From: Patescibacteria group bacterium
Lineage (GTDB): Bacteria; Patescibacteriota; Minisyncoccia; Minisyncoccales; UBA10102
Reading direction: 5' to 3'
NCBI GenBank assembly: GCA_022563395.1
Contig: JADFNM010000001.1
Location: forward strand, 270,342 to 334,341
Length of the DNA stretch: 64,000 nucleotides
Positions 1-64,000 of this stretch are shown here, piece by piece; position 1 is the stretch's first letter; the number at the start of each line of letters is the position of its first letter. The notes below the pieces were generated by a model. That model was not told the origin of the DNA. It saw only the letters and a program-made list of their open reading frames with translations, and did no database searches. A program made the position numbers and the translations under genes.

Positions 1-91
1 CTTTTATGTCTGGAATATCAAACAAACGTAGTATTGCCTCAGTGTGAGTACGAGAAGTAAATCCCTGTAATATAAAATCTTTTTTGGGCAT
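1..91 (-). CDS. hypothetical protein, 5' part only (runs off left edge)
   Basis: ATG at 89-91 (minus) opens MPKKDFILQGFTSRTHTEAILRLFDIPDIK... No family recognised. Below the ORF-track size cutoff. Confidence 0.3.
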   Translation of the reverse strand, partial: MPKKDFILQGFTSRTHTEAILRLFDIPDIK

Positions 92-119
92 AGTATATAA
101 ATCCTGATTCACATACAAT

Positions 120-290
120 TTACTTTTCCTCTAACTCTCTCAAAGATCCTTGGATTACTTTAACTTTATGACGAGGACAATTTAATCTAGGACACCAAAT
201 TCTCATATTAACTCTATCCTCAGATTTACCAGTAATCTCAACTTCCATCTTAGTGCTACATATTGGGCAAAATTGATCTTTAATTTTCAT
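120..290 (-). CDS. small zinc-ribbon protein (56 aa, CxxC...CxxxxC)
   Basis: Hand translation MKIKDQFCPICSTKMEVEITGKSEDRVNMRIWCPRLNCPRHKVKVIQGSLRELEEK*. Family-A intergenic module lies directly upstream (296-412). Confidence 0.45.
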   Translation of the reverse strand: MKIKDQFCPICSTKMEVEITGKSEDRVNMRIWCPRLNCPRHKVKVIQGSLRELEEK

Positions 291-295
291 ATTTC

Positions 296-412
296 TATCT
301 TATCAAAAAATCACCATTCTGGCGATCTTTAGCACAAACGTCGTACAACATATAATGGACGTCATTTAGTCTCCCTCTGTACTCTCAAGTCCGGCCTCAT
401 ATAATATACGTC
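296..412 (-). repeat. family-A intergenic module, copy 1 (diverged)
   Basis: AAAAAATCACC-N5-GGCGA hairpin at 305-325 plus the TCAAGTCCGGCCTCATATAATATACGTC box at 385-412. Confidence 0.7.
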
Positions 413-594
413 TTTAATTTAATGTGTCTTAATCACGACCTTACTATCTTAAGAATAAGGTTACTAATACTCCTATTGCTATTCCTTTAATGAATGCAAT
501 CCAGACTACCCAATTACTCACTTTACTTAGCCACCATTTAAATATCTTCATAGTTATAAATCAAACTTATTATCATTTTATCTGACAATTCTAT

Positions 595-652
595 TCTATC
601 AAAAAACCGCCTTTCTAGCGACTTTGAGTCCAGCCTTATATATTGAACGTCT
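595..652 (-). repeat. family-A module, copy 2 (short form)
   Basis: CTATCAAAAAACCGCCTTTCTAGCGACTTTGAGTCCAGCCTTATATATTGAACGTC. Confidence 0.85.
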
Positions 653-681
653 TTAAATCCACTATCATAATTGCAAGGTCT

Positions 682-969
682 CTATTCTTCAAAAACCCAG
701 TCTTTGAGCTCTTCGTATGATACGGGATCACATATCAATCTTTTTCTTTCTGCGTCATAAAAACTAGGCACAACGAGATTCCCTCTGCAATGCTCTTTAT
801 AGAGATCTCTCATATCTTCCATTCTCTGATGATTTTCTGCGTCATGCCACGCTTCGCGCTTTACAATCTCTACCCCCTCTTCCGCTATCAACCGTTTCAC
901 TATGGGTATAACAGCTAAGCAATCTGGACACTCTCGCCCATAAAAAAATTCGATACGTTTTTTAATCAT
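682..969 (-). CDS. thioredoxin-fold / glutaredoxin-like small redox protein
   Basis: CPDC motif near the N-terminus in a ~95 aa protein. ATG at 969 preferred over the TTG at 984, which lies inside the upstream repeat. Confidence 0.65.
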   Translation of the reverse strand: MIKKRIEFFYGRECPDCLAVIPIVKRLIAEEGVEIVKREAWHDAENHQRMEDMRDLYKEHCRGNLVVPSFYDAERKRLICDPVSYEELKDWVFEE

Positions 970-977
970 ATTCAATT

Positions 978-1053
978 CTATCAAAAAATCGCCCTTTTAG
1001 CGATGCTGAGTCCCCCTTTATGCGCCTGAGTCCGGCTTCATATATTGTGGGAC
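978..1053 (-). repeat. family-A module, copy 3 (long form)
   Basis: Spans exactly from the NUDIX stop region to 9 nt before the thioredoxin-like ATG. Confidence 0.85.
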
Positions 1054-1057
1054 TAAC

Positions 1058-1525
1058 TCATCCCTGAGCTCGTTGTATGGCTTCTCGAGCATAGAACTTA
1101 ATACTAGATTCCAGGCGAAACCGTGAATCATCAAGTTCATCTTCTGTGAGCCATCGAATCTCGGTGTGTTCCTCTTCTGCAAGTTGAACCACATCAGTCT
1201 CAGTCCGCAAAAAATACACAAGACCAATGTGCTTGTGCGTTTTACTGATAGGATGAATATCTACATATGCTGGCGTATATAAAAACTTTCGACTAGGGTC
1301 CTCAAGACTTAGGTTCGGTTTTGACGCCAGCACTTCAACATTTTCAATACCGCTTTCTTCTTTAACTTCACGCAACAAAGCCTCATCAGGATCTTCATCA
1401 AGCTCTATGTGACCACCAAGGGGAAGCCACTTTTGGAGTTCCTTATGAAAAATAAAGAGCACCTTACGCTTATACACAACATAGGCTACGATTGTCCAAT
1501 CAATTTGCTCGTGAATATGAGACAT
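1058..1525 (-). CDS. NUDIX hydrolase
   Basis: Nudix box GGHIELDEDPDEALLREVKEESGI (GX5EX7REUXEEXGU). Confidence 0.85.
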   Translation of the reverse strand: MSHIHEQIDWTIVAYVVYKRKVLFIFHKELQKWLPLGGHIELDEDPDEALLREVKEESGIENVEVLASKPNLSLEDPSRKFLYTPAYVDIHPISKTHKHIGLVYFLRTETDVVQLAEEEHTEIRWLTEDELDDSRFRLESSIKFYAREAIQRAQG

Positions 1526-1533
1526 ATTATATT

Positions 1534-1573
1534 CTTATCGTAACAAAAAACCGCCTTTTTGGCGACTTTAAGC
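1534..1573 (-). repeat. family-A module, copy 4 (hairpin part only)
   Basis: AACAAAAAACCGCCTTTTTGGCGACTTTAAGC, 9 nt upstream of the NUDIX ATG. Confidence 0.85.
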
Positions 1574-1591
1574 ATAGCTTATTATCTTGTA

Positions 1592-3043
1592 TTACTTCCC
1601 AAGCTTAAGAGTTTCATCAATCCTAACTTGATCAACGAATTCCTTTACGTGACTCACAAGAATCATAGCACCCTCATACCGACTCAGTGCCTTTGCAATA
1701 ATAGGCAAATGCCTAAAGTTCATATGGTTTGTTGGTTCGTCTAAAATAAGCAAACCGGGCTTTTGCAATACTAACTGTGCTAAAGAAACCAGGCCTTTTT
1801 GCCCTTCAGACAAGCTCCCAATCTTTGAATAAATAATATCTTGATCTATGAGAAATCCGGCAGCTAATGCTCGTAATTTTTCATTGGTGACACCAGTAAA
1901 TACATTAACTAAAGAGTCATACACTATATCCTCAAAATTCAGTGTAGAAAAATCTTGACGATAATAACCAATCTTTACATCAGGATTTACCGTTATGCCT
2001 TTTGTATTGCGAAAAGCAATAGATTCCAATAATGTACTCTTCCCAATACCATTTGGGCCCGCTAAAAGAAGGTGATCGCCCTTGCGCAAAGATATGTTTA
2101 CAGAATGATGCGATTCTTTTCCATCAACCATACTCGTTACGATGAAAATATTAAGAATCTCTCCGGACAGCGATTCCTGCACGGGAATTATAAAGGAACG
2201 GATTGTCTTATCCTCTTTTCGCACCTCCACCTTATTCTCCTCTGACTCTTTAATCTCATCTCTCAGCTTTTTTGCAACAAGCCGCATCTTTCCACCTTTA
2301 TGAGAAAAAAAGTTAGCCTTATCTTTATTCTCTTGAATCACTTTTGCGAGTTGAGCATTCTTTCTCTTCTCTTGCTCAACTCTCGCTGTAATTTCTTTTA
2401 CTACATCAAAGTAGTTCCCCGTATATCTCTCTATTCTTTGTGTAAATATATCTAAATATAGTACGCCTTCGGTAAATGCATTCAAAAAGTCTGCATCGTG
2501 AGAAATGACTATAACGGTCTTATCATAGTTAATCAAGAATTGCTTTAAGTGTTCAATCCCCTCTGGATCCAAGTTATTGGTTGGCTCGTCCAACAACAGC
2601 AAATCTGGTTTTTGAATTAAGGCTGAAGCTAAAAGCAGTCGTGCTTGCTGTCCTCCAGAGAAAGATCGTATAATTCTGTCATGATCCGCCTTAAAGTTCA
2701 CTACTAAAAGAATCTCATCAATCTTTGGATCTATATCATATACCTTTTCTTTGAAACAAGCCTCAAAGAATTCACGCACTGTTATATCCAATTGTTCTTG
2801 CGGTATTACTTGCCGCGAGGTAGCGATAGTAAGTCCTCTTTCAACATGTATATTGCCGTCGGTAGATTCCAGCTTTCCATTCATTAACTGAAAGATTGTA
2901 CTCTTTCCAGCACCATTCTGCCCCATCAAAGTCATCTTTGATCCTCGCCTAACAGAAAAATCCACCTCAGAGAGGATGGATTGTTTGCTCGTATATTTAA
3001 ATGATACTTCACCAAATCTGACGATAACATTCCCATTGCTCAT
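1592..3043 (-). CDS. ABC-F family ATPase (two ABC domains, no TM domain)
   Basis: Walker A GQNGAGKST and GPNGIGKST, signatures FSGGQQAR and LSEGQKG, charged inter-domain linker. Confidence 0.85.
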   Translation of the reverse strand: MSNGNVIVRFGEVSFKYTSKQSILSEVDFSVRRGSKMTLMGQNGAGKSTIFQLMNGKLESTDGNIHVERGLTIATSRQVIPQEQLDITVREFFEACFKEKVYDIDPKIDEILLVVNFKADHDRIIRSFSGGQQARLLLASALIQKPDLLLLDEPTNNLDPEGIEHLKQFLINYDKTVIVISHDADFLNAFTEGVLYLDIFTQRIERYTGNYFDVVKEITARVEQEKRKNAQLAKVIQENKDKANFFSHKGGKMRLVAKKLRDEIKESEENKVEVRKEDKTIRSFIIPVQESLSGEILNIFIVTSMVDGKESHHSVNISLRKGDHLLLAGPNGIGKSTLLESIAFRNTKGITVNPDVKIGYYRQDFSTLNFEDIVYDSLVNVFTGVTNEKLRALAAGFLIDQDIIYSKIGSLSEGQKGLVSLAQLVLQKPGLLILDEPTNHMNFRHLPIIAKALSRYEGAMILVSHVKEFVDQVRIDETLKLGK

Positions 3044-3097
3044 CTAGACATAGTGCAACTTTTTGAGTCAGGAGTCAATAAGTCCTATGTATTCGTT

Positions 3098-3124
3098 AAT
3101 AAAAAACCGCCTGCTTGGCGATTC
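3098..3124 (-). repeat. family-A module, copy 5 (hairpin part only)
   Basis: AATAAAAAACCGCCTGCTTGGCGATTC, upstream of the ABC-F gene. Confidence 0.75.
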
Positions 3125-3147
3125 TTGAAAAAGTATAAGTTGACCAC

Positions 3148-3176
3148 TTGCACAAGAAGCTCACACAGTTTAGAAT
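3148..3176 (+). promoter_or_regulatory. sigma70-type promoter candidate for the radical SAM gene
   Basis: TTGCAC (3148-3153), 17-nt spacer, TAGAAT (3171-3176). GGGAGG Shine-Dalgarno at 3195-3200, 8 nt before the ATG at 3209. Confidence 0.5.
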
Positions 3177-3208
3177 GACTAAAACCTAGCAAGAGGGAGG
3201 TAAGTGAG

Positions 3209-4285
3209 ATGGTTCTTTCCAAAATAGAAGAAATAAAAATCCGACTTATGGTGGAAGGTATGGCGGTAGACCCAGGTGTGCGGAACCTAGCCCTTGGCCC
3301 CCTTACTTTAGCTGAGTACGCTTCGACGTCAGGAGTTATCCTGGTGCTTCCAGATGAGGTCTGGGTGAATGCCCCTATTGCGGAACATAACCCAAATTTT
3401 GTTGTCCGGCCTTCCATCATACTCTCTGCGCACGAGGATGAATTGGTACTTCAGGTGAATGGAGAAGAGATCCCAGTTCGATTTAGCCCTATGCCTCAGG
3501 ACCATGAAACAATGAGCCGATTGGGTGCGGTTATACATGCTGACCGTGTGCGCATTTCCCCCGTCGATGGGTGTGCTGTAACCTGCCTATTCTGTAATAT
3601 CCCATATGAGGACAGGTACCAAAGGAGAGAAGCTGCGGATTTGCTGCAAGGCATCACACTCGCGCTCCACGACGAAGTGGTACCGGCACAGCATATCCTT
3701 ATTTCGGGAGGAACCCCTCAACCCGGGGATTACGATTGGTTGAATGAGATGTATGAGCGGGTGGCGAATGCCTTCCGTGCTACCGTGGACATCATGATGG
3801 TACCAGAGGAAGGGTTACTCGACCCCGGGCATCTTAAAGAAATCGGCATTCACGGTCTATCTATCAATCTGGAGGTTTACAACCAAGAAGTCGCCCGGCG
3901 GATCATGGCAGGCAAATGGAAAGTGGGACTTGACCGCTACCTTAATTTCATTGGGAAAGCGGTGGAGATCTTTGGCGAAGGGAAGGTTCGGTCTCTCCTT
4001 CTTGTGGGCATTGAGTCGCTCGAAGATACCTTGCGGGGCGTGAGCGCATTGGCGGAGCGCGGATGCGACCCTGTCTTGAGCCCGTTCCGTCCCGACCCAG
4101 CAACACCCTTGCGGAACAATGTTCCTCCTTCTATAGAGCTCCTTAGGGAGGCATGGGAACGCAGCATAGAGATTGTAGGACGCTATTCAGGAGTCGTCCT
4201 CGGTCCGCGCTGCATCCCCTGCACCCACAACACTTTGACCTTCCCAGATGATAGCGGGAGGTACTACTACTCCCGCGTACACTAG
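3209..4285 (+). CDS. radical SAM enzyme, subfamily unknown, with ~110 aa N-terminal extra domain
   Basis: CAVTCLFC = CX3CX2C cluster motif, ISGGTPQ SAM-binding-like motif. GC-rich relative to flanks. Only large plus-strand gene in the first 20 kb. Confidence 0.8.
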   Translation: MVLSKIEEIKIRLMVEGMAVDPGVRNLALGPLTLAEYASTSGVILVLPDEVWVNAPIAEHNPNFVVRPSIILSAHEDELVLQVNGEEIPVRFSPMPQDHETMSRLGAVIHADRVRISPVDGCAVTCLFCNIPYEDRYQRREAADLLQGITLALHDEVVPAQHILISGGTPQPGDYDWLNEMYERVANAFRATVDIMMVPEEGLLDPGHLKEIGIHGLSINLEVYNQEVARRIMAGKWKVGLDRYLNFIGKAVEIFGEGKVRSLLLVGIESLEDTLRGVSALAERGCDPVLSPFRPDPATPLRNNVPPSIELLREAWERSIEIVGRYSGVVLGPRCIPCTHNTLTFPDDSGRYYYSRVH

Positions 4286-4307
4286 GTAATGAGAGAAGGG
4301 AGAGTAG

Positions 4308-4339
4308 AAGGCCCGTTCACCTGATGAGCGGGCCTTTTC
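4308..4339 (+). terminator. rho-independent terminator after the radical SAM gene
   Basis: Stem AAGGCCCG (4308-4315) / CGGGCCTT (4329-4336) followed by a T-run. Confidence 0.7.
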
Positions 4340-4344
4340 ACTAT

Positions 4345-5466
4345 TCAATGAAGAGAACAAACTTTCTCACGAAAGCCAATCATATTGAATTGTGCTGCTT
4401 GCACAGCGCAATACGCACCTGCTTTGGGAATTGCCACGAGATCGCCTTCACGGAGTTTCGGCATTTTCTTGAAAGGCACAAGTATATCGCCAACTTGGCA
4501 AGAAGCGCCAAGAATTGCTCCGTAGACAAGAGGTGATTTGCGAAAACTATACGGCCTTCTTTCATTTAACAAGCCTCTGATATGATGAATTGTGCCGTCC
4601 GAGAAGAAATAATATCGTCCCCTCCTTTGTAATACGGAATGGATACGGACAATATAATATCCTGCGCCGCGCACGATGTAGTTTCCAGGTTCCACTTGTA
4701 TTTTTAGAATTCTTTTATGTTTCTTGCCGAACTTTTCTGCCTCTGCAATAATTCTTTTTGCATATGTTGTGATATCAAACTCGGACTCCTCGCTTCCAAT
4801 AGGGGCTGCAATACCCCCACCGATGTTAATTACCAGAACAGAAGGATGTTTTTCCGTGATTTTAAGTAACCGCTGAAACGCTTCAATAAATAGACCAATT
4901 CGATATGAGTCCGAGCTTGTATGCATATGTAGTCTTGTTATACGATTTCTTAGTTTCGCAGGAATGCTTCTGAACTCTTCTGGAGAAACACCAAAATGGC
5001 TCTCTTTACTTCCCGAGGCAATTCCTGCCCCGTAACTCCACCCGATACGGGGATTGATGCGCAGTCCCACGTCTTTCATGGAGGCAATCTTTTTAAGGTC
5101 GGGAATACTATTTGCATTTGCTTTTACACTATTCCTCTTTATATATTGCAGTATCTCTGAGGTAAGTACTGGACCAGTGAAAGAAATATCCTTAGAAACT
5201 TTCCTCGCCGCCTTTAGTTCTTCCAAAGAAGAGACATGAAACCCCAAACCCATCCTACTTAGCTGCTTGAGTATCTCTGGGTTATTGTTCGCCTTTACAG
5301 CATAGAGCAGTTTGAAGTTTGTGTACGAAGAGAAGGCATTCTTGATTCTTTCCACCTGGCCTTTTACATGGTTTACATCATACAGAAAAACGGGCGTTCT
5401 TTCGCTCAAGGCTTTAGCATTCTCCAGCGTTGCTTTAATGCACTCAAGATCATTCACCGAAATCAT
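4345..5466 (-). CDS. PLP-dependent fold-type III decarboxylase (Orn/DAP/Arg decarboxylase family, LysA-like)
   Basis: YAVKANNNPEIL PLP-lysine motif and INIGGG glycine loop. Starts 5 nt after the ATP-grasp stop codon. Confidence 0.8.
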   Translation of the reverse strand: MISVNDLECIKATLENAKALSERTPVFLYDVNHVKGQVERIKNAFSSYTNFKLLYAVKANNNPEILKQLSRMGLGFHVSSLEELKAARKVSKDISFTGPVLTSEILQYIKRNSVKANANSIPDLKKIASMKDVGLRINPRIGWSYGAGIASGSKESHFGVSPEEFRSIPAKLRNRITRLHMHTSSDSYRIGLFIEAFQRLLKITEKHPSVLVINIGGGIAAPIGSEESEFDITTYAKRIIAEAEKFGKKHKRILKIQVEPGNYIVRGAGYYIVRIHSVLQRRGRYYFFSDGTIHHIRGLLNERRPYSFRKSPLVYGAILGASCQVGDILVPFKKMPKLREGDLVAIPKAGAYCAVQAAQFNMIGFREKVCSLH

Positions 5467-5471
5467 AGTAC

Positions 5472-6875
5472 CTATTGCAGTAAATCATGGGTTTTGGGGC
5501 TGTCAAAATAAAATTCCCAGTCGGTTGAATCAAAACTTGTCTCAATAATCTTGCCCACAGCCCCCCGTATTTTTTGTAGCGTCTGATCATACGACGTTCC
5601 TGTAGTAATATAGTATCCCGCGTTTCCTCCTGCGAATACATAACCTTTAGGATAGAACATCGCTTTGTAGGCAGCCCCTTTTTTCATAAATGGCGTGGAA
5701 GGGTTTTTGGAAGCGAAAACTCTTGTAATCTTTTGTCCACTCTTGTATGGCTTTATCTTACTGTGCGCCCATACATAATCAACCTGAAAGTTTGGGTAGG
5801 AAATATCAGGAATATCGTTGTGCAAGAATATGCGGAGTTCAAGGTCTATAAGATCTATGCCCTTGCTGCGAGCGGAAAGGATGTGACAAAGGTAACCACC
5901 TTGTCTCCGAGGATTCAAATCTGTAGGAAAAACAGAACCATTTTTATCAATAATAAAGTCGAGCCCAAATATACCCCGGAAACCCTTACGGGAAAGATAG
6001 TTCCCCACCACTGCAGTCGTTTTTCTCATTATGCCCTTGTGCCGTTCTGTGGCCTTTGAAGGGTAGATATTACCAATATATTGATTGCTGCGGAGAATCT
6101 GGTCTGAGATACAGTTCACAACAGTATTGTTTCTGCCTACTACTATAGCATTAGTGTTGGGGGATAATACAACATCCTCGATAAAGCGTGCCACAAGGAA
6201 TTCATTGTTTCGGTTAATACCTCGTAATTCATGCGAGAACGAGTCAATCTGGGCAGGATTGCTTATAATCCTGCTTTCGTGTCCTCCAGAACTAAAAGAT
6301 GCGGAAAGAAAAATAGGATATTGCTTTACAGTTCGTTGAACAGCAGCAAGGTTCTTAAAGATTTTGACTTCGTTCTTTGACAGACCTAGTTTATCAAAAA
6401 GCAGTTTATGCTGAACTTTATTATCATATTTCGTTACAACTTTTGAATCAGGGCCAAGAACAATCACTTTTGAGGAATTGAACGAAAGGTTGGTAGTCGT
6501 GAATGGAAGAAGAAATACGCGCTTTTGCTTCAAGATGAGTTTTCTAATAAAGTCTTTCACATAGGAAGATCTGCTAAATTCCTGATTAAGATCCTCATTC
6601 TCTGAGAGAAAGATGAAATTCTTTTCCCCAGTGTCTCTTTGTACTTTTTGCGCTCTCTGATTCATTACGAGGAAGTTCGCTTTTTGGAAATACTGATTGC
6701 TTCTTGCTGACACTACGAAAATGGGCTCAAAAGGTCTCTGAAAGCGATCCTGGAGTGCTTCTTTCCATAGCAGAGTAGCGTATTCAAAGCGGTCTACCAA
6801 AAAAGAGAAGAAGTACTCTCTCCGATTTGTAAATATGTTTGGATCCAGTTTTGCGGTGGAAATATCAGAGGCCAT
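5472..6875 (-). CDS. ATP-grasp ligase with long N-terminal pre-ATP-grasp region
   Basis: C-terminal half GFRGIFGLDFIIDKNGSVFPTDLNPRRQGG resembles an ATP-grasp nucleotide/Mg site. Substrate unknown. Confidence 0.6.
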   Translation of the reverse strand: MASDISTAKLDPNIFTNRREYFFSFLVDRFEYATLLWKEALQDRFQRPFEPIFVVSARSNQYFQKANFLVMNQRAQKVQRDTGEKNFIFLSENEDLNQEFSRSSYVKDFIRKLILKQKRVFLLPFTTTNLSFNSSKVIVLGPDSKVVTKYDNKVQHKLLFDKLGLSKNEVKIFKNLAAVQRTVKQYPIFLSASFSSGGHESRIISNPAQIDSFSHELRGINRNNEFLVARFIEDVVLSPNTNAIVVGRNNTVVNCISDQILRSNQYIGNIYPSKATERHKGIMRKTTAVVGNYLSRKGFRGIFGLDFIIDKNGSVFPTDLNPRRQGGYLCHILSARSKGIDLIDLELRIFLHNDIPDISYPNFQVDYVWAHSKIKPYKSGQKITRVFASKNPSTPFMKKGAAYKAMFYPKGYVFAGGNAGYYITTGTSYDQTLQKIRGAVGKIIETSFDSTDWEFYFDSPKTHDLLQ

Positions 6876-6883
6876 TCTTCAAT

Positions 6884-6958
6884 CTATCAAAAAATCGCCT
6901 GTTTGGCGACTTTGAGTCCCCCTTTATACATACAAGTCCGGCTTCATATATTGGACGT
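6884..6958 (-). repeat. family-A module, copy 6 (long form)
   Basis: Directly upstream of the ATP-grasp ATG (6875). Confidence 0.85.
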
Positions 6959-7089
6959 CTTATGGTCCTACTGCACATATTCTCCAAGTCTCCTATCTCA
7001 GGTCAACAAAAGACAAAGATAAAAAAAAGAGGAAGTAGTCAATTAAGTGACTACCCCCTCATGAAAATCCCGAAGGATTCCCTTTAAAC

Positions 7090-7989
7090 CTAGCTGACAA
7101 CATCCAGAGGCAGATCTATCTCGTAGCCCTCCAGTAGTTCGTCTAGGAACGCTGCCGTCTGTGGATCAGCCTCTACCAAAGGCAGACGCAGCCCACCAAC
7201 CGGGAAACCCACCTCATTCAGGCAATACTTCACAGGTATGGGGCTGGTGACCACAAACAGGCCCTTGGCCAAGGGAAGCTGCCGCAGGTGCTCAGACGCA
7301 GCCTTCTGCAACCTGCCTTCCACGGTCAGATTGATGAGCCGCTTGATCTGCTGCCCAATGAGGTGCGAGGCAACGCTCACCACCCCGTAACCTCCAAGGC
7401 TGAGGACGCCGAATGTGTCTGAGTCATTCCCGCTCCACACTTTGAACCCGTCTGGCGCGTTCCGAATGATCTCTCCGATCTGGTGGAAGTCTCCGGAAGC
7501 CTCCTTGACGCCAACGATGTTAGACACTTCGGCCAGACGCAACGTGGTCTCAGCCGTCATGTTGACGATGGTGCGGCTGGGCACGTTGTACAGAATGCAG
7601 GGCAACTCCACACTCTCAGCTATCGTCCTGAAGTGCAGATACAGGCCCTCTTGCGTGGGCTTATTGTAGTAAGGCACCACGAGCAAGAGAGCATCGGCTC
7701 CCGCTTCCTTCGCTTCCCGCGAAAGGTGCACGGATTCATCAGTTCCGTTGGTACCGGAACCCGCAATGACCGCTGCTGTGTCCCCTACCGCATTCTTGAC
7801 TGCAGCCCACAGCTTGACGTTCTCTTCGTGAAAGAGCACTGGATTCTCGCCCGTGGTGCCGGTGACCACGAGGCCGTCGCTCCCAGAGGCCACAAGGGCC
7901 TTGGCCAAAAGCCTTGCTCTCTCAAGATCCACGCCACCATCTTCTCTAAACGGCGTCACCATTGCAGTAACGAGTCTTCCAATTTCCAT
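7090..7989 (-). CDS. dapA: 4-hydroxy-tetrahydrodipicolinate synthase
   Basis: DapA/NAL family signatures (VVTGTTGE, YNVPSRT). GC-rich. GGAGG 7 nt upstream of the ATG. Confidence 0.9.
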   Translation of the reverse strand: MEIGRLVTAMVTPFREDGGVDLERARLLAKALVASGSDGLVVTGTTGENPVLFHEENVKLWAAVKNAVGDTAAVIAGSGTNGTDESVHLSREAKEAGADALLLVVPYYNKPTQEGLYLHFRTIAESVELPCILYNVPSRTIVNMTAETTLRLAEVSNIVGVKEASGDFHQIGEIIRNAPDGFKVWSGNDSDTFGVLSLGGYGVVSVASHLIGQQIKRLINLTVEGRLQKAASEHLRQLPLAKGLFVVTSPIPVKYCLNEVGFPVGGLRLPLVEADPQTAAFLDELLEGYEIDLPLDVVS

Positions 7990-8185
7990 TTCACTACCTC
8001 CATATTATTGTGACTTCTCCGTCAGTCTCTCGTCGCCAACCCCTTCATGAGATATCGTGCCTTCCTTTCTCCCTTTCCATAGAATCAGGATTTTTCATTC
8101 TTACTACCGGCTCTCTCCAGTAAGAATATTGTTAATGTACTTTGTGAGCCGATGAAGAGAGGTATGATCTCCCTTCATCGACACA

Positions 8186-8223
8186 TAAAAACCCGCCTTT
8201 CTGGCTTATCCAAGAAGGCGGGT
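8186..8223 (-). terminator. intrinsic terminator inside the dapA upstream leader
   Basis: Minus strand ACCCGCCTT-N15-AAGGCGGGT followed by TTTTT. Confidence 0.65.
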
Positions 8224-8249
8224 TCAAATGGCTTTATCTATCTAATGGA

Positions 8250-8333
8250 TTACAGCTTTTGCCAAGCGAAAATACGCGCCTTCTTGAAGGGCTTCTTCGC
8301 TTTTTTCTCGTCTATCATAAACAAATGCAACAT
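8250..8333 (-). CDS. candidate Lys-rich mini-ORF (27 aa, or 22 aa from the ATG at 8318)
   Basis: Hand translation MLHLFMIDEKKAKKPFKKARIFAWQKL*. Lies between a TTGACA-containing promoter-like stretch and the terminator at 8186-8223. Confidence 0.2.
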   Translation of the reverse strand: MLHLFMIDEKKAKKPFKKARIFAWQKL

Positions 8334-8374
8334 ATACTTTAATGTATAAGAAGAAGCTCAGGGTGTCAAGCACA

Positions 8375-8403
8375 CTTGAGTCCGGCTTCATATATTGTGG
8401 GAC
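8375..8403 (-). repeat. family-A module, copy 7 (distal box only)
   Basis: CTTGAGTCCGGCTTCATATATTGTGGGAC, just after the DUF3179 stop. Confidence 0.8.
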
Positions 8404-8429
8404 ACTACTCCCCCCCTACAAGATAACGT

Positions 8430-9500
8430 TCATTCCTCTTCGTAGATCAATGTATCTTTGTACCCAGCAAACCAAGCAAACCAGAATGTAGAACTTGAAG
8501 GTATTGATATTTGTTCTCCATCTTTAATTAAGAACACTTGAGCAGAACGTCCTGCTATATCTCCAATAATTTCAAACTCTTGTCCACTCACTATATCTCT
8601 GATCACTTTTCCCTGAACTATTTTCACTGGATATGCCTTTGATATCCCATCAATTGTAATTCCCACCACTTGATCCTTGGGTAGTAATCTGTTGTCCTGA
8701 ATACTAACAGGAAATCCGGGTTGCGAATCTGGATTTTCATATGCTCTATATGGATCACTAAGATAATTTCTTGTATATCCGGTATCAAGCGAGAGTACCT
8801 TGGTATCCTCGTGCAAAGCTCGCCACTCTTTCCACAACATCATCGTGGAAGGAAGTATAGAAAGCCGTTGTCCTTTTAAAGATCCGGTAAGAGCTTCACC
8901 AGTAATTTGGTACCAATAACTCTCAGTTTCTCTATCATACATTACCATGGCACTCTCATATAAAGCTCCTGTATTACCAAATGAAAGCAGCTGCTCATTA
9001 AGGTACCGGTCAAATACAATACCAGAGTTGCACAATGGGCAATACGTAATTACTATTTTCCGTCCTCCAATTGTCTCGTTCACAATCTCATGCCAATTCA
9101 TAATCTTAATCGGGTAAGCTCTTGCATCTCCAGCAAATTCTACGCCTAAAACAATATCGTCATTTTGAATCCATCTTTCTGCTTCCAAACTACTTTCGTA
9201 CTCTGGAGAATTAAGCGGTGGAATAGCGTCTCTGGGGACATCTTGAATAATGGGGATTATAGTGTCTTTACGCTGCGCATCCTCTCTGGATGGAATTACT
9301 TTCTCCGCCTTATTTGTGTAAATAAACATAAAAATGCTCAGTCCTATACCAAGCAAAGCAAGGAGCAGAACCAATAGAATCCCTAATATATGAACCAATT
9401 TTTGCCATTTTTCTACATAGCGGGATTCTTTTCCCCCTTTTCGCTCAAACAGTTTTTGTTGTTGTTCGGTAAACATTTGCTTTAACAAAAATCTTGACAT
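8430..9500 (-). CDS. DUF3179 family protein with N-terminal TM helix
   Basis: DDIVLGVEFAGDARAYPIKIMNWHEIVNE...ITYCPLCNSG...SYWYQITGEA matches my recollection of DUF3179 conserved blocks. Confidence 0.6.
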   Translation of the reverse strand: MSRFLLKQMFTEQQQKLFERKGGKESRYVEKWQKLVHILGILLVLLLALLGIGLSIFMFIYTNKAEKVIPSREDAQRKDTIIPIIQDVPRDAIPPLNSPEYESSLEAERWIQNDDIVLGVEFAGDARAYPIKIMNWHEIVNETIGGRKIVITYCPLCNSGIVFDRYLNEQLLSFGNTGALYESAMVMYDRETESYWYQITGEALTGSLKGQRLSILPSTMMLWKEWRALHEDTKVLSLDTGYTRNYLSDPYRAYENPDSQPGFPVSIQDNRLLPKDQVVGITIDGISKAYPVKIVQGKVIRDIVSGQEFEIIGDIAGRSAQVFLIKDGEQISIPSSSTFWFAWFAGYKDTLIYEEE

Positions 9501-9507
9501 CTTTACC

Positions 9508-9582
9508 CTATCAAAAAACCGCCTTTTTGGCGACTTTGAGTCCCCTCTATACGCTTGAGTCCGGCTTCATATATTGTAAGAC
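9508..9582 (-). repeat. family-A module, copy 8 (long form, closest to consensus)
   Basis: Fills the gap between the phosphatase stop (9582) and the DUF3179 ATG (9500). Confidence 0.9.
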
Positions 9583-10214
9583 TAGAGCTCTCCTAAATGA
9601 GCGTAATCGTTCCAAGTGACAAGTTTCCAGTTCTCTTCACCATCTTCCAAGTGAAAAACAGTGATGCCAGTATTTGTGGTACGCACATCGAAAGACTCTA
9701 CATCTCCAAAAGGAAGAGACTCCGGGCCAAAGAGCACCACGCTCAGCATCATCTTTAAGGGAAGACTATGCATAACAACAAGGATGTTGTCTTTTGAACC
9801 CTTTTTCATTTCCTCCAAAAACTGAACTATCCTATCTCGCAACTCACCGATAGATTCCTCATCCTGCCATTTCCAGTAGAGGTCATCTTTGTGTAAAACA
9901 AGCTTGTTGTGAAATTCTTTTGCTTTCTTACCATCAATAGAAATATCCAAAAGGGACGATGGTTTACCCCACTCGTTCACGAGCTCTGTTATGTGAATAG
10001 AGAGCTTGAGCTTTTCATTGATGATTTCGGCTGTCTCCTGCGCTCTTTTAAGCGAACTCGAATACAGTATATCTATTGGTATATGCTCAAACCTCTTTTG
10101 GAGAATATATGCCTGCTCTCTTCCCTCTTTAGAAAGAGAGGTTTCTTTTCTTTGATAAATACGTTTATCATTTGCTTCACTTTTGCCGTGGCGCACAAGA
10201 TACAGTGTTTTCAT
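9582..10214 (-). CDS. histidine phosphatase (phosphoglycerate mutase family)
   Basis: RHG catalytic motif (LVRHGKSEAN) and a downstream H in VVMHSLPL. Confidence 0.8.
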   Translation of the reverse strand: MKTLYLVRHGKSEANDKRIYQRKETSLSKEGREQAYILQKRFEHIPIDILYSSSLKRAQETAEIINEKLKLSIHITELVNEWGKPSSLLDISIDGKKAKEFHNKLVLHKDDLYWKWQDEESIGELRDRIVQFLEEMKKGSKDNILVVMHSLPLKMMLSVVLFGPESLPFGDVESFDVRTTNTGITVFHLEDGEENWKLVTWNDYAHLGEL

Positions 10215-10217
10215 ATT

Positions 10218-10251
10218 CCTATCGTAACAAAAAACCGCCTTTTTGGCGATC
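10218..10251 (-). repeat. family-A module, copy 9 (hairpin part only)
   Basis: CCTATCGTAACAAAAAACCGCCTTTTTGGCGATC, 4 nt upstream of the phosphatase ATG. Confidence 0.85.
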
Positions 10252-10326
10252 TATTGGCCCTGGAAGACCTTTCGACAGACTCAGGGCGGGGGCCAGGCAT
10301 TTCTCGCTCCCTCATTCACCCTTTTT

Positions 10327-10376
10327 GCCTAAATCTCGTTTAAGCATTCTTCGCTGTTGCCTAAACGAGATTTAGG
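10327..10376. repeat. family-B nested palindrome (inverted pair)
   Basis: GCCTAAATCTCGTTTAAGC-N13-GCCTAAACGAGATTTAGG, followed by GGATAACT. Confidence 0.9.
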
Positions 10377-10395
10377 TGTGGATAACTCAGGAAAA

Positions 10396-10477
10396 CCAAA
10401 AAAACCGCCTCCTTGGCGACTTTGAGTCCGGCTTCATATATTGGACGTAATTTGGTCCCCTTTTATACACCTGAGAC
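10396..10477 (-). repeat. family-A module, copy 10 (sub-boxes in permuted order)
   Basis: Hairpin plus distal box are fused, and the GGTCCCCTTTTATACACCTGAGAC box sits on the other side. Confidence 0.8.
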
Positions 10478-10568
10478 TTTAATATCGCCCTATTTTATCT
10501 ACGCATCGTGAACAACGCTAAACCTGTTGTTGGGCATTAAATATCTAATGTTCCATCTATAGGATTAA

Positions 10569-10769
10569 CTAAAGTCCTAAGCTATCAAGGTTAAGGCTGC
10601 TTAAAAATATTGGTATGACAATAATAAGTCCCAGGATGGGCAAAACAATCATCGCAGCAGTTATAACAAGAGTTAAAAGGAAATACTTCCTTGTTTTTTC
10701 AACCGAGGAATAAATTGCATCGATCTTTTTTTCTAGCACTTCAAACTTGTTGGAAATTTCTTGATCCAT
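10569..10769 (-). CDS. small membrane protein (66 aa)
   Basis: One long hydrophobic helix. Family-A module directly upstream. Confidence 0.4.
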   Translation of the reverse strand: MDQEISNKFEVLEKKIDAIYSSVEKTRKYFLLTLVITAAMIVLPILGLIIVIPIFLSSLNLDSLGL

Positions 10770-10778
10770 ATTTTAATT

Positions 10779-10854
10779 CTACACAAAAACCGCTATTTTA
10801 GCAACTTGAAGTTCTTCTTTATACACTTAAGTCCGGCCTCATATATTCTCCGAC
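10779..10854 (-). repeat. family-A module, copy 11 (long form, diverged)
   Basis: Minus strand reads TTGCTA, 17-nt spacer, TAGAAT, ending 8 nt before the ATG at 10769. Confidence 0.8.
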
Positions 10855-10858
10855 TCTC

Positions 10859-11386
10859 CTATCGCATCCTCTTAATATACTCATCTCGGCTGATCAGTTT
10901 TCTCATATCAGTTACTTTATCAAGATAGACAACTCCATTAAGATGGTCCATCTCATGCTGAATTACTCTAGCAAGCAAACCACTAGCTCGCAGGGTAAAA
11001 ATCTCTCCATCGCCATTTTGAGCCTTTATCACTATGCCCTTTGACCGCCTCACTGGACCGAACAACTGGCCAGACGCAACGCTTCCACATCCCTCATGCC
11101 CAACACTCTGATCTTTTGAGAAAGAGACAATGCGAGGATTTATATAGACCCGAAGAGAATCTGTTTCCTGGAGTTTTCTCGTTTTCGTCTTTCGTAGCTC
11201 AGTTACAAAGACTCGAAGACTCACCCCAATCTGCGGAGCAGCCATGCCAACAAGCCCATGGAAACGCATAGAGTCAGTCAAATCCTTAACAACCTTTATA
11301 ACCGTCTTTGAAGAAACTCTACCTACTCTCTGCGATTTCTTGCGAATAATGGAGCTCCCTATTTGTGTAGCTTTTCGTTTAACCAT
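10859..11386 (-). CDS. def: peptide deformylase
   Basis: Motifs GMAAPQIG, EGCGS, QHEMDHLNG. Confidence 0.88.
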   Translation of the reverse strand: MVKRKATQIGSSIIRKKSQRVGRVSSKTVIKVVKDLTDSMRFHGLVGMAAPQIGVSLRVFVTELRKTKTRKLQETDSLRVYINPRIVSFSKDQSVGHEGCGSVASGQLFGPVRRSKGIVIKAQNGDGEIFTLRASGLLARVIQHEMDHLNGVVYLDKVTDMRKLISRDEYIKRMR

Positions 11387-11398
11387 ACCTTCTCTAAT

Positions 11399-11426
11399 CT
11401 ATCAAAAAATCGCCTATCTGGCGATC
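11399..11426 (-). repeat. family-A module, copy 12 (hairpin part only)
   Basis: CTATCAAAAAATCGCCTATCTGGCGATC, upstream of def. Confidence 0.85.
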
Positions 11427-11437
11427 TCTTAAGTTTT

Positions 11438-11487
11438 GCTTAAATCTCGTTTAAGCACAAACCCATATTGCTTAAACGAGATTTAGG
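11438..11487. repeat. family-B nested palindrome (inverted pair)
   Basis: GCTTAAATCTCGTTTAAGC-N13-GCTTAAACGAGATTTAGG, followed by GGATAACT and CTAAATGGAATTTAG. Confidence 0.9.
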
Positions 11488-11517
11488 CGGGGATAACTAA
11501 ATGGAATTTAGGTTTCC

Positions 11518-12771
11518 TTAGCGAAATCTGCTCTGCCGCCTGCCAAATCCTGTATGTCGCTGCCTAGACCCGCTACGTCCACGCCCTCTCTGCTGGGGCC
11601 GGGAAGGCCTCTCTACTGCCCGCGACTTGGGAGCGGCCAAAATACCCTCCGGGAGAGGTAAAGCGAGGATTCGCTTTTGGATTGCTCGCTCTATGGCACG
11701 AACCTCTTTCCCTTCGCTCACCATAGCAAAAGTAATGGCGTGTCCCTTGGTGCCGGCTCTCGCCGTGCGCCCGATGCGATGAACGTAGTCATCTGAAGTA
11801 CCTGGCAAATCATAGTTCAAGACCAGCTCAATGCCCATAACGTCAATGCCTCTTGAAGCAATGTCGGTCGCCACGAGCACACGGTATTTCCCGGACTTGA
11901 ATCCGTCTAACGCCTCCCTTCTTTGGTTCAAACTCCTGTTGGAATGCAACTCTGAGGCCCGTATGCCAAGATCCCGTATCTGGCGCGCCACTTTCTTTGC
12001 TCCATACTTTGTTCTGGTAAACACAAGAGTTGGGCCCTTGTAGCTTTCAAGCAGTCGTTTTAAAAGTTCTGGCTTCTGCTCTCTCGCAACCACGAAAAGC
12101 TCTTGTGAAACCTCTTCTAGGGTTGTGCCGGGCGGGGCAATCTCTACCCGTAGCGGAGTTTTCATATAGTCTGTTGCCAGCTTCATTATCTCGGGGGGCA
12201 TGGTGGCACAAAACAGCATGGTCTGGCGCTCTTTGGGAAGGGCCTTAAGAATGGTTCGAATCTGGGGAAGAAAGCCCATATCAAACATACGGTCCGCCTC
12301 GTCAAGCACCACTATGGAAACGCTGGACAAAGAAAGGGTTTTTTGCAAAAGATGGTCGTTAATTCTTCCCGGTGTTCCAACGATAATGTGCGGCTTACGG
12401 GAGATATCACGGCGCTGTCGTCCAAAGGGAAGTCCGCCAATGAGCACGGCGGTTTTAAGACCCTGCTGTTGTCCCACCTTTTTTAGAAACGCTTCTACCT
12501 GAAGCGCAAGCTCTCGCGTAGGCAGCACCACCAACCCCTGTCTCTTTGTGCCAAGGAGCATTTGTATCATGGGAATGCCAAAAGCAAGGGTCTTTCCGGT
12601 TCCCGTCTGGGCTATGCCTACCAGGTCTTTTCCCTGAATCCCAAGAGGGATGGTACGAACCTGGATAGGGGTGGGTCTGGTGAATCCAGTCCGCTTGAGT
12701 ACCTCTAGGAGACCGGGCGCTATGCCCAATCCATAGAAGTTCTGTTCTCTGTTTTCTGAAGATTCCTGCAT
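11518..12771 (-). CDS. DEAD-box ATP-dependent RNA helicase with Arg-rich C-terminal tail
   Basis: Q-motif/TPIQ, AQTGTGKT, DEAD, HRIGRTARAG. GC-rich. ATG at 12771 preferred over the GTG at 12822. Confidence 0.9.
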   Translation of the reverse strand: MQESSENREQNFYGLGIAPGLLEVLKRTGFTRPTPIQVRTIPLGIQGKDLVGIAQTGTGKTLAFGIPMIQMLLGTKRQGLVVLPTRELALQVEAFLKKVGQQQGLKTAVLIGGLPFGRQRRDISRKPHIIVGTPGRINDHLLQKTLSLSSVSIVVLDEADRMFDMGFLPQIRTILKALPKERQTMLFCATMPPEIMKLATDYMKTPLRVEIAPPGTTLEEVSQELFVVAREQKPELLKRLLESYKGPTLVFTRTKYGAKKVARQIRDLGIRASELHSNRSLNQRREALDGFKSGKYRVLVATDIASRGIDVMGIELVLNYDLPGTSDDYVHRIGRTARAGTKGHAITFAMVSEGKEVRAIERAIQKRILALPLPEGILAAPKSRAVERPSRPQQRGRGRSGSRQRHTGFGRRQSRFR

Positions 12772-12923
12772 AAGAAAAGCCCTGGACGCGCTTGCCAGGG
12801 CACACGTTAGTATAGTATACACTCTTTTTAAGATACTGCAACCTTAAAAATTACAAACTGAATGCTAAAAGCGGCAAAAATCTCAAGTGATGCTGGGCTC
12901 GGTTTAGTTTTCCCCACGCATTT

Positions 12924-13796
12924 CTACCGGGCCACATCCCCGCCGGTAATAAAAATAATCTCGCCCGTCATGTAACTGGAGTCAGCTTCGGAGGCCAGGT
13001 ATACATAGGCCGGAGCCATTTCGTCTGGCTGGCCCGGACGACCCATGGGATTATACTTGCCAAAGTGCACAATATCCTCTTCTGATGAGTCTTTAATAGT
13101 TTGCAAGGGCGTCCAAACTGGCCCTGGAGCAACACAGTTCACGCGAATACCGCGCGGCAAGAGCTCTTTTGCAAGGGTTTTGGTTAAAGTATGCGTTGCA
13201 GCTTTGGTTCCAGAATATATCGGGTAGCCACCTCCACGCGATCCCACTATTGACCCCGTGTTTATGATACATGTACCTTCTTTCATATGTTTGAGTGCAG
13301 CGCGGGTCATGTAATAGTAGCTGAATACGTTCACTTGGTACATGCGTTCCAGCTCTTTGTCCGAGAACTTCTCAATATCGTCTGCAGGGGACATGGTAGC
13401 CACGTTGTTGACAAGGATATCCAGAGAGCCAAACTCCTGCACGGTCTTGTCTACGGCCTTCTGGCAGAAGGCGCTATCTGAAACATCACCCTCAAGGCAC
13501 AGGCACTTTTTGCCCAACTTTTCAATCTCTTGCGTAAGTATCTCTGCGTCCCGGCTTTCTACAGGCAGATACGTAATGGCAACATTTGCGCCCTCTCTGG
13601 CAAACAAAAAGGCAACTGCACGGCCAATTCCTGAATCCCCACCCGTGATGAGAGCGGTTTTCTTAAGAAGCTTGCCAGAGGGTTTGTACTCTTTTCCCTG
13701 ATACTGCGGCAAGGGCTTCATGTCTGCCTCTATCCCAGGGGGTTCTTGGTGCTGGGGTGGAAAAGGCGGGATTGGTCTTTTTGACTCAGACGCCAT
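12924..13796 (-). CDS. SDR family oxidoreductase (YghA / general-stress-protein-39-like)
   Basis: TGGDSGIGRA cofactor motif and YSGTK catalytic motif. Confidence 0.85.
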   Translation of the reverse strand: MASESKRPIPPFPPQHQEPPGIEADMKPLPQYQGKEYKPSGKLLKKTALITGGDSGIGRAVAFLFAREGANVAITYLPVESRDAEILTQEIEKLGKKCLCLEGDVSDSAFCQKAVDKTVQEFGSLDILVNNVATMSPADDIEKFSDKELERMYQVNVFSYYYMTRAALKHMKEGTCIINTGSIVGSRGGGYPIYSGTKAATHTLTKTLAKELLPRGIRVNCVAPGPVWTPLQTIKDSSEEDIVHFGKYNPMGRPGQPDEMAPAYVYLASEADSSYMTGEIIFITGGDVAR

Positions 13797-13799
13797 ACA

Positions 13800-13991
13800 T
13801 TACAGATGTTTCTTGATTAACCCGGTGAGCTCTTGAATGTGGTCTTCTTTATCCTTTTCCATCTTTTCCCAGAAGGCGTTGCAGTTTTCGCACTTCCCCG
13901 CGTCGCGCTTGTACACATCTTTGATGCGCCACAGACTTTTGTGCTCCACCACCAGCTGATTCATCAAGTTATACGTATGATTGTCAAACAT
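13800..13991 (-). CDS. small hypothetical protein (63 aa)
   Basis: ORF starts 3 nt downstream of the SDR gene. No family recognised. Confidence 0.4.
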   Translation of the reverse strand: MFDNHTYNLMNQLVVEHKSLWRIKDVYKRDAGKCENCNAFWEKMEKDKEDHIQELTGLIKKHL

Positions 13992-14048
13992 AGGGGCAAA
14001 ATACTCTATTAGACTTCTTTTTAAAACAACCTTTACTCATTTTAAAGT

Positions 14049-14103
14049 ATATCAAAAAACCGCCCGTTTGGCGATTTAAGTCCACGCTCATATATTGTAG
14101 GGC
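14049..14103 (-). repeat. family-A module, copy 13 (short form)
   Basis: TATATCAAAAAACCGCCCGTTTGGCGATTTAAGTCCACGCTCATATATTGTAGGGC. Confidence 0.85.
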
Positions 14104-14110
14104 TCATCCC

Positions 14111-15220
14111 CTAGCCAAAGGTGAAGGTGAAAAACTCAAGATTTAAAGAAGGAACAAGAAGTTCTAAGGTATGGGTACCATATTCCTCTTTTGTATCTAC
14201 AAGATTATACAAACTTGCACCCTGAACTTTCAAAAAAGAAGCGGTGCCCTGAAAAACAATATCCTCTCCCTTGTTCTTTTCAGTAAGATATTCCCCGTCT
14301 AGCTTCACTTCGGCCAGAATGTCTGCTTCTCCTTTTGTATCCAACACAAGATTCAGCTTATTTGCCTTGTAGCGAATAAGAACTTTCCCCTCCCCCTCTA
14401 CCAGTTGCGCAAACTCTGGGGCAATGCGCCAGGTTCCCACAAGATAAAAACGATTAAACTCTACTGCCTGGGGTTCTTTAAACTCGTGGGGTTCATTCAC
14501 TTGAACTGCCTCAATTGGGTTCCCGATGTTGTTAATACGAGAAGCTCCAAAGTATATCTCTGGAGTTCCAATGCTCTTAAAATCAACGCCTGCAGGGGGT
14601 TCTGTAACCTTGGTAATCTTGTCTAAAGAAAGGAGGCCTGCCTCAAGCAACAGCTGTTGTATTGCAGCCTCGGTCTCTGCATATTGCCCTTCCCCAAAAT
14701 GGGTGTAACGAATGTTCCCTTTTGCGTCAATTAAATAGAGTGCAGGCCAAAATCTATTCTCAAAAGCATTCCAGGTTGCATAGTTATTATCGAGGGCCAC
14801 GGGATACTCAACGCCGTACTCTTTCACATTCCTTCTTACATTCCCCTCATCCTCTTCAAACTCAAACTCCGGGGTATGCACCCCAAGAACAACAAGACCG
14901 TTATCTTTGTATTTTTCATGGAACGCTTCGATATGGGGGATGTTGCGAATACAGTTAATACAGGTATACGTCCAAAAATCCACCAGCACAACCTTGCCTT
15001 GAAGCTCCTTTAGTACAAGGGGTTCAGAATTCATCCAAGAGGTAAGGCCAACGAACTCTGGAGCTTTTTTAAGAATAGGCAACTCTTCGGAAGAACCCAG
15101 AAGATTCCTTATCTCCTCCAAGACAGGCTCACGGGAGGTAAGGAACTCTTGATCTCCAAGTATGGCGTACCCGACTGCAAAAATGACGATAGCAAGAAGA
15201 ACAAAAGTAATGAGTTTCAT
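14111..15220 (-). CDS. thioredoxin-like thiol-disulfide oxidoreductase (DipZ C-terminal-like), secreted or anchored
   Basis: N-terminal TM/signal, VVLVDFWTYTCINC (CxxC) redoxin motif, extra C-terminal beta-rich domain. Confidence 0.75.
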   Translation of the reverse strand: MKLITFVLLAIVIFAVGYAILGDQEFLTSREPVLEEIRNLLGSSEELPILKKAPEFVGLTSWMNSEPLVLKELQGKVVLVDFWTYTCINCIRNIPHIEAFHEKYKDNGLVVLGVHTPEFEFEEDEGNVRRNVKEYGVEYPVALDNNYATWNAFENRFWPALYLIDAKGNIRYTHFGEGQYAETEAAIQQLLLEAGLLSLDKITKVTEPPAGVDFKSIGTPEIYFGASRINNIGNPIEAVQVNEPHEFKEPQAVEFNRFYLVGTWRIAPEFAQLVEGEGKVLIRYKANKLNLVLDTKGEADILAEVKLDGEYLTEKNKGEDIVFQGTASFLKVQGASLYNLVDTKEEYGTHTLELLVPSLNLEFFTFTFG

Positions 15221-15229
15221 GGATATACT

Positions 15230-15258
15230 TTATCAGAAAACCACTTTCCTGGCGATTC
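15230..15258 (-). repeat. family-A module, copy 14 (hairpin part, diverged)
   Basis: TTATCAGAAAACCACTTTCCTGGCGATTC, 10 nt upstream of the redoxin ATG. Confidence 0.7.
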
Positions 15259-15338
15259 TTTTCATACTTCTCTGCTCTAATCTGAAAAGAAAACAGGACG
15301 TTTTTGCATCCTGTTTTCTTAAGCCAAAACTCCAAGCG

Positions 15339-15617
15339 TTAAGCGCCCTTGCTTTGAGCATACTTTCTCCAAGCTTCTGCTGCTGATGCCTCTGTTTTTT
15401 CTAATTCAGCAAGAATGACCTCCCGCAATTCAGAGGTTGCAATTTCTTCTTTGCTATTTGCTGCTGCCAATGCAATCGGCAAAACCTGATTTACTACCTC
15501 GTCTGTCCTATCTGAAGAAAGGGCTGCGTCTTGCACTGCCAACTTAATGGACCTTCTGATTTTCCCTTCGTCAAAGGGCTGCTTTGAGCCGTCTCGCTTG
15601 ACAACGTTTGTCGCCAT
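15339..15617 (-). CDS. stand-alone ATP-cone domain protein (92 aa)
   Basis: VVKRDGSKQPFDEGKIRRSI is a typical ATP-cone start. No zinc ribbon and no RNR catalytic domain attached. Confidence 0.6.
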   Translation of the reverse strand: MATNVVKRDGSKQPFDEGKIRRSIKLAVQDAALSSDRTDEVVNQVLPIALAAANSKEEIATSELREVILAELEKTEASAAEAWRKYAQSKGA

Positions 15618-15781
15618 AATTGCAATAATGATTCTTCATTATATTAAGTTTATAAAACAAGAGGGACCTTTCCTCTTGTTTTACTATGGCTTATGGAGAG
15701 ATCCTTGTCAATTCAAATGGAAAGGCCGATGCTGACTGCATCGGCCCTGTGTTCACAGCTTGCGTAGCTCATCCTCCTTTC

Positions 15782-16105
15782 TCAGATTTTGCGTACCAGA
15801 GGAAGCTCGCGAATCAACATAACAAGCTCTACTTCCGCTTCAAGGTTTAAAAGAAGCAGCACTTGCTTGCTGCCTGCTGCCTGGATGCGATAATGCCACA
15901 TCCCGTCGCTCATATACTCTTCCTCAGAGTCAATCCTGGGAGGAGAGAAGAGACTCATGGGTAAAACGATAACCCATGTGTTGTCATCCCTTTGCTCTCG
16001 AAGCTCCGCTTTGAGTAAAGACACCGCTTCTTCTGGCGTCTCTGCTAAAATAACAGCATCCGAGTCCTCTCCCTGAGTGAAAAGCTCATAGGCCTTGAGG
16101 CTCAT
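15782..16105 (-). CDS. hypothetical acidic protein (107 aa)
   Basis: GGAAGGTG SD upstream and a GC-rich hairpin downstream (15721-15748). No family recognised. Confidence 0.4.
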   Translation of the reverse strand: MSLKAYELFTQGEDSDAVILAETPEEAVSLLKAELREQRDDNTWVIVLPMSLFSPPRIDSEEEYMSDGMWHYRIQAAGSKQVLLLLNLEAEVELVMLIRELPLVRKI

Positions 16106-16200
16106 TACACACCTTCCTTTTTAGAATGATCAAAAGGGCACCACTTTTATACATGAAAAAGAAGCTTTTGTCAACCTCCGGCAGAAACCAAATCTGTCTT

Positions 16201-16932
16201 CTAGGAAAGCTCTATGCGCTTGAATCCTTCTGCGTAGCGAAAGCCGGCCTTCTTGCCCAGCATCCGGGAACGATCACGAATACGCTTTTCAAACACCGCG
16301 TCAGGCATAACCTGACTTACATGCGCTTTTAGGGTTTTAAGTTTTGTTTCAAAGCTACCCGTAATATCCTCGCAATGCGTGGGGTCTTCCATGGCAACGA
16401 GCAAAAGTGTCTTTACCTTGTGGGAAGCCAATCCCCTCTTTTCATGATAAGGAAAGTTCAAGCGGTCTCTTGCCAGAGGAAACACCGCGTCAATTGCGGC
16501 CTGCCCCGCTGCCCTATGATCTGAATGATTTATAAATCCTCTCTTTACAGAGTACAAAAAAGTGGGGTCAAGCGTAATGACCAAGTCCGGTTTCTTTTGG
16601 CGAATCACCCTGGCAATATCTTCTTTGAGCTTTTTGTTCACCACAAGCTCCCCGTCAACATGGCGCAGGAATATTACGTCTTTTACTCCAAGAATTTTAG
16701 CCGCCATACGTTGTTCTTTTTTGCGTATGAGAGAAAGCTTGCGGGAGGTCATCTTTGGGTCATCTGACCCTTTGCTCCCATCGGTGCACACAAGATAGGT
16801 GATAGCAGCTCCTCTTTTGGCCCACTTTGCAATGGTGCCAGAAGAGCTAAAGTCCATGTCATCTGGGTGTGCAAAGACCGCAAGAACACTTTTAGGAGTC
16901 TTAAGATTTTTTGTCATATTTTTTCTATTCAT
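16201..16932 (-). CDS. PIG-L / LmbE family deacetylase
   Basis: VLAVFAHPDDMDF metal-binding motif and a downstream HSDH. Confidence 0.8.
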   Translation of the reverse strand: MNRKNMTKNLKTPKSVLAVFAHPDDMDFSSSGTIAKWAKRGAAITYLVCTDGSKGSDDPKMTSRKLSLIRKKEQRMAAKILGVKDVIFLRHVDGELVVNKKLKEDIARVIRQKKPDLVITLDPTFLYSVKRGFINHSDHRAAGQAAIDAVFPLARDRLNFPYHEKRGLASHKVKTLLLVAMEDPTHCEDITGSFETKLKTLKAHVSQVMPDAVFEKRIRDRSRMLGKKAGFRYAEGFKRIELS

Positions 16933-16946
16933 ATTCTATTAGTACA

Positions 16947-17066
16947 CTATTCTTGAAGCTCAATTAAAAGCCGCGTCTCGTCTACAACCTTCTTTTCATC
17001 CTCTACTGCAAAATATCCTGCAGCAGACACAATAACAATAACAGCAAGAATGATAAACTTCATCAT
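16947..17066 (-). CDS. small secreted/membrane peptide (39 aa)
   Basis: Hand translation MMKFIILAVIVIVSAAGYFAVEDEKKVVDETRLLIELQE*. Its ATG overlaps the msrB stop codon. Confidence 0.3.
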   Translation of the reverse strand: MMKFIILAVIVIVSAAGYFAVEDEKKVVDETRLLIELQE

Positions 17067-17440
17067 TTCTTTTCAAAGTTTAAACATACCGAGTTAATGC
17101 AGTACCTCCTTCCTCCCCTGTCTTTGGGGCCGTCGTCAAACAAATGACCCAAGTGAGAACCACATTTCTTGCATACAATCTCGGTTCTCTTGATACCAAG
17201 ACTGCTGTCTTCTTTAAGCTCAACGTTCTCTAAGTTCGTAGGTTCAGTAAAGCTGGGCCAACCCGTGCCAGAGTCAAACTTGGTGTCAGAAGAAAACAAT
17301 TCTTGTCCGCAGGCAGCACACGTGAACATTCCCTTCTCATGAAAGTTCGCATACTTTCCTTTGAAAGGGGCTTCGGTCCCTTTTTCTCGCATAATCTTGT
17401 ACTGCTCGGGGCTCAGTTTCTCCTTCCAATTACTCTCCAT
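17063..17440 (-). CDS. msrB: peptide-methionine (R)-S-oxide reductase
   Basis: SelR domain with CxxC pairs and the GHLGHLFDDGP motif. Confidence 0.9.
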   Translation of the reverse strand: MESNWKEKLSPEQYKIMREKGTEAPFKGKYANFHEKGMFTCAACGQELFSSDTKFDSGTGWPSFTEPTNLENVELKEDSSLGIKRTEIVCKKCGSHLGHLFDDGPKDRGGRRYCINSVCLNFEKK

Positions 17441-17906
17441 CTTTTTGTAATAATTTCTTTACCTTTTCTACCTTTGGCGCAATAATTGCCTGGCTGTAGA
17501 CCGTGTTTGGGTTCTTTTCATAGAAATCCTTGTGATAATCCTCTGCCTCATGAAAATCTTCAAAAGGCCAAATCTCTGTTGCAATGGGCTCCTTGTACTT
17601 TGAGGCCTGCTCTTTTTTTGTTTGCTCAGCTATCTTTTGCTGTTCTTTGGTGTGATAAAAAATAACCGCCTGGTACTCTGGTCCAACGTCAGGACCCTGC
17701 TTGTTTTTCTCGGTAGGATTGTGAATCTCCCAGAATATCTTTAACAACTCTTGGTAGGAAGTAAGTTTTGGGTCATACTCAATCTGAACCGTTTCCACAT
17801 GCTCTTTTCCTGCGTATCCTGGGGTAACCGAAACCACGCCTTTTTTAAGCTTGAATGCGGCTTCTGCACACCAAAAGCATCCTATTCCAAGAGTAGCCTT
17901 TTCCAT
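17430..17906 (-). CDS. msrA: peptide-methionine (S)-S-oxide reductase
   Basis: GCFWC active-site motif. Overlaps the msrB start. Confidence 0.9.
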   Translation of the reverse strand: MEKATLGIGCFWCAEAAFKLKKGVVSVTPGYAGKEHVETVQIEYDPKLTSYQELLKIFWEIHNPTEKNKQGPDVGPEYQAVIFYHTKEQQKIAEQTKKEQASKYKEPIATEIWPFEDFHEAEDYHKDFYEKNPNTVYSQAIIAPKVEKVKKLLQKDGE

Positions 17907-17910
17907 GTCT

Positions 17911-18519
17911 CTATTCTACCCCACTCTCTTGAATCTCAAAAAGAAATGGGAGGGCTTTTTCAATTGCGCGCTTTCGGTGCATATCCTCCAGTTCTTCAAT
18001 GGCAAACTCAGAAAGCACCTTCCCTCCCAAAGTAAGGGAGAAAAGAGAACGATACGGATATCCTGCAACAATGGGATAGTACGCTTTCTCTGCAATGTAT
18101 CCTTCCATAATACCGTCAAACAGGCGGATGTCTTGTTTGTCTTTAGCAATCGCAATAACTGCCCGGAACCTGGCAGTCCTTTTCTCTTTTGGGACTCCCT
18201 CCAACCTTTTGAGCGCATAATCTATAAGTTCTTGGTCTGTTGCTTCATACCCAGGCCAGCGTCTTGCATGAATGCCAGGCTCGCCTCCCACAGCGTCAAT
18301 CTCAAGGCCCGTATCATCGGCAAGCACTGAAATCCCACTTTTCTCAAAGTAGAATTGCGCTTTCAAAAGAGCGTTCTCTTCCAAGGTTACACCAGTCTCT
18401 TCTGGTTTTTCCTCAATACCCAAATCAGAAAGTGTCACAAGCAAAAGAGGCACCTCTCTTAAAAGGTGCCTGTATTCTTTGATTTTCCCCGCGTTTGTTG
18501 TTGCAATAAGAAGTTGCAT
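17911..18519 (-). CDS. rdgB: non-canonical purine NTP pyrophosphatase (RdgB/HAM1 family)
   Basis: ATTNAGKIKE N-terminus and overall HAM1-like sequence. Confidence 0.85.
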   Translation of the reverse strand: MQLLIATTNAGKIKEYRHLLREVPLLLVTLSDLGIEEKPEETGVTLEENALLKAQFYFEKSGISVLADDTGLEIDAVGGEPGIHARRWPGYEATDQELIDYALKRLEGVPKEKRTARFRAVIAIAKDKQDIRLFDGIMEGYIAEKAYYPIVAGYPYRSLFSLTLGGKVLSEFAIEELEDMHRKRAIEKALPFLFEIQESGVE

Positions 18520-18527
18520 ATCTTGCT

Positions 18528-19196
18528 TTAAAACCGTAGTGCGCTCTCTCGTGCTCGCAATATCTCCTCTAAAGAAAGTCCAAATCCGTTTGCGCCCCGG
18601 TGCATGAGCCGCTGCACATTTTGCACATGGTCCAATCCCAATATGTGTCCCACTTCGTGAGCCAGGGCCCGAAAGTCGTAGACCGTGGTATAGTCTGCCA
18701 CGGCAACGCTGGAAAGTCCCCCAAAGGCAATGCCGTTTATCCCGCGCAATCTCGCCACGAGAAATACATTTATAAAGAAAGGGTCAAATCCCTCTACTCC
18801 TTCAACAAATTCGCGAGAAGAATCCAAGAGCAGAGTTATCTCCTCATCTGTTCTCTTTAACTCATACAGGTTGTGTATTTCTAATTCAATGTTTGCTTGT
18901 TCCCAAATCTGGGAAGCATTCTCAACCAAGTTCCTTATATTCTCTTTTGTACGCAGAGATCCGTTGTCTTCGTCGTTTCTGAGAATGAATAGAGAAAGAG
19001 GAACAAGAATCTCCTCTGCGTCTATTGCGCTCACCACTGGTTCTTGCTTGACCTCAGTTGGGGTCCTCTGGTAGAAAAAGTACTGGTCGAGCCCCGAAAG
19101 GTACACAAAACCCAAAAGAACCGCAAGGGCCATCAGCACTTTAAATATTCGAGCGAGAACACTGGGCTCTTGAATCTCTTCGTCTTCTTCAATCAT
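18528..19196 (-). CDS. membrane-anchored metzincin-like zinc metalloprotease
   Basis: HEVGHILGLDH (HExxHxxGxxH) plus an N-terminal TM helix. Confidence 0.6.
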   Translation of the reverse strand: MIEEDEEIQEPSVLARIFKVLMALAVLLGFVYLSGLDQYFFYQRTPTEVKQEPVVSAIDAEEILVPLSLFILRNDEDNGSLRTKENIRNLVENASQIWEQANIELEIHNLYELKRTDEEITLLLDSSREFVEGVEGFDPFFINVFLVARLRGINGIAFGGLSSVAVADYTTVYDFRALAHEVGHILGLDHVQNVQRLMHRGANGFGLSLEEILRARESALRF

Positions 19197-19897
19197 TTCC
19201 CAAATCTTCTCTGCCTTCTTTGATATTCTTGAATTGCTTCATTAAAATCCTCTTCTGTAAAGTCGGGCCAATACTTACTGCAAAAGTAGAGTTCAGCATA
19301 TGCTGATTGCCACAAAAGAAAGTTAGAAAATCTCTGCTCTCCTCCTGCCCGTATCACAAGGTCAGGATCTGGCAGGCCTGCGGTGGAAAGATAATTGGAA
19401 AACAACTCTTCTGTAACCTGTTCTGGAGATATCCCTTCTTTGAGCATTTTTTGTACCGCACTCACAATATCCCATCTTCCCCCGTAGCTTATAGCCAGGG
19501 TAACAAAGAATTTGTCATTGTCTTTGGTTGTCTCTTCTACCTTGGCAATAACCTTTTGCAGGGATTCTGGTAGGCGCTCTTTTTGACCAATGATACGTAT
19601 TTTTACTCCCCGTTCTTTTGCTTTTTCTCCTACATACTTTTTAAGCTGCTGAACCAAACCAGTTTCCAAAAGACGCATTAAGTAGGTGACCTCTCGCTCC
19701 GTACGGTTCCAGTTTTCCGTGGAGAACCCAAACATGGTAAGGGCTTTTACTCCCCGTTCTTGGCACCAGTCTACAAGTTGTACTGCTTTCTCGTACCCCA
19801 CCCGATGACCCTCTAAGGCATCCATGCCCCGTTCTCTTGCCCATCTCCGGTTTCCGTCCGGGAACAATACGATGTGTTGCGGAACATTATTCTCCAT
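19193..19897 (-). CDS. uppS: undecaprenyl diphosphate synthase
   Basis: cis-prenyltransferase motifs (PDGNRRWA, FSTENWNR, LLWQSAYAELYF). Confidence 0.9.
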   Translation of the reverse strand: MENNVPQHIVLFPDGNRRWARERGMDALEGHRVGYEKAVQLVDWCQERGVKALTMFGFSTENWNRTEREVTYLMRLLETGLVQQLKKYVGEKAKERGVKIRIIGQKERLPESLQKVIAKVEETTKDNDKFFVTLAISYGGRWDIVSAVQKMLKEGISPEQVTEELFSNYLSTAGLPDPDLVIRAGGEQRFSNFLLWQSAYAELYFCSKYWPDFTEEDFNEAIQEYQRRQRRFGK

Positions 19898-20054
19898 ACT
19901 GTTCTTGGACCTGAACCGGGCCTTTTAACTGGTCTTTTGCCACTAAATATCCCGCAGCAAAGGAAATGAGGGAAATCAGAATCACGCCCAAAACCAGGAC
20001 TATGTCCTTTTGATTTACTTTGACAAACTCTCTTATTTTTGTTAGTATAGTCAT
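19887..20054 (-). CDS. small membrane protein (55 aa)
   Basis: Hand translation MTILTKIREFVKVNQKDIVLVLGVILISLISFAAGYLVAKDQ... Overlaps the uppS start by 11 nt. Confidence 0.3.
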   Translation of the reverse strand: MTILTKIREFVKVNQKDIVLVLGVILISLISFAAGYLVAKDQLKGPVQVQEQYGE

Positions 20055-20121
20055 TGCTACATTGTTACATTGCTAAATTGTTTAACAATGTAACCATATA
20101 ACCATTTAACAATTCTGTCGT

Positions 20122-20394
20122 ATGGCTACTACAAAGTCAGTTGGATCAACGCGCCTCGGGCGGGATTCTCAACCAAAATATCTTGGAATAAAACTGTTTG
20201 CGGGTGAAAAAGCCAGGGCAGGACAGATTTTGGTCAGGCAGCGCGGCACCAAACTCTTTGCGGGCAAAAACGTTGGAACGGGAAAAGACTACACCCTCTT
20301 TGCCTTAAAAGAAGGTGTGGTGCAGTTTTCTACAAAGAGAAAGCGGGGATTTGACCGATCTCAAAGAATCGTCAAGGTGGTACATATTACCTAA
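20122..20394 (+). CDS. rpmA: 50S ribosomal protein L27
   Basis: [22 protein letters not shown]...RQRGTK signature. Confidence 0.92.
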
Positions 20395-22006
20395 CTGCAG
20401 CTCGCACAAACTCTAAAAATAAAGGGTGGGGCTCCAAAGGCCTTGATTTAAATTCTGGATGAAACTGGACTCCAACAAAGAACGGATGATTTTTCAGTTC
20501 AACAATCTCTACTAAATCTCTTTCTAGATTGACGCCTGATATTACCATACCTTTCTTTTCCAGAATACCTCGGTACTCATTATTCAACTCATAGCGATGG
20601 CGGTGCCGCTCTGAGATATCTTGTTTTCCATACGCCTCGTATGCTAGGGTTCCCTTCTGAATACGACATCTGTACGCCCCAAGGCGCATGGTGCTCCCGT
20701 ATTTCTTTTCTTTCAAAAGAGTCTTCTGGTCTTCCATCACATCAATAACGGGGTCAATAGTATCACGTGGGTAGAACTCTGCTGAAGATGCCTTTTTCAA
20801 TCCACACACATTCCGCGCGAACTCAATTACTGCCAACTGCATACCAAAACATAAGCCAAAATAAGGAATTTTGTTAATCCGGCAAATCTCACTTGCCTTT
20901 GTTTTTCCCTCCACTCCCCTAGTGCCAAAACCGCCGGGAACAATAATACCATCAAAGTTTTTAAGCTCCTGGGCCGCCTTTGGGTTCTTTATATACTTCT
21001 CTGAAGAAAGCCAAGTAATTTCAGGATTCCTCCCCATGGCCCACGAGGCATGCTTGATAGCCTCAATCACAGAAAGATAGGAATCCATTAGGGTAAAGTC
21101 CCCTGTCTCAAAGTATTTCCCCACGATCCCTATTCGCACGGTCTTTTTTAAGGAACGTACCCTGCGCACCAAAGCTCTCCAGTCTCTCATGTCTTGCTTT
21201 TTGCCTTTCAATCCGAACTTTTGCAATATCTTGTCTCCCACCTTCTCTTTTTCAAAGTTCACGGGAATCTCGTAAATAAACTTTACGTCGGGGGCTGAAA
21301 TGACGTAGTCTGCCGCAACGTTACAAGACAGGGAAATCTTTTGTTTTCTTGGCTTGTCTACGGGTAGTTCGGACCTGGCAATAATCATGTCTGGCTGAAT
21401 ACCTGCTGCGTTCAGAGTTCTGACAGCTGTCTGCGTAGGCTTGGTCTTTTGTTCTCCAATACTGGGTGGAATGGGAAGATAGCTTACCAACACAAAAAAA
21501 ACCTGCTCAGGAGCGCTTGCCTGCATCATGCGCGCTGCCTCCAAAAAGAGCATGTTTTGATATTCTCCCACCGTGCCCCCTATTTCAATCAAGACAAAGT
21601 CTGCCTTGTCTACTCTTGCAGCCGCCTTAATGCGCGAGATAACCTCTTCTGGGATATGGGGAACTACTTCTACGCACTTTCCTTTGTATTCCAGATTGCG
21701 CTCTCTTTTAATAACAGAGTCATATACCTGACCTGTAGTCATGTAGTTAACTTTGGAAAAGGGTCTTCCAAAAAAGCGTTCATAGTTTCCCAGGTCCTGG
21801 TCTGACTCGGTTCCGTCGTCAGTCACAAAAATCTCCCCGTGTTCCAGGGGATTCATGGTACCGGCATCAACGTTGATGTAGGGGTCAATCTTTACCGCAG
21901 AGACGGCAAAACCCTTGCTTAAGAGAATCTTTCCAAGAGAGGCCGTAGCCACGCCCTTGCCAACGCCGGACATGACGCCTCCTGCAACAAAGATGTACCG
22001 GGTCAT
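20387..22006 (-). CDS. pyrG: CTP synthase
   Basis: N-terminal synthetase domain ([10 protein letters not shown]) plus a C-terminal glutamine amidotransferase domain (GLCFGMQ, HRHRYE). Confidence 0.95.
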
Positions 22007-22455
22007 TCCGCTTCTTGTTCTGCAATGATTACTCGAATTTCTGCCTCCAGGTTATGCTCAAAGCTCAACTTTACAGGAAACTCTCCGAGTTCTTTTAAAG
22101 GATCCTCTAACTTTACCTGAGATTTCTTGACATTGTATCCCATCTCTTTTAACCTGTCTGCAATCTTTTGGGCGTTTACTGCCTCAAACAGCTGTCCTTC
22201 TTCTCCCACCTTCAGCACAAGCTGAACCTCCATGTCGTCTAACTGAGATGCCATTTCTTGAGATTTCTGCAGGCTCTCTTCTGCAACCTTTTCTACTAAC
22301 TCCTTTTGCATCTCCGCCCATTCTAAAGCTTCCTTGGTTGCAGGCTTTACCAGTCCTTCTGGAATGAGGTGGTTTTGGGCGTGGCCGTCTGCCACCTCCT
22401 TTACCTCAAACTTCTTGCCAAGTTTTGGAACATCTTGCAGCAAAATAACCTTCAT
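22003..22455 (-). CDS. rplI: 50S ribosomal protein L9
   Basis: MKVILLQDVPKLGKKFEVKEVADGHAQNHLIP N-terminal domain. Confidence 0.9.
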   Translation of the reverse strand: MKVILLQDVPKLGKKFEVKEVADGHAQNHLIPEGLVKPATKEALEWAEMQKELVEKVAEESLQKSQEMASQLDDMEVQLVLKVGEEGQLFEAVNAQKIADRLKEMGYNVKKSQVKLEDPLKELGEFPVKLSFEHNLEAEIRVIIAEQEAE

Positions 22456-22467
22456 GAAAGTATTTTC

Positions 22468-23697
22468 TCACAAATCCTTAACTAACTCAAGAGCCTTGTC
22501 AAGCTGGGGATCCAGCTCTAGGTCAAAGTCCTCTGGAGTCATCTCAACTTCCACATCCGGGTCCAAGCCAACGTCGGTAATATGGTTTCCATTGGGGGTA
22601 AGCCAGTTTGCCACGGTCACTTTCAAAGAAGCATCTCCAACAAGGTTCTCCAACTCCTGCACAGACCCTTTTCCAAAGGACTTTTCCCCCACGACCGTCA
22701 CTCCCTTGTGGTCTCGCAGGGCTCCAGCTAAGATCTCAGAGGCCGAAGCTGACCCCTGGTTCATTAAAATGACCAAAGGGTAGCCTCCCAGGCGGCCATT
22801 CCCTCTTGCCTTGTAGATGATTTCTTTTCCTTCTTCGCCAAAATCCTCCACCACCACAACCTGCCCTCTCTCTAGGAACCATCCTGCAATATCCACTGCA
22901 ACCTCAAGAAATCCTCCCGGGTTGTTTCTTAAGTCTAAAATAATTCGGTCAGCTGAAGAAGCAAGAATGCCGGTTGCTGCTGTTCTGAAAGTGCGCGAGG
23001 CATTTTCTGAAAAATGGAAAAGCTGAATATATGCAATATTCTCTTCCAACATTTCCCACTCCAAAGAAGGAATCTTAATGACTGCCCTGGTGATAACAAA
23101 GTCTTTGGTTTCAGACCAGTCGCCTCGCAGAATGGAAAGGGTCACATCGGTTCCCTTGGGACCCCGAATTAAAGAGACTGCTTCATCAATCGTAAGGTTT
23201 CTTGTGAAGGTGTCATCCACCCGCACAATAACGTCTCCCGGGCGCAATCCAGCTGCCTTTGCCGGAGTCCCCTCCAGGGGAGAGATAACCCGAAGCTCAC
23301 GGTTTCGAATGCCAATCTCCATACCCACCCCTTCAAAAGACCCGGAAATGTCGTCGCGGAACCGCTTGGTATCTTCTGGGTCCATGAACAAAGTATAGGG
23401 ATCACCCAAACTCTCCACCATGCCAGAGATGGCACCGTACACCATCTCTTGATAATCAAAGGATTCCTTGGCAGCATACTTTTCTTGGATGATATTCCAG
23501 GCATCCCAAAACAGAGAAAAGTCTACAGCTTCAGGCGCCCCGAACTGGGTGTTTTGCACCCCTTCGATGGGAACTATTCTGGCCTCAGATTTCCCCACCT
23601 GAAAACCAAAGTAGTAAGCCCCAAGGATGGAGCCCACAAGAAAAAAGAGGACTGCTATTTTCCCTGCACCTCTTAACATATGGAAATAGTATATCAT
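22468..23697 (-). CDS. S41 family C-terminal processing peptidase with PDZ domain
   Basis: TM anchor, PDZ (GLRPGDVIVRVD), catalytic GSASASEI...K region. The ORF-track N-terminal extension to 24003 overlaps purC, so it was trimmed to the ATG at 23697. Confidence 0.85.
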   Translation of the reverse strand: MIYYFHMLRGAGKIAVLFFLVGSILGAYYFGFQVGKSEARIVPIEGVQNTQFGAPEAVDFSLFWDAWNIIQEKYAAKESFDYQEMVYGAISGMVESLGDPYTLFMDPEDTKRFRDDISGSFEGVGMEIGIRNRELRVISPLEGTPAKAAGLRPGDVIVRVDDTFTRNLTIDEAVSLIRGPKGTDVTLSILRGDWSETKDFVITRAVIKIPSLEWEMLEENIAYIQLFHFSENASRTFRTAATGILASSADRIILDLRNNPGGFLEVAVDIAGWFLERGQVVVVEDFGEEGKEIIYKARGNGRLGGYPLVILMNQGSASASEILAGALRDHKGVTVVGEKSFGKGSVQELENLVGDASLKVTVANWLTPNGNHITDVGLDPDVEVEMTPEDFDLELDPQLDKALELVKDL

Positions 23698-23721
23698 TTG
23701 GGGCTGCCTGGCGCAACCCTT

Positions 23722-23771
23722 AATATAGAAAGCCCCCTGTCCGCTTCTCCTTACGAGTTGCAGACAGGGGC
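23722..23771 (-). terminator. terminator hairpin after purC
   Basis: Minus strand CCCCTGTC-N20-GACAGGGG followed by TTTCTATATT. Confidence 0.5.
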
Positions 23772-23779
23772 CTTTAGTG

Positions 23780-24781
23780 TCACTCATGCATCCTCTCCGT
23801 CTGGTACCGGACAAGAGGCATACCGGTGATGCGCTCAAAGATCTCCAGATACCTTGAGCTTGCGTCCGACAGGACCTCTTCTGGAACCTTAAGCGAGGCC
23901 ACGAAGGCGAGGTCTTCTGGAGCCTCAGGATCAAGCTTGTTGATTCCTTGCCCCTTTGGCGTCTCCACGGTACGCCCCCAGTTCCGCACCGTCTCCTTGT
24001 CATAGAAGACAGGGTCGCGCCCTTCTTTCATCGCGCGTTCAAAGTCCTCTACTGTAGTAAACCTTGAGGAGTCTGGAGTGAGCACCTCATCGGCAATGAC
24101 GGGCGAGCCGTGTTCATCTACACCTACCTCAAACTTTGTATCGAGGATTAGGATGCCGCGCTTGCGTGCTTCTTCGTACACCAGTGCATAGGCCTTAGCA
24201 AACATGGAAACTACCCGAGGGCCAAGCTGCCCGGTAGCAGCCAGAAACTCATCCTCGGTGATGTTCACGTCGTGCCCGGACTCGGCCTTTGTAGAAGGAG
24301 TGAAGATTGGGGCGCTTAGCTTCTCCCACTTGGTGAGACCGTGAGGAAGCTGCTTGCCCGCAACCATGCCTGTGTCCTGGTATGCGGCCCACACCGACCC
24401 CCCAAGATGACCCCGAAAGATCAGTTCAAAGGGAATCATCTGGAGCTTTTTGACGACGGATGTGCGCTGTGCAGGAATCGATGCAAAATTCCCCATCAGC
24501 ATACCCGAGTCCCTCAAATGGTGAGGAAAACTCGAAAGGACACCGCGCAACCAAAAGTGGGTCAGTGCGGTGAGCACCTCACCCTTCTTCTCCACGAAAG
24601 CGGGGAGAACAAGGTCAAAGATGCTTACGCGATCAGTTGCAACGATCAGAAGCAAGTCAGAGTTTGTTGGATGCGTATAGGTGTCCCGTACCTTCCCCTG
24701 ATACAACCGGTCCAGTCCACCCTTCCTCAGTTCCTTACTGAACGGTGACTCTCGTACCATCTTTGGAATGACAGCTCCCAT
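23780..24781 (-). CDS. purC: SAICAR synthase (long form)
   Basis: LYQGKVRDTY and LLIVATDRVSIFD motifs. GC-rich. Start overlaps the purE stop (ATGA). Confidence 0.85.
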   Translation of the reverse strand: MGAVIPKMVRESPFSKELRKGGLDRLYQGKVRDTYTHPTNSDLLLIVATDRVSIFDLVLPAFVEKKGEVLTALTHFWLRGVLSSFPHHLRDSGMLMGNFASIPAQRTSVVKKLQMIPFELIFRGHLGGSVWAAYQDTGMVAGKQLPHGLTKWEKLSAPIFTPSTKAESGHDVNITEDEFLAATGQLGPRVVSMFAKAYALVYEEARKRGILILDTKFEVGVDEHGSPVIADEVLTPDSSRFTTVEDFERAMKEGRDPVFYDKETVRNWGRTVETPKGQGINKLDPEAPEDLAFVASLKVPEEVLSDASSRYLEIFERITGMPLVRYQTERMHE

Positions 24782-25272
24782 CAGGACCCTCCTTTCCCCT
24801 CAAGATTGTATACGGGCTCTCGTTTATTGCTTTCCAGGTAGACAGTCAGACCGCTTTTCACTCCCTTATCCCCCAGCGCTATGATCTGACAGGCCTGGAT
24901 TGCGGCGTTCCGCAGTCCTGCACTCCCAATCCCCGTACAGGAAACTGAAACTCCAGGGGGCATACGCACAATAGAAAGCAGGGCGTCCATGCCGTCCAGC
25001 ACGTCAGAAGCAAGGGCAACCCCAATCACAGGGCGTTCCTTGACAATAGCTGCTATTGCGCCAGGGAGCGCTGCTGACATGCCAGCCACGCCAATGAACA
25101 CCTTGCCTCCGCTGCTCAGGCAGTAATCCCTGAGCTCCTCGGGATTTCGGTGGGCCGAGATCGCCGCAGCGGTCCAGGAGACCCCGACTTCATCCAAAAC
25201 CTCGAACATCTTTGAGCTTCGCACCGCCTCTTCGTCACTTGTGCTACCAAGGATAACAATTATATCAGCCAT
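24781..25272 (-). CDS. purE: N5-CAIR mutase / AIR carboxylase family protein
   Basis: IIVILGSTSDEE and AGMSAALPG motifs. AAGGAGG SD 6 nt upstream of the ATG at 25272. The longer ORF-track start would overlap dinB. Confidence 0.85.
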   Translation of the reverse strand: MADIIVILGSTSDEEAVRSSKMFEVLDEVGVSWTAAAISAHRNPEELRDYCLSSGGKVFIGVAGMSAALPGAIAAIVKERPVIGVALASDVLDGMDALLSIVRMPPGVSVSCTGIGSAGLRNAAIQACQIIALGDKGVKSGLTVYLESNKREPVYNLEGKGGS

Positions 25273-25354
25273 GACAGGCCTCCTTTGTAATGGGCAATTC
25301 TGAGCAAAGCTCAGATAGGACAGTATACACAGAAAAGAAAAAGAGCGCAAGAGT

Positions 25355-26413
25355 TCAAAGAGTGGATTGGGCAACTCTTGCCCTTACTCCTATAAGGCGT
25401 ATTGGGTTTAAGTTCTCAGTCAGAAATCTCAAAAGGAGCTGCATTGCTTCCTTCTCAAAGAGCTTCCAGTCTTTTTGGGGCTCCTTGAAGCTCTTTGCTT
25501 TCGTATGCGTCTCAAACCCATGGAAACGACACACCACGGTTATGGTTTTGAAAGCAAGCCCTGCTTCTTTGAGCTCTGAGGCAACCTCTCTTGCAAGCTC
25601 TCGGAACACGGGGAAGATTTCTTCGCCGTCTCTTGTATCCCTCTCAAAAGTGTGTTCCCTGCCAATAGACTTTACCTCTTCTTTAACGGTAACGGGGCTA
25701 TGGTCAATGCCTCGAACCTTGTCATACAGAGTACTTCCAAACACACCCAAGAGTTTCACCAGCTCTTCTTTTGATGTCTCTCTCACATCTTTTATTTTGA
25801 GTGCCTTTTTCTTGAAAAACTTTTCCAGGATTGCGGCGGTTTTTGGCCCAATACCTGGAATCTCCCTGATACTCAAAGAAGAAAGAAAGCTCTCTACCTT
25901 TTGTGGCTCCACAACCAAAACACCATTGGGCTTTGCATGCTCACAAGCTATTTTGGCTACCATTTTGTTTGGAGCAATGCCGCAAGAAGCAGGAAGTTTC
26001 TCTTTTTTAAAAATCTCCTTTCTTATCTTTTCAGCTAACTTCCTTGCATTCTCAAAGCTCCCAACAAAGCTGATGTCCAAATATGCTTCATCTAAAGAAA
26101 CTTGTTCTACCAAAAGAGTATACTTTCTCAAGATGGTCATGATGTTCTCTGACGCCTTATGATACAAGGCTCCATCCACCGGCAAGAACACGGCCTGGGG
26201 ACATAATCTCCAAGCTTCAGATATGGGCATTGCAGAATGAATGCCATACTTTCTTGCCTCATAGTTGCAGGTGGATACCACTCCCCTGCCCTTGCCTTCT
26301 TTGGGGTCTGCCCCAACCACCACTGGTTTTCCTCTAAAGTGGGGGTTTTCTCTTTCTTCTACCATGGCAAAAAATGCATCCATATCAAGAAGCAATACAA
26401 TTCTATTTTTCAT
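25355..26413 (-). CDS. dinB: DNA polymerase IV (Y-family)
   Basis: LLLDMDAFFAMVEE, SLDEAYLD, little-finger domain. Confidence 0.9.
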   Translation of the reverse strand: MKNRIVLLLDMDAFFAMVEERENPHFRGKPVVVGADPKEGKGRGVVSTCNYEARKYGIHSAMPISEAWRLCPQAVFLPVDGALYHKASENIMTILRKYTLLVEQVSLDEAYLDISFVGSFENARKLAEKIRKEIFKKEKLPASCGIAPNKMVAKIACEHAKPNGVLVVEPQKVESFLSSLSIREIPGIGPKTAAILEKFFKKKALKIKDVRETSKEELVKLLGVFGSTLYDKVRGIDHSPVTVKEEVKSIGREHTFERDTRDGEEIFPVFRELAREVASELKEAGLAFKTITVVCRFHGFETHTKAKSFKEPQKDWKLFEKEAMQLLLRFLTENLNPIRLIGVRARVAQSTL

Positions 26414-26867
26414 AACATAAATAGAAACTAAATTTCATTTAAGCAATATGCGGATATTATATTAAATTTAAGCAGGACCGTTATGACACAATCATTATAT
26501 ACCACGCACAAAACAAAAGCCCCCGATTCGTTCTTTTGGTTCAGAACTACTACGGGGGCTCAGGAGCTGTATCCTGTTGCTGCTTTTCTCGTCAGAAATC
26601 TTCCAGTTCCGCCTCTTCACACTCCTGGCAGATACCATGAGTGGTCTTAAGACGCCGGAAAATCCAGCGGAGGAAAACAACAAAGATGAAACCTGTGTAG
26701 CCCATGTGCTTTCCGCATTTTTATCCTTTTGTCAAACAAAAAGTGCCCCTTGAGGGACTTGATTGGGACCAGTTACTAGAGGAGTTGAAGTACTTAGAGA
26801 AGCTAAGAAATGAATTTACACTCTCTGTAGCAGCCTGAGTGGTATTTGTCTATATATTTATGAGAGA

Positions 26868-26913
26868 AAAGGAAAAGGGTCTCCGGTGCACAATGTGCAG
26901 GGTGGAGACCCTT
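26868..26913 (-). terminator. rho-independent terminator after asd
   Basis: AAGGGTCTCC / GGAGACCCTT 10-bp stem with an inner TGCACAATGTGCA hairpin, T-rich tail on the minus strand. Confidence 0.7.
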
Positions 26914-26916
26914 CTT

Positions 26917-27945
26917 TTAGAGGCGCTGCCGCAGCAACATACCTCTGTGGACCAGTTCTTCTGCAATCTGCACTGCGTTGGTCGCCGCGCCCTTGCGTAG
27001 ATTGTCTGAGACGATCCACATTGCTAGGCCGTTCGGATGCGAGGTGTCGCGACGTATCCGGCCAATGAATACCTCGTCATGTCCAGCAGCATCAATCGGC
27101 ATTGGGTAGACGGCGTTAGACGGGTCGTCGACCACAGAGATGCCAGGTGCACCAGTGAGGATGTCGCGGGCTTCCTCGGGGGTCATGGGGCGTTGGAATT
27201 CTACGAAAACGGCTTCACTGTGTGACACCTGCACCGGGACGCGCACGCACGTTGCTGCGAAGGCAACATCCGGTTCGTGCATGATCTTCTGCGTTTCCTG
27301 GCGCATCTTCACCTCTTCGGAGTAGTAGCCGTCCTCTCCGAGCGAACCGATGTGCGGTATAAGGTTGAGCGCAATCTGGTGGGGATATTGCTTGGGGACC
27401 GCTGGCTTGCCGGCGAGTACCTCACGGGATTGTTCGCTTAACTCTGCCATGGCAGCGGCGCCGGTACCCGACACAGACTGGTACGTGGCGACGACGACCC
27501 GCCTGACCGGGTTCTGTCGGTGCAACGGCCAAAGGGTCATCACCAATGGTGTGGTTGAGCAGTTGGGGATCGAGATGACTCCCTCGTGCTGATCTAGGTC
27601 ATCGCCGTTGACTTCGGGGACAACGAGCGGGACTCTGGGGTCCATGCGCCATACGCTGCTGTCGTCAATAACGATGCACCCTTGCTTTGGTGCAAGCTCG
27701 CCCATCTGGCGACTCATCTCGTCCGTTGCAGAGATGAATGCGATGTCGCACTCGGCCAAGAGACGTTCGTCTACTACCTCTACCGTAATTTCCTCACCCT
27801 TGAACTCAATAGTCTTGCCCACCGAGCGCGGCGAGGCACAAAGACGTAGTGAACTCATAGGGAAGGTGCGTTCCTCCAGCACCTGTAACACAACCTTTCC
27901 CACGGCCCCTGTGGCACCAATGACGACAACTCGAGGGGCATTCAT
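26917..27945 (-). CDS. asd: aspartate-semialdehyde dehydrogenase
   Basis: VVVIGATGAVG Rossmann motif, IPNCSTT active-site Cys, strongly GC-rich. ATG at 27945 preferred. Confidence 0.9.
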   Translation of the reverse strand: MNAPRVVVIGATGAVGKVVLQVLEERTFPMSSLRLCASPRSVGKTIEFKGEEITVEVVDERLLAECDIAFISATDEMSRQMGELAPKQGCIVIDDSSVWRMDPRVPLVVPEVNGDDLDQHEGVISIPNCSTTPLVMTLWPLHRQNPVRRVVVATYQSVSGTGAAAMAELSEQSREVLAGKPAVPKQYPHQIALNLIPHIGSLGEDGYYSEEVKMRQETQKIMHEPDVAFAATCVRVPVQVSHSEAVFVEFQRPMTPEEARDILTGAPGISVVDDPSNAVYPMPIDAAGHDEVFIGRIRRDTSHPNGLAMWIVSDNLRKGAATNAVQIAEELVHRGMLLRQRL

Positions 27946-28062
27946 ATAAAGTACTCCTTTCTGCTGGTTCTCTAGAGAAAAGGATTTCCTTATCTCCAGG
28001 GAACAGCACAAGAGCGCCTTCTCGTTGAGAAATCAGCTGTGAATATCGGTTATTGCTGATAG

Positions 28063-28134
28063 TGCCCCCAGCAGGACTCGAACCTGCAACCAATGGCTTA
28101 AAAGGCCACTGCTCTTCCATTGAGCTATGGGGGC
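28063..28134 (-). tRNA. tRNA-Lys (anticodon UUU)
   Basis: Hand-folded cloverleaf: acceptor GCCCCCA/TGGGGGC, anticodon loop CTTTTAA, T-loop GGTTCGAGTCC. Confidence 0.9.
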
Positions 28135-28245
28135 AAAAGCAAACTGCTTTGCTTTTGCCGGGAAACCTACCTTGATTTGCCATGTCGCCGTTGAGGCGAC
28201 GGCATAACAAGGGTTTCCCCGGGTCCGCCGGAGGCGGATACATTA

Positions 28246-28300
28246 CTCAACTGCTTGAGTTTTTGCGGGGCCAGAGTCAACTGCTTGACTCTGGCGGGCG
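28246..28300. repeat. family-C GC-rich hairpin element (intergenic copy)
   Basis: CTCAACTGCTTGAG and CAGAGTCAACTGCTTGACTCTG hairpins. 28265-28300 is 35/36 identical to 48011-48046 inside rpoD. Confidence 0.85.
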
Positions 28301-28414
28301 TTCTAGCAATTTAGTCCTTAAATTGCGTTAAGGAATGCCCAGGGCCCTCAATTGAATTCGTCCTCAACTAAATCAAGGAATCCTTGGTTTCACCAAGGAC
28401 GTAATGAGTATACT

Positions 28415-29503
28415 CTAAAGTCCTTGATTTTTCAAGCGCTCCAAGAGCTCTTTTTGCTCTTTGGTGAGTTTCTTTGGGGTGACAACATCAATCTCAACTA
28501 GCATGTTGCCGCGGCCTAAACCAGAGAAATGAGGAATACCTTTGCCTAAAACTCGCAATGTCTTGCCAGATTCAATACCTTGGGGAATGGTTAAGAGAAT
28601 CTTGGTTCCCTCAATGGTTGGAACTTCAATCTCGTCTCCCAAGGCGGCTTGCGAAAACAAGATTGGCATTTTTACATACAGATCATCCCCTTTTCTTTTG
28701 AACACGCTATGGGGCTTTACAAACACTCGAATGTATAAATCCCCTACTTTCCCTTTTCTTCTTCCCACGTCTCCTTTTCCTGCAATCTTAAGAATCTGGC
28801 TGCTATCCACTCCCGGGGGAATCTGTACCTTAATGCTATCTTCTCCCTGAATCCTTCCTTCTCCCTTGCATACGTTGCAGGAATGTTCTGGGATTAACCC
28901 TTCTCCCTTACATTCAGGACACAAACCAACCCTAGTAAAAGAGCCGAACACGGTTCTTTTAATCTGCTGCACCTGTCCTTGTCCCCTACAAGAAAAGCAC
29001 TCTTTGACTTTGGTTGAGGGTTCGGCTCCTACTCCCTGGCACCTGATGCAGGTTACAAGCTTTGAAAGGTTAATAACCTCTTCTTTTCCTTTGACGGTTG
29101 CTTCCAAAGGTATTGTAAGCTCAACCTCAATGTCTCGCCCGCTTTTTATGTCTTTTGTGGTTTTTTGACCAAAGAAATCTTCAAAGATTTCTCCAATGTC
29201 AAAGTCAACACCAAAACCCTCCGAAAACTCGTCTGCGTCATGCTCATGAGGGGTTCCCCAACCCCACTGAAAACCTCCAAATCCCGCACCTGGAGCCCCT
29301 TCAAACACTCTGCCAAACTTGTCGTACTGGGCTTTCTTGTCCATATCTGAAAGCACCTGGTAGGCCTCAGCAACCTCTTTGAAACGTGCTGCGTCACCGC
29401 CTTTGTCTGGGTGATACTTGTGGGCCAACTTCCGGTAGGCCTTTTTAATGTCATCTTCTGTGGCGTTTTTTGTAACGCCAAGAATTTTATAGTAATCCTT
29501 CAT
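28415..29503 (-). CDS. dnaJ: chaperone DnaJ
   Basis: J domain (HPD), G/F region, four CxxCxGxG zinc motifs. Confidence 0.95.
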   Translation of the reverse strand: MKDYYKILGVTKNATEDDIKKAYRKLAHKYHPDKGGDAARFKEVAEAYQVLSDMDKKAQYDKFGRVFEGAPGAGFGGFQWGWGTPHEHDADEFSEGFGVDFDIGEIFEDFFGQKTTKDIKSGRDIEVELTIPLEATVKGKEEVINLSKLVTCIRCQGVGAEPSTKVKECFSCRGQGQVQQIKRTVFGSFTRVGLCPECKGEGLIPEHSCNVCKGEGRIQGEDSIKVQIPPGVDSSQILKIAGKGDVGRRKGKVGDLYIRVFVKPHSVFKRKGDDLYVKMPILFSQAALGDEIEVPTIEGTKILLTIPQGIESGKTLRVLGKGIPHFSGLGRGNMLVEIDVVTPKKLTKEQKELLERLKNQGL

Positions 29504-29514
29504 CCTCGTATTTA

Positions 29515-31380
29515 TTATTTCTCACGATACTTTCCTTCTTCCGGTTTTTCTTTGCCATTCTTTTTCTCCTCTGACTCCTGCTGTTGATACATGGAGGCCC
29601 CAATCTTTTGGATCGCCTGGGAAAGCTCCTCGGTGGCTTTTTGAATCTCCTCTATTGTTTCACCATCCTTCACTTTTTTGAGGGCGTCAAGCTTTTCTTC
29701 CACATCCTTCTTGTCTTGTGGTGCAATCTTGTCTCCAGCATCTTTTAGGGTCTTTCCCACGGTATAGATTAAAGAGTCTGCCATGTTCCGTGCTTCCACC
29801 AACTCCCTTCTTTTTTTGTCTTCTTCTTCATGTGCCTCAGCTTCCTTACGCATGCGCTCTGCCTCCTCTTTAGAAATGCCAGAAGACCCTTCAATGCGGA
29901 TGGTCTGGGTTTTACCAGACGCCTTGTCTTTGGCAGTAACATTTAAGATACCGTTGGCATCAATGTCAAATACCACCTCAACCTGGGGAACTCCTCTGGC
30001 AGCCGGAGGAATGCTGTCTAAAATGAACCTGCCCAGAGACTTGTTGTCTTTTGCCATTTGGCGCTCTCCCTGCACCACATGAACCTCAACTGAAGTCTGA
30101 TTGTCTGCCGCAGTAGAAAACACCTGCGACTTTGCTGTGGGAATGGTGGTATTTTTGGCAATCAAAATGGTGTTTACCCCGCCCAGGGTCTCAATACCCA
30201 AAGACAAGGGAGTCACGTCTAACAAGAGAACGTCTTTTACTTCTCCATGCAAGATTCCGCCTTGCACTGCAGCTCCCAAGGCAACCACCTCATCTGGGTT
30301 AATGGAGCGGTTGGGATCTTTGCCAAACAGCTTTTTTGCTGCTTCTTGGATGGCTGGCATGCGGGTCTGCCCCCCTACCAAGACAATTTCGTCAATCTCT
30401 TTTGCCACAACCTTAGCTTCTTTTAAGGTTTGCTCCACTAGGGTAATAGACTTGTCGATATACTCTTGCACCAAACTTTCCAGCTGGGCTCTCGTCATTT
30501 TAAAATACAGGTGCTTTGGACCAGAACTGTCAGAGGTGATAAAGGGAAGATTAACTTCGGTCTCCATGGACGAGGAAAGTTCAATCTTTGCTTTTTCTGC
30601 CGCCTCTTTCAAGCGCTGTAAAGCTAAAGGGTCTTTGGAAAGATCAATACCCTCTTCCTTGTGGTACTGCTCCACCAGCCAGTTCATAATCTTTTGGTCA
30701 AAGTCCTCTCCCCCAAGGTGGGTATCTCCTCCTGTGGCTTTCACCTCAATGGTGTCCTGGGAAACTTCTAAAATGGAGATGTCAAAGGTTCCGCCGCCAA
30801 AGTCATACACCACAATACGCTCATCCTTTTTCTTATTTAAACCATAGGCCAAGGCTGCCGCCGTGGGCTCGTTCAACACTCGCTTTACTTCCAGGCCTGC
30901 AATCTCTCCTGCCACCTTGGTTTCCTTTCTCTGGCTATCGTCAAAGTAGGCTGGTACGGTAATGATGGCTTCTGTAATCTTCTCTCCCAGCTTTTCTTCT
31001 GCATCAACTTTTAGTTTGCGCAGCACCATGGCAGAGATCTCAGCTGGCTTCAGCCATTTCTCCCCCAGCTTGATTTCTACTCCCCCATCCTGGCCTTCTC
31101 GTATATTGTAGGGCAGAAGCTTCTTATCTTTTTGTACGACAGCATCAGAAAACCTCCTTCCAATTAACCTCTTTACCTGAGAGATAGTGTTTTGAGGGTT
31201 GGTTATCTGCTGGCGTCTTGCCTGCACCCCAACCAAGATCTCCCCATTCTTAGCTTGTGCCACCACAGAAGGAGTGGTTCTTGCTCCTTCCCGGTTTTCA
31301 ATGATTTTTGGTTCTCCACCCTCAATTACTGCCATAGCAGAGAACGTTGTTCCAAGGTCAATGCCTAATACTTTTGCCAT
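29515..31380 (-). CDS. dnaK: chaperone DnaK (Hsp70)
   Basis: [25 protein letters not shown] signatures. Confidence 0.97.
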
Positions 31381-31526
31381 AATGTTTGAATGTTAAATTG
31401 TGAGATGATATATGTTCTGCAAGCTCTCGGAGGCAATTTGGCATGGTTGCGAAAGCACAAATTGCCGAGAGTGCAGTTCCCAAAATCCGGCTGGGGATTT
31501 TGAGGAACGGTTGCCAAGAACATGTA

Positions 31527-31997
31527 TCATCGAACAACCTTTACTTTAGCTGGTCTTAGTAATATGTCTTTTATGGTATATCCTTTTTCTACCACCTCTA
31601 CCACCTTGCCCGGTTTTTCTCCTTGAACCATGCCTACTGCTTCGTGCAGGGCAGGGTTAAAGTTCTTTCCCTCTGCTTCAATCTCTTTTACTCCCTGGCT
31701 GTAAAGAAAGTCTTTTAACTGCTTTGCTATCTGCAAAAACCCTTGAACAAGCTTGCTGTTTCTCTCTTCGTCCTTTAGTTCCTTTTCTGCCCGTTCTAAG
31801 TTGTCCACCGTGGGAAGAAGGGAGGCAAGGAATTCTCCTCTGACATATTCCATCAAACCCTGCAACCGCTGTCTCTCTTCTTTCTTGTAGTTTACAAGGT
31901 CCGCCTTAGCTCGCTGCCATCCTGCCAGAAACTCTTCTTTCTCTTTTTGAAGCTCTTTTATCTTCTTTTGTAGTTTTTCAATATCTTTTTGTTCCAT
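31527..31997 (-). CDS. grpE: nucleotide exchange factor GrpE
   Basis: Coiled-coil N-terminus and a GrpE C-terminal beta domain. Directly upstream of dnaK. Confidence 0.9.
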   Translation of the reverse strand: MEQKDIEKLQKKIKELQKEKEEFLAGWQRAKADLVNYKKEERQRLQGLMEYVRGEFLASLLPTVDNLERAEKELKDEERNSKLVQGFLQIAKQLKDFLYSQGVKEIEAEGKNFNPALHEAVGMVQGEKPGKVVEVVEKGYTIKDILLRPAKVKVVR

Positions 31998-32130
31998 GAA
32001 ATGTAGGTTTTGTTCACGTCCACCATTATACCCGATTTTTCTCTTTTTGAAAAGGGGTGATGCGCAAAAAGCAAAAATGAGTGTGGATAGTCTTCTACTC
32101 CAATACGCTTGAATCTGTTACAATAATGTA

Positions 32131-33048
32131 ATGCGGAATATCATTGAACACGGAGGAATCACCTGGGTGGATATCCAAGATCCCACCAAAGAGGATGTGG
32201 AGTATTTGAGAGAGAGCTTTCATCTCCACCCCGTAGTACTAGAACAAATCATTCCTCCCTCCTGGGGAACCAGAGTAGAGCAGTTTGCCTCCAATCTCTT
32301 TTTGGTGCTGTTCTTTCCCATATACAGCAAAGAGCGCAAAGAAACACGTCCCAGAGAACTTGACATTATTGTTACCAGCAACGCTCTTATCACAAACCAC
32401 TATAGCTCCATCTTGCCTTTAAAAGCCATGTTTGACGAGTGCAACCTGTATGAAGACTTAAAAGAACAGCACATGGGAAAGGGAGTGGGTCTTTTGCTTT
32501 ACCGCGTGCTCCACACAATCTTGGAGGACACGGGAAAAAAGACAGGCAAGGTTGACCGCAAACTCATCCTTATTGAAGAATCCATTTTTAAGGGCAAGGA
32601 ACGAGAAATGTTAACAGAAATCTCCCTTGCAAAAGCAGACATCATCAATCTCTGGCGCATCGTGCGCCCCCAAAAGGGAGTATTCACTTCACTTCGCGAC
32701 AATGCAGCTAGTTTCTTTGACGGAGAGCACTACACTCCGTACTTCTCGCACCTGCGCAACCATTGGGCCCGCATCATGAGCACCCTCATTATTGCAAAAG
32801 AAACTATCAATTCTCTTGAGCAGACCAACAACGCCCTTTTAACAGACAAGACCAATGAGATTGTAAAGCTGCTCACCATTTTCTCGGTCATTGTCTTTCC
32901 CTTATCCTTAATTGCTGCCATATTTGGAATGAACACCAAGGTTCTCCCCTTGGTGGGACTCCCCGGAGACTTTTGGATTATCACTGCCATCATGGGAGTT
33001 GGCATCCTCTTTATGATTGCCTTTTTCAAAAAGAAAAAGTGGATCTAG
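32131..33048 (+). CDS. corA: CorA family magnesium transporter
   Basis: GMN motif (FGMNTKV) between two C-terminal TM helices. Confidence 0.88.
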   Translation: MRNIIEHGGITWVDIQDPTKEDVEYLRESFHLHPVVLEQIIPPSWGTRVEQFASNLFLVLFFPIYSKERKETRPRELDIIVTSNALITNHYSSILPLKAMFDECNLYEDLKEQHMGKGVGLLLYRVLHTILEDTGKKTGKVDRKLILIEESIFKGKEREMLTEISLAKADIINLWRIVRPQKGVFTSLRDNAASFFDGEHYTPYFSHLRNHWARIMSTLIIAKETINSLEQTNNALLTDKTNEIVKLLTIFSVIVFPLSLIAAIFGMNTKVLPLVGLPGDFWIITAIMGVGILFMIAFFKKKKWI

Positions 33049-33866
33049 TCTTGGTACTTAATGTAGGCCTGGTCCCCAAAACGAAGATCAATGTATTTAA
33101 GCTCCCCTCTTTTCTCCGGGGGGATTTTTTGTTCCAACACAAGCTGCAGCTTTGTTTGCTGCCATTCCATGCTTTCCTCCGTATCCAAGCGTATCTTCCA
33201 TCCTTCCTGAGTCACACCCTCCACTTGTCCTGCGCGCCCAATCTCAAAGGCAGCAAGAATAACGTGCATGGGCTCGCCTGCTGAAAGGAAGGCCTCTCGA
33301 AAATCCAACAGAGTGGAAAGAAGCTGAAGGTTCAGGGATTCCTTGCCTAATGCAACCTGGGAAGCTTCCTTGGAACTAAACAAGGTATAACCTTCTCCAG
33401 CCTCCACCTCCTTGAAAGCAATGCCTTCTTTATCTAGTGCAAAACACAAGCTTTCCTCGCCTGCCTTAAGAGACACGCACCACGTCCCCACCTGCACCCG
33501 CTCTTCTACTGAAACGACAATGGTCTGCGGAAAGGAGCGCTTCACAAAAACCGCTCTGAGCAAAGGAAACTTATAAGATAGCAATTCTCCTGCTCCCGTG
33601 CCGTCAAAGAGCAGAATACTGTTTGTGGGAATGCCAAACCAGTTCCACCACAACTTCTCACCCAGAGCAGCAAGGATATGCTCTTTTTTGACTTCCTGTG
33701 CTCCCTCAACTTGAACCTCTTTGATTTCCAGCCAGGAAGAAAATACTACGGCGTAAAAAAGAAAGGTAAGAAAAAAAAGAACACCCGTCGCATACCAAAA
33801 GGACCGCAATTTCAAAAATGACACTCGCTTCTTTTTTCTTTTAAAACGCATGGGTTTTCTCATCAA
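33045..33866 (-). CDS. ftsQ: FtsQ/DivIB-like cell division protein (TM + POTRA)
   Basis: N-terminal TM and a POTRA-like segment (IKEVQVEGAQEVKKEHILAAL). Confidence 0.65.
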   Translation of the reverse strand: MMRKPMRFKRKKKRVSFLKLRSFWYATGVLFFLTFLFYAVVFSSWLEIKEVQVEGAQEVKKEHILAALGEKLWWNWFGIPTNSILLFDGTGAGELLSYKFPLLRAVFVKRSFPQTIVVSVEERVQVGTWCVSLKAGEESLCFALDKEGIAFKEVEAGEGYTLFSSKEASQVALGKESLNLQLLSTLLDFREAFLSAGEPMHVILAAFEIGRAGQVEGVTQEGWKIRLDTEESMEWQQTKLQLVLEQKIPPEKRGELKYIDLRFGDQAYIKYQD

Positions 33867-34891
33867 AGATGTCTTCTTATTCTTCTGACAGTTTCAAAAA
33901 ATGCGGTGAACCAATATTTTAAGCTCACTGGGTAATCCTGGGTCTTCACATAAAGCTTTGCCTCTCCTCCAAATCCCTGTTTGAAAAGCGTGGGTCCTGC
34001 CCAAGGATGCTTTGGCTGCGTCTTTGGGTCAACGTATCCCCAAAAATCATACAGCACACACCCTCTTCTCTTTGCCTCTTTTAAAGCTTCCCATAATAAC
34101 AGATAAGACAAAGAAAGCTTTGCAAATTCCGGCAGAGAGACTGCGTGATGATAGAATCCAATGCCAGACCAAAACACCACAAAGGAAGCAGCTGCCACAT
34201 TGCTTTTGTACTTTGCGAGAAACAAAAGAACCTGATTGTCTTTTGAAAATGCTTCAAACTCACCTTGTAAGTACTCCAAAGAAAAAGGGACAAAGGCCTG
34301 CCGCCTTGAAACTTTCTCATGCATGCGAGAAAAGAGTTCAACATCAACTCTGCTGCTGCTCCGTTCAATGGTAATGTCCTGGTTCTTTGCTGCCTGGCGA
34401 ATAAGATAGCGTGTGGTCTTTCGCATCTGAGACAGTAACTCCTCTAGGTCAAGAGTAATATCTAACTTCCAAGAAGCTTCAGGGTGCATTTGTGAAGGAG
34501 CATCTTTGAATCCAGCTTTCCTGAAAAGCTGCACGTTTTCCTCTACCCTCTCCCAAATGGGGTTAAAACGAATAAAGCTTGCCTTTTCTTTTAAGGCAAC
34601 GTCTTTCAAAAAAGGAAGCAGAGCAGAGAGTATTGCCTCCTTTCTCTGTTCCCCTGGTTTTGTCACCGGACCATGAGGCAAGAGCAAGAAAGTTCCCCGG
34701 CGGGCTACAACCTTCACCACAAGGGAAACTGCAACAAGGTTTTCCTCCTCATACACTCCCAAGCGCCATACACGCCCCCGTATGAGTTTCTGGAACTCGC
34801 CCCAGTTCCAAGACTGCAAAAAGGTCTTATCACGACATCCTTGCAAAAACCCTTCCCATTCTTCCTTGTTTGTAACCTTCTTAATCTCCAT
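33863..34891 (-). CDS. FemAB family peptidoglycan interpeptide-bridge aminoacyltransferase
   Basis: FLQSWNWGEFQK N-terminal signature and ~340 aa size typical of FemX-like enzymes. Confidence 0.75.
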   Translation of the reverse strand: MEIKKVTNKEEWEGFLQGCRDKTFLQSWNWGEFQKLIRGRVWRLGVYEEENLVAVSLVVKVVARRGTFLLLPHGPVTKPGEQRKEAILSALLPFLKDVALKEKASFIRFNPIWERVEENVQLFRKAGFKDAPSQMHPEASWKLDITLDLEELLSQMRKTTRYLIRQAAKNQDITIERSSSRVDVELFSRMHEKVSRRQAFVPFSLEYLQGEFEAFSKDNQVLLFLAKYKSNVAAASFVVFWSGIGFYHHAVSLPEFAKLSLSYLLLWEALKEAKRRGCVLYDFWGYVDPKTQPKHPWAGPTLFKQGFGGEAKLYVKTQDYPVSLKYWFTAFFETVRRIRRHL

Positions 34892-34893
34892 AG

Positions 34894-34932
34894 TGCTTAA
34901 ACGAGATTTAAGAACTCTTAAATCTCGTTTAG
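34894..34932. repeat. family-B nested palindrome (inverted pair, opposite order)
   Basis: GCTTAAACGAGATTTAAG-N4-CTTAAATCTCGTTTAGG, between DegT-like and FemAB-like genes. Confidence 0.9.
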
Positions 34933-36153
34933 GAGAAACTGGATAATAGTGTTTACTTCTTTTTCTGAAATGCGAATGTGCGTGGGGAGGTTAAGCGTAG
35001 TCTTGGCAAGTTCCTCTGCCTTAGGACAGCTCCCCCACTCGTATCCCATCTTCTCTATTTGAGTATCATAAGGAGCTATGGGAGTCGTGTACCAATCTCC
35101 CAAAAGCAGATTTTGCCGCCATGCCCTTTTGATGATCTCGTGGGCCTTTACATGCCGCAAGGGAAATCGAAGGTAAATATTTCCTTCCTGGTATTTCGTA
35201 TCTAGTATTTGGTATTGAGTATGAGATAGGGCTTGAACATATTTTTGAGCAATCTGTCTTCGGTGTTCATTGAAACGTTCCAGTTTTCTCAATTGTTTTC
35301 TTGCCAAAAGCGCCAGCGCATTGGGGAGTGCCTTGGGGAAATATCCTGGTTTCTCGCCCCTTTTCTCTTTTTTGTGGACTGCCTTAGAAAGAACATGGAG
35401 GTATTGGGCAATACGAAGCGTGTACTTGCCTCCAATTCCATACAGAGGCAGAATCCTCCAGTTCATGATAACTGGATGAAGCAACTGCTGAAAAATCCAA
35501 AGTAAAAAAGGATACCCAACTTTTTTCTGAAACTCCCTCATACTCTCTGCAAGCGGAGCATCGTTTGTGACAACCATTCCTCCATACACAGAAGAAATCA
35601 CCTTATCTCTTGAGAAACTGAAAAAAGAAGCTTTCCCAAACGTGCCAACTTTTCTACCTTTGTATTCTGCCCCCAGGGCATGGGCACAATCTTCCAGGAG
35701 AACAAGGTTGTGTTTGCTACAAATTTCTTGAATCTTGTCCATATCAGCTGGCGCGCCAAAGGTATGCTGCACCAACACTGCCTTTGTGTGTGGGGTAATC
35801 TTTTTTTTAAGATCCTCAGGAGACATGTTGTAGTCCTCTTTACAGTCAACGTACACGGGTTTCAAACCGGACCAAAGTATAGGATTGGGTACTGCATTGC
35901 AGGTGAAAGCTTGAATAAGAATTTCGTCTCCTTTTTTAAGCCCCAAAGATTCTAAGATAGCAAGAAAGGCAGACCTGCCACTGTTAAATGCAAACGCATA
36001 TTCCACCCCCAAATACTCCCGAAACTCCTCCTCCAAAAGGGGGGTCTGACCCCCCTTTTGCCATCTCCACGGCTGAAATAACAACGCGAAAGCAGCCAGA
36101 ATATCATCTGTCTCAGTATTGGGAGACAAGGAAATGGAAATGGGGCGAATCAT
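34918..36153 (-). CDS. DegT/DnrJ/EryC1/StrS family PLP aminotransferase
   Basis: FSFSRDKVIS PLP-lysine region. The C-terminal LNEI* is encoded by a family-B repeat arm. Confidence 0.8.
   Translation of the reverse strand: MIRPISISLSPNTETDDILAAFALLFQPWRWQKGGQTPLLEEEFREYLGVEYAFAFNSGRSAFLAILESLGLKKGDEILIQAFTCNAVPNPILWSGLKPVYVDCKEDYNMSPEDLKKKITPHTKAVLVQHTFGAPADMDKIQEICSKHNLVLLEDCAHALGAEYKGRKVGTFGKASFFSFSRDKVISSVYGGMVVTNDAPLAESMREFQKKVGYPFLLWIFQQLLHPVIMNWRILPLYGIGGKYTLRIAQYLHVLSKAVHKKEKRGEKPGYFPKALPNALALLARKQLRKLERFNEHRRQIAQKYVQALSHTQYQILDTKYQEGNIYLRFPLRHVKAHEIIKRAWRQNLLLGDWYTTPIAPYDTQIEKMGYEWGSCPKAEELAKTTLNLPTHIRISEKEVNTIIQFLLNEI
36035..36059. repeat. perfect 25-bp palindrome inside the DegT-like CDS
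   Basis: AAAAGGGGGGTC-T-GACCCCCCTTTT. Encodes ..QKGGQTPLL.. Confidence 0.9.
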
Positions 36154-37751
36154 ACTTCAAGCAAAGGAAGAATACCAGCTGGTATTCTTCCTTCCAGCAA
36201 CACAACATCTTCTTTCTTTGCTATCTTGAGAATCTTTTCCGCAATCTCCTTTGGATTTTCAGAAAGGAACATATCTTTTTCTTTCATGCCCTTTTCTTTT
36301 GCCCCCTTGAGAAGCGCAGGGAACTCATCTTGAGTGGTGATAATGGCCATGTCGCATACCTCCCCTATCTTGCGTCCTATCTGAACATGCAGTGTAGAGG
36401 AAGCTGACCCCAGCTCAATCAAAGAAGGCATAACCATAATCTTTTTTCCTTCCCACAGCTTTATGTGCTCTAAAGCAGCAAACACTCCGGTAGGATTAGC
36501 CGAGTAGCTGGAGTCCAGAATCTCAATGCCTTGCTTTCCCTTTTTAAGCAGCATGACACCTACTTCTGCCGGAACATCGCGCAGCGCCTCTGCTATCTCT
36601 TGTATACTCATGCCAAGAACCTCGGCTGTCGCAGCTGCCAAGAGCACATTTTCCACGTTGTGTTTCCCTACCAAAGGAAGGACTACCTTTGCCTCTTTTT
36701 CGTTCTTTCCTGCCATGGTGAAGCTGACTTGATCTTTTGCGACAACAACGTCTCTTGCAAAAAAGTCCTTTTGGGTTTTTGCAGAACACCACACATAGTT
36801 GGCAAAATTGGGATTCCACAACTGCAGCCAAGGCCCAAGTTCGTGCAGTTGTCTTGAATCATCGTTGAGGATTAAAACCCCCTCTTGTGGCAAAGACTGC
36901 ACCAATTCTCCTCCTCCTTCAGCTGAAAACAGGCTCATTTCAGACCCAAATACACCCAGGTGCTGTTCGTTCACTCCCGTTACAATACCTATGGTAGGCT
37001 TTGCCATATTAGCTAACAGTTTTATACCTCCTTTGCTGTACGCCCCCATCTCACATACAAATACCTGGTGCTCGTCGGTAAGGTTATACAAAATGGTATG
37101 GGCAATACCCATTTCAGAGTTTTTGTGCTCTGGGGTTTTTAAAACAATAAACTTCTTTCCCAGAATGTGTGCCAAGAACTCTTTGGTTGAGGTTTTTCCG
37201 TAGCTCCCGGTAATTCCAACCACCTTGAGGTTTTTGAGCTTTGCTCTCTTTTGCGTTGCGCGCCTGAGGACTCTGCTTCTCTCAAATATGGTGTAGGGTT
37301 GCCATAAAAGCACCACCAAAGAACCAATCAGCAAAGACAACACATCAAAAAGAAGCAGGGCAAGAAACGGGGAATCAAGAATATACAAAAGTGTGCCGGC
37401 TAAAAACACGGATTGCAAAAAGAGTAGAGAGAACATAAGAACTGTGGTCTTTCTTGTAAGTACCGGGAAAAGCAATGTCTTTGTATTTGCGGCACGGAAA
37501 AACAGTATAGTTTCTCCAATATACAAGACCAGTAGCAAAAATGCTGCCGTCACTGGCTGAAAGAACCACAACACAAGTAAGGCAAGCTTTGCTGCAACAA
37601 AGGGATGGAAGAGTAGGCGTTTCCCTTTTGCAGTACGAAAATGCGCCAAGAACCGCCCTATGTGGTACTCTTTTAACTGCCAAAGGTACAAGGTAAAAAA
37701 GAGGGCTCTCGCAGTTCTTATATACCAAAAGAAAGAAAGAAGAAGTATCAT
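36150..37751 (-). CDS. murF: UDP-MurNAc-tripeptide--D-Ala-D-Ala ligase (MurF-like) with ~170 aa N-terminal multi-TM extension
   Basis: GITGSYGKTSTKE Mur-ligase P-loop. Residues 1-170 are strongly hydrophobic (about 5 helices). Confidence 0.8.
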   Translation of the reverse strand: MILLLSFFWYIRTARALFFTLYLWQLKEYHIGRFLAHFRTAKGKRLLFHPFVAAKLALLVLWFFQPVTAAFLLLVLYIGETILFFRAANTKTLLFPVLTRKTTVLMFSLLFLQSVFLAGTLLYILDSPFLALLLFDVLSLLIGSLVVLLWQPYTIFERSRVLRRATQKRAKLKNLKVVGITGSYGKTSTKEFLAHILGKKFIVLKTPEHKNSEMGIAHTILYNLTDEHQVFVCEMGAYSKGGIKLLANMAKPTIGIVTGVNEQHLGVFGSEMSLFSAEGGGELVQSLPQEGVLILNDDSRQLHELGPWLQLWNPNFANYVWCSAKTQKDFFARDVVVAKDQVSFTMAGKNEKEAKVVLPLVGKHNVENVLLAAATAEVLGMSIQEIAEALRDVPAEVGVMLLKKGKQGIEILDSSYSANPTGVFAALEHIKLWEGKKIMVMPSLIELGSASSTLHVQIGRKIGEVCDMAIITTQDEFPALLKGAKEKGMKEKDMFLSENPKEIAEKILKIAKKEDVVLLEGRIPAGILPLLEV

Positions 37752-37754
37752 ATT

Positions 37755-38516
37755 CTAGTAAAGAAACTCAAGAATCTTTTGCGTGAAAGCTTGTGGCATT
37801 TTCTGCTCTATATCATGGTCGCCTTCAGGGAAGAGAGTGAGTTTTGAGTCTGTAATGTGTTTTTTGATGAAATAGGCATCTTCCACAGAAACCACATCGT
37901 CTTTCTCTCCCCAGAGAATAACAGTTGGAACTTTAACTTCTGAAAGAAGCGGGGAAAGATCCTGACCAATAACTTTAAGATAGATATCTTTCATGATTCC
38001 TTTTTGGTAAGGATAGTCGCTTGTTCTAATAATATATTTATACACTGCTTTGCGAAAAAGTGCATAGAAAGGAAGAAAGGAGAAAAACTTTCCTATCTTT
38101 GCTGCCGTCCTCAAGATATGCTTTCTTAAACTCTTTTCTCTTCTGATGGCGGCTGCCACCAAAAACAACTTTTTTACTCTCTCGGGATTCTTAGCAGTAT
38201 AGGCAAGAGCTAATCCCCCACCAAAGGAGTGGCCGAGAAGATAAAACTCTTTTAATCCCAAGGCATCAACAAACTCCTCAACAAAGACACGGTACTCCTC
38301 TATGCCCCAGGGAGACTTTGGCTTCTCGCTCCTTCCAAACCCTGGCAAGTCTGGGATAATTACTTCATATCCCTGCTGCGTAAGTCCAACTTGCACAGAC
38401 TGCCAGCTGGCTGAAGAACTTCCCCATCCATGCAGAATTAAAACCGCAGGACCTTCTCCCGCAGTTTTATAACCTACCTGAAAGCCTTGAATGTTGAGTA
38501 TCTCTTCTTTCATCAT
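37755..38516 (-). CDS. alpha/beta hydrolase
   Basis: HGWGSS oxyanion region and GHSFGG nucleophile elbow. Confidence 0.8.
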   Translation of the reverse strand: MMKEEILNIQGFQVGYKTAGEGPAVLILHGWGSSSASWQSVQVGLTQQGYEVIIPDLPGFGRSEKPKSPWGIEEYRVFVEEFVDALGLKEFYLLGHSFGGGLALAYTAKNPERVKKLFLVAAAIRREKSLRKHILRTAAKIGKFFSFLPFYALFRKAVYKYIIRTSDYPYQKGIMKDIYLKVIGQDLSPLLSEVKVPTVILWGEKDDVVSVEDAYFIKKHITDSKLTLFPEGDHDIEQKMPQAFTQKILEFLY

Positions 38517-39742
38517 TTCTTTATCTCTTTCTTTCCAACGTACTTTGTAAGCACCTTGGGTATTTTCACGCTTCCGTCTTTCTGCTGGTAATTCTCCAGA
38601 ATGGCAATCAGCGTTCTCCCAATGGCAAAGGCAGTGGCATTAAGCATGTGAACATATTGGAGCTCTCCATTCTTTCCCTTAAACTTGATGTTCAGTCTTC
38701 TTGCCTGGAAGTCCGTGGTGTTGGAGGCAGAACTTACCTCGCGGTACTTGCCCTGTCCCGGGAGCCACGCCTCAATGTCTATCGTGGACGAAGAAGGTCG
38801 CGCCATGTCTCCCGTGGATAGCTGCACTACCTGGTAGGGAATCTCCAATGCTTGCCACAGGCGTTCTTGCATGGAAACTAAGAACTGGTGCTCTTCTTTG
38901 GACTTATCTTTGTGTGTGAAACTGAAAAACTCTACTTTGTCGAACTGGTGAACCCGCAATATTCCTTTGGTATCTTTGCCGTAAGAACCTGCTTCCTCAC
39001 GAAAGCACGTTGAAAAAGCAACAGCCCTACTCGGAAGCTCGTTTTCCTCAAAAACCTCTCCCTGGTGCAAGGGCCCAATGGCTTGTTCTGCAGTCCCAAC
39101 CAAAAAGAGTTGATCTTTTTCTAAATAATATCGCTCTGCCAAGTCCTCGGGAGTATCTATATACCCCATTCCTTGCATCGCTTTGAGCTTAATGAGAACC
39201 GGGGGCACGACAGGAACAAACCCTTCTTTGACAGCAATTTCGAAAGCAAGCTGAACCAAAGCAAACTCAATTAAAGCTGCTTCTCTTTTCAAATATCCAA
39301 ACCTCGAACCCGAAAGTTTTGCTGCTCTTTTCACATCTATAATATTTAGTTCTTCTCCAAGATTTAAGTGATCTTTTGGTTCAAAGTCGAATTTTGGAAC
39401 TTTTCCAACTTGTCTCAATACTACATTGGCAGATTCATCTCCTACCGGAACATCATCTTGGGGCATGTTGGGTAACAAGACAAGCAAAGAGCGTAGTCCT
39501 TCTTCCACTTCCTCCAATTGCGGCTCCAACTTCTTGATTTCCACCTTTATGCCTCTTGCTTCCTCAATATCTTCTTTTCCGAGTTTGTTCTGTTGCGCTT
39601 TCAAGGTTTCTATCATTCCCACAAGCTCCCTCTTTTTCTCGTCCAACTCCAAAACTCTGCTTACATCACAGGCAATACCTCTTTTTTGACACCCATCTTT
39701 TACCTTTTCTGGATTCTCTCTAATGTATTTTAAATCGAGCAT
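38513..39742 (-). CDS. serS: seryl-tRNA synthetase
   Basis: N-terminal coiled coil, class II motifs, FREEAGS. Confidence 0.93.
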   Translation of the reverse strand: MLDLKYIRENPEKVKDGCQKRGIACDVSRVLELDEKKRELVGMIETLKAQQNKLGKEDIEEARGIKVEIKKLEPQLEEVEEGLRSLLVLLPNMPQDDVPVGDESANVVLRQVGKVPKFDFEPKDHLNLGEELNIIDVKRAAKLSGSRFGYLKREAALIEFALVQLAFEIAVKEGFVPVVPPVLIKLKAMQGMGYIDTPEDLAERYYLEKDQLFLVGTAEQAIGPLHQGEVFEENELPSRAVAFSTCFREEAGSYGKDTKGILRVHQFDKVEFFSFTHKDKSKEEHQFLVSMQERLWQALEIPYQVVQLSTGDMARPSSSTIDIEAWLPGQGKYREVSSASNTTDFQARRLNIKFKGKNGELQYVHMLNATAFAIGRTLIAILENYQQKDGSVKIPKVLTKYVGKKEIKK

Positions 39743-39752
39743 AGTATACTTT

Positions 39753-39794
39753 GCTTAAACGAGATTTAGTTTTTCAAAACTAAATCTCGTTTAG
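39753..39794. repeat. family-B nested palindrome (inverted pair)
   Basis: GCTTAAACGAGATTTAG-N10-CTAAATCTCGTTTAG, between lysS and serS. Confidence 0.9.
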
Positions 39795-39797
39795 TCA

Positions 39798-41270
39798 TTA
39801 CTTCTCTTTAGGTCTCATGGTGGGGAATAAAATGACTTCACGCAAACTATGCGAATCGGTAAGTAAAGCTGTTAATCTATCGACGCCCATGCCAAAGCCG
39901 GCTGCTGGTGGCATGCCATATTCCAGGGCCTCAATAAAATCTTTGTCCATACGCTGAGCATCCTCAAGCCCTTTTTTAAACAAAGACTCTTGCTGTGCAA
40001 ATGCCTTTTTTTGCACTATGGGATCATTTTGCTCAGAATACGCCCTTACCAACTCCCATCCACCGCCAACCAACAGCTGAAAGGTTTCTGCCTTACTGGG
40101 ATCATTTGCCCTGGTCTTTGCCAAAGGATACATCTCTGAAGGATGGTGGATAACGAACTGGGGTTCCCACAGCTCTGGGCGAATTGCCTTTTTATACAGC
40201 GCATCTACAACACGGCCTTTACTAAACGTTTTTTCAACATCAATACCAAGTTTCTTTGCTTCTTTTGCTAAAGCATCGCGATTCAAAGATTCAATATCCA
40301 GCTTAAGATACTTTCTAAACAGCTCGGCATATTCCACGCGAGGCCACGGGGTCTTAAAATTAATCTTTTTTTGCTCATACACAATCTCTTTTCCCCCTGC
40401 CACCCTCAAAACGACAAAAGAAATGAATTCTTCGGTGAACTTCATTAAATCCTTGTAGTCAGCATAGGCCCAGTAAAACTCCAGCATGGTAAAATCTGGG
40501 TTGTGTTGTCTGTCTACTCCTTCGTTTCGGAATACTCTCCCTATCTCGTACACTTTTTCAAAACCCCCAACAATCAAACGCTTTAAGGGCAGCTCCAGGG
40601 AAATACGAAGGTACATATCTAAATCAAAAGCGTTAAGATGCGTCATAAAGGGCTTTGCATCAGCTCCCCCGTATGTGCTTTGAAGAACAGGTGTTTCTAC
40701 CTCAACGAACCCTTTTTTATCTAAAAACTCGCGAATGGATTTTAAAACAAGGGTTCTTTTTTTAAACTTCTCTTTAACCTCTTTGTTGAAGATAAGATCA
40801 AGGTAGCGCTTTCGGTATCGCTCTTCTTCGTCTTTTAGCCCATGCCATTTTTCTGGCAAAGGCAACAAGGATTTTGCCAGCATCTTTACCGAGCTTGCCT
40901 CAATAGTCTTTTCTCCTTTTTTAGTGGAAAAAAGAGTACCGCGGATTTGCACAAAATCACCTATATCAAAGGCATCCAAGAAAAACTGGTATGCCTTCTC
41001 CCCCACCCGATCTCGCTTGAGATAGACCTGTACTTGTCCCGTTCCGTCTTCAATATGAAAAAAAGTGGAACCTCCATGCTCCCTTACACTACGAATCCTC
41101 CCAACAGCCGTCACCTCCCTTCTTGACTTTACCAAAGCAGAAAACTCCTTGAGAAGCTCTTGCGCCTCGTGGGTTCTTTTAGACTCTGAAGGATATGCCG
41201 ACTCTCCCGCCTTTTTCAGCAGGCCGAGTTTCTTCATTCTGGCTTTGCGTATCTCTGGGTTGCTTGCCAT
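39798..41270 (-). CDS. lysS: lysyl-tRNA synthetase (class II)
   Basis: OB anticodon-binding domain plus class II core (VFRNEG, GMGVDRL). Confidence 0.93.
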   Translation of the reverse strand: MASNPEIRKARMKKLGLLKKAGESAYPSESKRTHEAQELLKEFSALVKSRREVTAVGRIRSVREHGGSTFFHIEDGTGQVQVYLKRDRVGEKAYQFFLDAFDIGDFVQIRGTLFSTKKGEKTIEASSVKMLAKSLLPLPEKWHGLKDEEERYRKRYLDLIFNKEVKEKFKKRTLVLKSIREFLDKKGFVEVETPVLQSTYGGADAKPFMTHLNAFDLDMYLRISLELPLKRLIVGGFEKVYEIGRVFRNEGVDRQHNPDFTMLEFYWAYADYKDLMKFTEEFISFVVLRVAGGKEIVYEQKKINFKTPWPRVEYAELFRKYLKLDIESLNRDALAKEAKKLGIDVEKTFSKGRVVDALYKKAIRPELWEPQFVIHHPSEMYPLAKTRANDPSKAETFQLLVGGGWELVRAYSEQNDPIVQKKAFAQQESLFKKGLEDAQRMDKDFIEALEYGMPPAAGFGMGVDRLTALLTDSHSLREVILFPTMRPKEK

Positions 41271-41287
41271 ACTCCCCTATTCTACGA

Positions 41288-41755
41288 CTATTTTAAGCCT
41301 TCTGCAATCTCCAGAATTTTGTAGGCAGTCTCTCCTTGAGGCGTTTGTACGACAACTTTCTCACCTTTCTTCTTCCCCAAAATAGCTTCACCCAGGGGCG
41401 AGGAAGCTGAGATCTTGTCTTTAAACGGGTCTGCTTCTTGCGACCCTGTAATGGTAATGGTCCACTTTTCTTTTTCGGTCTCCAGGGTTACCTTAGAACC
41501 TATTTCTACTGTTTCGTTTGTAGAAGAGCCTTCCACAATCTTAGCGTTGAAAAGGGTAGATTCAAGCTCTGCTATCCTGCGCTCCATGAAGCCCTGCTCT
41601 TCTTTGGCGTTCTGGTAGTCAAAGTTTTCAGACAGGTCTCCCATGGCAGCGGCCTGTCGAATGCGATTTGAAATCTCTTTTCGCTTGGTCTTTTTTAAGT
41701 ATTCCAGCTCCTTTTGGAGCTTTTCTTTTCCCTCTTTGGTAATATATTGTTCCAT
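41288..41755 (-). CDS. greA: transcription elongation factor GreA
   Basis: ITKEGKEKLQKELEYLK start and Gre C-terminal domain. ATG at 41755 chosen over the longer ORF-track start. Confidence 0.88.
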   Translation of the reverse strand: MEQYITKEGKEKLQKELEYLKKTKRKEISNRIRQAAAMGDLSENFDYQNAKEEQGFMERRIAELESTLFNAKIVEGSSTNETVEIGSKVTLETEKEKWTITITGSQEADPFKDKISASSPLGEAILGKKKGEKVVVQTPQGETAYKILEIAEGLK

Positions 41756-41847
41756 ATTATTAATATATGCCGGTGCGGTTTTATACGGCTCCGCAGGAGC
41801 TCCGCCTAAACCGCCCGTAAAAGTAAAGCAGTTTACTTTTACCCATA

Positions 41848-43761
41848 CTATTGATTGAAATACCACTGAAACGCGTCACGCACAACCGGAAGGGTTGCAA
41901 CCTGCCCCTCTATGACATCCTCCACAAGAACCACCAGAACAATCTCAGGGTTTACAAAAGGAGCAAAGGCCACGGTCCAGGAATAGAGATAATCTTTACC
42001 GTCAATAGTTTTTCTCCCGATTTGGGCCGTTCCGGTCTTTGCAGCGACAGCCACGGGCAATTCATTAAGAAATCCTGTGGCAGAACCTGAGGTCACGGCC
42101 TGTCGCATCCCTTGCCTGATAATCTCTATGCTCTGTCCGTCTACAAATCCTTGCCTCTTTACCTTGGGCTCTCGAATCTCCAAGGTGTTTCTCTCACCAT
42201 CAACAAGCAGCTTTATTGCCTGTGGCTCCAGTAAAGTTCCGCCATTTGCCAAAGCTGCAAAAGCCGATGCAACCTGAAGAGGAGTTATGGCAAAGGGGCC
42301 TTGCCCAATGGAAAGATGGTAGGTGTCTCCCAATCTCCAATTTTGATCAAACGTTGGCAAGATGCCGCTTCCTTCCCCGGACAAATCCACCCCGGTTGTT
42401 TCACCCCACCCAAACTTCTCAATGTACTCTTTAATCTTTCCCGGTCCCAAGCCAGCAAAACCCTCATATCCTCCGCCAATGATGTAAAAAAAGGTGTTCA
42501 CCGATTCTGCAATGCCCCGTGCAATGTCGGTCGTGCCATGAAACATCCAATCCCGGAAACATTCATCTTCTTTGGTGTAAATATTCTCAACACAGATTTC
42601 CAGAGGGGCAAAGATCTTGGTATCTTCTTGAATAATGCCCTCTTCTAAAGCTGCAATCCCGACTAAGGGCTTAATGACAGAACCGGTAGGATAGCCAATA
42701 CCGGATATGGCGCGGTTAAACAGCGGCTTTGAGGGGTTTTGTATTAAATTATTCCATTGTTCTAAGGAAATACCCTGTCCAAAAAGATTTGCGTCAAAGG
42801 AGGGTAAGCTCACTAAAGCAAGAATGCCCCCAGTGGAGGGGTCAAGAGCTACTGCAGCTCCCTTCTTGGTTGTAGTCTGCTTAAACACCGCCTCAAGAGA
42901 TTCTGCAATGCGCTCTTGCAATCCTGCGTTAAGCCACAAAACAAGGCTGGTACCCTGCTGTGAGGGGATTGTTTCTTTTTGCCCCACGATCTTTCCTGCA
43001 GCATCCCGCGAAAGCACTATTCTCCCGGGATTCCCCCGAAGAAACTCCTCGTATGTTTTTTCTACCCCAACCTTGCCAATCTGGTCGGTCACCGAGTATC
43101 CCTGAAGCCCTAAAAACTCCTGAGCTGAAATCTTTGCGGTATATCCCAAGAGATGGGAAAACAGCTCTCCTTCAACATACTCTCGCCTCACGTTTTCTAC
43201 AACGTGGCATCCTGGAAATTCTTGAAGTCGCGCCTCCAGCAGCACAAGTTCTTCGTGGGAAAGATTTTCTTTCACCAAAATGCGGGGTGCAAGATTCTTT
43301 TGAATCTCGTCTTTCAACTCCCCAAAGGAAATGCCTAACAAAGCAGAGGCTTTTTTAAAAATGGCTTCGTTTTCTTTTGGGATAGTAGGCATGTTAAACT
43401 TGTCGCATACAAAGTCAAAACTGGGCCTGTTGAATGCAAGCTGCACAAAGGAATTATCGTACAACACCCCGCGGTCTGGGGCCAAAGGAATGTTGCGAAC
43501 TGCGTTTTGTTCTGCTGATTTTCGCATCTCTTCCCCTAAAAATACCTGAAGGTCAAAGGTTTTTACCAGAACAAGAGCCGCAACCAAAAGAAAGGTACCA
43601 TAGAGAACACGCATAATTGTTTCAGACAGAGGGAGTTCAATCCTTTGCTCGGCAAACTCATCTCCTGCCTTTTTTTGAGCAAGCTTGTCGAGCAATACCT
43701 CCTGAATCTCAATCTCCTTCCCTGCCGCCTTCTTTTTATATATATTGCGGGAGGCGAACAT
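41848..43761 (-). CDS. mrdA: penicillin-binding protein 2 (elongation transpeptidase)
   Basis: TM anchor, dimerisation domain, SVIK (SxxK) and KTGTA motifs. ATG at 43761 preferred over the TTG at 43788. Confidence 0.88.
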   Translation of the reverse strand: MFASRNIYKKKAAGKEIEIQEVLLDKLAQKKAGDEFAEQRIELPLSETIMRVLYGTFLLVAALVLVKTFDLQVFLGEEMRKSAEQNAVRNIPLAPDRGVLYDNSFVQLAFNRPSFDFVCDKFNMPTIPKENEAIFKKASALLGISFGELKDEIQKNLAPRILVKENLSHEELVLLEARLQEFPGCHVVENVRREYVEGELFSHLLGYTAKISAQEFLGLQGYSVTDQIGKVGVEKTYEEFLRGNPGRIVLSRDAAGKIVGQKETIPSQQGTSLVLWLNAGLQERIAESLEAVFKQTTTKKGAAVALDPSTGGILALVSLPSFDANLFGQGISLEQWNNLIQNPSKPLFNRAISGIGYPTGSVIKPLVGIAALEEGIIQEDTKIFAPLEICVENIYTKEDECFRDWMFHGTTDIARGIAESVNTFFYIIGGGYEGFAGLGPGKIKEYIEKFGWGETTGVDLSGEGSGILPTFDQNWRLGDTYHLSIGQGPFAITPLQVASAFAALANGGTLLEPQAIKLLVDGERNTLEIREPKVKRQGFVDGQSIEIIRQGMRQAVTSGSATGFLNELPVAVAAKTGTAQIGRKTIDGKDYLYSWTVAFAPFVNPEIVLVVLVEDVIEGQVATLPVVRDAFQWYFNQ

Positions 43762-44032
43762 AGTTTCTGAGAATATGCCGTGCTGCAAAGAACAGCATCA
43801 AAGAAAGGATTATCCAGAATCCAAAAGGGAGCGAAGAGTATAGGTCTAAAACAAAACCCCCAGCCAATGCTGCGACAATCCCTGTTTCAGTAGAGGCAAA
43901 AGAGGCCAAGATCACCAGAGAAATTAACACAAGGTTTGGTACCCATCCCCACAAAGGAAAGTGGGGCAAGAAACTCACTTGGAGCAAGGCAAGAATGAAA
44001 AAGCTGAGTATGACAAGGAATCCTTTCTTCAT
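43736..44032 (-). CDS. mreD: rod shape-determining protein MreD
   Basis: Small polytopic membrane protein between mreC and PBP2. Confidence 0.7.
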   Translation of the reverse strand: MKKGFLVILSFFILALLQVSFLPHFPLWGWVPNLVLISLVILASFASTETGIVAALAGGFVLDLYSSLPFGFWIILSLMLFFAARHILRNYVRLPQYI

Positions 44033-44805
44033 TGGTAGTTTGTGAGGATAAACAAGGAGTTCTCCTTTCTCAATTGAAAGAACAGCTCAACCTTTCCTCC
44101 TTGAAAAGCGGTAAGGTCGCTCTTTTCAATGCTTTTCACATCTCCAATCAAGAGATTGTCTGGAAACACACCTCCTAAAGCTGAAGTCACCACAGCGTCT
44201 CCTTCCAGTAGTTCTTCTTCTTGAGGAATAAGATCTAAAAGAACACGATATCTTCCCTGCCCTTTCAACACTCCTATCACCTCTTTTCCCTGGATCTTCA
44301 CGTCAGAAGAACGGCCACTCAGCGAAAGAAGAAGAACCTTTGAGGTGTGTTCAAATACTTCACCGATGCTTCCCACGGCAACCTTGCTTTGCGTAATGAC
44401 AGGCATTCCTTGTTTTACGCCATCTTGAGCCCCTTTGTTTAAGAGCAACACGTCCCGTTCAACTTCCTTTCCAATAATCTCAGTAAAAAGCAGATTAAAC
44501 TCCTCCCTTGAGGCAATATCAAGCGCTTCCCTCAGACGTTCGTTCTCCTTTGCCACTTCCTGGACCAAAAGGAGCTTCTGGCGAAGGAGAAGATTCTCTG
44601 TTTCTAGTTCCCAGGCACGCTCTTGTGAAACCTTAGAAAAAATCTCTACAGTAGACGTACCCGCTTTCCAAAGCAAAGACTGCACGGGAGAAAGGAGTGA
44701 GGAAAACGTTCCCCGTACGCTTTGCGAACTAAGGTTTAAAATCAAAAGAACACCCGCGAGAAAGAGCAGTGTTAAAAGCTTGTGTTTTTTGAGAAGAGAT
44801 TGCAT
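44029..44805 (-). CDS. mreC: rod shape-determining protein MreC
   Basis: TM, coiled coil and beta domains. Position upstream of mreD and mrdA. Confidence 0.8.
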   Translation of the reverse strand: MQSLLKKHKLLTLLFLAGVLLILNLSSQSVRGTFSSLLSPVQSLLWKAGTSTVEIFSKVSQERAWELETENLLLRQKLLLVQEVAKENERLREALDIASREEFNLLFTEIIGKEVERDVLLLNKGAQDGVKQGMPVITQSKVAVGSIGEVFEHTSKVLLLSLSGRSSDVKIQGKEVIGVLKGQGRYRVLLDLIPQEEELLEGDAVVTSALGGVFPDNLLIGDVKSIEKSDLTAFQGGKVELFFQLRKENSLFILTNYQ

Positions 44806-44836
44806 GCGTTCCCCTAGTATATCAGGAAATGAGGAA

Positions 44837-44864
44837 CAAAAAAAACCGCCTAATTGACAATTCT
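44837..44864 (-). repeat. family-A module, copy 15 (degenerate)
   Basis: ACAAAAAAAACCGCCTAATTGACAATTC, upstream of mreC. Confidence 0.5.
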
Positions 44865-44925
44865 TTGTTTTGAGATAAACGGATATCTCCTAAATGAAAT
44901 TTAGGAACCATTGGCTTCAATGAAT

Positions 44926-44950
44926 ATTGCTTAAATCTCGTTTAAGCAAT
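44926..44950. repeat. family-B single unit (self-hairpin)
   Basis: ATTGCTTAAA-TCTCG-TTTAAGCAAT, 10-bp stem. Confidence 0.9.
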
Positions 44951-44954
44951 AACG

Positions 44955-44987
44955 GCTCCCCCTGCTGGACGAAGTTAGAACCTGTTT
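44955..44987. repeat. 33-bp direct repeat, left copy (identical at 45516-45548)
   Basis: GCTCCCCCTGCTGGACGAAGTTAGAACCTGTTT is identical at both positions. The two copies bracket the GC-rich orphan gene. Confidence 0.9.
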
Positions 44988-45063
44988 GGTGTAAAGATAA
45001 AGGCCGCTGGGCGAACCATGCGGCCTTGCAATCGGGCAGATTAACACTTCTTCATACTGTGAA

Positions 45064-45456
45064 TCAACCGAGCGCTGGACTGAAGCGTTCGAGTGCTTCT
45101 TGGTCGGCTGGATGCATGTTGTCCGGGCGTGGTTGATCAACCCGGTCATCCATCCCCCAATCTTCCAGTATCTGCGGCTCCCCAATCTTTGGAAGGATGA
45201 GCCGCTCCAGATGTCCTTCTGGAGCAATCACGATCCATCTTGATTGAGAAGCGTCTCGACGGCTGGAGAAGATGACGACCTTGGTCTCACCAGTTACTCC
45301 CTCAAGGAGAGTAACGTGGGGTCTTCGTCGCAACAGCCTCTCTCCGAGAGAGCGTTCCACAGCACCGAGCTTGATCGCAAGATCCGGAGCGAGCTGGACA
45401 TGCCCTTTCTCTTGAAGGAAACGCTCAGCCCTGGAACGTAACACAGAAGTGTTCAT
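45064..45456 (-). CDS. orphan GC-rich hypothetical protein (130 aa)
   Basis: Own promoter and AAGGAAGG SD upstream of the ATG at 45456. Hairpin AAGGCCGC-N12-GCGGCCTT downstream. No family recognised. Confidence 0.55.
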   Translation of the reverse strand: MNTSVLRSRAERFLQEKGHVQLAPDLAIKLGAVERSLGERLLRRRPHVTLLEGVTGETKVVIFSSRRDASQSRWIVIAPEGHLERLILPKIGEPQILEDWGMDDRVDQPRPDNMHPADQEALERFSPALG

Positions 45457-45481
45457 TCTTCTACCTTCCTTTCTAAATGCA

Positions 45482-45510
45482 ACCATACCACATCTCTATG
45501 GTATTGTCAA
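45482..45510 (-). promoter_or_regulatory. sigma70-type promoter of the orphan gene
   Basis: Minus strand TTGACA (45505-45510), 17-nt spacer, TATGGT (45482-45487). Confidence 0.55.
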
Positions 45511-45515
45511 TATTA

Positions 45516-45548
45516 GCTCCCCCTGCTGGACGAAGTTAGAACCTGTTT
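45516..45548. repeat. 33-bp direct repeat, right copy
   Basis: Identical to 44955-44987. Its last bases supply the stop codon of the HIT gene. Confidence 0.9.
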
Positions 45549-45975
45549 AGTTGCTCAATAATTGGAAAAGTCGTTCTTTTTCTTCCCCTGGTAAATCCTT
45601 GTAGAGGGGTTTGCGGTGAATGTCTGCCTTCTCGTGAAGCTCGTCTTGATACTCTCTTGGATAAAGGTGGAAGTGCATATGATTTACGTGGGTTTCACTG
45701 TTTTCAATATAGGGCTTGTAGTTCTGGCGGATATCACACCCAGAGGCGAGTTTATCAAGAATCTTTGCCTGAAACTCAGCAACAAAGTCTATAGTCTCGT
45801 CTCGCTCTTCCTTGGAAAGCTCCTGAAGTTTTCCCTCAATGTGCCTCTTGGGAATGACCAGAAGATGCCCTGGCATGAGCCGTGGATTGCTAAAAATCAC
45901 ATAGGCATACTGCCCGTCTTTGAGTATCCTTCCCTCTTCTTTTGCGGTTGTACAGAATGGACAAGTGTTAATCAT
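45547..45975 (-). CDS. HIT family hydrolase
   Basis: Histidine triad HVNHMHFHL and N-terminal CPFC. Confidence 0.85.
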   Translation of the reverse strand: MINTCPFCTTAKEEGRILKDGQYAYVIFSNPRLMPGHLLVIPKRHIEGKLQELSKEERDETIDFVAEFQAKILDKLASGCDIRQNYKPYIENSETHVNHMHFHLYPREYQDELHEKADIHRKPLYKDLPGEEKERLFQLLSN

Positions 45976-45981
45976 ACCACC

Positions 45982-46380
45982 CTAATCTCTTCTCAAAATC
46001 TTGAACTCCTTGAATCCAGTGTTCTCATCGAGCTCTCGAGAAAACTTATGCTTTTCTGACTCCCCAATAACTACCTCTGCTGTAGTATGCAAAACACATC
46101 CTTCTTTAAGGTGTCCTCCTATCGTGTTCCCTTTCTTATCTCCCAAACCAATATGTAGGTGCATCCCATCCTGCGAAAGGGTGCCTACTAAAGAGATGAT
46201 TTCAAACTTCTCATCCCATGTTCTAATCTCATTCTCATCTGCAAGCCTAAGCGTTGCCTTCTTCAAGCTTCCAACGCACGTTAGAATGAAACCTGCCTGA
46301 ATGTTGTTTTCCGCAACAAACTTCTTGAGCTCTTCTCTAAGATCCTGGCCTGGTTGAAGTCGAAAGATATGAGTTTTCAT
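45982..46380 (-). CDS. PPC domain (DUF296) protein
   Basis: FRLQPGQDLREEL...FILTCVGSLKKATLR is typical of PPC/DUF296. Confidence 0.7.
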   Translation of the reverse strand: MKTHIFRLQPGQDLREELKKFVAENNIQAGFILTCVGSLKKATLRLADENEIRTWDEKFEIISLVGTLSQDGMHLHIGLGDKKGNTIGGHLKEGCVLHTTAEVVIGESEKHKFSRELDENTGFKEFKILRRD

Positions 46381-46389
46381 ATGCTCACT

Positions 46390-46418
46390 CTACCAAAGAA
46401 CCGCCAGATTGGCGATTC
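46390..46418 (-). repeat. family-A module, copy 16 (hairpin part only)
   Basis: CTACCAAAGAACCGCCAGATTGGCGATTC, 10 nt upstream of the PPC-domain ATG. Confidence 0.75.
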
Positions 46419-46430
46419 TTTTTCTCCATA

Positions 46431-46469
46431 CTGCTTAAATCCATGCTGCTTAAATCTCGTTTAAGCATG
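46431..46469. repeat. family-B units (partial plus full)
   Basis: CTGCTTAAATCCATGCTGCTTAAATCTCGTTTAAGCATG. Confidence 0.85.
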
Positions 46470-46526
46470 ATTGACTCTATTGATTATCTCCTAAATGAAA
46501 TTTAGGAATCACTGGCTTCAATGAAT

Positions 46527-46551
46527 ATTGCTTAAATTTCGTTTAAGCAAT
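46527..46551. repeat. family-B single unit
   Basis: ATTGCTTAAATTTCGTTTAAGCAAT. Part of the ~80-bp direct repeat shared with 44882-44962. Confidence 0.9.
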
Positions 46552-46625
46552 AAGAGCTCCCCCCCAATCGGGCACAGTCAAAACTGCAATCCTTATGTAA
46601 GTCCGAATTGCACAGGGGTTTACAG

Positions 46626-46653
46626 TTGTAATCAATAGCAAAACCTGTATAAT
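46626..46653 (+). promoter_or_regulatory. promoter candidate for tRNA-Asn (extended -10)
   Basis: TTGTAA, 16-nt spacer, TGTATAAT. About 45 nt upstream of the tRNA. Confidence 0.5.
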
Positions 46654-46699
46654 GACAAAGTAGAAGAATGCAACAGTGGAGATTTGAAGACGCGCGGGC

Positions 46700-46771
46700 T
46701 CCGCGGTAGCTCAACGGTAGAGCCATTCGCTGTTAACGAAGGGGTTGTAGGTTCGAATCCTACCCGCGGAG
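46700..46771 (+). tRNA. tRNA-Asn (anticodon GUU)
   Basis: Acceptor TCCGCGG/CCGCGGA, anticodon loop CTGTTAA, T-loop GGTTCGAATCC. Confidence 0.9.
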
Positions 46772-46792
46772 CTCGCGTGTTTTCTTTACAAC

Positions 46793-46820
46793 AAAAACAG
46801 GGTGCTTATGCCCTGTTTTT
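46793..46820. terminator. bidirectional terminator between tRNA-Asn and rpoD
   Basis: AAAAACAGGG-N8-CCCTGTTTTT. Confidence 0.75.
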
Positions 46821-46847
46821 GTGTAGATAACTTAGCCGGGATAAATT

Positions 46848-48212
46848 TTAATAACCGCGGAGTTTTTTTAAAGACCGGTGGTCCCGGATTTTCTCTAGAG
46901 ATTTAGCCTCAATCTGGCGGATGCGCTCTCTTGTAACGCCAAATTCACTTCCCACTTCTTCTAGGGTGTGGGTAATTCCATCATCCAGGCCAAAGCGCAT
47001 AGCAAGAATCTTTTGTTCTCGTGGGGTAAGATCAATTAAGATTTCTTTTAAGCGCTCTTTTAAAAGATTTCTTGATGCTTCCACAGAAGGAGGTGGAACC
47101 TTTTCGTCTTCCACAAACTCAGCCAGCACGCTGTCTTCATCATCCTTTCCTACGGGAGTTTCCAAAGACACGGTTTCCTGAGAAATCCTTTGAATCTGGT
47201 GAATCTTCTCTATCTGAAGCCCCATCTCGGCTGCAACCTCCTCTGCTAAAGGCTCCCTTCCCAAATCCTGCAGCAAGCGCCTTCTTACCTGGGTGTACTT
47301 TGAGATGGTTTCAATCATGTGCACGGGAATACGAATGGTCCGCGCCTGGTCAGCTAGAGCTCTGGTAATGGCTTGCCTAATCCACCAGGTAGCGTATGTT
47401 GAAAACTTGTATCCCCGCCTCCAGTCAAACTTCTCTACCGCACGAAACAACCCGAGATTTCCCTCTTGGATCAAGTCCAGCAGGGTAAGGTTTGGGGAGC
47501 GACCTACATATCTCTTTGCAATAGAAACCACGAGGCGGAGATTTGCCCGTGCCAACTGCTTTTTTGCCTCAATGTCTCCTTTTTCAATGCGCTTTGCAAG
47601 CTCTTTTTCTTGCTCTGCTGTTACAAAAGGAATTTTGCCGATTTCTTTTAAGTACATCTGCACCGAGTCTAAAGGAGCTTCTGCTTCCACCCTTTTCTTT
47701 TCTACCTCTTCTTTTTGAGGCACACTCAGGTATTCTCTTACCTCTTCCACCCGAATACCAGACTCCTCTAACCTTTCGTACAAGGCCTCCAGAGCAGGAA
47801 CCTTCTTTTCAATGCCGGGGAAAGCGTACAAGATTTCAGAATACGTTACAAACCCCCGGGGCTGTCCTCTTTCAAAAAGTTCCTGGAGGAGATCCTCTGA
47901 AAACAAGGCTCTTTCCCCCTTCCTTCCTCTGCCCTGCTTTTTCGTTTGCCTGAAGTGTGGGCGGATAAACGTTCGCTTTGTGGGGCGAGGAACCAACTGC
48001 TTGGTTCCTCGCGGGGTCAGAGTCAACTGCTTGACTCTGGCGGGCGATTTAGCGAGGCGTCTCTGCCAAGCGTTAGAAATCGCCCTGGGCTTGCGGCGAG
48101 AGGTCATAGAGCGCCCCGGGTCTAATTTTTTCTTCTTCTTTCTTGTCGGCTTACGCCTCTTTTGCGTACCCGCCGGCGTAACGGGCCTTTTTGCTTTCTG
48201 TTTTCTTGCCAT
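46848..48212 (-). CDS. rpoD: RNA polymerase sigma factor RpoD with ~110 aa basic N-terminal extension
   Basis: Regions 1.2-4.2 ([44 protein letters not shown]). 3 nt downstream of dnaG. Confidence 0.95.
47986..48046. repeat. family-C GC-rich hairpin element inside the rpoD coding sequence
   Basis: CGAGGAACCAACTGCTTGGTTCCTCG and CAGAGTCAACTGCTTGACTCTG hairpins. Near-identical to 28265-28300. Confidence 0.85.
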
Positions 48213-48215
48213 ATA

Positions 48216-49967
48216 TTATTGAGATAACTCCCTGGTTATCTCATGAAATTCCTGCAAAAGCAAGTCGAGTTTTGCTCCTTCTTTTGCCCCTTCTGCCTTC
48301 TTAACTTCCTGTATGATCTCTTCCAAGCGCTCTCTTAAAGAAAATACCGCAAGGGATTTCAAACACAGGTGAAACTCATCTTCCAAACCTTCTTCATCTT
48401 CTTCAAGATCTGCCAGCAAGGCAATGTGCTTTACTATTTTCAGGTTTGTTTCTGGGAATATCTTTTCTAAAGAAGAAAAATCCAAGTCCTCTGCTTTTTT
48501 AAGCCCCGTAACGATCTCTTGCGTTCTAAGAGACATCTGTTTTACATCTTGCTCTTTGAGTTTTTTTAAGTTCTCTTTGTCACGGAACAGTAAAATGAGA
48601 ATGCGCTCTTCAATCAACTCTCGTCTCCCTTTCTTTTCTTTTGGGGGTTGCGCCAAGGGAGCTGTCTCTTTTCGTTCTCCAGGATCTTTTTTGACTTTCG
48701 ATAACTCCTCAAAAACTGCCTCTTCTTTTACTCCAAGCTCCACGGCCAAACGCTGAATCCAGTGGGTCTGCTCAATTTTGTTGGGAAGCTTGCTGATAAT
48801 ATGCAACAGAAACGTTCCTGCCTTCTTTTTTCCTTCGGCTGTTGTCCTATCAAACTGAGAAAACGCTGTTTCAAAATAATAATCAATAATAGAAAAAGCC
48901 TGAGAAAGCGCTTTCTCCCACAAAGCGGGATCTTCCCTGGCAATGTCTGCTGGGTCTTTTCCTTTTAAAAGACGAGCAATCTTTAAATTAAACCCTTCAG
49001 ACAAGGCCAGCTCAATGCCTCTCTTGGTTGCTGAATCCCCTGCAACGTCCATGTCAAAAGCCAATACTAGATTCTCTGAATAACGCTTTAACAACTGAAG
49101 ATGAAAAGAGGTCAAGGCGGTTCCCGAGGTTGCAACCACATTCTTTGTTGCAGTCTGGGTTGTCAAGATAACATCCATGTATCCTTCCACTAAAATGCAA
49201 GAATCCTGTTTTCGCATTTCCAGTTTTGCCTTGTCCAATCCATAGAGAATCCTCCCTTTGTCATACAGAGGAGTTCCGGGGGTGTTCACATATTTTGCAA
49301 GGTCCTTTCCTTCCTTACCAAAGATTCTGCCTCCAAAACCAACAACGACGCCTTGCACACTGAACACGGGAAACATAATGCGAGAACGAAACCTATCGTA
49401 CACTCCCTCATCCGTTCTCACCAAAAGCCCCGCCCTACCGATTTCCTGCTCTCGGTATCCCTTCTCCAGCAAAAAGTCCAGTAGGGTTCTTTTGGTATCT
49501 GGCGCATATCCCAAACTCCAGGTTATAAAGGACTCGTCTGAAACTCCCCTGCTTTTTAGATATTCCTTTGCCGCAAGACCCTGCTGTGACTCAAGCTGCT
49601 TTGCAAAAAACTTGGAGGCGAGTTCCAAAACCTCTTCTAAGCGCTTTCTCTCTGACTGCAGTCTAGCAAAGGCAGGGTCTCTTTTGGGAAGTTCTACTCC
49701 TGCTTTTTGGGCCAACAGGCGTAACACATCCCCAAACTCTATACTCTCAATCTGCATAACAAACTGAAATACGTCTCCCCCAACCGAACACCCAAAACAG
49801 TGGTACATCTGGCGGGCTGGACTCACAAAAAAGGAAGGACCCTTTTCTGAATGAAAGGGACACAGGGCACGATAATTTGCCCCGGCCTTCTGGAGTTTCA
49901 CGTATTCTCCAACTACTTGAACTATGTCTAATCTATTTTTTATTTCTTCTATGGGAGAATTGAGCAT
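48216..49967 (-). CDS. dnaG: DNA primase
   Basis: Zinc ribbon CPFHSEKGPSFFV...CFGC, TOPRIM (EGYMDV) domain. Confidence 0.93.
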   Translation of the reverse strand: MLNSPIEEIKNRLDIVQVVGEYVKLQKAGANYRALCPFHSEKGPSFFVSPARQMYHCFGCSVGGDVFQFVMQIESIEFGDVLRLLAQKAGVELPKRDPAFARLQSERKRLEEVLELASKFFAKQLESQQGLAAKEYLKSRGVSDESFITWSLGYAPDTKRTLLDFLLEKGYREQEIGRAGLLVRTDEGVYDRFRSRIMFPVFSVQGVVVGFGGRIFGKEGKDLAKYVNTPGTPLYDKGRILYGLDKAKLEMRKQDSCILVEGYMDVILTTQTATKNVVATSGTALTSFHLQLLKRYSENLVLAFDMDVAGDSATKRGIELALSEGFNLKIARLLKGKDPADIAREDPALWEKALSQAFSIIDYYFETAFSQFDRTTAEGKKKAGTFLLHIISKLPNKIEQTHWIQRLAVELGVKEEAVFEELSKVKKDPGERKETAPLAQPPKEKKGRRELIEERILILLFRDKENLKKLKEQDVKQMSLRTQEIVTGLKKAEDLDFSSLEKIFPETNLKIVKHIALLADLEEDEEGLEDEFHLCLKSLAVFSLRERLEEIIQEVKKAEGAKEGAKLDLLLQEFHEITRELSQ

Positions 49968-49969
49968 GC

Positions 49970-50317
49970 CTATTTAGAAAGTTTAGCTAGGGCCAGGGCA
50001 GCAAAGAAAAGGCCAGCATCCCGAAACACAATATCCATGGCTCCCAGGTTAAGGACAACGATTCCAAGAAAGGTAAGGGCCGAAAGCAGGGCGGAGTATA
50101 CAACCTTTTTCCCCCACAGGAGCCACAGGCCCAATGCCGCCTCATACAGAGAGAACCCTCCCAGCACCAACCCTTCCGGGATGCCAATGCGAAAGAGAAA
50201 CGTCGGGAAAAACCCTATCCAGTTCAAGGGTTCTATAAAAGAACCCAGGGCAGCATACAACAAGACGAAGCCAAGGCCTACTCTCAAAAGGAGGGCTGCT
50301 GAGACATACTGGAGCAT
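49970..50317 (-). CDS. DoxX-like membrane protein
   Basis: Four hydrophobic helices. ATG at 50317 avoids overlap with the upstream gene. Confidence 0.55.
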   Translation of the reverse strand: MLQYVSAALLLRVGLGFVLLYAALGSFIEPLNWIGFFPTFLFRIGIPEGLVLGGFSLYEAALGLWLLWGKKVVYSALLSALTFLGIVVLNLGAMDIVFRDAGLFFAALALAKLSK

Positions 50318-50325
50318 ATATACTG

Positions 50326-50763
50326 CTATTGTACGGTAATCTTTCCCGTATTGGAAATGTTCAAGTGGTTGTGGTACCCCCAGCTTCCCTGCTCCTGAAA
50401 GGCAAAGGACCAACTTTCCCCGGGAGCTATGCCTTTGCAGGCATCAAAGATTCGAGACTCCTCTCGCGTACCGCACTTTTGAATGCCAGAACCAGGATAG
50501 ATGGTGTGGGTTGGGTGAATGGCACTAGCAGGCCACATTTCCCTTGAGCTTTGGTTCTCAAATGTCACGGTTCCCCCTGCCAAAACAGCAACCTCTCTTG
50601 GGAAATACCCAGAGTCCGTATACGTTACTGTAACTGAAGATTGAGGAGGGATGCTTGCCTCTAAAGCAGCCTCTTGGGGAGCATCTCCTGACTGAAGAAA
50701 CAGAAATCCTCCCAGCACAATAATGACAACAACGGCAATGATGATATAGGTGTTTTTCGACAT
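50326..50763 (-). CDS. secreted/anchored hypothetical protein, possibly cupredoxin-like fold
   Basis: N-terminal TM followed by a beta-rich ~100 aa domain with conserved-looking His/Cys. Assignment is tentative. Confidence 0.4.
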   Translation of the reverse strand: MSKNTYIIIAVVVIIVLGGFLFLQSGDAPQEAALEASIPPQSSVTVTYTDSGYFPREVAVLAGGTVTFENQSSREMWPASAIHPTHTIYPGSGIQKCGTREESRIFDACKGIAPGESWSFAFQEQGSWGYHNHLNISNTGKITVQ

Positions 50764-50831
50764 ATGCTTCTGAAGTTAAGTAGTATGAAACTCGACTGAT
50801 ATACCCTACTCTAGCAAAAGAAAGGAAAAGT

Positions 50832-51353
50832 TTAAAGCGAGAATTCTCTCAGCACTCTCCAATCTTTCAACTCTGTATTCTTTGAAGAATTGGTAAGAAA
50901 AAGACTTTTTACCTCAAAGTTTCGAGGAAACTCTCTCCCGATCTCTGTAATAATCTGTTTTTTTATCTCTTCAGAAAACTCTCCATAGAGCAAGCTCACA
51001 TGTGGCATGAAAGGAGGGACTTGTTCTCGAGAAAAGATCTTCCTTGTTTTACTGTTAGCCTTCATCAATCCTTGCGTTTCTTGTGCTCTAATGAAGACGC
51101 AACGAAAATACTCATCAGAAGAATCGAGGGCGGTGAAGGAAGTGGAAAAAGGTTTTAAAAGACCGGCTAACTCTGCCGTTTTGGACATGATTTTTTCTTC
51201 TGTCTCTACAATATCGCCAAGCAGGGTAATGTGCGGCTCAAAAAGAGGGGCGGCATACTCCTTGCTCAACCGAGATATTATTCCAGCCAGTTCATCATAC
51301 AGCTCTCCCTCAGGCATTAACCAAATGGTATACTCTTTTGTTTTCTCCATCAT
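50832..51353 (-). CDS. 2H phosphoesterase superfamily protein (LigT / cyclic phosphodiesterase-like)
   Basis: Two HxT/S motifs (EPHITLLGD and PHVSLLYG). Confidence 0.7.
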   Translation of the reverse strand: MMEKTKEYTIWLMPEGELYDELAGIISRLSKEYAAPLFEPHITLLGDIVETEEKIMSKTAELAGLLKPFSTSFTALDSSDEYFRCVFIRAQETQGLMKANSKTRKIFSREQVPPFMPHVSLLYGEFSEEIKKQIITEIGREFPRNFEVKSLFLTNSSKNTELKDWRVLREFSL

Positions 51354-51583
51354 AACAAATGCTTTCTTATAAAAGCTCTGCTAGAACCTGACTTGAGATA
51401 TTTTTCAAAGGCAAATGCTTTGTATTTACCACCAGTCCCAAAATAAAAATCTAATTTTACAGGCAAACGGTCTGTAGTGGCTGAAATTTGACCCTTGTTA
51501 TGTCTTTTCAACCTGTTCTCAAGATCGTCGGTACAACCGATGTAATAGCCGTCTTTACATTTTAAGCTGTATACATAATACAT
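51350..51583 (-). CDS. GIY-YIG domain nuclease (77 aa)
   Basis: YYVYSLKC...GYYIGCTDDLENRLKRHN. Its stop overlaps the 2H phosphoesterase start (ATGA). Confidence 0.8.
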   Translation of the reverse strand: MYYVYSLKCKDGYYIGCTDDLENRLKRHNKGQISATTDRLPVKLDFYFGTGGKYKAFAFEKYLKSGSSRAFIRKHLL

Positions 51584-51660
51584 AAAGCGGATTTATCACG
51601 CCGTAGCTGAGCCGAGCTTTTGCGAAGCTCGCCTTCGCTAAAGCTTCGGCGAAGCGAAGG

Positions 51661-51747
51661 CGGAGGGGGAGAGATTCGAACTCTCGATGCCCTTTCGGAC
51701 ATAGCTGCTCTCCAAGCAGCCGCACTAGGCCACTATGCGACCCCTCC
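51661..51747 (-). tRNA. tRNA-Ser (anticodon GGA), class II with long variable arm
   Basis: Acceptor GGAGGGG/CCCCTCC, anticodon loop TTGGAGA, variable arm TATGTCCGAAAGGGCAT, T-loop GAGAGTTCGAATCTCTC. Confidence 0.9.
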
Positions 51748-51748
51748 T

Positions 51749-52285
51749 TTATTTCGGTAATGATACTATTATCTGGGAAAGCCTGGCATGCTGTACAGCA
51801 AACTTATACACCAAAAGCTTGAGAATAGTCAAGAAATCCAGAATTTCCTCGCGCAGTATTTCAGGTCCAGAAAACACTTCCCATGTTTCTTCAAACAGGT
51901 TCCGGGCATAGTGATAGAGAATCCTGTTGTTAGCAGATTCCCTTACATACACAACAATGTTCTTGAACTCTCCCCTATCCAGCCACACTCCGTGGCATAA
52001 ACTGCACACATCCACTTTGATGTTAGAATCCCCGTACCTAACCTCATACATGGGAAGACGGTCTTTGGGGCACAGCTTTTGGTCTAAAGAAAGAACAAAC
52101 TTGGCAGGGTCTTTCCACAAATCAATGTCCAGCCATCTCAAATCCCTGTCTTTCTCATCCTTTGCCTCTCTAAGCTCATGCTCGTCAAACCACAAACCAT
52201 AGTCTTTTGGGCAATAATCAACCTCAACTCCCAAGATGGCAGACTGCTCTAAAGGTATTTGATGATGGGGACAAAGCTTTTTCAT
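51749..52285 (-). CDS. protein with two TFIIB-type zinc-ribbon domains
   Basis: Two CPxxxxP...C..C.G.W.D..E blocks. ATG at 52285 preferred over the TTG at 52321. Confidence 0.6.
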   Translation of the reverse strand: MKKLCPHHQIPLEQSAILGVEVDYCPKDYGLWFDEHELREAKDEKDRDLRWLDIDLWKDPAKFVLSLDQKLCPKDRLPMYEVRYGDSNIKVDVCSLCHGVWLDRGEFKNIVVYVRESANNRILYHYARNLFEETWEVFSGPEILREEILDFLTILKLLVYKFAVQHARLSQIIVSLPK

Positions 52286-52343
52286 TTCAAGATTATATAT
52301 TTCACTTCCTTGGCGAATCAAGGTTCTGCCAGCAGGCAGGTTC

Positions 52344-53249
52344 TTATGTTTTCTGATTTCTCAACACGGCTACGCGTTCTTCAATAGGAGGATGGCTCAT
52401 AAACAATTTATGAATCCAGCTCTTCTGTTCTTTTCCTCGAAACGGGTTTGCAATGTAAAGGTGGGATAGAGCATCGTTTGCAGATTTTAATTGATGCGGG
52501 TCAGCTGAAATCTTTTCTAAAGCCCTGGCCAATCCTTCAGGATACCGGGTCAACAAAGCACCTGAAGCATCTGCCAAGAACTCCCTCTTCCTTGAAATAG
52601 CAAGCTTCATTATTTGAGCAAGCACCGGCGCTATAACCAAGAAGACCAAGGCAATGAGAATCATCACTATTCTTGCCTGTCCTCCTCCCCTATTGTTATT
52701 TCTTCCCATACCGCCAAAGAAAGCTAAGCGAAAGAACAAATTTGCGAGTAATACCACAATTCCCACCAACACCACCACAATAGTAGAAATCAGCATGTCT
52801 TTGTTCCCAATGTGCGACAACTCATGGGAAAGGACTCCTTCCAGCTCCACGCGCTCAAGGCGCTTAAGTAGTCCCGTGGTTACTGCAACCACAGCATGTT
52901 TTGCATCTCTCCCTGTCGCAAAGGCATTGGGCTGCTGGTCCTGAATAATGAATATCCTTGGTGCTGGCAATCCTGCCGTAATGCTCAGATTCTCCACAAT
53001 TCGGTAGAGTTCAGGAGCATCTTTTTTCTCAATGGGTTTTGCATGGGACAGAGACAACACCAGCTTGTCTGAATACCAGAAAGAACCGAAGCTCATCACG
53101 ATACTCAAGACAACTGCAATCCACAAAATGAGCTGACTCCCGAGAACATAGCTCATCAACCACCCGGACCCAATCACAAAAAGAAAAAAACCCAGGAGGT
53201 ACAGCCAAGTCTTTCTTGTGTTTGCCTCCGCATGCGAGTAAATGTTCAC
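52344..53249 (-). CDS. htpX: M48 family zinc protease HtpX
   Basis: HELSHI motif, four TM helices, paired with lemA. Confidence 0.88.
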   Translation of the reverse strand: MNIYSHAEANTRKTWLYLLGFFLFVIGSGWLMSYVLGSQLILWIAVVLSIVMSFGSFWYSDKLVLSLSHAKPIEKKDAPELYRIVENLSITAGLPAPRIFIIQDQQPNAFATGRDAKHAVVAVTTGLLKRLERVELEGVLSHELSHIGNKDMLISTIVVVLVGIVVLLANLFFRLAFFGGMGRNNNRGGGQARIVMILIALVFLVIAPVLAQIMKLAISRKREFLADASGALLTRYPEGLARALEKISADPHQLKSANDALSHLYIANPFRGKEQKSWIHKLFMSHPPIEERVAVLRNQKT

Positions 53250-53260
53250 GGCACTGTTGC

Positions 53261-53824
53261 CTAAAAGTTTACTTTCGGAACTACCCGTTGCCCCTCCTCT
53301 TCAATCTCAAAGAACTCCTCTTTTTTAAATCCAAGGCTCTTTGCAACAAAGACCGCAGGGAAGTTTTGTATCATGGTGTTTAATGCCATGACTGTGGTGT
53401 TAAAAAACCTTCGTGCTGCTTGAATCTTGTCCTCTGCATCGCGAAGCTCACGCTGCAACTCCATAAAGTTTGCAGAAGCCTTAAGCTGGGGGTAGTTTTC
53501 TGCTACCGCAAACAGGGATTTTAAAGTTTGAGAAAGCATGTTTTCTGCCTTCCCCATATTCTTGACGTTTCCTGACTTTTCAGCAGAAAGCGCGTTTGCT
53601 CTCGCCTCGGTCACTTTTACGAATACTCCCCGTTCGTGCTGCGCATATCCCTTTACGGCTTCCACCAAGTTGGGAATTAAGTTGTACCTTCTCTTAAGCT
53701 GCACATCGATGTCAGAAAAGGCCTCTTTTGCCCGGTTCCTCAAGGTAATTAAGCGATTGTAGGTGAAAATTGCCCAGACGACAATAACAGCTACAACCAA
53801 AATAATGATTTGTGTAATGTTCAT
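53261..53824 (-). CDS. lemA: LemA family protein
   Basis: N-terminal TM plus the YNRLITLRNRAKEAFSDIDVQLKRR signature. Confidence 0.85.
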   Translation of the reverse strand: MNITQIIILVVAVIVVWAIFTYNRLITLRNRAKEAFSDIDVQLKRRYNLIPNLVEAVKGYAQHERGVFVKVTEARANALSAEKSGNVKNMGKAENMLSQTLKSLFAVAENYPQLKASANFMELQRELRDAEDKIQAARRFFNTTVMALNTMIQNFPAVFVAKSLGFKKEEFFEIEEEGQRVVPKVNF

Positions 53825-53910
53825 ATGCCTCTATTCTACCAACAATACCTCCAAAAAACAACACCCCGCACATAAAGTTATGTGCGGGGCGCTGTTTTTG
53901 TGGGCGTAGC

Positions 53911-53954
53911 CTGCTTAAACGAGATTTAGGAGTTCCTAAATCTCGTTTAAGCAG
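53911..53954. repeat. family-B nested palindrome, perfect 20-bp stem with 4-nt loop
   Basis: CTGCTTAAACGAGATTTAGG-AGTT-CCTAAATCTCGTTTAAGCAG, between groEL and lemA. Confidence 0.95.
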
Positions 53955-53965
53955 TATCCCATGGA

Positions 53966-55904
<1,939 letters not shown>

Positions 55905-55922
55905 AACTCTTTTGAGAATAGA

Positions 55923-55949
55923 TTAGTAAACGCAACCTTTGAGTGCTGA
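55923..55949. promoter_or_regulatory. degenerate CIRCE-like element upstream of groES
   Basis: TTAGTAAAC-N9-GAGTGCTGA versus the consensus TTAGCACTC-N9-GAGTGCTAA. Right half matches 8/9, left half 6/9. No hrcA in the window. Confidence 0.3.
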
Positions 55950-55991
55950 TTTCGCGCATAGGTACTCTACAAGACAAGAGAGAAATTGTCA

Positions 55992-56022
55992 ATAAAAAAG
56001 CCCTTCTTTGGCAAGAAGGGCT
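55992..56022 (-). terminator. rho-independent terminator after the orphan ORF at 56021-56425
   Basis: AGCCCTTCT/AGAAGGGCT stem followed by TTTTTTATTG on the minus strand. Confidence 0.7.
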
Positions 56023-56425
56023 ACTCTCGGGACAGATGCCTCATCTTCCTCACGTGCACCTGGGGACGAGGAATCCCGACGCGAGGAGCAAGATTGCGGC
56101 TGATGCGGTGCGTAAGGTTACTGAATTTCCCCTTCTGGAATCCTTCAGCGGGTTGAACCAGAACCTCAAGAATACGTTTGCGGTCCACGCCCGTCTTAAA
56201 TGAGATGCGTACATCCTCTACTCCAAGCTCTGCTCGGACCACCTCCTCAAGGAACTCGACGTCTTCAATGATTTGGACGCCTTCGTCTCTTCTTTGAGGA
56301 AGGATATCTATGGCTTTGAGCTCAACAGGCTCCTCGTCCTCTGCTTCCTCAGCTTCCTGCTCTGCCTCCTGCGGCCTCCCATTCCGATGAGGTAAAAAGA
56401 GGCGCAGGAATGATAGTATCTCCAT
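56021..56425 (-). CDS. orphan GC-rich hypothetical protein (134 aa, acidic N-terminus, basic C-terminus)
   Basis: GGAGGTG SD 5 nt upstream, TATAAT upstream, own terminator. No family recognised. Confidence 0.5.
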   Translation of the reverse strand: MEILSFLRLFLPHRNGRPQEAEQEAEEAEDEEPVELKAIDILPQRRDEGVQIIEDVEFLEEVVRAELGVEDVRISFKTGVDRKRILEVLVQPAEGFQKGKFSNLTHRISRNLAPRVGIPRPQVHVRKMRHLSRE

Positions 56426-56485
56426 TTCTCACCTCCGTAGGATTATAGTAAGCCGCTTCTAACAAATCATAAAACGGCCGAATTG

Positions 56486-59344
56486 TCAAAGAACCCTGCC
56501 CGTGTAGCTCTTTTTCACTCTTGCTACTTCCTTGGGAGTGCCCTCTGCAACAAGCTCGCCTCCTTTTTCTCCGCCTTCCGGTCCTAAATCCAAAATCCAG
56601 TCTGCATTACGCACCAAATCCAAATTATGCTCAATAACCAGCACGGTGTTTCCTTTATCTACAAGTTCTCCTAAAACCTGCAAGAGTTTTTTTACGTCGT
56701 CAAAATGCAACCCGGTGGTTGGCTCATCTAATATGTACAAGGTCTTTCCTGTTGCTTTCTTTGCAAGCTCTGTTGCCAGCTTTACCCGCTGTGCTTCCCC
56801 GCCAGACAAAGAGGGGGCCGGCTGTCCCAACTCAATATACGAGAGACCAACATCATGTAAGGTTTTTAACTTTGCTGCGAGCGATGGAATGTTCTTGAAA
56901 AACGCCAAGGCTTCCTCTACGGTCATCTCAAGTACCTCTGCAATATTCTTTCCCTTATACTGTACCTCCAGCACTTCTTTCATGTACCTTTTTCCCTGAC
57001 ACTCCTCACACTCAACATACACATCAGGCAAAAAGTACATCTCAATCTTTTTTAACCCTTGGCCTTCACAACTCTCACATCTTCCCCCCTTCACGTTAAA
57101 AGAAAATCTGCCCAAAGCATAGCCCCTTACCCTGGCCTCTCTTGTTCCGGCAAACAAATCACGTACGACAGAGAAAGCTCCGGTATAGGTTGCGGGGTTA
57201 GAGCGCGGCGTTCTTCCAATGGGCGACTGGTCCACCAACACCACCTTATTTACATACTCAATGCCTTCAATTGCTTTGTGTGCTCCCGGCTCTTCTTTTG
57301 CCTTGTAGAACTTTTGGAGCAGGGCTTTTGCCAAAATGTCGTTTATCAAAGAACTCTTCCCAGAACCAGAAACTCCGGTCACGCACACCAACTTTCCCAA
57401 AGGTATTTTTACGTCAATGTTTTTTAAGTTGTTGTGGGAAGCTCCCTTTATTGTAAGGAAATGCTGAGTGGGGTGCTGAGCGGGGTCAGACCCCGCTCTG
57501 CCTTGAAGGGGGGGTCTGACCCCGCTTTGCCTCAACATCGTGACTGTTTTTCTCCCCGCAAGATAATCACCAGTAAGGGTGCGAGATTTCTTCAGTTTTG
57601 CAGGAGTACCCGTAAATGTAACACGGCCTCCGTGCTTTCCAGCTCCGGGGCCAATGTCTATCACCCAGTCAGCAGAGCGGATGGTTTGGGGATCGTGCTC
57701 TACCACTACAATGGTGTTGCCCAATGTGCGCAATTTCTGCAATATTGCAATCAACCTGTATTGGTCTCTTGCATGCAGACCAACCGATGGTTCATCTAAT
57801 ATGTATAAGACTCCGGCGAGCTTAGAACCAATCTGGGTTGCAAGCCGTATTCTCTGCTCTTCTCCCCCAGACAAGGTTCCTGCCTTTCTTGCTAGGGTCA
57901 AATATTCCAACCCAACGTCAATCAAAAACTGAAGTCTATTCAACACTTCTTTTATTATGGGTTGGGCTATCTTCTTTTCGTACTCTTTTAAAGAGAGCTT
58001 GGAGAAAAACTCTTTGGTGTGATTAAGCTGAAGGTTCACTACTTGGTGGATGGATTTTGAGCCAACCGTCACTGCCAAGACCTCTGGCTTTAATCTCTTT
58101 CCTTGGCACTTGACGCAAATCTTCTCAACCATATACTGCTCAATTTCTTCCCTTGCATATTCAGAATCGGTTTCATGGTATCTCCTCTCTAGCCAAGGAA
58201 TCACACCCTCAAACCCCGCACCAGAAGCTTCGCTTCGGTGCGGGGCGGGATCTCCGTAGAGTATTAAATCAATCGCTTTTTTGGGTAAATCCTTAACTGG
58301 ACTATCCAAAGAAAACTTGCGCTCTTTTGCCAAATCCTCCAGTTTCCACCAAAAGAATCCCTGCCTCCCTATCCTATGGGAAGCATGGGCCCAGGGGAAA
58401 ATAGCGCCTTCTGCAATGGAGAGCCGGGGATTGGGAATGACCAGTTTTGGATCAACCTCCAACTTCTCTCCCAACCCTTGGCAGGCAGGGCATGCTCCAA
58501 AAGGAGAATTGAAAGAAAAGACCCTGGGCTCAATCTCTGGCAAAGAGATACCGCAATCCTCGCAGGCAAACCGCTCTGAAAAAACAAGGTCAACATCATT
58601 TTGATTTTTTGCTTTTGATTTTTGACTTATCATCACCATGCCCTTTCCAAGCTTTAACGCGGTCTCTAAAGAATCAACAAGCCGGGGGCGGTCCAAATCA
58701 TTTTCCATGGTCAACCTATCTACTACAACTTCAATGGAATGTTTCTTTTTGCGGTCCAACTCTTTTTCCAGGGCTTCTTCAATGCGGTATACGATACCGT
58801 CAATCCGAACTCGCACAAACCCGGAACGCTGAATCTCTTCTAAAATGCCTTGATGCTCACCCTTTCTTTCTCTTATCACAGGACCTAAAATGGCAACCTC
58901 GGTATCTTTGGGAAGTTTTTGCACCTGCAGCGCAATGTGAGAAACAGATTGCCTGGAAACTACCTTGCCGCAATTTGGGCAATGGGGTATGCCAATCCGC
59001 GCAAACAAAAGACGGAGATAATCATAAATCTCCGTAATGGTTCCAACCGTAGACCTTGGATTGTGCGCCCCTTTTCTCTGGTCAATGGCAATGGCAGGAG
59101 AAATGCCTTCAATGCTGTCTACGTCGGGTTTTTGCATGATACCCAGAAACTGGCGGGCGTATGCACTCAAACTTTCTACATACCTTCTTTGTCCTTCAGC
59201 ATATAAGGTATCAAAGGCAAGAGAGCTTTTCCCAGAACCAGAAAGCCCGGTAATAACCACAAGCTTCCCCTTTGGGATGTCAACGTCAATGTTTTTTAGA
59301 TTATGGACTCTTGCTCCCCTAATTTTAATGAGATCTTGCGCCAT
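56486..59344 (-). CDS. uvrA: excinuclease ABC subunit A
   Basis: Two ABC modules ([18 protein letters not shown]) and zinc fingers. ATG at 59344 preferred over the GTG at 59362. Confidence 0.96.
57478..57526. repeat. two GGGGTC-N-GACCCC palindromes inside the uvrA CDS
   Basis: GAGCGGGGTC-A-GACCCCGCTC (57478-57498) and GGGGGGGTCTGACCCCGCT (57508-57526), preceded by the tandem GCTGAGYGGGG. Confidence 0.9.
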
Positions 59345-59484
59345 GTCGGTGCAATTATACACTCATTATCAAATCATTTCAAGAGATGAATGGGGAACCT
59401 GCAATTATTGACAAAGAGAGAAATATATGATATGAAAAATTCTAGCTCACGGCCAAAAAAATCAGTCAGCAGACGGAGGATACG

Positions 59485-59706
59485 ATGAACGAACAGGAAA
59501 TGCGCCAGGAAAAGATAGCTCTTGTCACAGGCGTCCTATTTGCTGTTTTGGGCGGCGCGTTCGGGTTCTGGATGGGGCTTGAAGCGGCGAGCGAGCCTAT
59601 TGGAATTCTCGCAGGCATGATGGTTGTCGCCTTCGTCGGATACTTTTTCGGAGTTATCCTCGGAGGTATACTCGCCGCACCCCCAGAAAACGGCACTGCA
59701 CACTAA
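59485..59706 (+). CDS. small GC-rich membrane protein (73 aa, two TM helices)
   Basis: Gly/Ala-rich hydrophobic segments. Terminator-like hairpin at 59724-59749. Confidence 0.4.
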   Translation: MNEQEMRQEKIALVTGVLFAVLGGAFGFWMGLEAASEPIGILAGMMVVAFVGYFFGVILGGILAAPPENGTAH

Positions 59707-59773
59707 GCAAACCTGGTCAGTATAGCCCCGGAGTTTCGACTCTGGGGCTTCCTATTTCTGCTATACTATTTTT

Positions 59774-61261
59774 ATGGAGAAGTTTCGATATATTCTAAAA
59801 GCAAAACTCTCAATACTTCCCAAGGCACCCGGTGTCTATGCTTTGTCGTCTCCCAAAACAATCTTATATATAGGAAAGGCAGCCAACATCAAAGACCGGG
59901 TCAAAAACCACTTTGCAAAAATCATCTACAAAGACAACCTCTTCATTAAAGACGTAACCAGGGTTGGATATATCAAAACAGACTCAGATATTGATGCTTT
60001 GCTGCTGGAATCAAAACTCATTAAAACAAAGCAGCCAAAGTATAATGTCATGTGGAAAGACGACAAGAAGTACTTCTATGTCGCAATAACTAAAGAAAAC
60101 TTTCCACGAGTATTTCTCACTCATCAACCCACAGGTTCCGCTACGGGAGCATCCACCGTCGCTTCGCGCGCCATACCCACGGCCCCTCCCGAGCTTCGCT
60201 CCGTCGGACGCTCCCTCCGCCAGGGCATAGACTATATTGGTCCTTTTACCGAAGGAAAGGCAATTAAGCGAGTGCTAAGATTGTTAAGAAGAGTATTCCC
60301 CTATTACACGGCAAAAAAGCATGGGACTCTTCTTTGTCAGTACTGTCATTTGAATCTATGCCCAGGCCCCACCCCTAACAAAAAAGCATACAAAAAGAAC
60401 ATACGCAATCTTGTTGCTGTTCTTTTAGGAAAGAAAACCTCGGTGTTGAAACAACTAAAAAAAGATATGGAGAGCGCGGCAAAGAACCAGGATTTTGAAA
60501 AGGCGGCAGGATTAAGAGACCAGTTTCTTTCTTTAGAACACATCATTTCCCATGCACGGCTTCTTTCTCCCGAGGTTTCGCCTTCCCTTAACTGGACCAT
60601 GATAGAAAAAGAACTGCAAAAGCTCTTTTTGACCAAAAAGAGAATTACCCGCATTGAGGCATACGACATCTCCAACATTCAGGGTAAGGAGGCAACGGGT
60701 TCCCAGATTACCTTTCTTAAAGGAGTTCCTGCAAAGGAGTACTATAAAAAATACAAGATTCGATTGGTACATAATAAGAGCCGGGGCATTGCTAAACGCT
60801 CGACAGGGACGCCTCGCTACAATGCCCGTCGGAACCAAGCAGTTGGCTCCGACCCAAATGATTTCGCCATGATGAAAGAACTTCTTGAAAGGCGCCTTCG
60901 GCATCCAGAGTGGCCCTACCCCCAGCTCATGGTTATTGACGGCGGCAAGGGCCAACTCACCTCAGTTCTCAAAGCCATTTCAAACTTAATCTCGTCAAAT
61001 TATCCCCAACCCTTCGGGTCTGAAAACCCTTCAGGGTCTGAACGACTTAGTTTAACTAAGTTACGAGGTATTAAAATCGTAGCTTTGGCAAAGAGACAGA
61101 ATGAACTGTTCTTTCCAAAAAAGCCAAAGTCAGTATTACTCCGAGATCTGCCAAGACCGCTGGAAAACTTATTCTTGCACATTCGAGATGAGGCACACCG
61201 CTTTGCCATTAAATATCACCGTACCCTACGCTCAAAAAACCTATTCTTGAGGTCCTCTTAA
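59774..61261 (+). CDS. uvrC: excinuclease ABC subunit C, lacking the C-terminal (HhH)2 region and carrying three in-frame insertions
   Basis: GIY-YIG (VYALSS...ILYIGKAANIKDRV), UVR domain (FEKAAGLRDQ), endonuclease domain (IDGGKGQL, LAKR, EAHRFAI). Confidence 0.9.
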   Translation: MEKFRYILKAKLSILPKAPGVYALSSPKTILYIGKAANIKDRVKNHFAKIIYKDNLFIKDVTRVGYIKTDSDIDALLLESKLIKTKQPKYNVMWKDDKKYFYVAITKENFPRVFLTHQPTGSATGASTVASRAIPTAPPELRSVGRSLRQGIDYIGPFTEGKAIKRVLRLLRRVFPYYTAKKHGTLLCQYCHLNLCPGPTPNKKAYKKNIRNLVAVLLGKKTSVLKQLKKDMESAAKNQDFEKAAGLRDQFLSLEHIISHARLLSPEVSPSLNWTMIEKELQKLFLTKKRITRIEAYDISNIQGKEATGSQITFLKGVPAKEYYKKYKIRLVHNKSRGIAKRSTGTPRYNARRNQAVGSDPNDFAMMKELLERRLRHPEWPYPQLMVIDGGKGQLTSVLKAISNLISSNYPQPFGSENPSGSERLSLTKLRGIKIVALAKRQNELFFPKKPKSVLLRDLPRPLENLFLHIRDEAHRFAIKYHRTLRSKNLFLRSS

Positions 61262-61271
61262 ATGAGGTCCT

Positions 61272-61313
61272 CTTAAATCTCGTTTAAGCATGTATGCTTA
61301 AACGAGATTTAGG
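61272..61313. repeat. family-B nested palindrome (inverted pair)
   Basis: CTTAAATCTCGTTTAAGCAT-GT-ATGCTTAAACGAGATTTAGG, just after the uvrC stop. Confidence 0.9.
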
Positions 61314-61362
61314 CATTATCTGTATTATTGACGAAACGAGAGAATACCTATATACTAAGGTA

Positions 61363-61704
61363 ATGCTGCAGACAATTGTACTCTCTTTGCTTGCAGGACT
61401 GGCTGGCCTTTGGATTGCAACGGAGTTCGTTCCAGGAGTTAGCTTTACGGGCAATCTGAAAAGCTTCTTGATTGCAGGTGTTATTCTTGGTATTATCATC
61501 GCTGTATCGCGCCCCTTGCTGAACCTCTTTTCTTTGATTGTGAAACTCGTGGTTCTGGTGGCCCTCACTCTTTTGGGAGTATGGATCTTGGACATTCTCT
61601 TTCCCGAACTCAACATTCTTGGTATAACCTCTTTGTTGTGGACCGGGCTTGCGGTGGCAGGAGCTACCGTAGTCCTTTCTCTGTTTGGCAGAGGTAAAGT
61701 ATGA
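61363..61704 (+). CDS. phage-holin-4 superfamily-like 4-TM membrane protein
   Basis: LSLLAGLAGLWIATEFVPGVSFTG pattern and 4 TM helices. The ORF-track ATG at 61294 lies inside a family-B repeat arm, so the ATG at 61363 is preferred. Confidence 0.55.
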   Translation: MLQTIVLSLLAGLAGLWIATEFVPGVSFTGNLKSFLIAGVILGIIIAVSRPLLNLFSLIVKLVVLVALTLLGVWILDILFPELNILGITSLLWTGLAVAGATVVLSLFGRGKV

Positions 61705-61916
61705 ATCCTTTAAGCATTGCGCAAATTGTCGTAGCGGTCCTCTTGGTGGTTGCCATCCTTCTTCAGCAGCGTGGAGGAGGGTTGGGCGGCATTTTTGGAG
61801 GCGGAGGTGAAGGATTCTACGCCGCGAGGCGTGGGCTCCAACAAAAACTCTACTGGGCAACCGTTACATTGGGTATTCTCTTTGTAGCCCTTGCCCTGCT
61901 CAATCTCCTTTTTTAG
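61701..61916 (+). CDS. secG: preprotein translocase subunit SecG
   Basis: LLQQRGGGLGGIFGGG signature in a 71 aa two-TM protein. Confidence 0.8.
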   Translation: MNPLSIAQIVVAVLLVVAILLQQRGGGLGGIFGGGGEGFYAARRGLQQKLYWATVTLGILFVALALLNLLF

Positions 61917-61919
61917 GTA

Positions 61920-63926
61920 ATGTTTCGAAAATCTCCTCTTTTTGACAACTTTTCTGGTTTTGTGCGGGACTTCAGGTTTCCCTCGTTTGATCAATGGACA
62001 AAACTGCCCCGCGTTCTTTCTCTAAAAGAAAAGAAGGGGCTGCTCTTGCTTCTGGTTCTCTTTTTGGGCTCCTTTCTGTTCTTAGCTTCCCATATCTATA
62101 TCACCTACACCGTAGTAACTCCGGCCAGGGGGGGTCAGGTAACCGAGGGCATGGTGGGCTCTCCTCGCTTTTTAAACCCCGTGTATGCTGAGGTAAACGA
62201 CATTGATAGAAGTTTGAGCCAACTTTTGTTCTCTGGGCTGCTCCGTTACGACAATGATGGTAACCTCGCTTACGACCTTGCAGAGAATTACAGCGTTTCG
62301 GAAGGCGGGAGAGTATTTGAGGTAAACTTAAAAGACAATGTGAGGTGGCACGACGGCTACGGCTTTGACGCAGACGATATTCTCTTTACCATACAGACCA
62401 TTCAGGACCCCAGGTACAAGTCGCCGGTGAGGGCAAACTGGGTGGGAGTTAATGTTCAAAAGGTTTCTCCTCTTAAGGTACGATTTGTTTTAAAAGACCC
62501 TTTTGCAAGCTTCCCAGAACGTCTCACCTTAAAAATCCTGCCCAAGCACGTATGGGAAGAAATTAGTCCTGAAAACTTTGCTCTTTCCATATATAACCTT
62601 CAGCCCATAGGAACTGGCCCCTATCGCTTGGTTGATGTAAAACGCACCAAGTCAGGCTCGGTAAGTGAAATACAGCTCAGGGCAAATTCAAGATACCATC
62701 TTTTGGGCCCATACATTGAGAAACTCGTGTTCAAATTCTTTGAAACAGAAGAAGAGTTGCTCCGCGAAGCTGATGCGGGCAAGCTTCAGAGCTTTTCTCT
62801 CATAAACCCCGCCCCCTCAAGATTCCGCAACCCCGCATTAAAGCTATACGAGTTTTCTCTTCCACGCTCCTACTCTTTATTCTTTAACCTTGAAGCAAAC
62901 TCTCCGGTTGCAGAAAAAAATGTCAGAAAAGCGCTTGCCCTCGGAATTGACCAACAAGAGTTAAACAAAAAAGTGTTTGCAGGAAATGCAATTCTGCTGT
63001 CTTCTCTTCTGCGGCCTGACCTATTTTTGTTTACCAATCCTCCAATCCAGGACAAAGATATTGCAAAAGCCTTTACCTTGCTTCAAGAAGAAGGATACCA
63101 AAAAACAGAGCAGGGAAATTTGGTAAAGGTTGCAGTTTCAAGCGAGTTTTCAACAGACCTTCGCCGAGGAAACCAAGGCGCCTTAGTGACTGCTTTGCAA
63201 CAATGCCTATCGCTAGACCCCAATGTATATCCTGACGGCACGGTAAACGGGGTGTTTGGACCCGCAACCCAGGCTGCGGTCATACGATTTCAAGAAAAAT
63301 ATGCAGAGGATGTCTTGGCTCCCTCAGGCTTAAGCAAGGGAACAGGAACAGTGGGTCCCGCAACCCGTGCAAGGCTTAATGAAGTATGCTCTACTCCAGA
63401 AGAAGACACTCCGTTTAAGCTCACTCTTACCACCCTAGACCAGTCTCCCTTAAAAGACGTAGCCCTGTTTGTGGCAGATTCATGGAAAGAGCTGGGAATC
63501 GCCACAAAGATTAATTTTCTCACCTCTGGCGAATTGGAACGAGATGTGCTAAAACCAAGAAACTTTGAAATACTCTTGTTTGGAGAAATTCTCAGCAGAA
63601 TTCCAGACCCCCTTCCCTTTTGGCACTCCTCTCAAGTAAAAGACCCGGGGCTTAACCTTTCAGGATACGACAACTCAGATGCAGACACACTGCTTGAACA
63701 AATCCGCAGGAGTTTAAACGCAAAAGACCGGAGCAATTTCCTGCTTGAGCTCCAAAGCCTTCTGTTAAAAGACCTTCCAGCAATAGCGCTCTATGACCTT
63801 CCTTTCCAGTATGTTGTTTCAAAGAAAATTAAGGACGTGAAAGGACAGCTCTTGTCTGAGCCTTCACAAAGGTTTTCTGGCGTTTTGGATTGGTATATAA
63901 AGACAAAACGAGTTTGGAGCTTTTAG
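61920..63926 (+). CDS. family-5 (peptide/nickel type) ABC substrate-binding protein with TM anchor and an inserted peptidoglycan-binding domain
   Basis: SBP_bac_5-like blocks (VRWHDG, GTGPYRL). Inserted PG_binding_1-like segment GNQGALVTALQQCL...GVFGPATQAAVIRFQ. Confidence 0.75.
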   Translation: MFRKSPLFDNFSGFVRDFRFPSFDQWTKLPRVLSLKEKKGLLLLLVLFLGSFLFLASHIYITYTVVTPARGGQVTEGMVGSPRFLNPVYAEVNDIDRSLSQLLFSGLLRYDNDGNLAYDLAENYSVSEGGRVFEVNLKDNVRWHDGYGFDADDILFTIQTIQDPRYKSPVRANWVGVNVQKVSPLKVRFVLKDPFASFPERLTLKILPKHVWEEISPENFALSIYNLQPIGTGPYRLVDVKRTKSGSVSEIQLRANSRYHLLGPYIEKLVFKFFETEEELLREADAGKLQSFSLINPAPSRFRNPALKLYEFSLPRSYSLFFNLEANSPVAEKNVRKALALGIDQQELNKKVFAGNAILLSSLLRPDLFLFTNPPIQDKDIAKAFTLLQEEGYQKTEQGNLVKVAVSSEFSTDLRRGNQGALVTALQQCLSLDPNVYPDGTVNGVFGPATQAAVIRFQEKYAEDVLAPSGLSKGTGTVGPATRARLNEVCSTPEEDTPFKLTLTTLDQSPLKDVALFVADSWKELGIATKINFLTSGELERDVLKPRNFEILLFGEILSRIPDPLPFWHSSQVKDPGLNLSGYDNSDADTLLEQIRRSLNAKDRSNFLLELQSLLLKDLPAIALYDLPFQYVVSKKIKDVKGQLLSEPSQRFSGVLDWYIKTKRVWSF

Positions 63927-64000
63927 GCCTGGGTGGTGAAATTGGCAAACACGCTAGCTTCAGGAGCTAGTGCCTTCACGGGCTTGCGAGTTCAAGTCTC
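63927..64000 (+). tRNA. tRNA-Leu (anticodon CAG), 3' end truncated by the window edge
   Basis: GCCTGGGTGGTGAAATTGG D-arm, anticodon loop TTCAGGA, long variable arm, T-arm start GCGAGTTCAAGTCTC. Confidence 0.8.

Follow-up and report, generated by a model that had tools for sequence, protein, structure and literature searches.

Palindromic repeats that settle in frame inside essential genes are known best from the genus Rickettsia. The elements responsible there (RPEs) are short non-coding palindromic repeats that occur both between genes and in frame within housekeeping protein genes, where they add surface-loop peptides without destroying the protein; their distribution among orthologues is patchy, and the mode of their movement is not established. 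The elements considered in this study are alike in all these respects. The mitochondrial DNA of yeast, an AT-richer genome, contains GC-rich palindromic mobile clusters, one of which lies in frame in VAR1. These GC clusters resemble our elements in being GC-rich, palindromic and mobile and in providing an in-frame case, but they are organellar and represent different sequence families. In the hairpins of the REP/BIME-RAYT and IS200/IS605 systems the bases of the foot and the loop are conserved and the stem is variable; like the elements described here, they occur in many copies without coding capacity and without target duplication. Bacterial MITEs, such as the Correia elements of Neisseria, are small non-autonomous repeats with inverted-repeat ends; ours are small and non-autonomous as well, and one of them has imperfect inverted arms of 14 nt. 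MITEs may be co-transcribed with genes or inserted into them (PMC10969869), as may our elements.

The studied stretch of DNA, further referred to as the window, is 64 kb long and belongs to a Patescibacterium whose genome resembles those of Wildermuthbacteria. Its uvrC gene contains three additional segments, here called ins1, ins2 and ins3. The best explanation, to which we assign a probability of about 0.8, is that short non-coding hairpin-forming repeats are scattered over this genome and those of other Patescibacteria, and that the three segments are copies of them that landed in uvrC. Palindromic repeats of the window are located both between genes and in frame in protein genes, where they are inserted relative to the orthologues, as is the case for RPEs. 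Given that RPE hosts are Alphaproteobacteria and the host here is a Patescibacterium, membership in the RPE families is unlikely; the likeness is that of behaviour and does not imply sequence kinship. Unlike RPEs, several much shorter families (approximately 20–110 nt) accumulate in the same loops of the protein, where they displace one another and become nested, and one element is present in both orientations at one site. One of the families, further called family 2, also differs from RPEs in having conserved loops and covarying stems across several Patescibacteria lineages and in its link to tRNA genes. In contrast to MITEs, our elements showed no duplication of the target site and could be assigned to no parent insertion sequence; most of them fall below the usual MITE size, and family 2 lacks terminal inverted repeats. 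Nearly all REPs lie outside genes, but our elements are also found in frame in genes. A search of the full-text literature on repeats, MITEs, REPs and in-frame insertions, mostly restricted to Patescibacteria, gave nothing relevant beyond insertions in rRNA genes, and we could not find a description of the repeat families behind the uvrC inserts.

Three additional segments in UvrC

The host gene (59774..61261, plus strand, 495 aa) was identified as uvrC from the list of open reading frames, Pfam domains and homologues. Its product contains the GIY-YIG (PF01541, 1.3e-08), UVR (PF02151, 1e-10) and RNase H-like endonuclease (PF08459, 1.5e-31) domains and matches the UvrC fragments 1yd6, 3c65 and 2nrt from PDB. 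The listed homologues come from Wildermuthbacteria and Patescibacteria and are annotated as UvrC or GIY-YIG nuclease. The (HhH)2 domain has no Pfam match in the protein, which ends just past the endonuclease domain. This domain was found in 0 of the 120 homologues listed, hence the loss of the tail is common to all of them.

The GC content equals 71.9% for ins1 (60128–60223), 58.3% for ins2 (60770–60853) and 42.9% for ins3 (60986–61069), compared with 41.3% for uvrC minus the inserts and 45.5% for the entire window. In the entire window only two stretches of 96 nt reach a GC content of at least 68%, and ins1 is one of them. Site 1 lies in the linker that follows the GIY-YIG domain, site 2 in a loop of the RNase H-like domain, and site 3 in the loop that comes after the GGKGQ helix. 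The segments are missing from many orthologues and from solved UvrC structures. In the alignment with 30 orthologues all three of them fall at sites whose length varies among close relatives, and the inserts are delimited by clean empty sites. The predicted structure of UvrC has pLDDT below 50 at exactly aa 121–150, 333–360 and 412–422.

An earlier note on this DNA, made from the sequence alone, had described the three extra segments and the missing (HhH)2 tail, and both descriptions proved correct, the former being borne out by the 30-orthologue alignment and the solved structures. The mapping on the predicted model, which the note had suggested, placed all three segments in low-confidence loops, the note having expected surface loops. 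Its observation that the first two inserts are GC-richer than the gene agrees with the values above, ins3 being not GC-rich. Every hairpin and tandem-repeat string that it quoted is present in the sequence where it was reported.

Relationship of the segments to dispersed hairpin repeats

Ins2 (site 2, aa 333–360) is a full-length copy of the family-2, or CUGC-loop, element. It was found by cmsearch at 60772..60855 on the minus strand, that is, antisense to uvrC, and includes a structured core at 60781–60855 and a hairpin with the CAACUGCUUG apex at 60828–60853 (the string CGGAACCAAGCAGTTGGCTCCG occupies 60830–60851). The covariance model R1, built only from other genomes with no window sequences, matches ins2 over model positions 1–84 with the score of 85.3 bits (E = 5e-17). 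Orthologue P0003 carries the same copy (83.9 bits), 26 of the 30 orthologues have no ins2, and the empty site reads KIHITGKPNDF. The match to the C-terminal half of Bacillus UvrC (3c65) breaks exactly at query positions 332/359, which correspond to contiguous chain residues 55/56.

The family-2 element is 84 nt long and consists of three helices with covarying stems; its hairpins are internal, and terminal inverted repeats are absent. GGG, CAACUGCUUG and CGGGC are invariant, whereas the 7-bp stems covary. In the R1 structure 95.3% of cells are paired, and the covariation measure is 0.51, versus 0.14 in shuffles and at most 0.10 with slid partners. The CUGC and UCC loops are kept while the stems covary across Wildermuth-, Sung-, Terry- and Saccharibacteria and others. 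Beyond the window, R1 gave 54 matches in 47 searched sources (44 loci from the genomes of other Patescibacteria, with L001, L008 and L009, retrieved through uvrC, in addition), and the strict family-2 pattern matched up to seven times in one MAG. A pattern-scan match in the Planctomycetota contig L058 (6 of 7 positions paired) and some 45 unpaired matches in GC-rich genomes were treated as chance and excluded. Conserved bases, a variable stem and five copies in 64 kb, including ins2, make family 2 similar to REP/BIME hairpins, but its unit is an 84-nt three-helix structure, as opposed to the single imperfect palindrome of REPs. The apparent insertion point just 3' of a short motif (..TGG) resembles the target use of IS200/IS605.

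The four other copies in the window were also found by cmsearch. One (48014..48097, plus strand, 86.6 bits) lies in rpoD (46848–48212, minus strand, assigned by Pfam on the open reading frame), in frame and antisense to it, N-terminal to sigma region 1.1; an additional hairpin, CAACTGCTTG, is situated beside it at 47985–48012. The intergenic copy between dnaJ and a tRNA gene (28268..28352, plus strand, 80.4 bits) is syntenic with a copy in the Wildermuthbacteria genome L078 (81% identity). A divergent variant at 28131..28231 (plus strand, 39.1 bits) overlaps by 4 nt with the 5' end of the tRNA gene at 28063–28134 on the minus strand; it is identical at 90 of 109 positions to the reverse complement of the site-1 insert of orthologue P0008, which is in frame there. 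Finally, an intergenic copy between a PBP2-like gene and greA, as assigned from the open reading frames (41761..41844, minus strand, 75.8 bits), is on the same strand as both genes. Besides rpoD, in-frame copies of elements are present in uvrA and a methyltransferase of another genome. The link of the ins2 hairpin to the rpoD and intergenic copies, pointed out in the earlier note, is confirmed by nucleotide matches (61 nt at 80%, 40 nt at 78%; 76 nt at 79%, E = 4e-11). The nucleotide search of each insert that the note had proposed recovered, within the window, copies of ins2, while BLAST with ins1 and ins3 gave short chance words only.

At the Rfam 15 gathering score, only tRNAs pass in the window and in 15 element-bearing loci; for one element searched at a permissive threshold the best matches are at the chance level (E = 0.12 and 1.3). 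Identity with tmRNA, SRP RNA or RNase P RNA was rejected for lack of an Rfam or ARAGORN match. We also considered the element joined to a tRNA 5' fragment as a tRNA-like RNA and rejected this possibility, as there is no closing D-stem, T-arm or acceptor 3' strand.

Ins3 (site 3, aa ~404–429; 60983..61060, plus strand) is a nested hairpin element. It starts with a degenerate hairpin, AACTTAATCTCGTCAAATT (60983–61001), followed by ATCCCCAA, two tandem units of 18 nt (61010–61027 and 61028–61045) and the palindrome CTTAGTTTAACTAAG (61046–61060). Its young core of 12 codons (aa 413–424) is nested in an older 19-aa segment common to many orthologues, but not to all. Positions 7877–7933 of the MAG L011 match ins3 over 57 nt at 94.7% identity. 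This locus is non-genic, being a 35-codon stop-to-stop stretch with no other similarity to uvrC, and the uvrC of L011 itself is only 67% identical to that of the window. In orthologues site 3 is bounded by two hairpins whose stems covary and which enclose zero, one or two units or other cargo. As seen in the orthologues and in the L011 copy, these flanking hairpins share the CGAGA/TCTCG loop with the intergenic palindromes of the window; in the uvrC of the window itself both of them are degenerate. A pair of such palindromes, CTTAAATCTCGTTTAAG ... TGCTTAAACGAGATTTAGG, lies between genes directly after the uvrC stop codon (61265..61315, no strand assigned). The CGAGA/TCTCG palindromes make up the repeat families D9–D13 and I2–I3 of the window, which contains seven perfect hairpins of this kind, versus 0.16 in shuffles. 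The insert at site 1 of orthologue P0007 is a palindrome of the same family.

Ins1 (site 1, aa ~119–150; 60128..60223, minus strand) is a GC-rich inverted-repeat element. Its arms, 14 nt each, form an imperfect inverted repeat and pair with each other in the predicted fold: GGGAGCATCCACCG at 60145..60158 and CGTCGGACGCTCCC at 60202..60215, both given for the plus strand. Two GCTTCGC motifs (GCGAAGC on the antisense strand) are situated between the arms. The part at 60141–60222 is homologous to an inverted copy in orthologue P0004: the reverse complement of ins1 and the site-1 insert of P0004 are identical at 71 of 82 positions (87%), with an identical core of 43 nt. Thus the element occupies one uvrC site in two orientations. 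The predicted folding energy is −42.2 kcal/mol for the minus strand, antisense to uvrC, and −26.3 kcal/mol for the plus strand; neither differs significantly from shuffles (z = −1.46 and −0.45, respectively). We found no second ins1 locus in about 870 kb of related DNA, and its 33-aa peptide had no match when 1.84 billion representative proteins were scanned in full with HMMER. A doubled 60-aa query against a word index of 5.8 billion proteins gave one candidate and none scoring, which reflects a limit of the index and is not evidence. An exact 21-mer of ins1 matched one more uvrC in a metagenome collection, as well as a reading frame that appears cyclophilin-like from its translation; the latter match was taken as chance.

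Turnover among orthologues and competing explanations

The content of the three sites differs strongly among orthologues. At site 1 there are at least four kinds of elements (five insert types when both orientations of one element are counted), at site 2 two different members of one family, and at site 3 elements are nested. The site-2 insert of P0008 is a family-2 member different from ins2, of the same 99-nt length and in another reading frame. Sister sequences P0004 and P0005 differ at site 1, and the insert types are distributed patchily, at variance with the gene tree. In P0001 an internal part of ins2 is deleted with the frame kept. In ten orthologues compared at the DNA level, every insert at the three sites is divisible by three in length and free of in-frame stop codons, which is partly a sampling effect, since all orthologues are predicted intact proteins.

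The inserts are conserved in an unusual way. Identity at third codon positions is 0.87–1.00 within inserts (for ins1, in comparisons with P0001, P0002 and P0009) versus 0.55–0.66 in the remaining gene, and the high identity is confined to the insert. The ratio of synonymous to non-synonymous codon changes is 1 to 8 in ins2 and 0 to 4 in ins1, and approximately 123–133 to 69–108 in the remaining gene in the same comparisons (P0001, P0003, P0009). Near-invariant synonymous sites with mostly non-synonymous changes indicate constraint at the DNA level or recent spread, and not constraint at the protein level. Recombination does take place, as is seen from short, nearly identical mosaic tracts in other parts of uvrC. 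Repeats of diversity-generating retroelements were also considered and rejected; no adenine-specific pattern was noticed when the codon alignment was read by eye.

Instead of being simply tolerated as selfish DNA, the hairpins might be kept for a nucleic-acid role in place, serving as an antisense small RNA, as a signal for RNA processing or pausing, or as a site where a protein binds. In favour of this are the conservation of nucleotides far above that of synonymous sites and the retention of the CUGC and UCC loops over covarying stems in several Patescibacteria lineages. Family 2 has 23 G.T pairs versus 9 A.C pairs, so that one folding strand is favoured, and it is the antisense strand in both uvrC and rpoD. 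Moreover, in the uvrC frame the family-2 consensus would give TAA; as read from the sequence, the uvrC copy has TAC, and the paired base of the stem is changed to compensate, which keeps the stem. Many family-2 copies also lie directly upstream of tRNA genes on the same strand. However, most orthologues have no element at a given site, very close relatives differ, P0001 has lost an internal part of ins2, ins1 occurs in both orientations, and the orientation of family-2 copies relative to local transcription varies within the window. We therefore regard such a role as rather unlikely. Its overlap with the main explanation concerns the origin of the copies; the two differ in why the copies persist.

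It is much less probable that the inserts are intervening sequences cut from the mRNA or skipped by the ribosome, so that the mature protein is free of them. Stable hairpins are predicted for the inserts, and in yeast mitochondria GC-rich hairpin inserts are bypassed by ribosomes. Insertions and introns are also known in the rRNA genes of Patescibacteria (PMC11665869). However, the keeping of the frame in all inserts, the absence of stop codons, including the mutated one expected from the consensus, and the in-frame partial deletion in P0001 would all be unneeded in the case of removal. Rfam gave no match to a known family of ribozymes or introns, and the segments are far too short for inteins.

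Ordinary lineage-specific loop expansion by local duplication or slippage, with a function at the protein level and chance similarity to repeats, is slightly less plausible still, and for ins2 and ins3 it is already contradicted. The segments do lie at domain linkers, where indels are common, ins3 does contain a local 18-nt tandem duplication, and the searches for ins1 gave no second copy. Against this, ins2 matches the covariance model at E = 5e-17, the tandem of ins3 is itself present in the non-genic copy, P0004 carries ins1 in the inverted orientation, the substitutions are mostly non-synonymous with hardly any change at synonymous sites, and the predicted model has low confidence and no structure in the inserts. 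An assembly or binning artefact, such as chimeric contigs joined at repeats, deserves mention given the metagenomic source and the ability of repeats to cause misassembly, but can be practically dismissed, since the identical 495-aa UvrC is encoded in the same gene neighbourhood on six contigs (at least four separate assemblies among the four listed) and these inserts recur at identical positions in orthologues obtained by other studies.

The insertion of mobile repeats is thus preferred, and the RPE-like reading of the earlier note is supported in the sense that the elements work like RPEs, with a patchy distribution on the gene tree and conservation above that of host synonymous sites. Lineage-wide conservation at the protein level without similarity to intergenic repeats, which the note had named as evidence to the contrary, was observed for none of the three segments, since ins2 belongs to a dispersed structured family, ins3 has a non-genic copy, and ins1 is present in both orientations and is replaced by other hairpins in close relatives.

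Origin, persistence and meaning of the inserts

The inserts behave as DNA or RNA elements and not as protein: the stems covary, the loops are kept, and synonymous sites barely change. The same uvrC loops would have been hit repeatedly. Copies probably survive there because their length keeps the reading frame, they bring no stop codon in the uvrC frame, and the three surface loops may tolerate extra residues. Most likely they are read through and form disordered peptide loops.

Within 2.5 kb on each side of 43 element copies, a search for a transposase or a recurrent protein yielded only syntenic housekeeping genes. By inspection of filled versus empty sites 1–3, no direct repeat of 3 nt or longer was found at the junctions. 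In view of the lack of coding capacity, target duplication and adjacent transposase, mobilisation would be in trans, possibly by an enzyme recognising single-stranded hairpins. As neither a transposase, nor a target-site duplication, nor a parent element was found, we infer mobility from the distribution of copies. Homologous recombination may also spread the elements by moving filled and empty alleles between related lineages; in-situ inversion and exchange of alleles by recombination could explain a part of the pattern without transposition.

Tentatively, the 84-nt family-2 element may be an undescribed structured mobile element of several Patescibacteria lineages. It would insert just 3' of GG, preferably in the D-loop or anticodon loop of tRNA genes, so that the intact tRNA would be preceded by a duplicate, 19 or 37 nt long, of its 5' end, and occasionally in loops of housekeeping proteins. 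Together with the companion hairpin families it might be a general source of "lineage-specific insertions" in proteins of these bacteria, and the strand-specific fold and the tRNA link could mean movement via single-stranded DNA or RNA by an undescribed mechanism. Family 2 is not in Rfam 15; the covariance model and the target-site clues are provided here.

Here the phenomenon familiar from Rickettsia appears in ultrasmall bacteria that belong to an unrelated phylum and have reduced genomes, and the Patescibacteria case adds several repeat families and, in the same loops of the protein, recurrent hits together with replacement, inversion and nesting. In structure prediction such inserts appear as low-confidence stretches. 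For gene trees it matters that alignments and recombination tests can be misled by inserts whose conservation far exceeds that of the host gene. For annotation, unusual insertions in the proteins of Patescibacteria may represent repeat DNA and not adaptive features.

The uvrC gene and its three inserts

The uvrC ORF (59774–61261, plus strand) encodes a 495-aa protein with a GIY-YIG domain (aa 20–91), a UVR motif (aa 223–255) and the UvrC RNase H-like endonuclease domain; a Pfam domain search detected no HhH domain in it. The (HhH)2 tail, reported as missing in the earlier note, is indeed absent, but it is equally absent from all 120 closest UvrC homologues (P0001–P0120), and hence its loss is not peculiar to this gene. 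This lineage appears, as judged by sequence, to use a truncated UvrC. The lengths of these 120 best matches vary from 385 to 569 aa. The closest are 57–82% identical to the studied protein, and those with names belong to Candidatus Wildermuthbacteria, Parcubacteria or Patescibacteria. An assembly artefact was ruled out: six contigs carry a gene for the identical 495-aa protein, the four shown represent at least four separate assemblies, and the neighbours (uvrA, secG, RNase J and recA) are the same throughout.

All sequence strings quoted in the earlier note for the three inserts (ins1, ins2 and ins3, at sites 1, 2 and 3) were found where it had placed them. Elevated GC content relative to the surrounding gene was confirmed for ins1 (71.9%) and ins2 (58.3%) and not for ins3 (42.9%, compared to 41.3% in the rest of uvrC and 45.5% in the window). 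Only two stretches of the window reach 68% GC over 96 nt. One is ins1; the other (11558–11653) encodes the arginine-rich C-terminal tail of a DEAD-box helicase (11518–12822, minus strand).

In the alignment with 30 orthologues (A1), all three inserts occupy length-variable sites. Site 1 (FLTHQ to IGPF) spans 27–123 nt in the ten orthologues read at the DNA level, site 2 (KYKI to DFAM) has 99 nt in the window vs 21 nt in 26 of the 30 orthologues, and the length of site 3 (GGKGQL to ALAK) is 54–126 nt. The match to the C-terminal half of Bacillus UvrC (PDB ID 3c65) splits at query residues 332/359, the counterparts of chain residues 55/56, which are contiguous; the ins3 region too is gapped relative to this structure. 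Structure mapping, proposed earlier as a further check, agreed: in the AlphaFold2 model derived from A1, pLDDT falls below 50 precisely at aa 121–150, 333–360 and 412–422, flanked by confidently folded parts of UvrC, so that the inserts fall in regions of low model confidence. A1 also contains patchy in-frame inserts at other uvrC sites: YTQPHGAGAG in P0001 (close variants in P0010 and P0023), PPRPEGADEAHSQSE.. in P0004, P0005 and P0018, PSLRPVLRSTATEGDQGYGG in P0003, and PSTTLRTS in P0010.

In codon alignments with orthologues, third-position identity equals 0.55–0.66 over the gene, 0.87–1.00 in ins1 and 0.96 in ins2, the peaks being limited to the inserts. Substitutions in the inserts are mostly non-synonymous, with one synonymous and eight non-synonymous codons in ins2 (window vs P0003) and zero and four, respectively, in ins1 (window vs P0009). 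For the rest of uvrC, compared with P0001, P0003 and P0009, these numbers are about 123–133 and about 69–108. Such a pattern is the signature expected of constraint at the DNA rather than the protein level. Near-identical tracts also occur between the window and P0002 uvrC at aa 21–40, 176–195 and 459–478 (96–100% identity including third positions, vs ~66% third-position identity outside the tracts). This suggests recombination mosaics, with related lineages exchanging uvrC segments.

Family 2 in protein-coding genes and next to tRNA genes

Ins2 belongs to a dispersed family of structured elements, family 2, and is a full-length copy. The earlier note had linked its hairpin to copies in rpoD and between genes, and this link holds: 60795–60855 matches 48014–48074 (61 nt, 80%) and 28268–28307 (40 nt, 78%). 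A species-representative genome collection was scanned with the pattern GCCCG-N7-CAAGCAGTTG-N7-CCC, yielding 92 loci. The matches with N7 arms paired at six or seven positions all come from Patescibacteria, including Wildermuth-, Sung-, Terry- and Saccharibacteria and Paceibacterota, with the exception of one GC-rich chance case. These matches have a longer architecture in common, with an invariant GGG and a hairpin of 11 bp that has CAACUGCUUG at its apex. The second stem, opened by CGGGC, has arms GGGCGAUUU/AAAUCGCCC and encloses a small UCC-loop hairpin; a third hairpin often follows. In 38 copies from other genomes, 95.3% of cells are paired in the proposed structure, and the covariation score reaches 0.51, with shuffles giving 0.14 and slid partners no more than 0.10. 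Covariation is also seen in the two helices not used for sequence selection.

A covariance model, R1, was built without window sequences. It recovers ins2 (60772–60855, minus strand) with 85.3 bits over all 84 model positions (E = 5e-17), a copy inside rpoD (48014–48097, plus strand, 86.6 bits), and intergenic copies between dnaJ and a tRNA gene (28268–28352, plus strand, 80.4 bits) and between PBP2-like and greA genes (41761–41844, minus strand, 75.8 bits). A divergent copy overlapping the end of a tRNA gene (28131–28231, plus strand) scores 39.1 bits. Outside the window, R1 finds the counterpart of ins2 at the same site of P0003 uvrC (L007, minus strand, 83.9 bits) and an intergenic copy in a relative (L005, plus strand, 67.7 bits); it also gives 54 matches across 47 searched sources. 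No matching family was found in Rfam 15.

Given that G.T pairs (23) outnumber A.C pairs (9), the CAACUGCUUG strand is the folding strand; in uvrC and rpoD alike it is antisense. Its fold is also the more stable one, −37.7 kcal/mol (z = −4.2) vs −29.1 kcal/mol (z = −2.2) for the opposite strand. The family consensus, put into the uvrC frame, would give a TAA codon; the uvrC copy has TAC there, and the stem partner base is changed to match. Ins2 of P0001 carries a 48-nt in-frame internal deletion.

Other genes contain similar inserts. In rpoD (46848–48212, minus strand), the in-frame antisense copy and an extra CAACTGCTTG hairpin (47981–48097) lie in the N-terminal extension, upstream of sigma region 1.1. 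A PrmC/HemK-like methyltransferase of the Paceibacterota MAG JAQULB01 (L041, 380–1261) has an in-frame sense copy at aa 70–97 and may have a second GC-rich insert, GRACPERAKRVEGY. In uvrA (56486–59362, minus strand), a 14-aa window-specific insert (aa 606–619, ~57490–57531), absent in three orthologues, consists of two GGGGTCAGACCCC-type hairpins, a third copy of which is found at 36036–36058. Two more window-specific stretches of uvrA are aa 245–251 and 373–375.

At least 16 of 42 family 2 copies from other Patescibacteria directly follow a tRNA 5' fragment, which has 19 nt where it stops at the GG of the D-loop and 37 nt where it stops in the tRNA-Pro anticodon loop; an intact tRNA of that type is located 0–260 nt downstream on the same strand (L018 1338–1547, L048 2127–2376, L077 5115–5332, L084, L067 and others). 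The uvrC element is preceded by ATTTGG on its own strand. These flanks hint at target choice by family 2 and resemble the fixed left-flank motif of IS200/IS605. In the window, the divergent copy and the 5' end of a tRNA gene (28063–28134, minus strand) share 4 nt (28131–28134) on opposite strands, an arrangement syntenic with Wildermuthbacteria genome L078 (81% identity).

Turnover at sites 1 and 3

Ins1 is an inverted-repeat element with 14-nt arms (60145–60158 and 60202–60215) and a core with two GCTTCGC motifs, and it occurs at site 1 in both orientations. P0004 carries its reverse complement in frame (71 of 82 positions identical, including a core of 43 nt free of mismatches); the sense strands of the two inserts show no similarity, and the orientations encode unrelated peptides, ATGASTVASRAIPTAPPELRS and PKGAGARAKLGRGRGYGARSEGG. 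The inverted form is also present, judging by the shared peptide, in P0010, P0011 and P0018. P0003 and P0005 contain another inverted-repeat element; P0004 is thus unlike its sister sequence P0005 at this site. P0008, P0015 and P0048 have the divergent family 2 variant that adjoins the window tRNA gene (90 of 109 identical). P0007 and, by peptide, about eight other orthologues have the perfect palindrome CCTAAACGAGATTTGGGAGCTCCTAAATCTCGTTTAGG, whose family is the most common among intergenic palindromes of the window. P0020 and P0094 have no insert. Searches for a second locus of ins1 gave none; they covered ~870 kb of related DNA, a metagenome collection scanned for an exact 21-mer, and 1.84 billion representative proteins searched with the peptide.

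Ins3 is a nested element. Site 3 of many orthologues contains two hairpins with covarying stems and loops TCTC(A/G) and CGAGA (e.g. AACTTAAT-CTC-ATTAAGTT ... ACTTAC-CGAGA-GTAAGT), the loop type of the intergenic palindromes of the window. Perfect CGAGA-type hairpins number seven in the window vs 0.16 in shuffles, and one lies directly 3' of the uvrC stop codon. What separates the two hairpins varies: two 18-nt units in the window (61010–61045), one in P0001, and nothing or unrelated GC-rich hairpins in other orthologues. A 57-nt part of ins3 that covers the two units matches L011 7877–7933 at 94.7% identity; the L011 locus is in a 35-codon stop-to-stop stretch otherwise lacking similarity to uvrC. 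The terminal hairpin covaries between the two copies (CTTAC..GTAAG vs CTTAG..CTAAG). L011 comes from the MAG whose uvrC, P0008, is 67% identical to that of the window.

Thirteen copies of another hairpin, AAAAAACCGCC-N4-5-GGCGA(C/T), were observed at 283–15260, 44840–44865 and 46373–46420. Concentrated in the first 15 kb and in many cases followed by GAGTCCGGCTTCATATATTG-like boxes, they look like putative terminator-plus-promoter cassettes between short genes.

Relation to known repeat systems

The uvrC inserts are copies of dispersed hairpin repeats that preserve the reading frame; at three permissive loops they have been acquired, lost or replaced, and they also occur inverted and nested. 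The elements would be mobilised in trans, and the inserts are probably translated, forming disordered loops. Selection probably retains in-frame, stop-free copies in tolerant loops, and such a filter, rather than target specificity, may explain the recurrent sites. Neither target duplications at the insert junctions nor a parent element or linked transposase in the neighbourhoods of element copies were seen.

The comparison with Rickettsia palindromic elements (RPEs) made earlier is borne out as in-frame palindromic repeats in housekeeping genes; the likeness is one of behaviour, and the host is unrelated. Some features are common to REP/BIME elements and to MITEs, although, in contrast to the latter, the inserts have no target duplication or known parent element. 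Full-text literature, incompletely covered, yielded no account of elements like these for Patescibacteria, and all that surfaced were the insertions already known from rRNA genes; given this coverage, the absence is weak evidence of novelty. The likeliest novelty is family 2, together with its link to tRNA genes.
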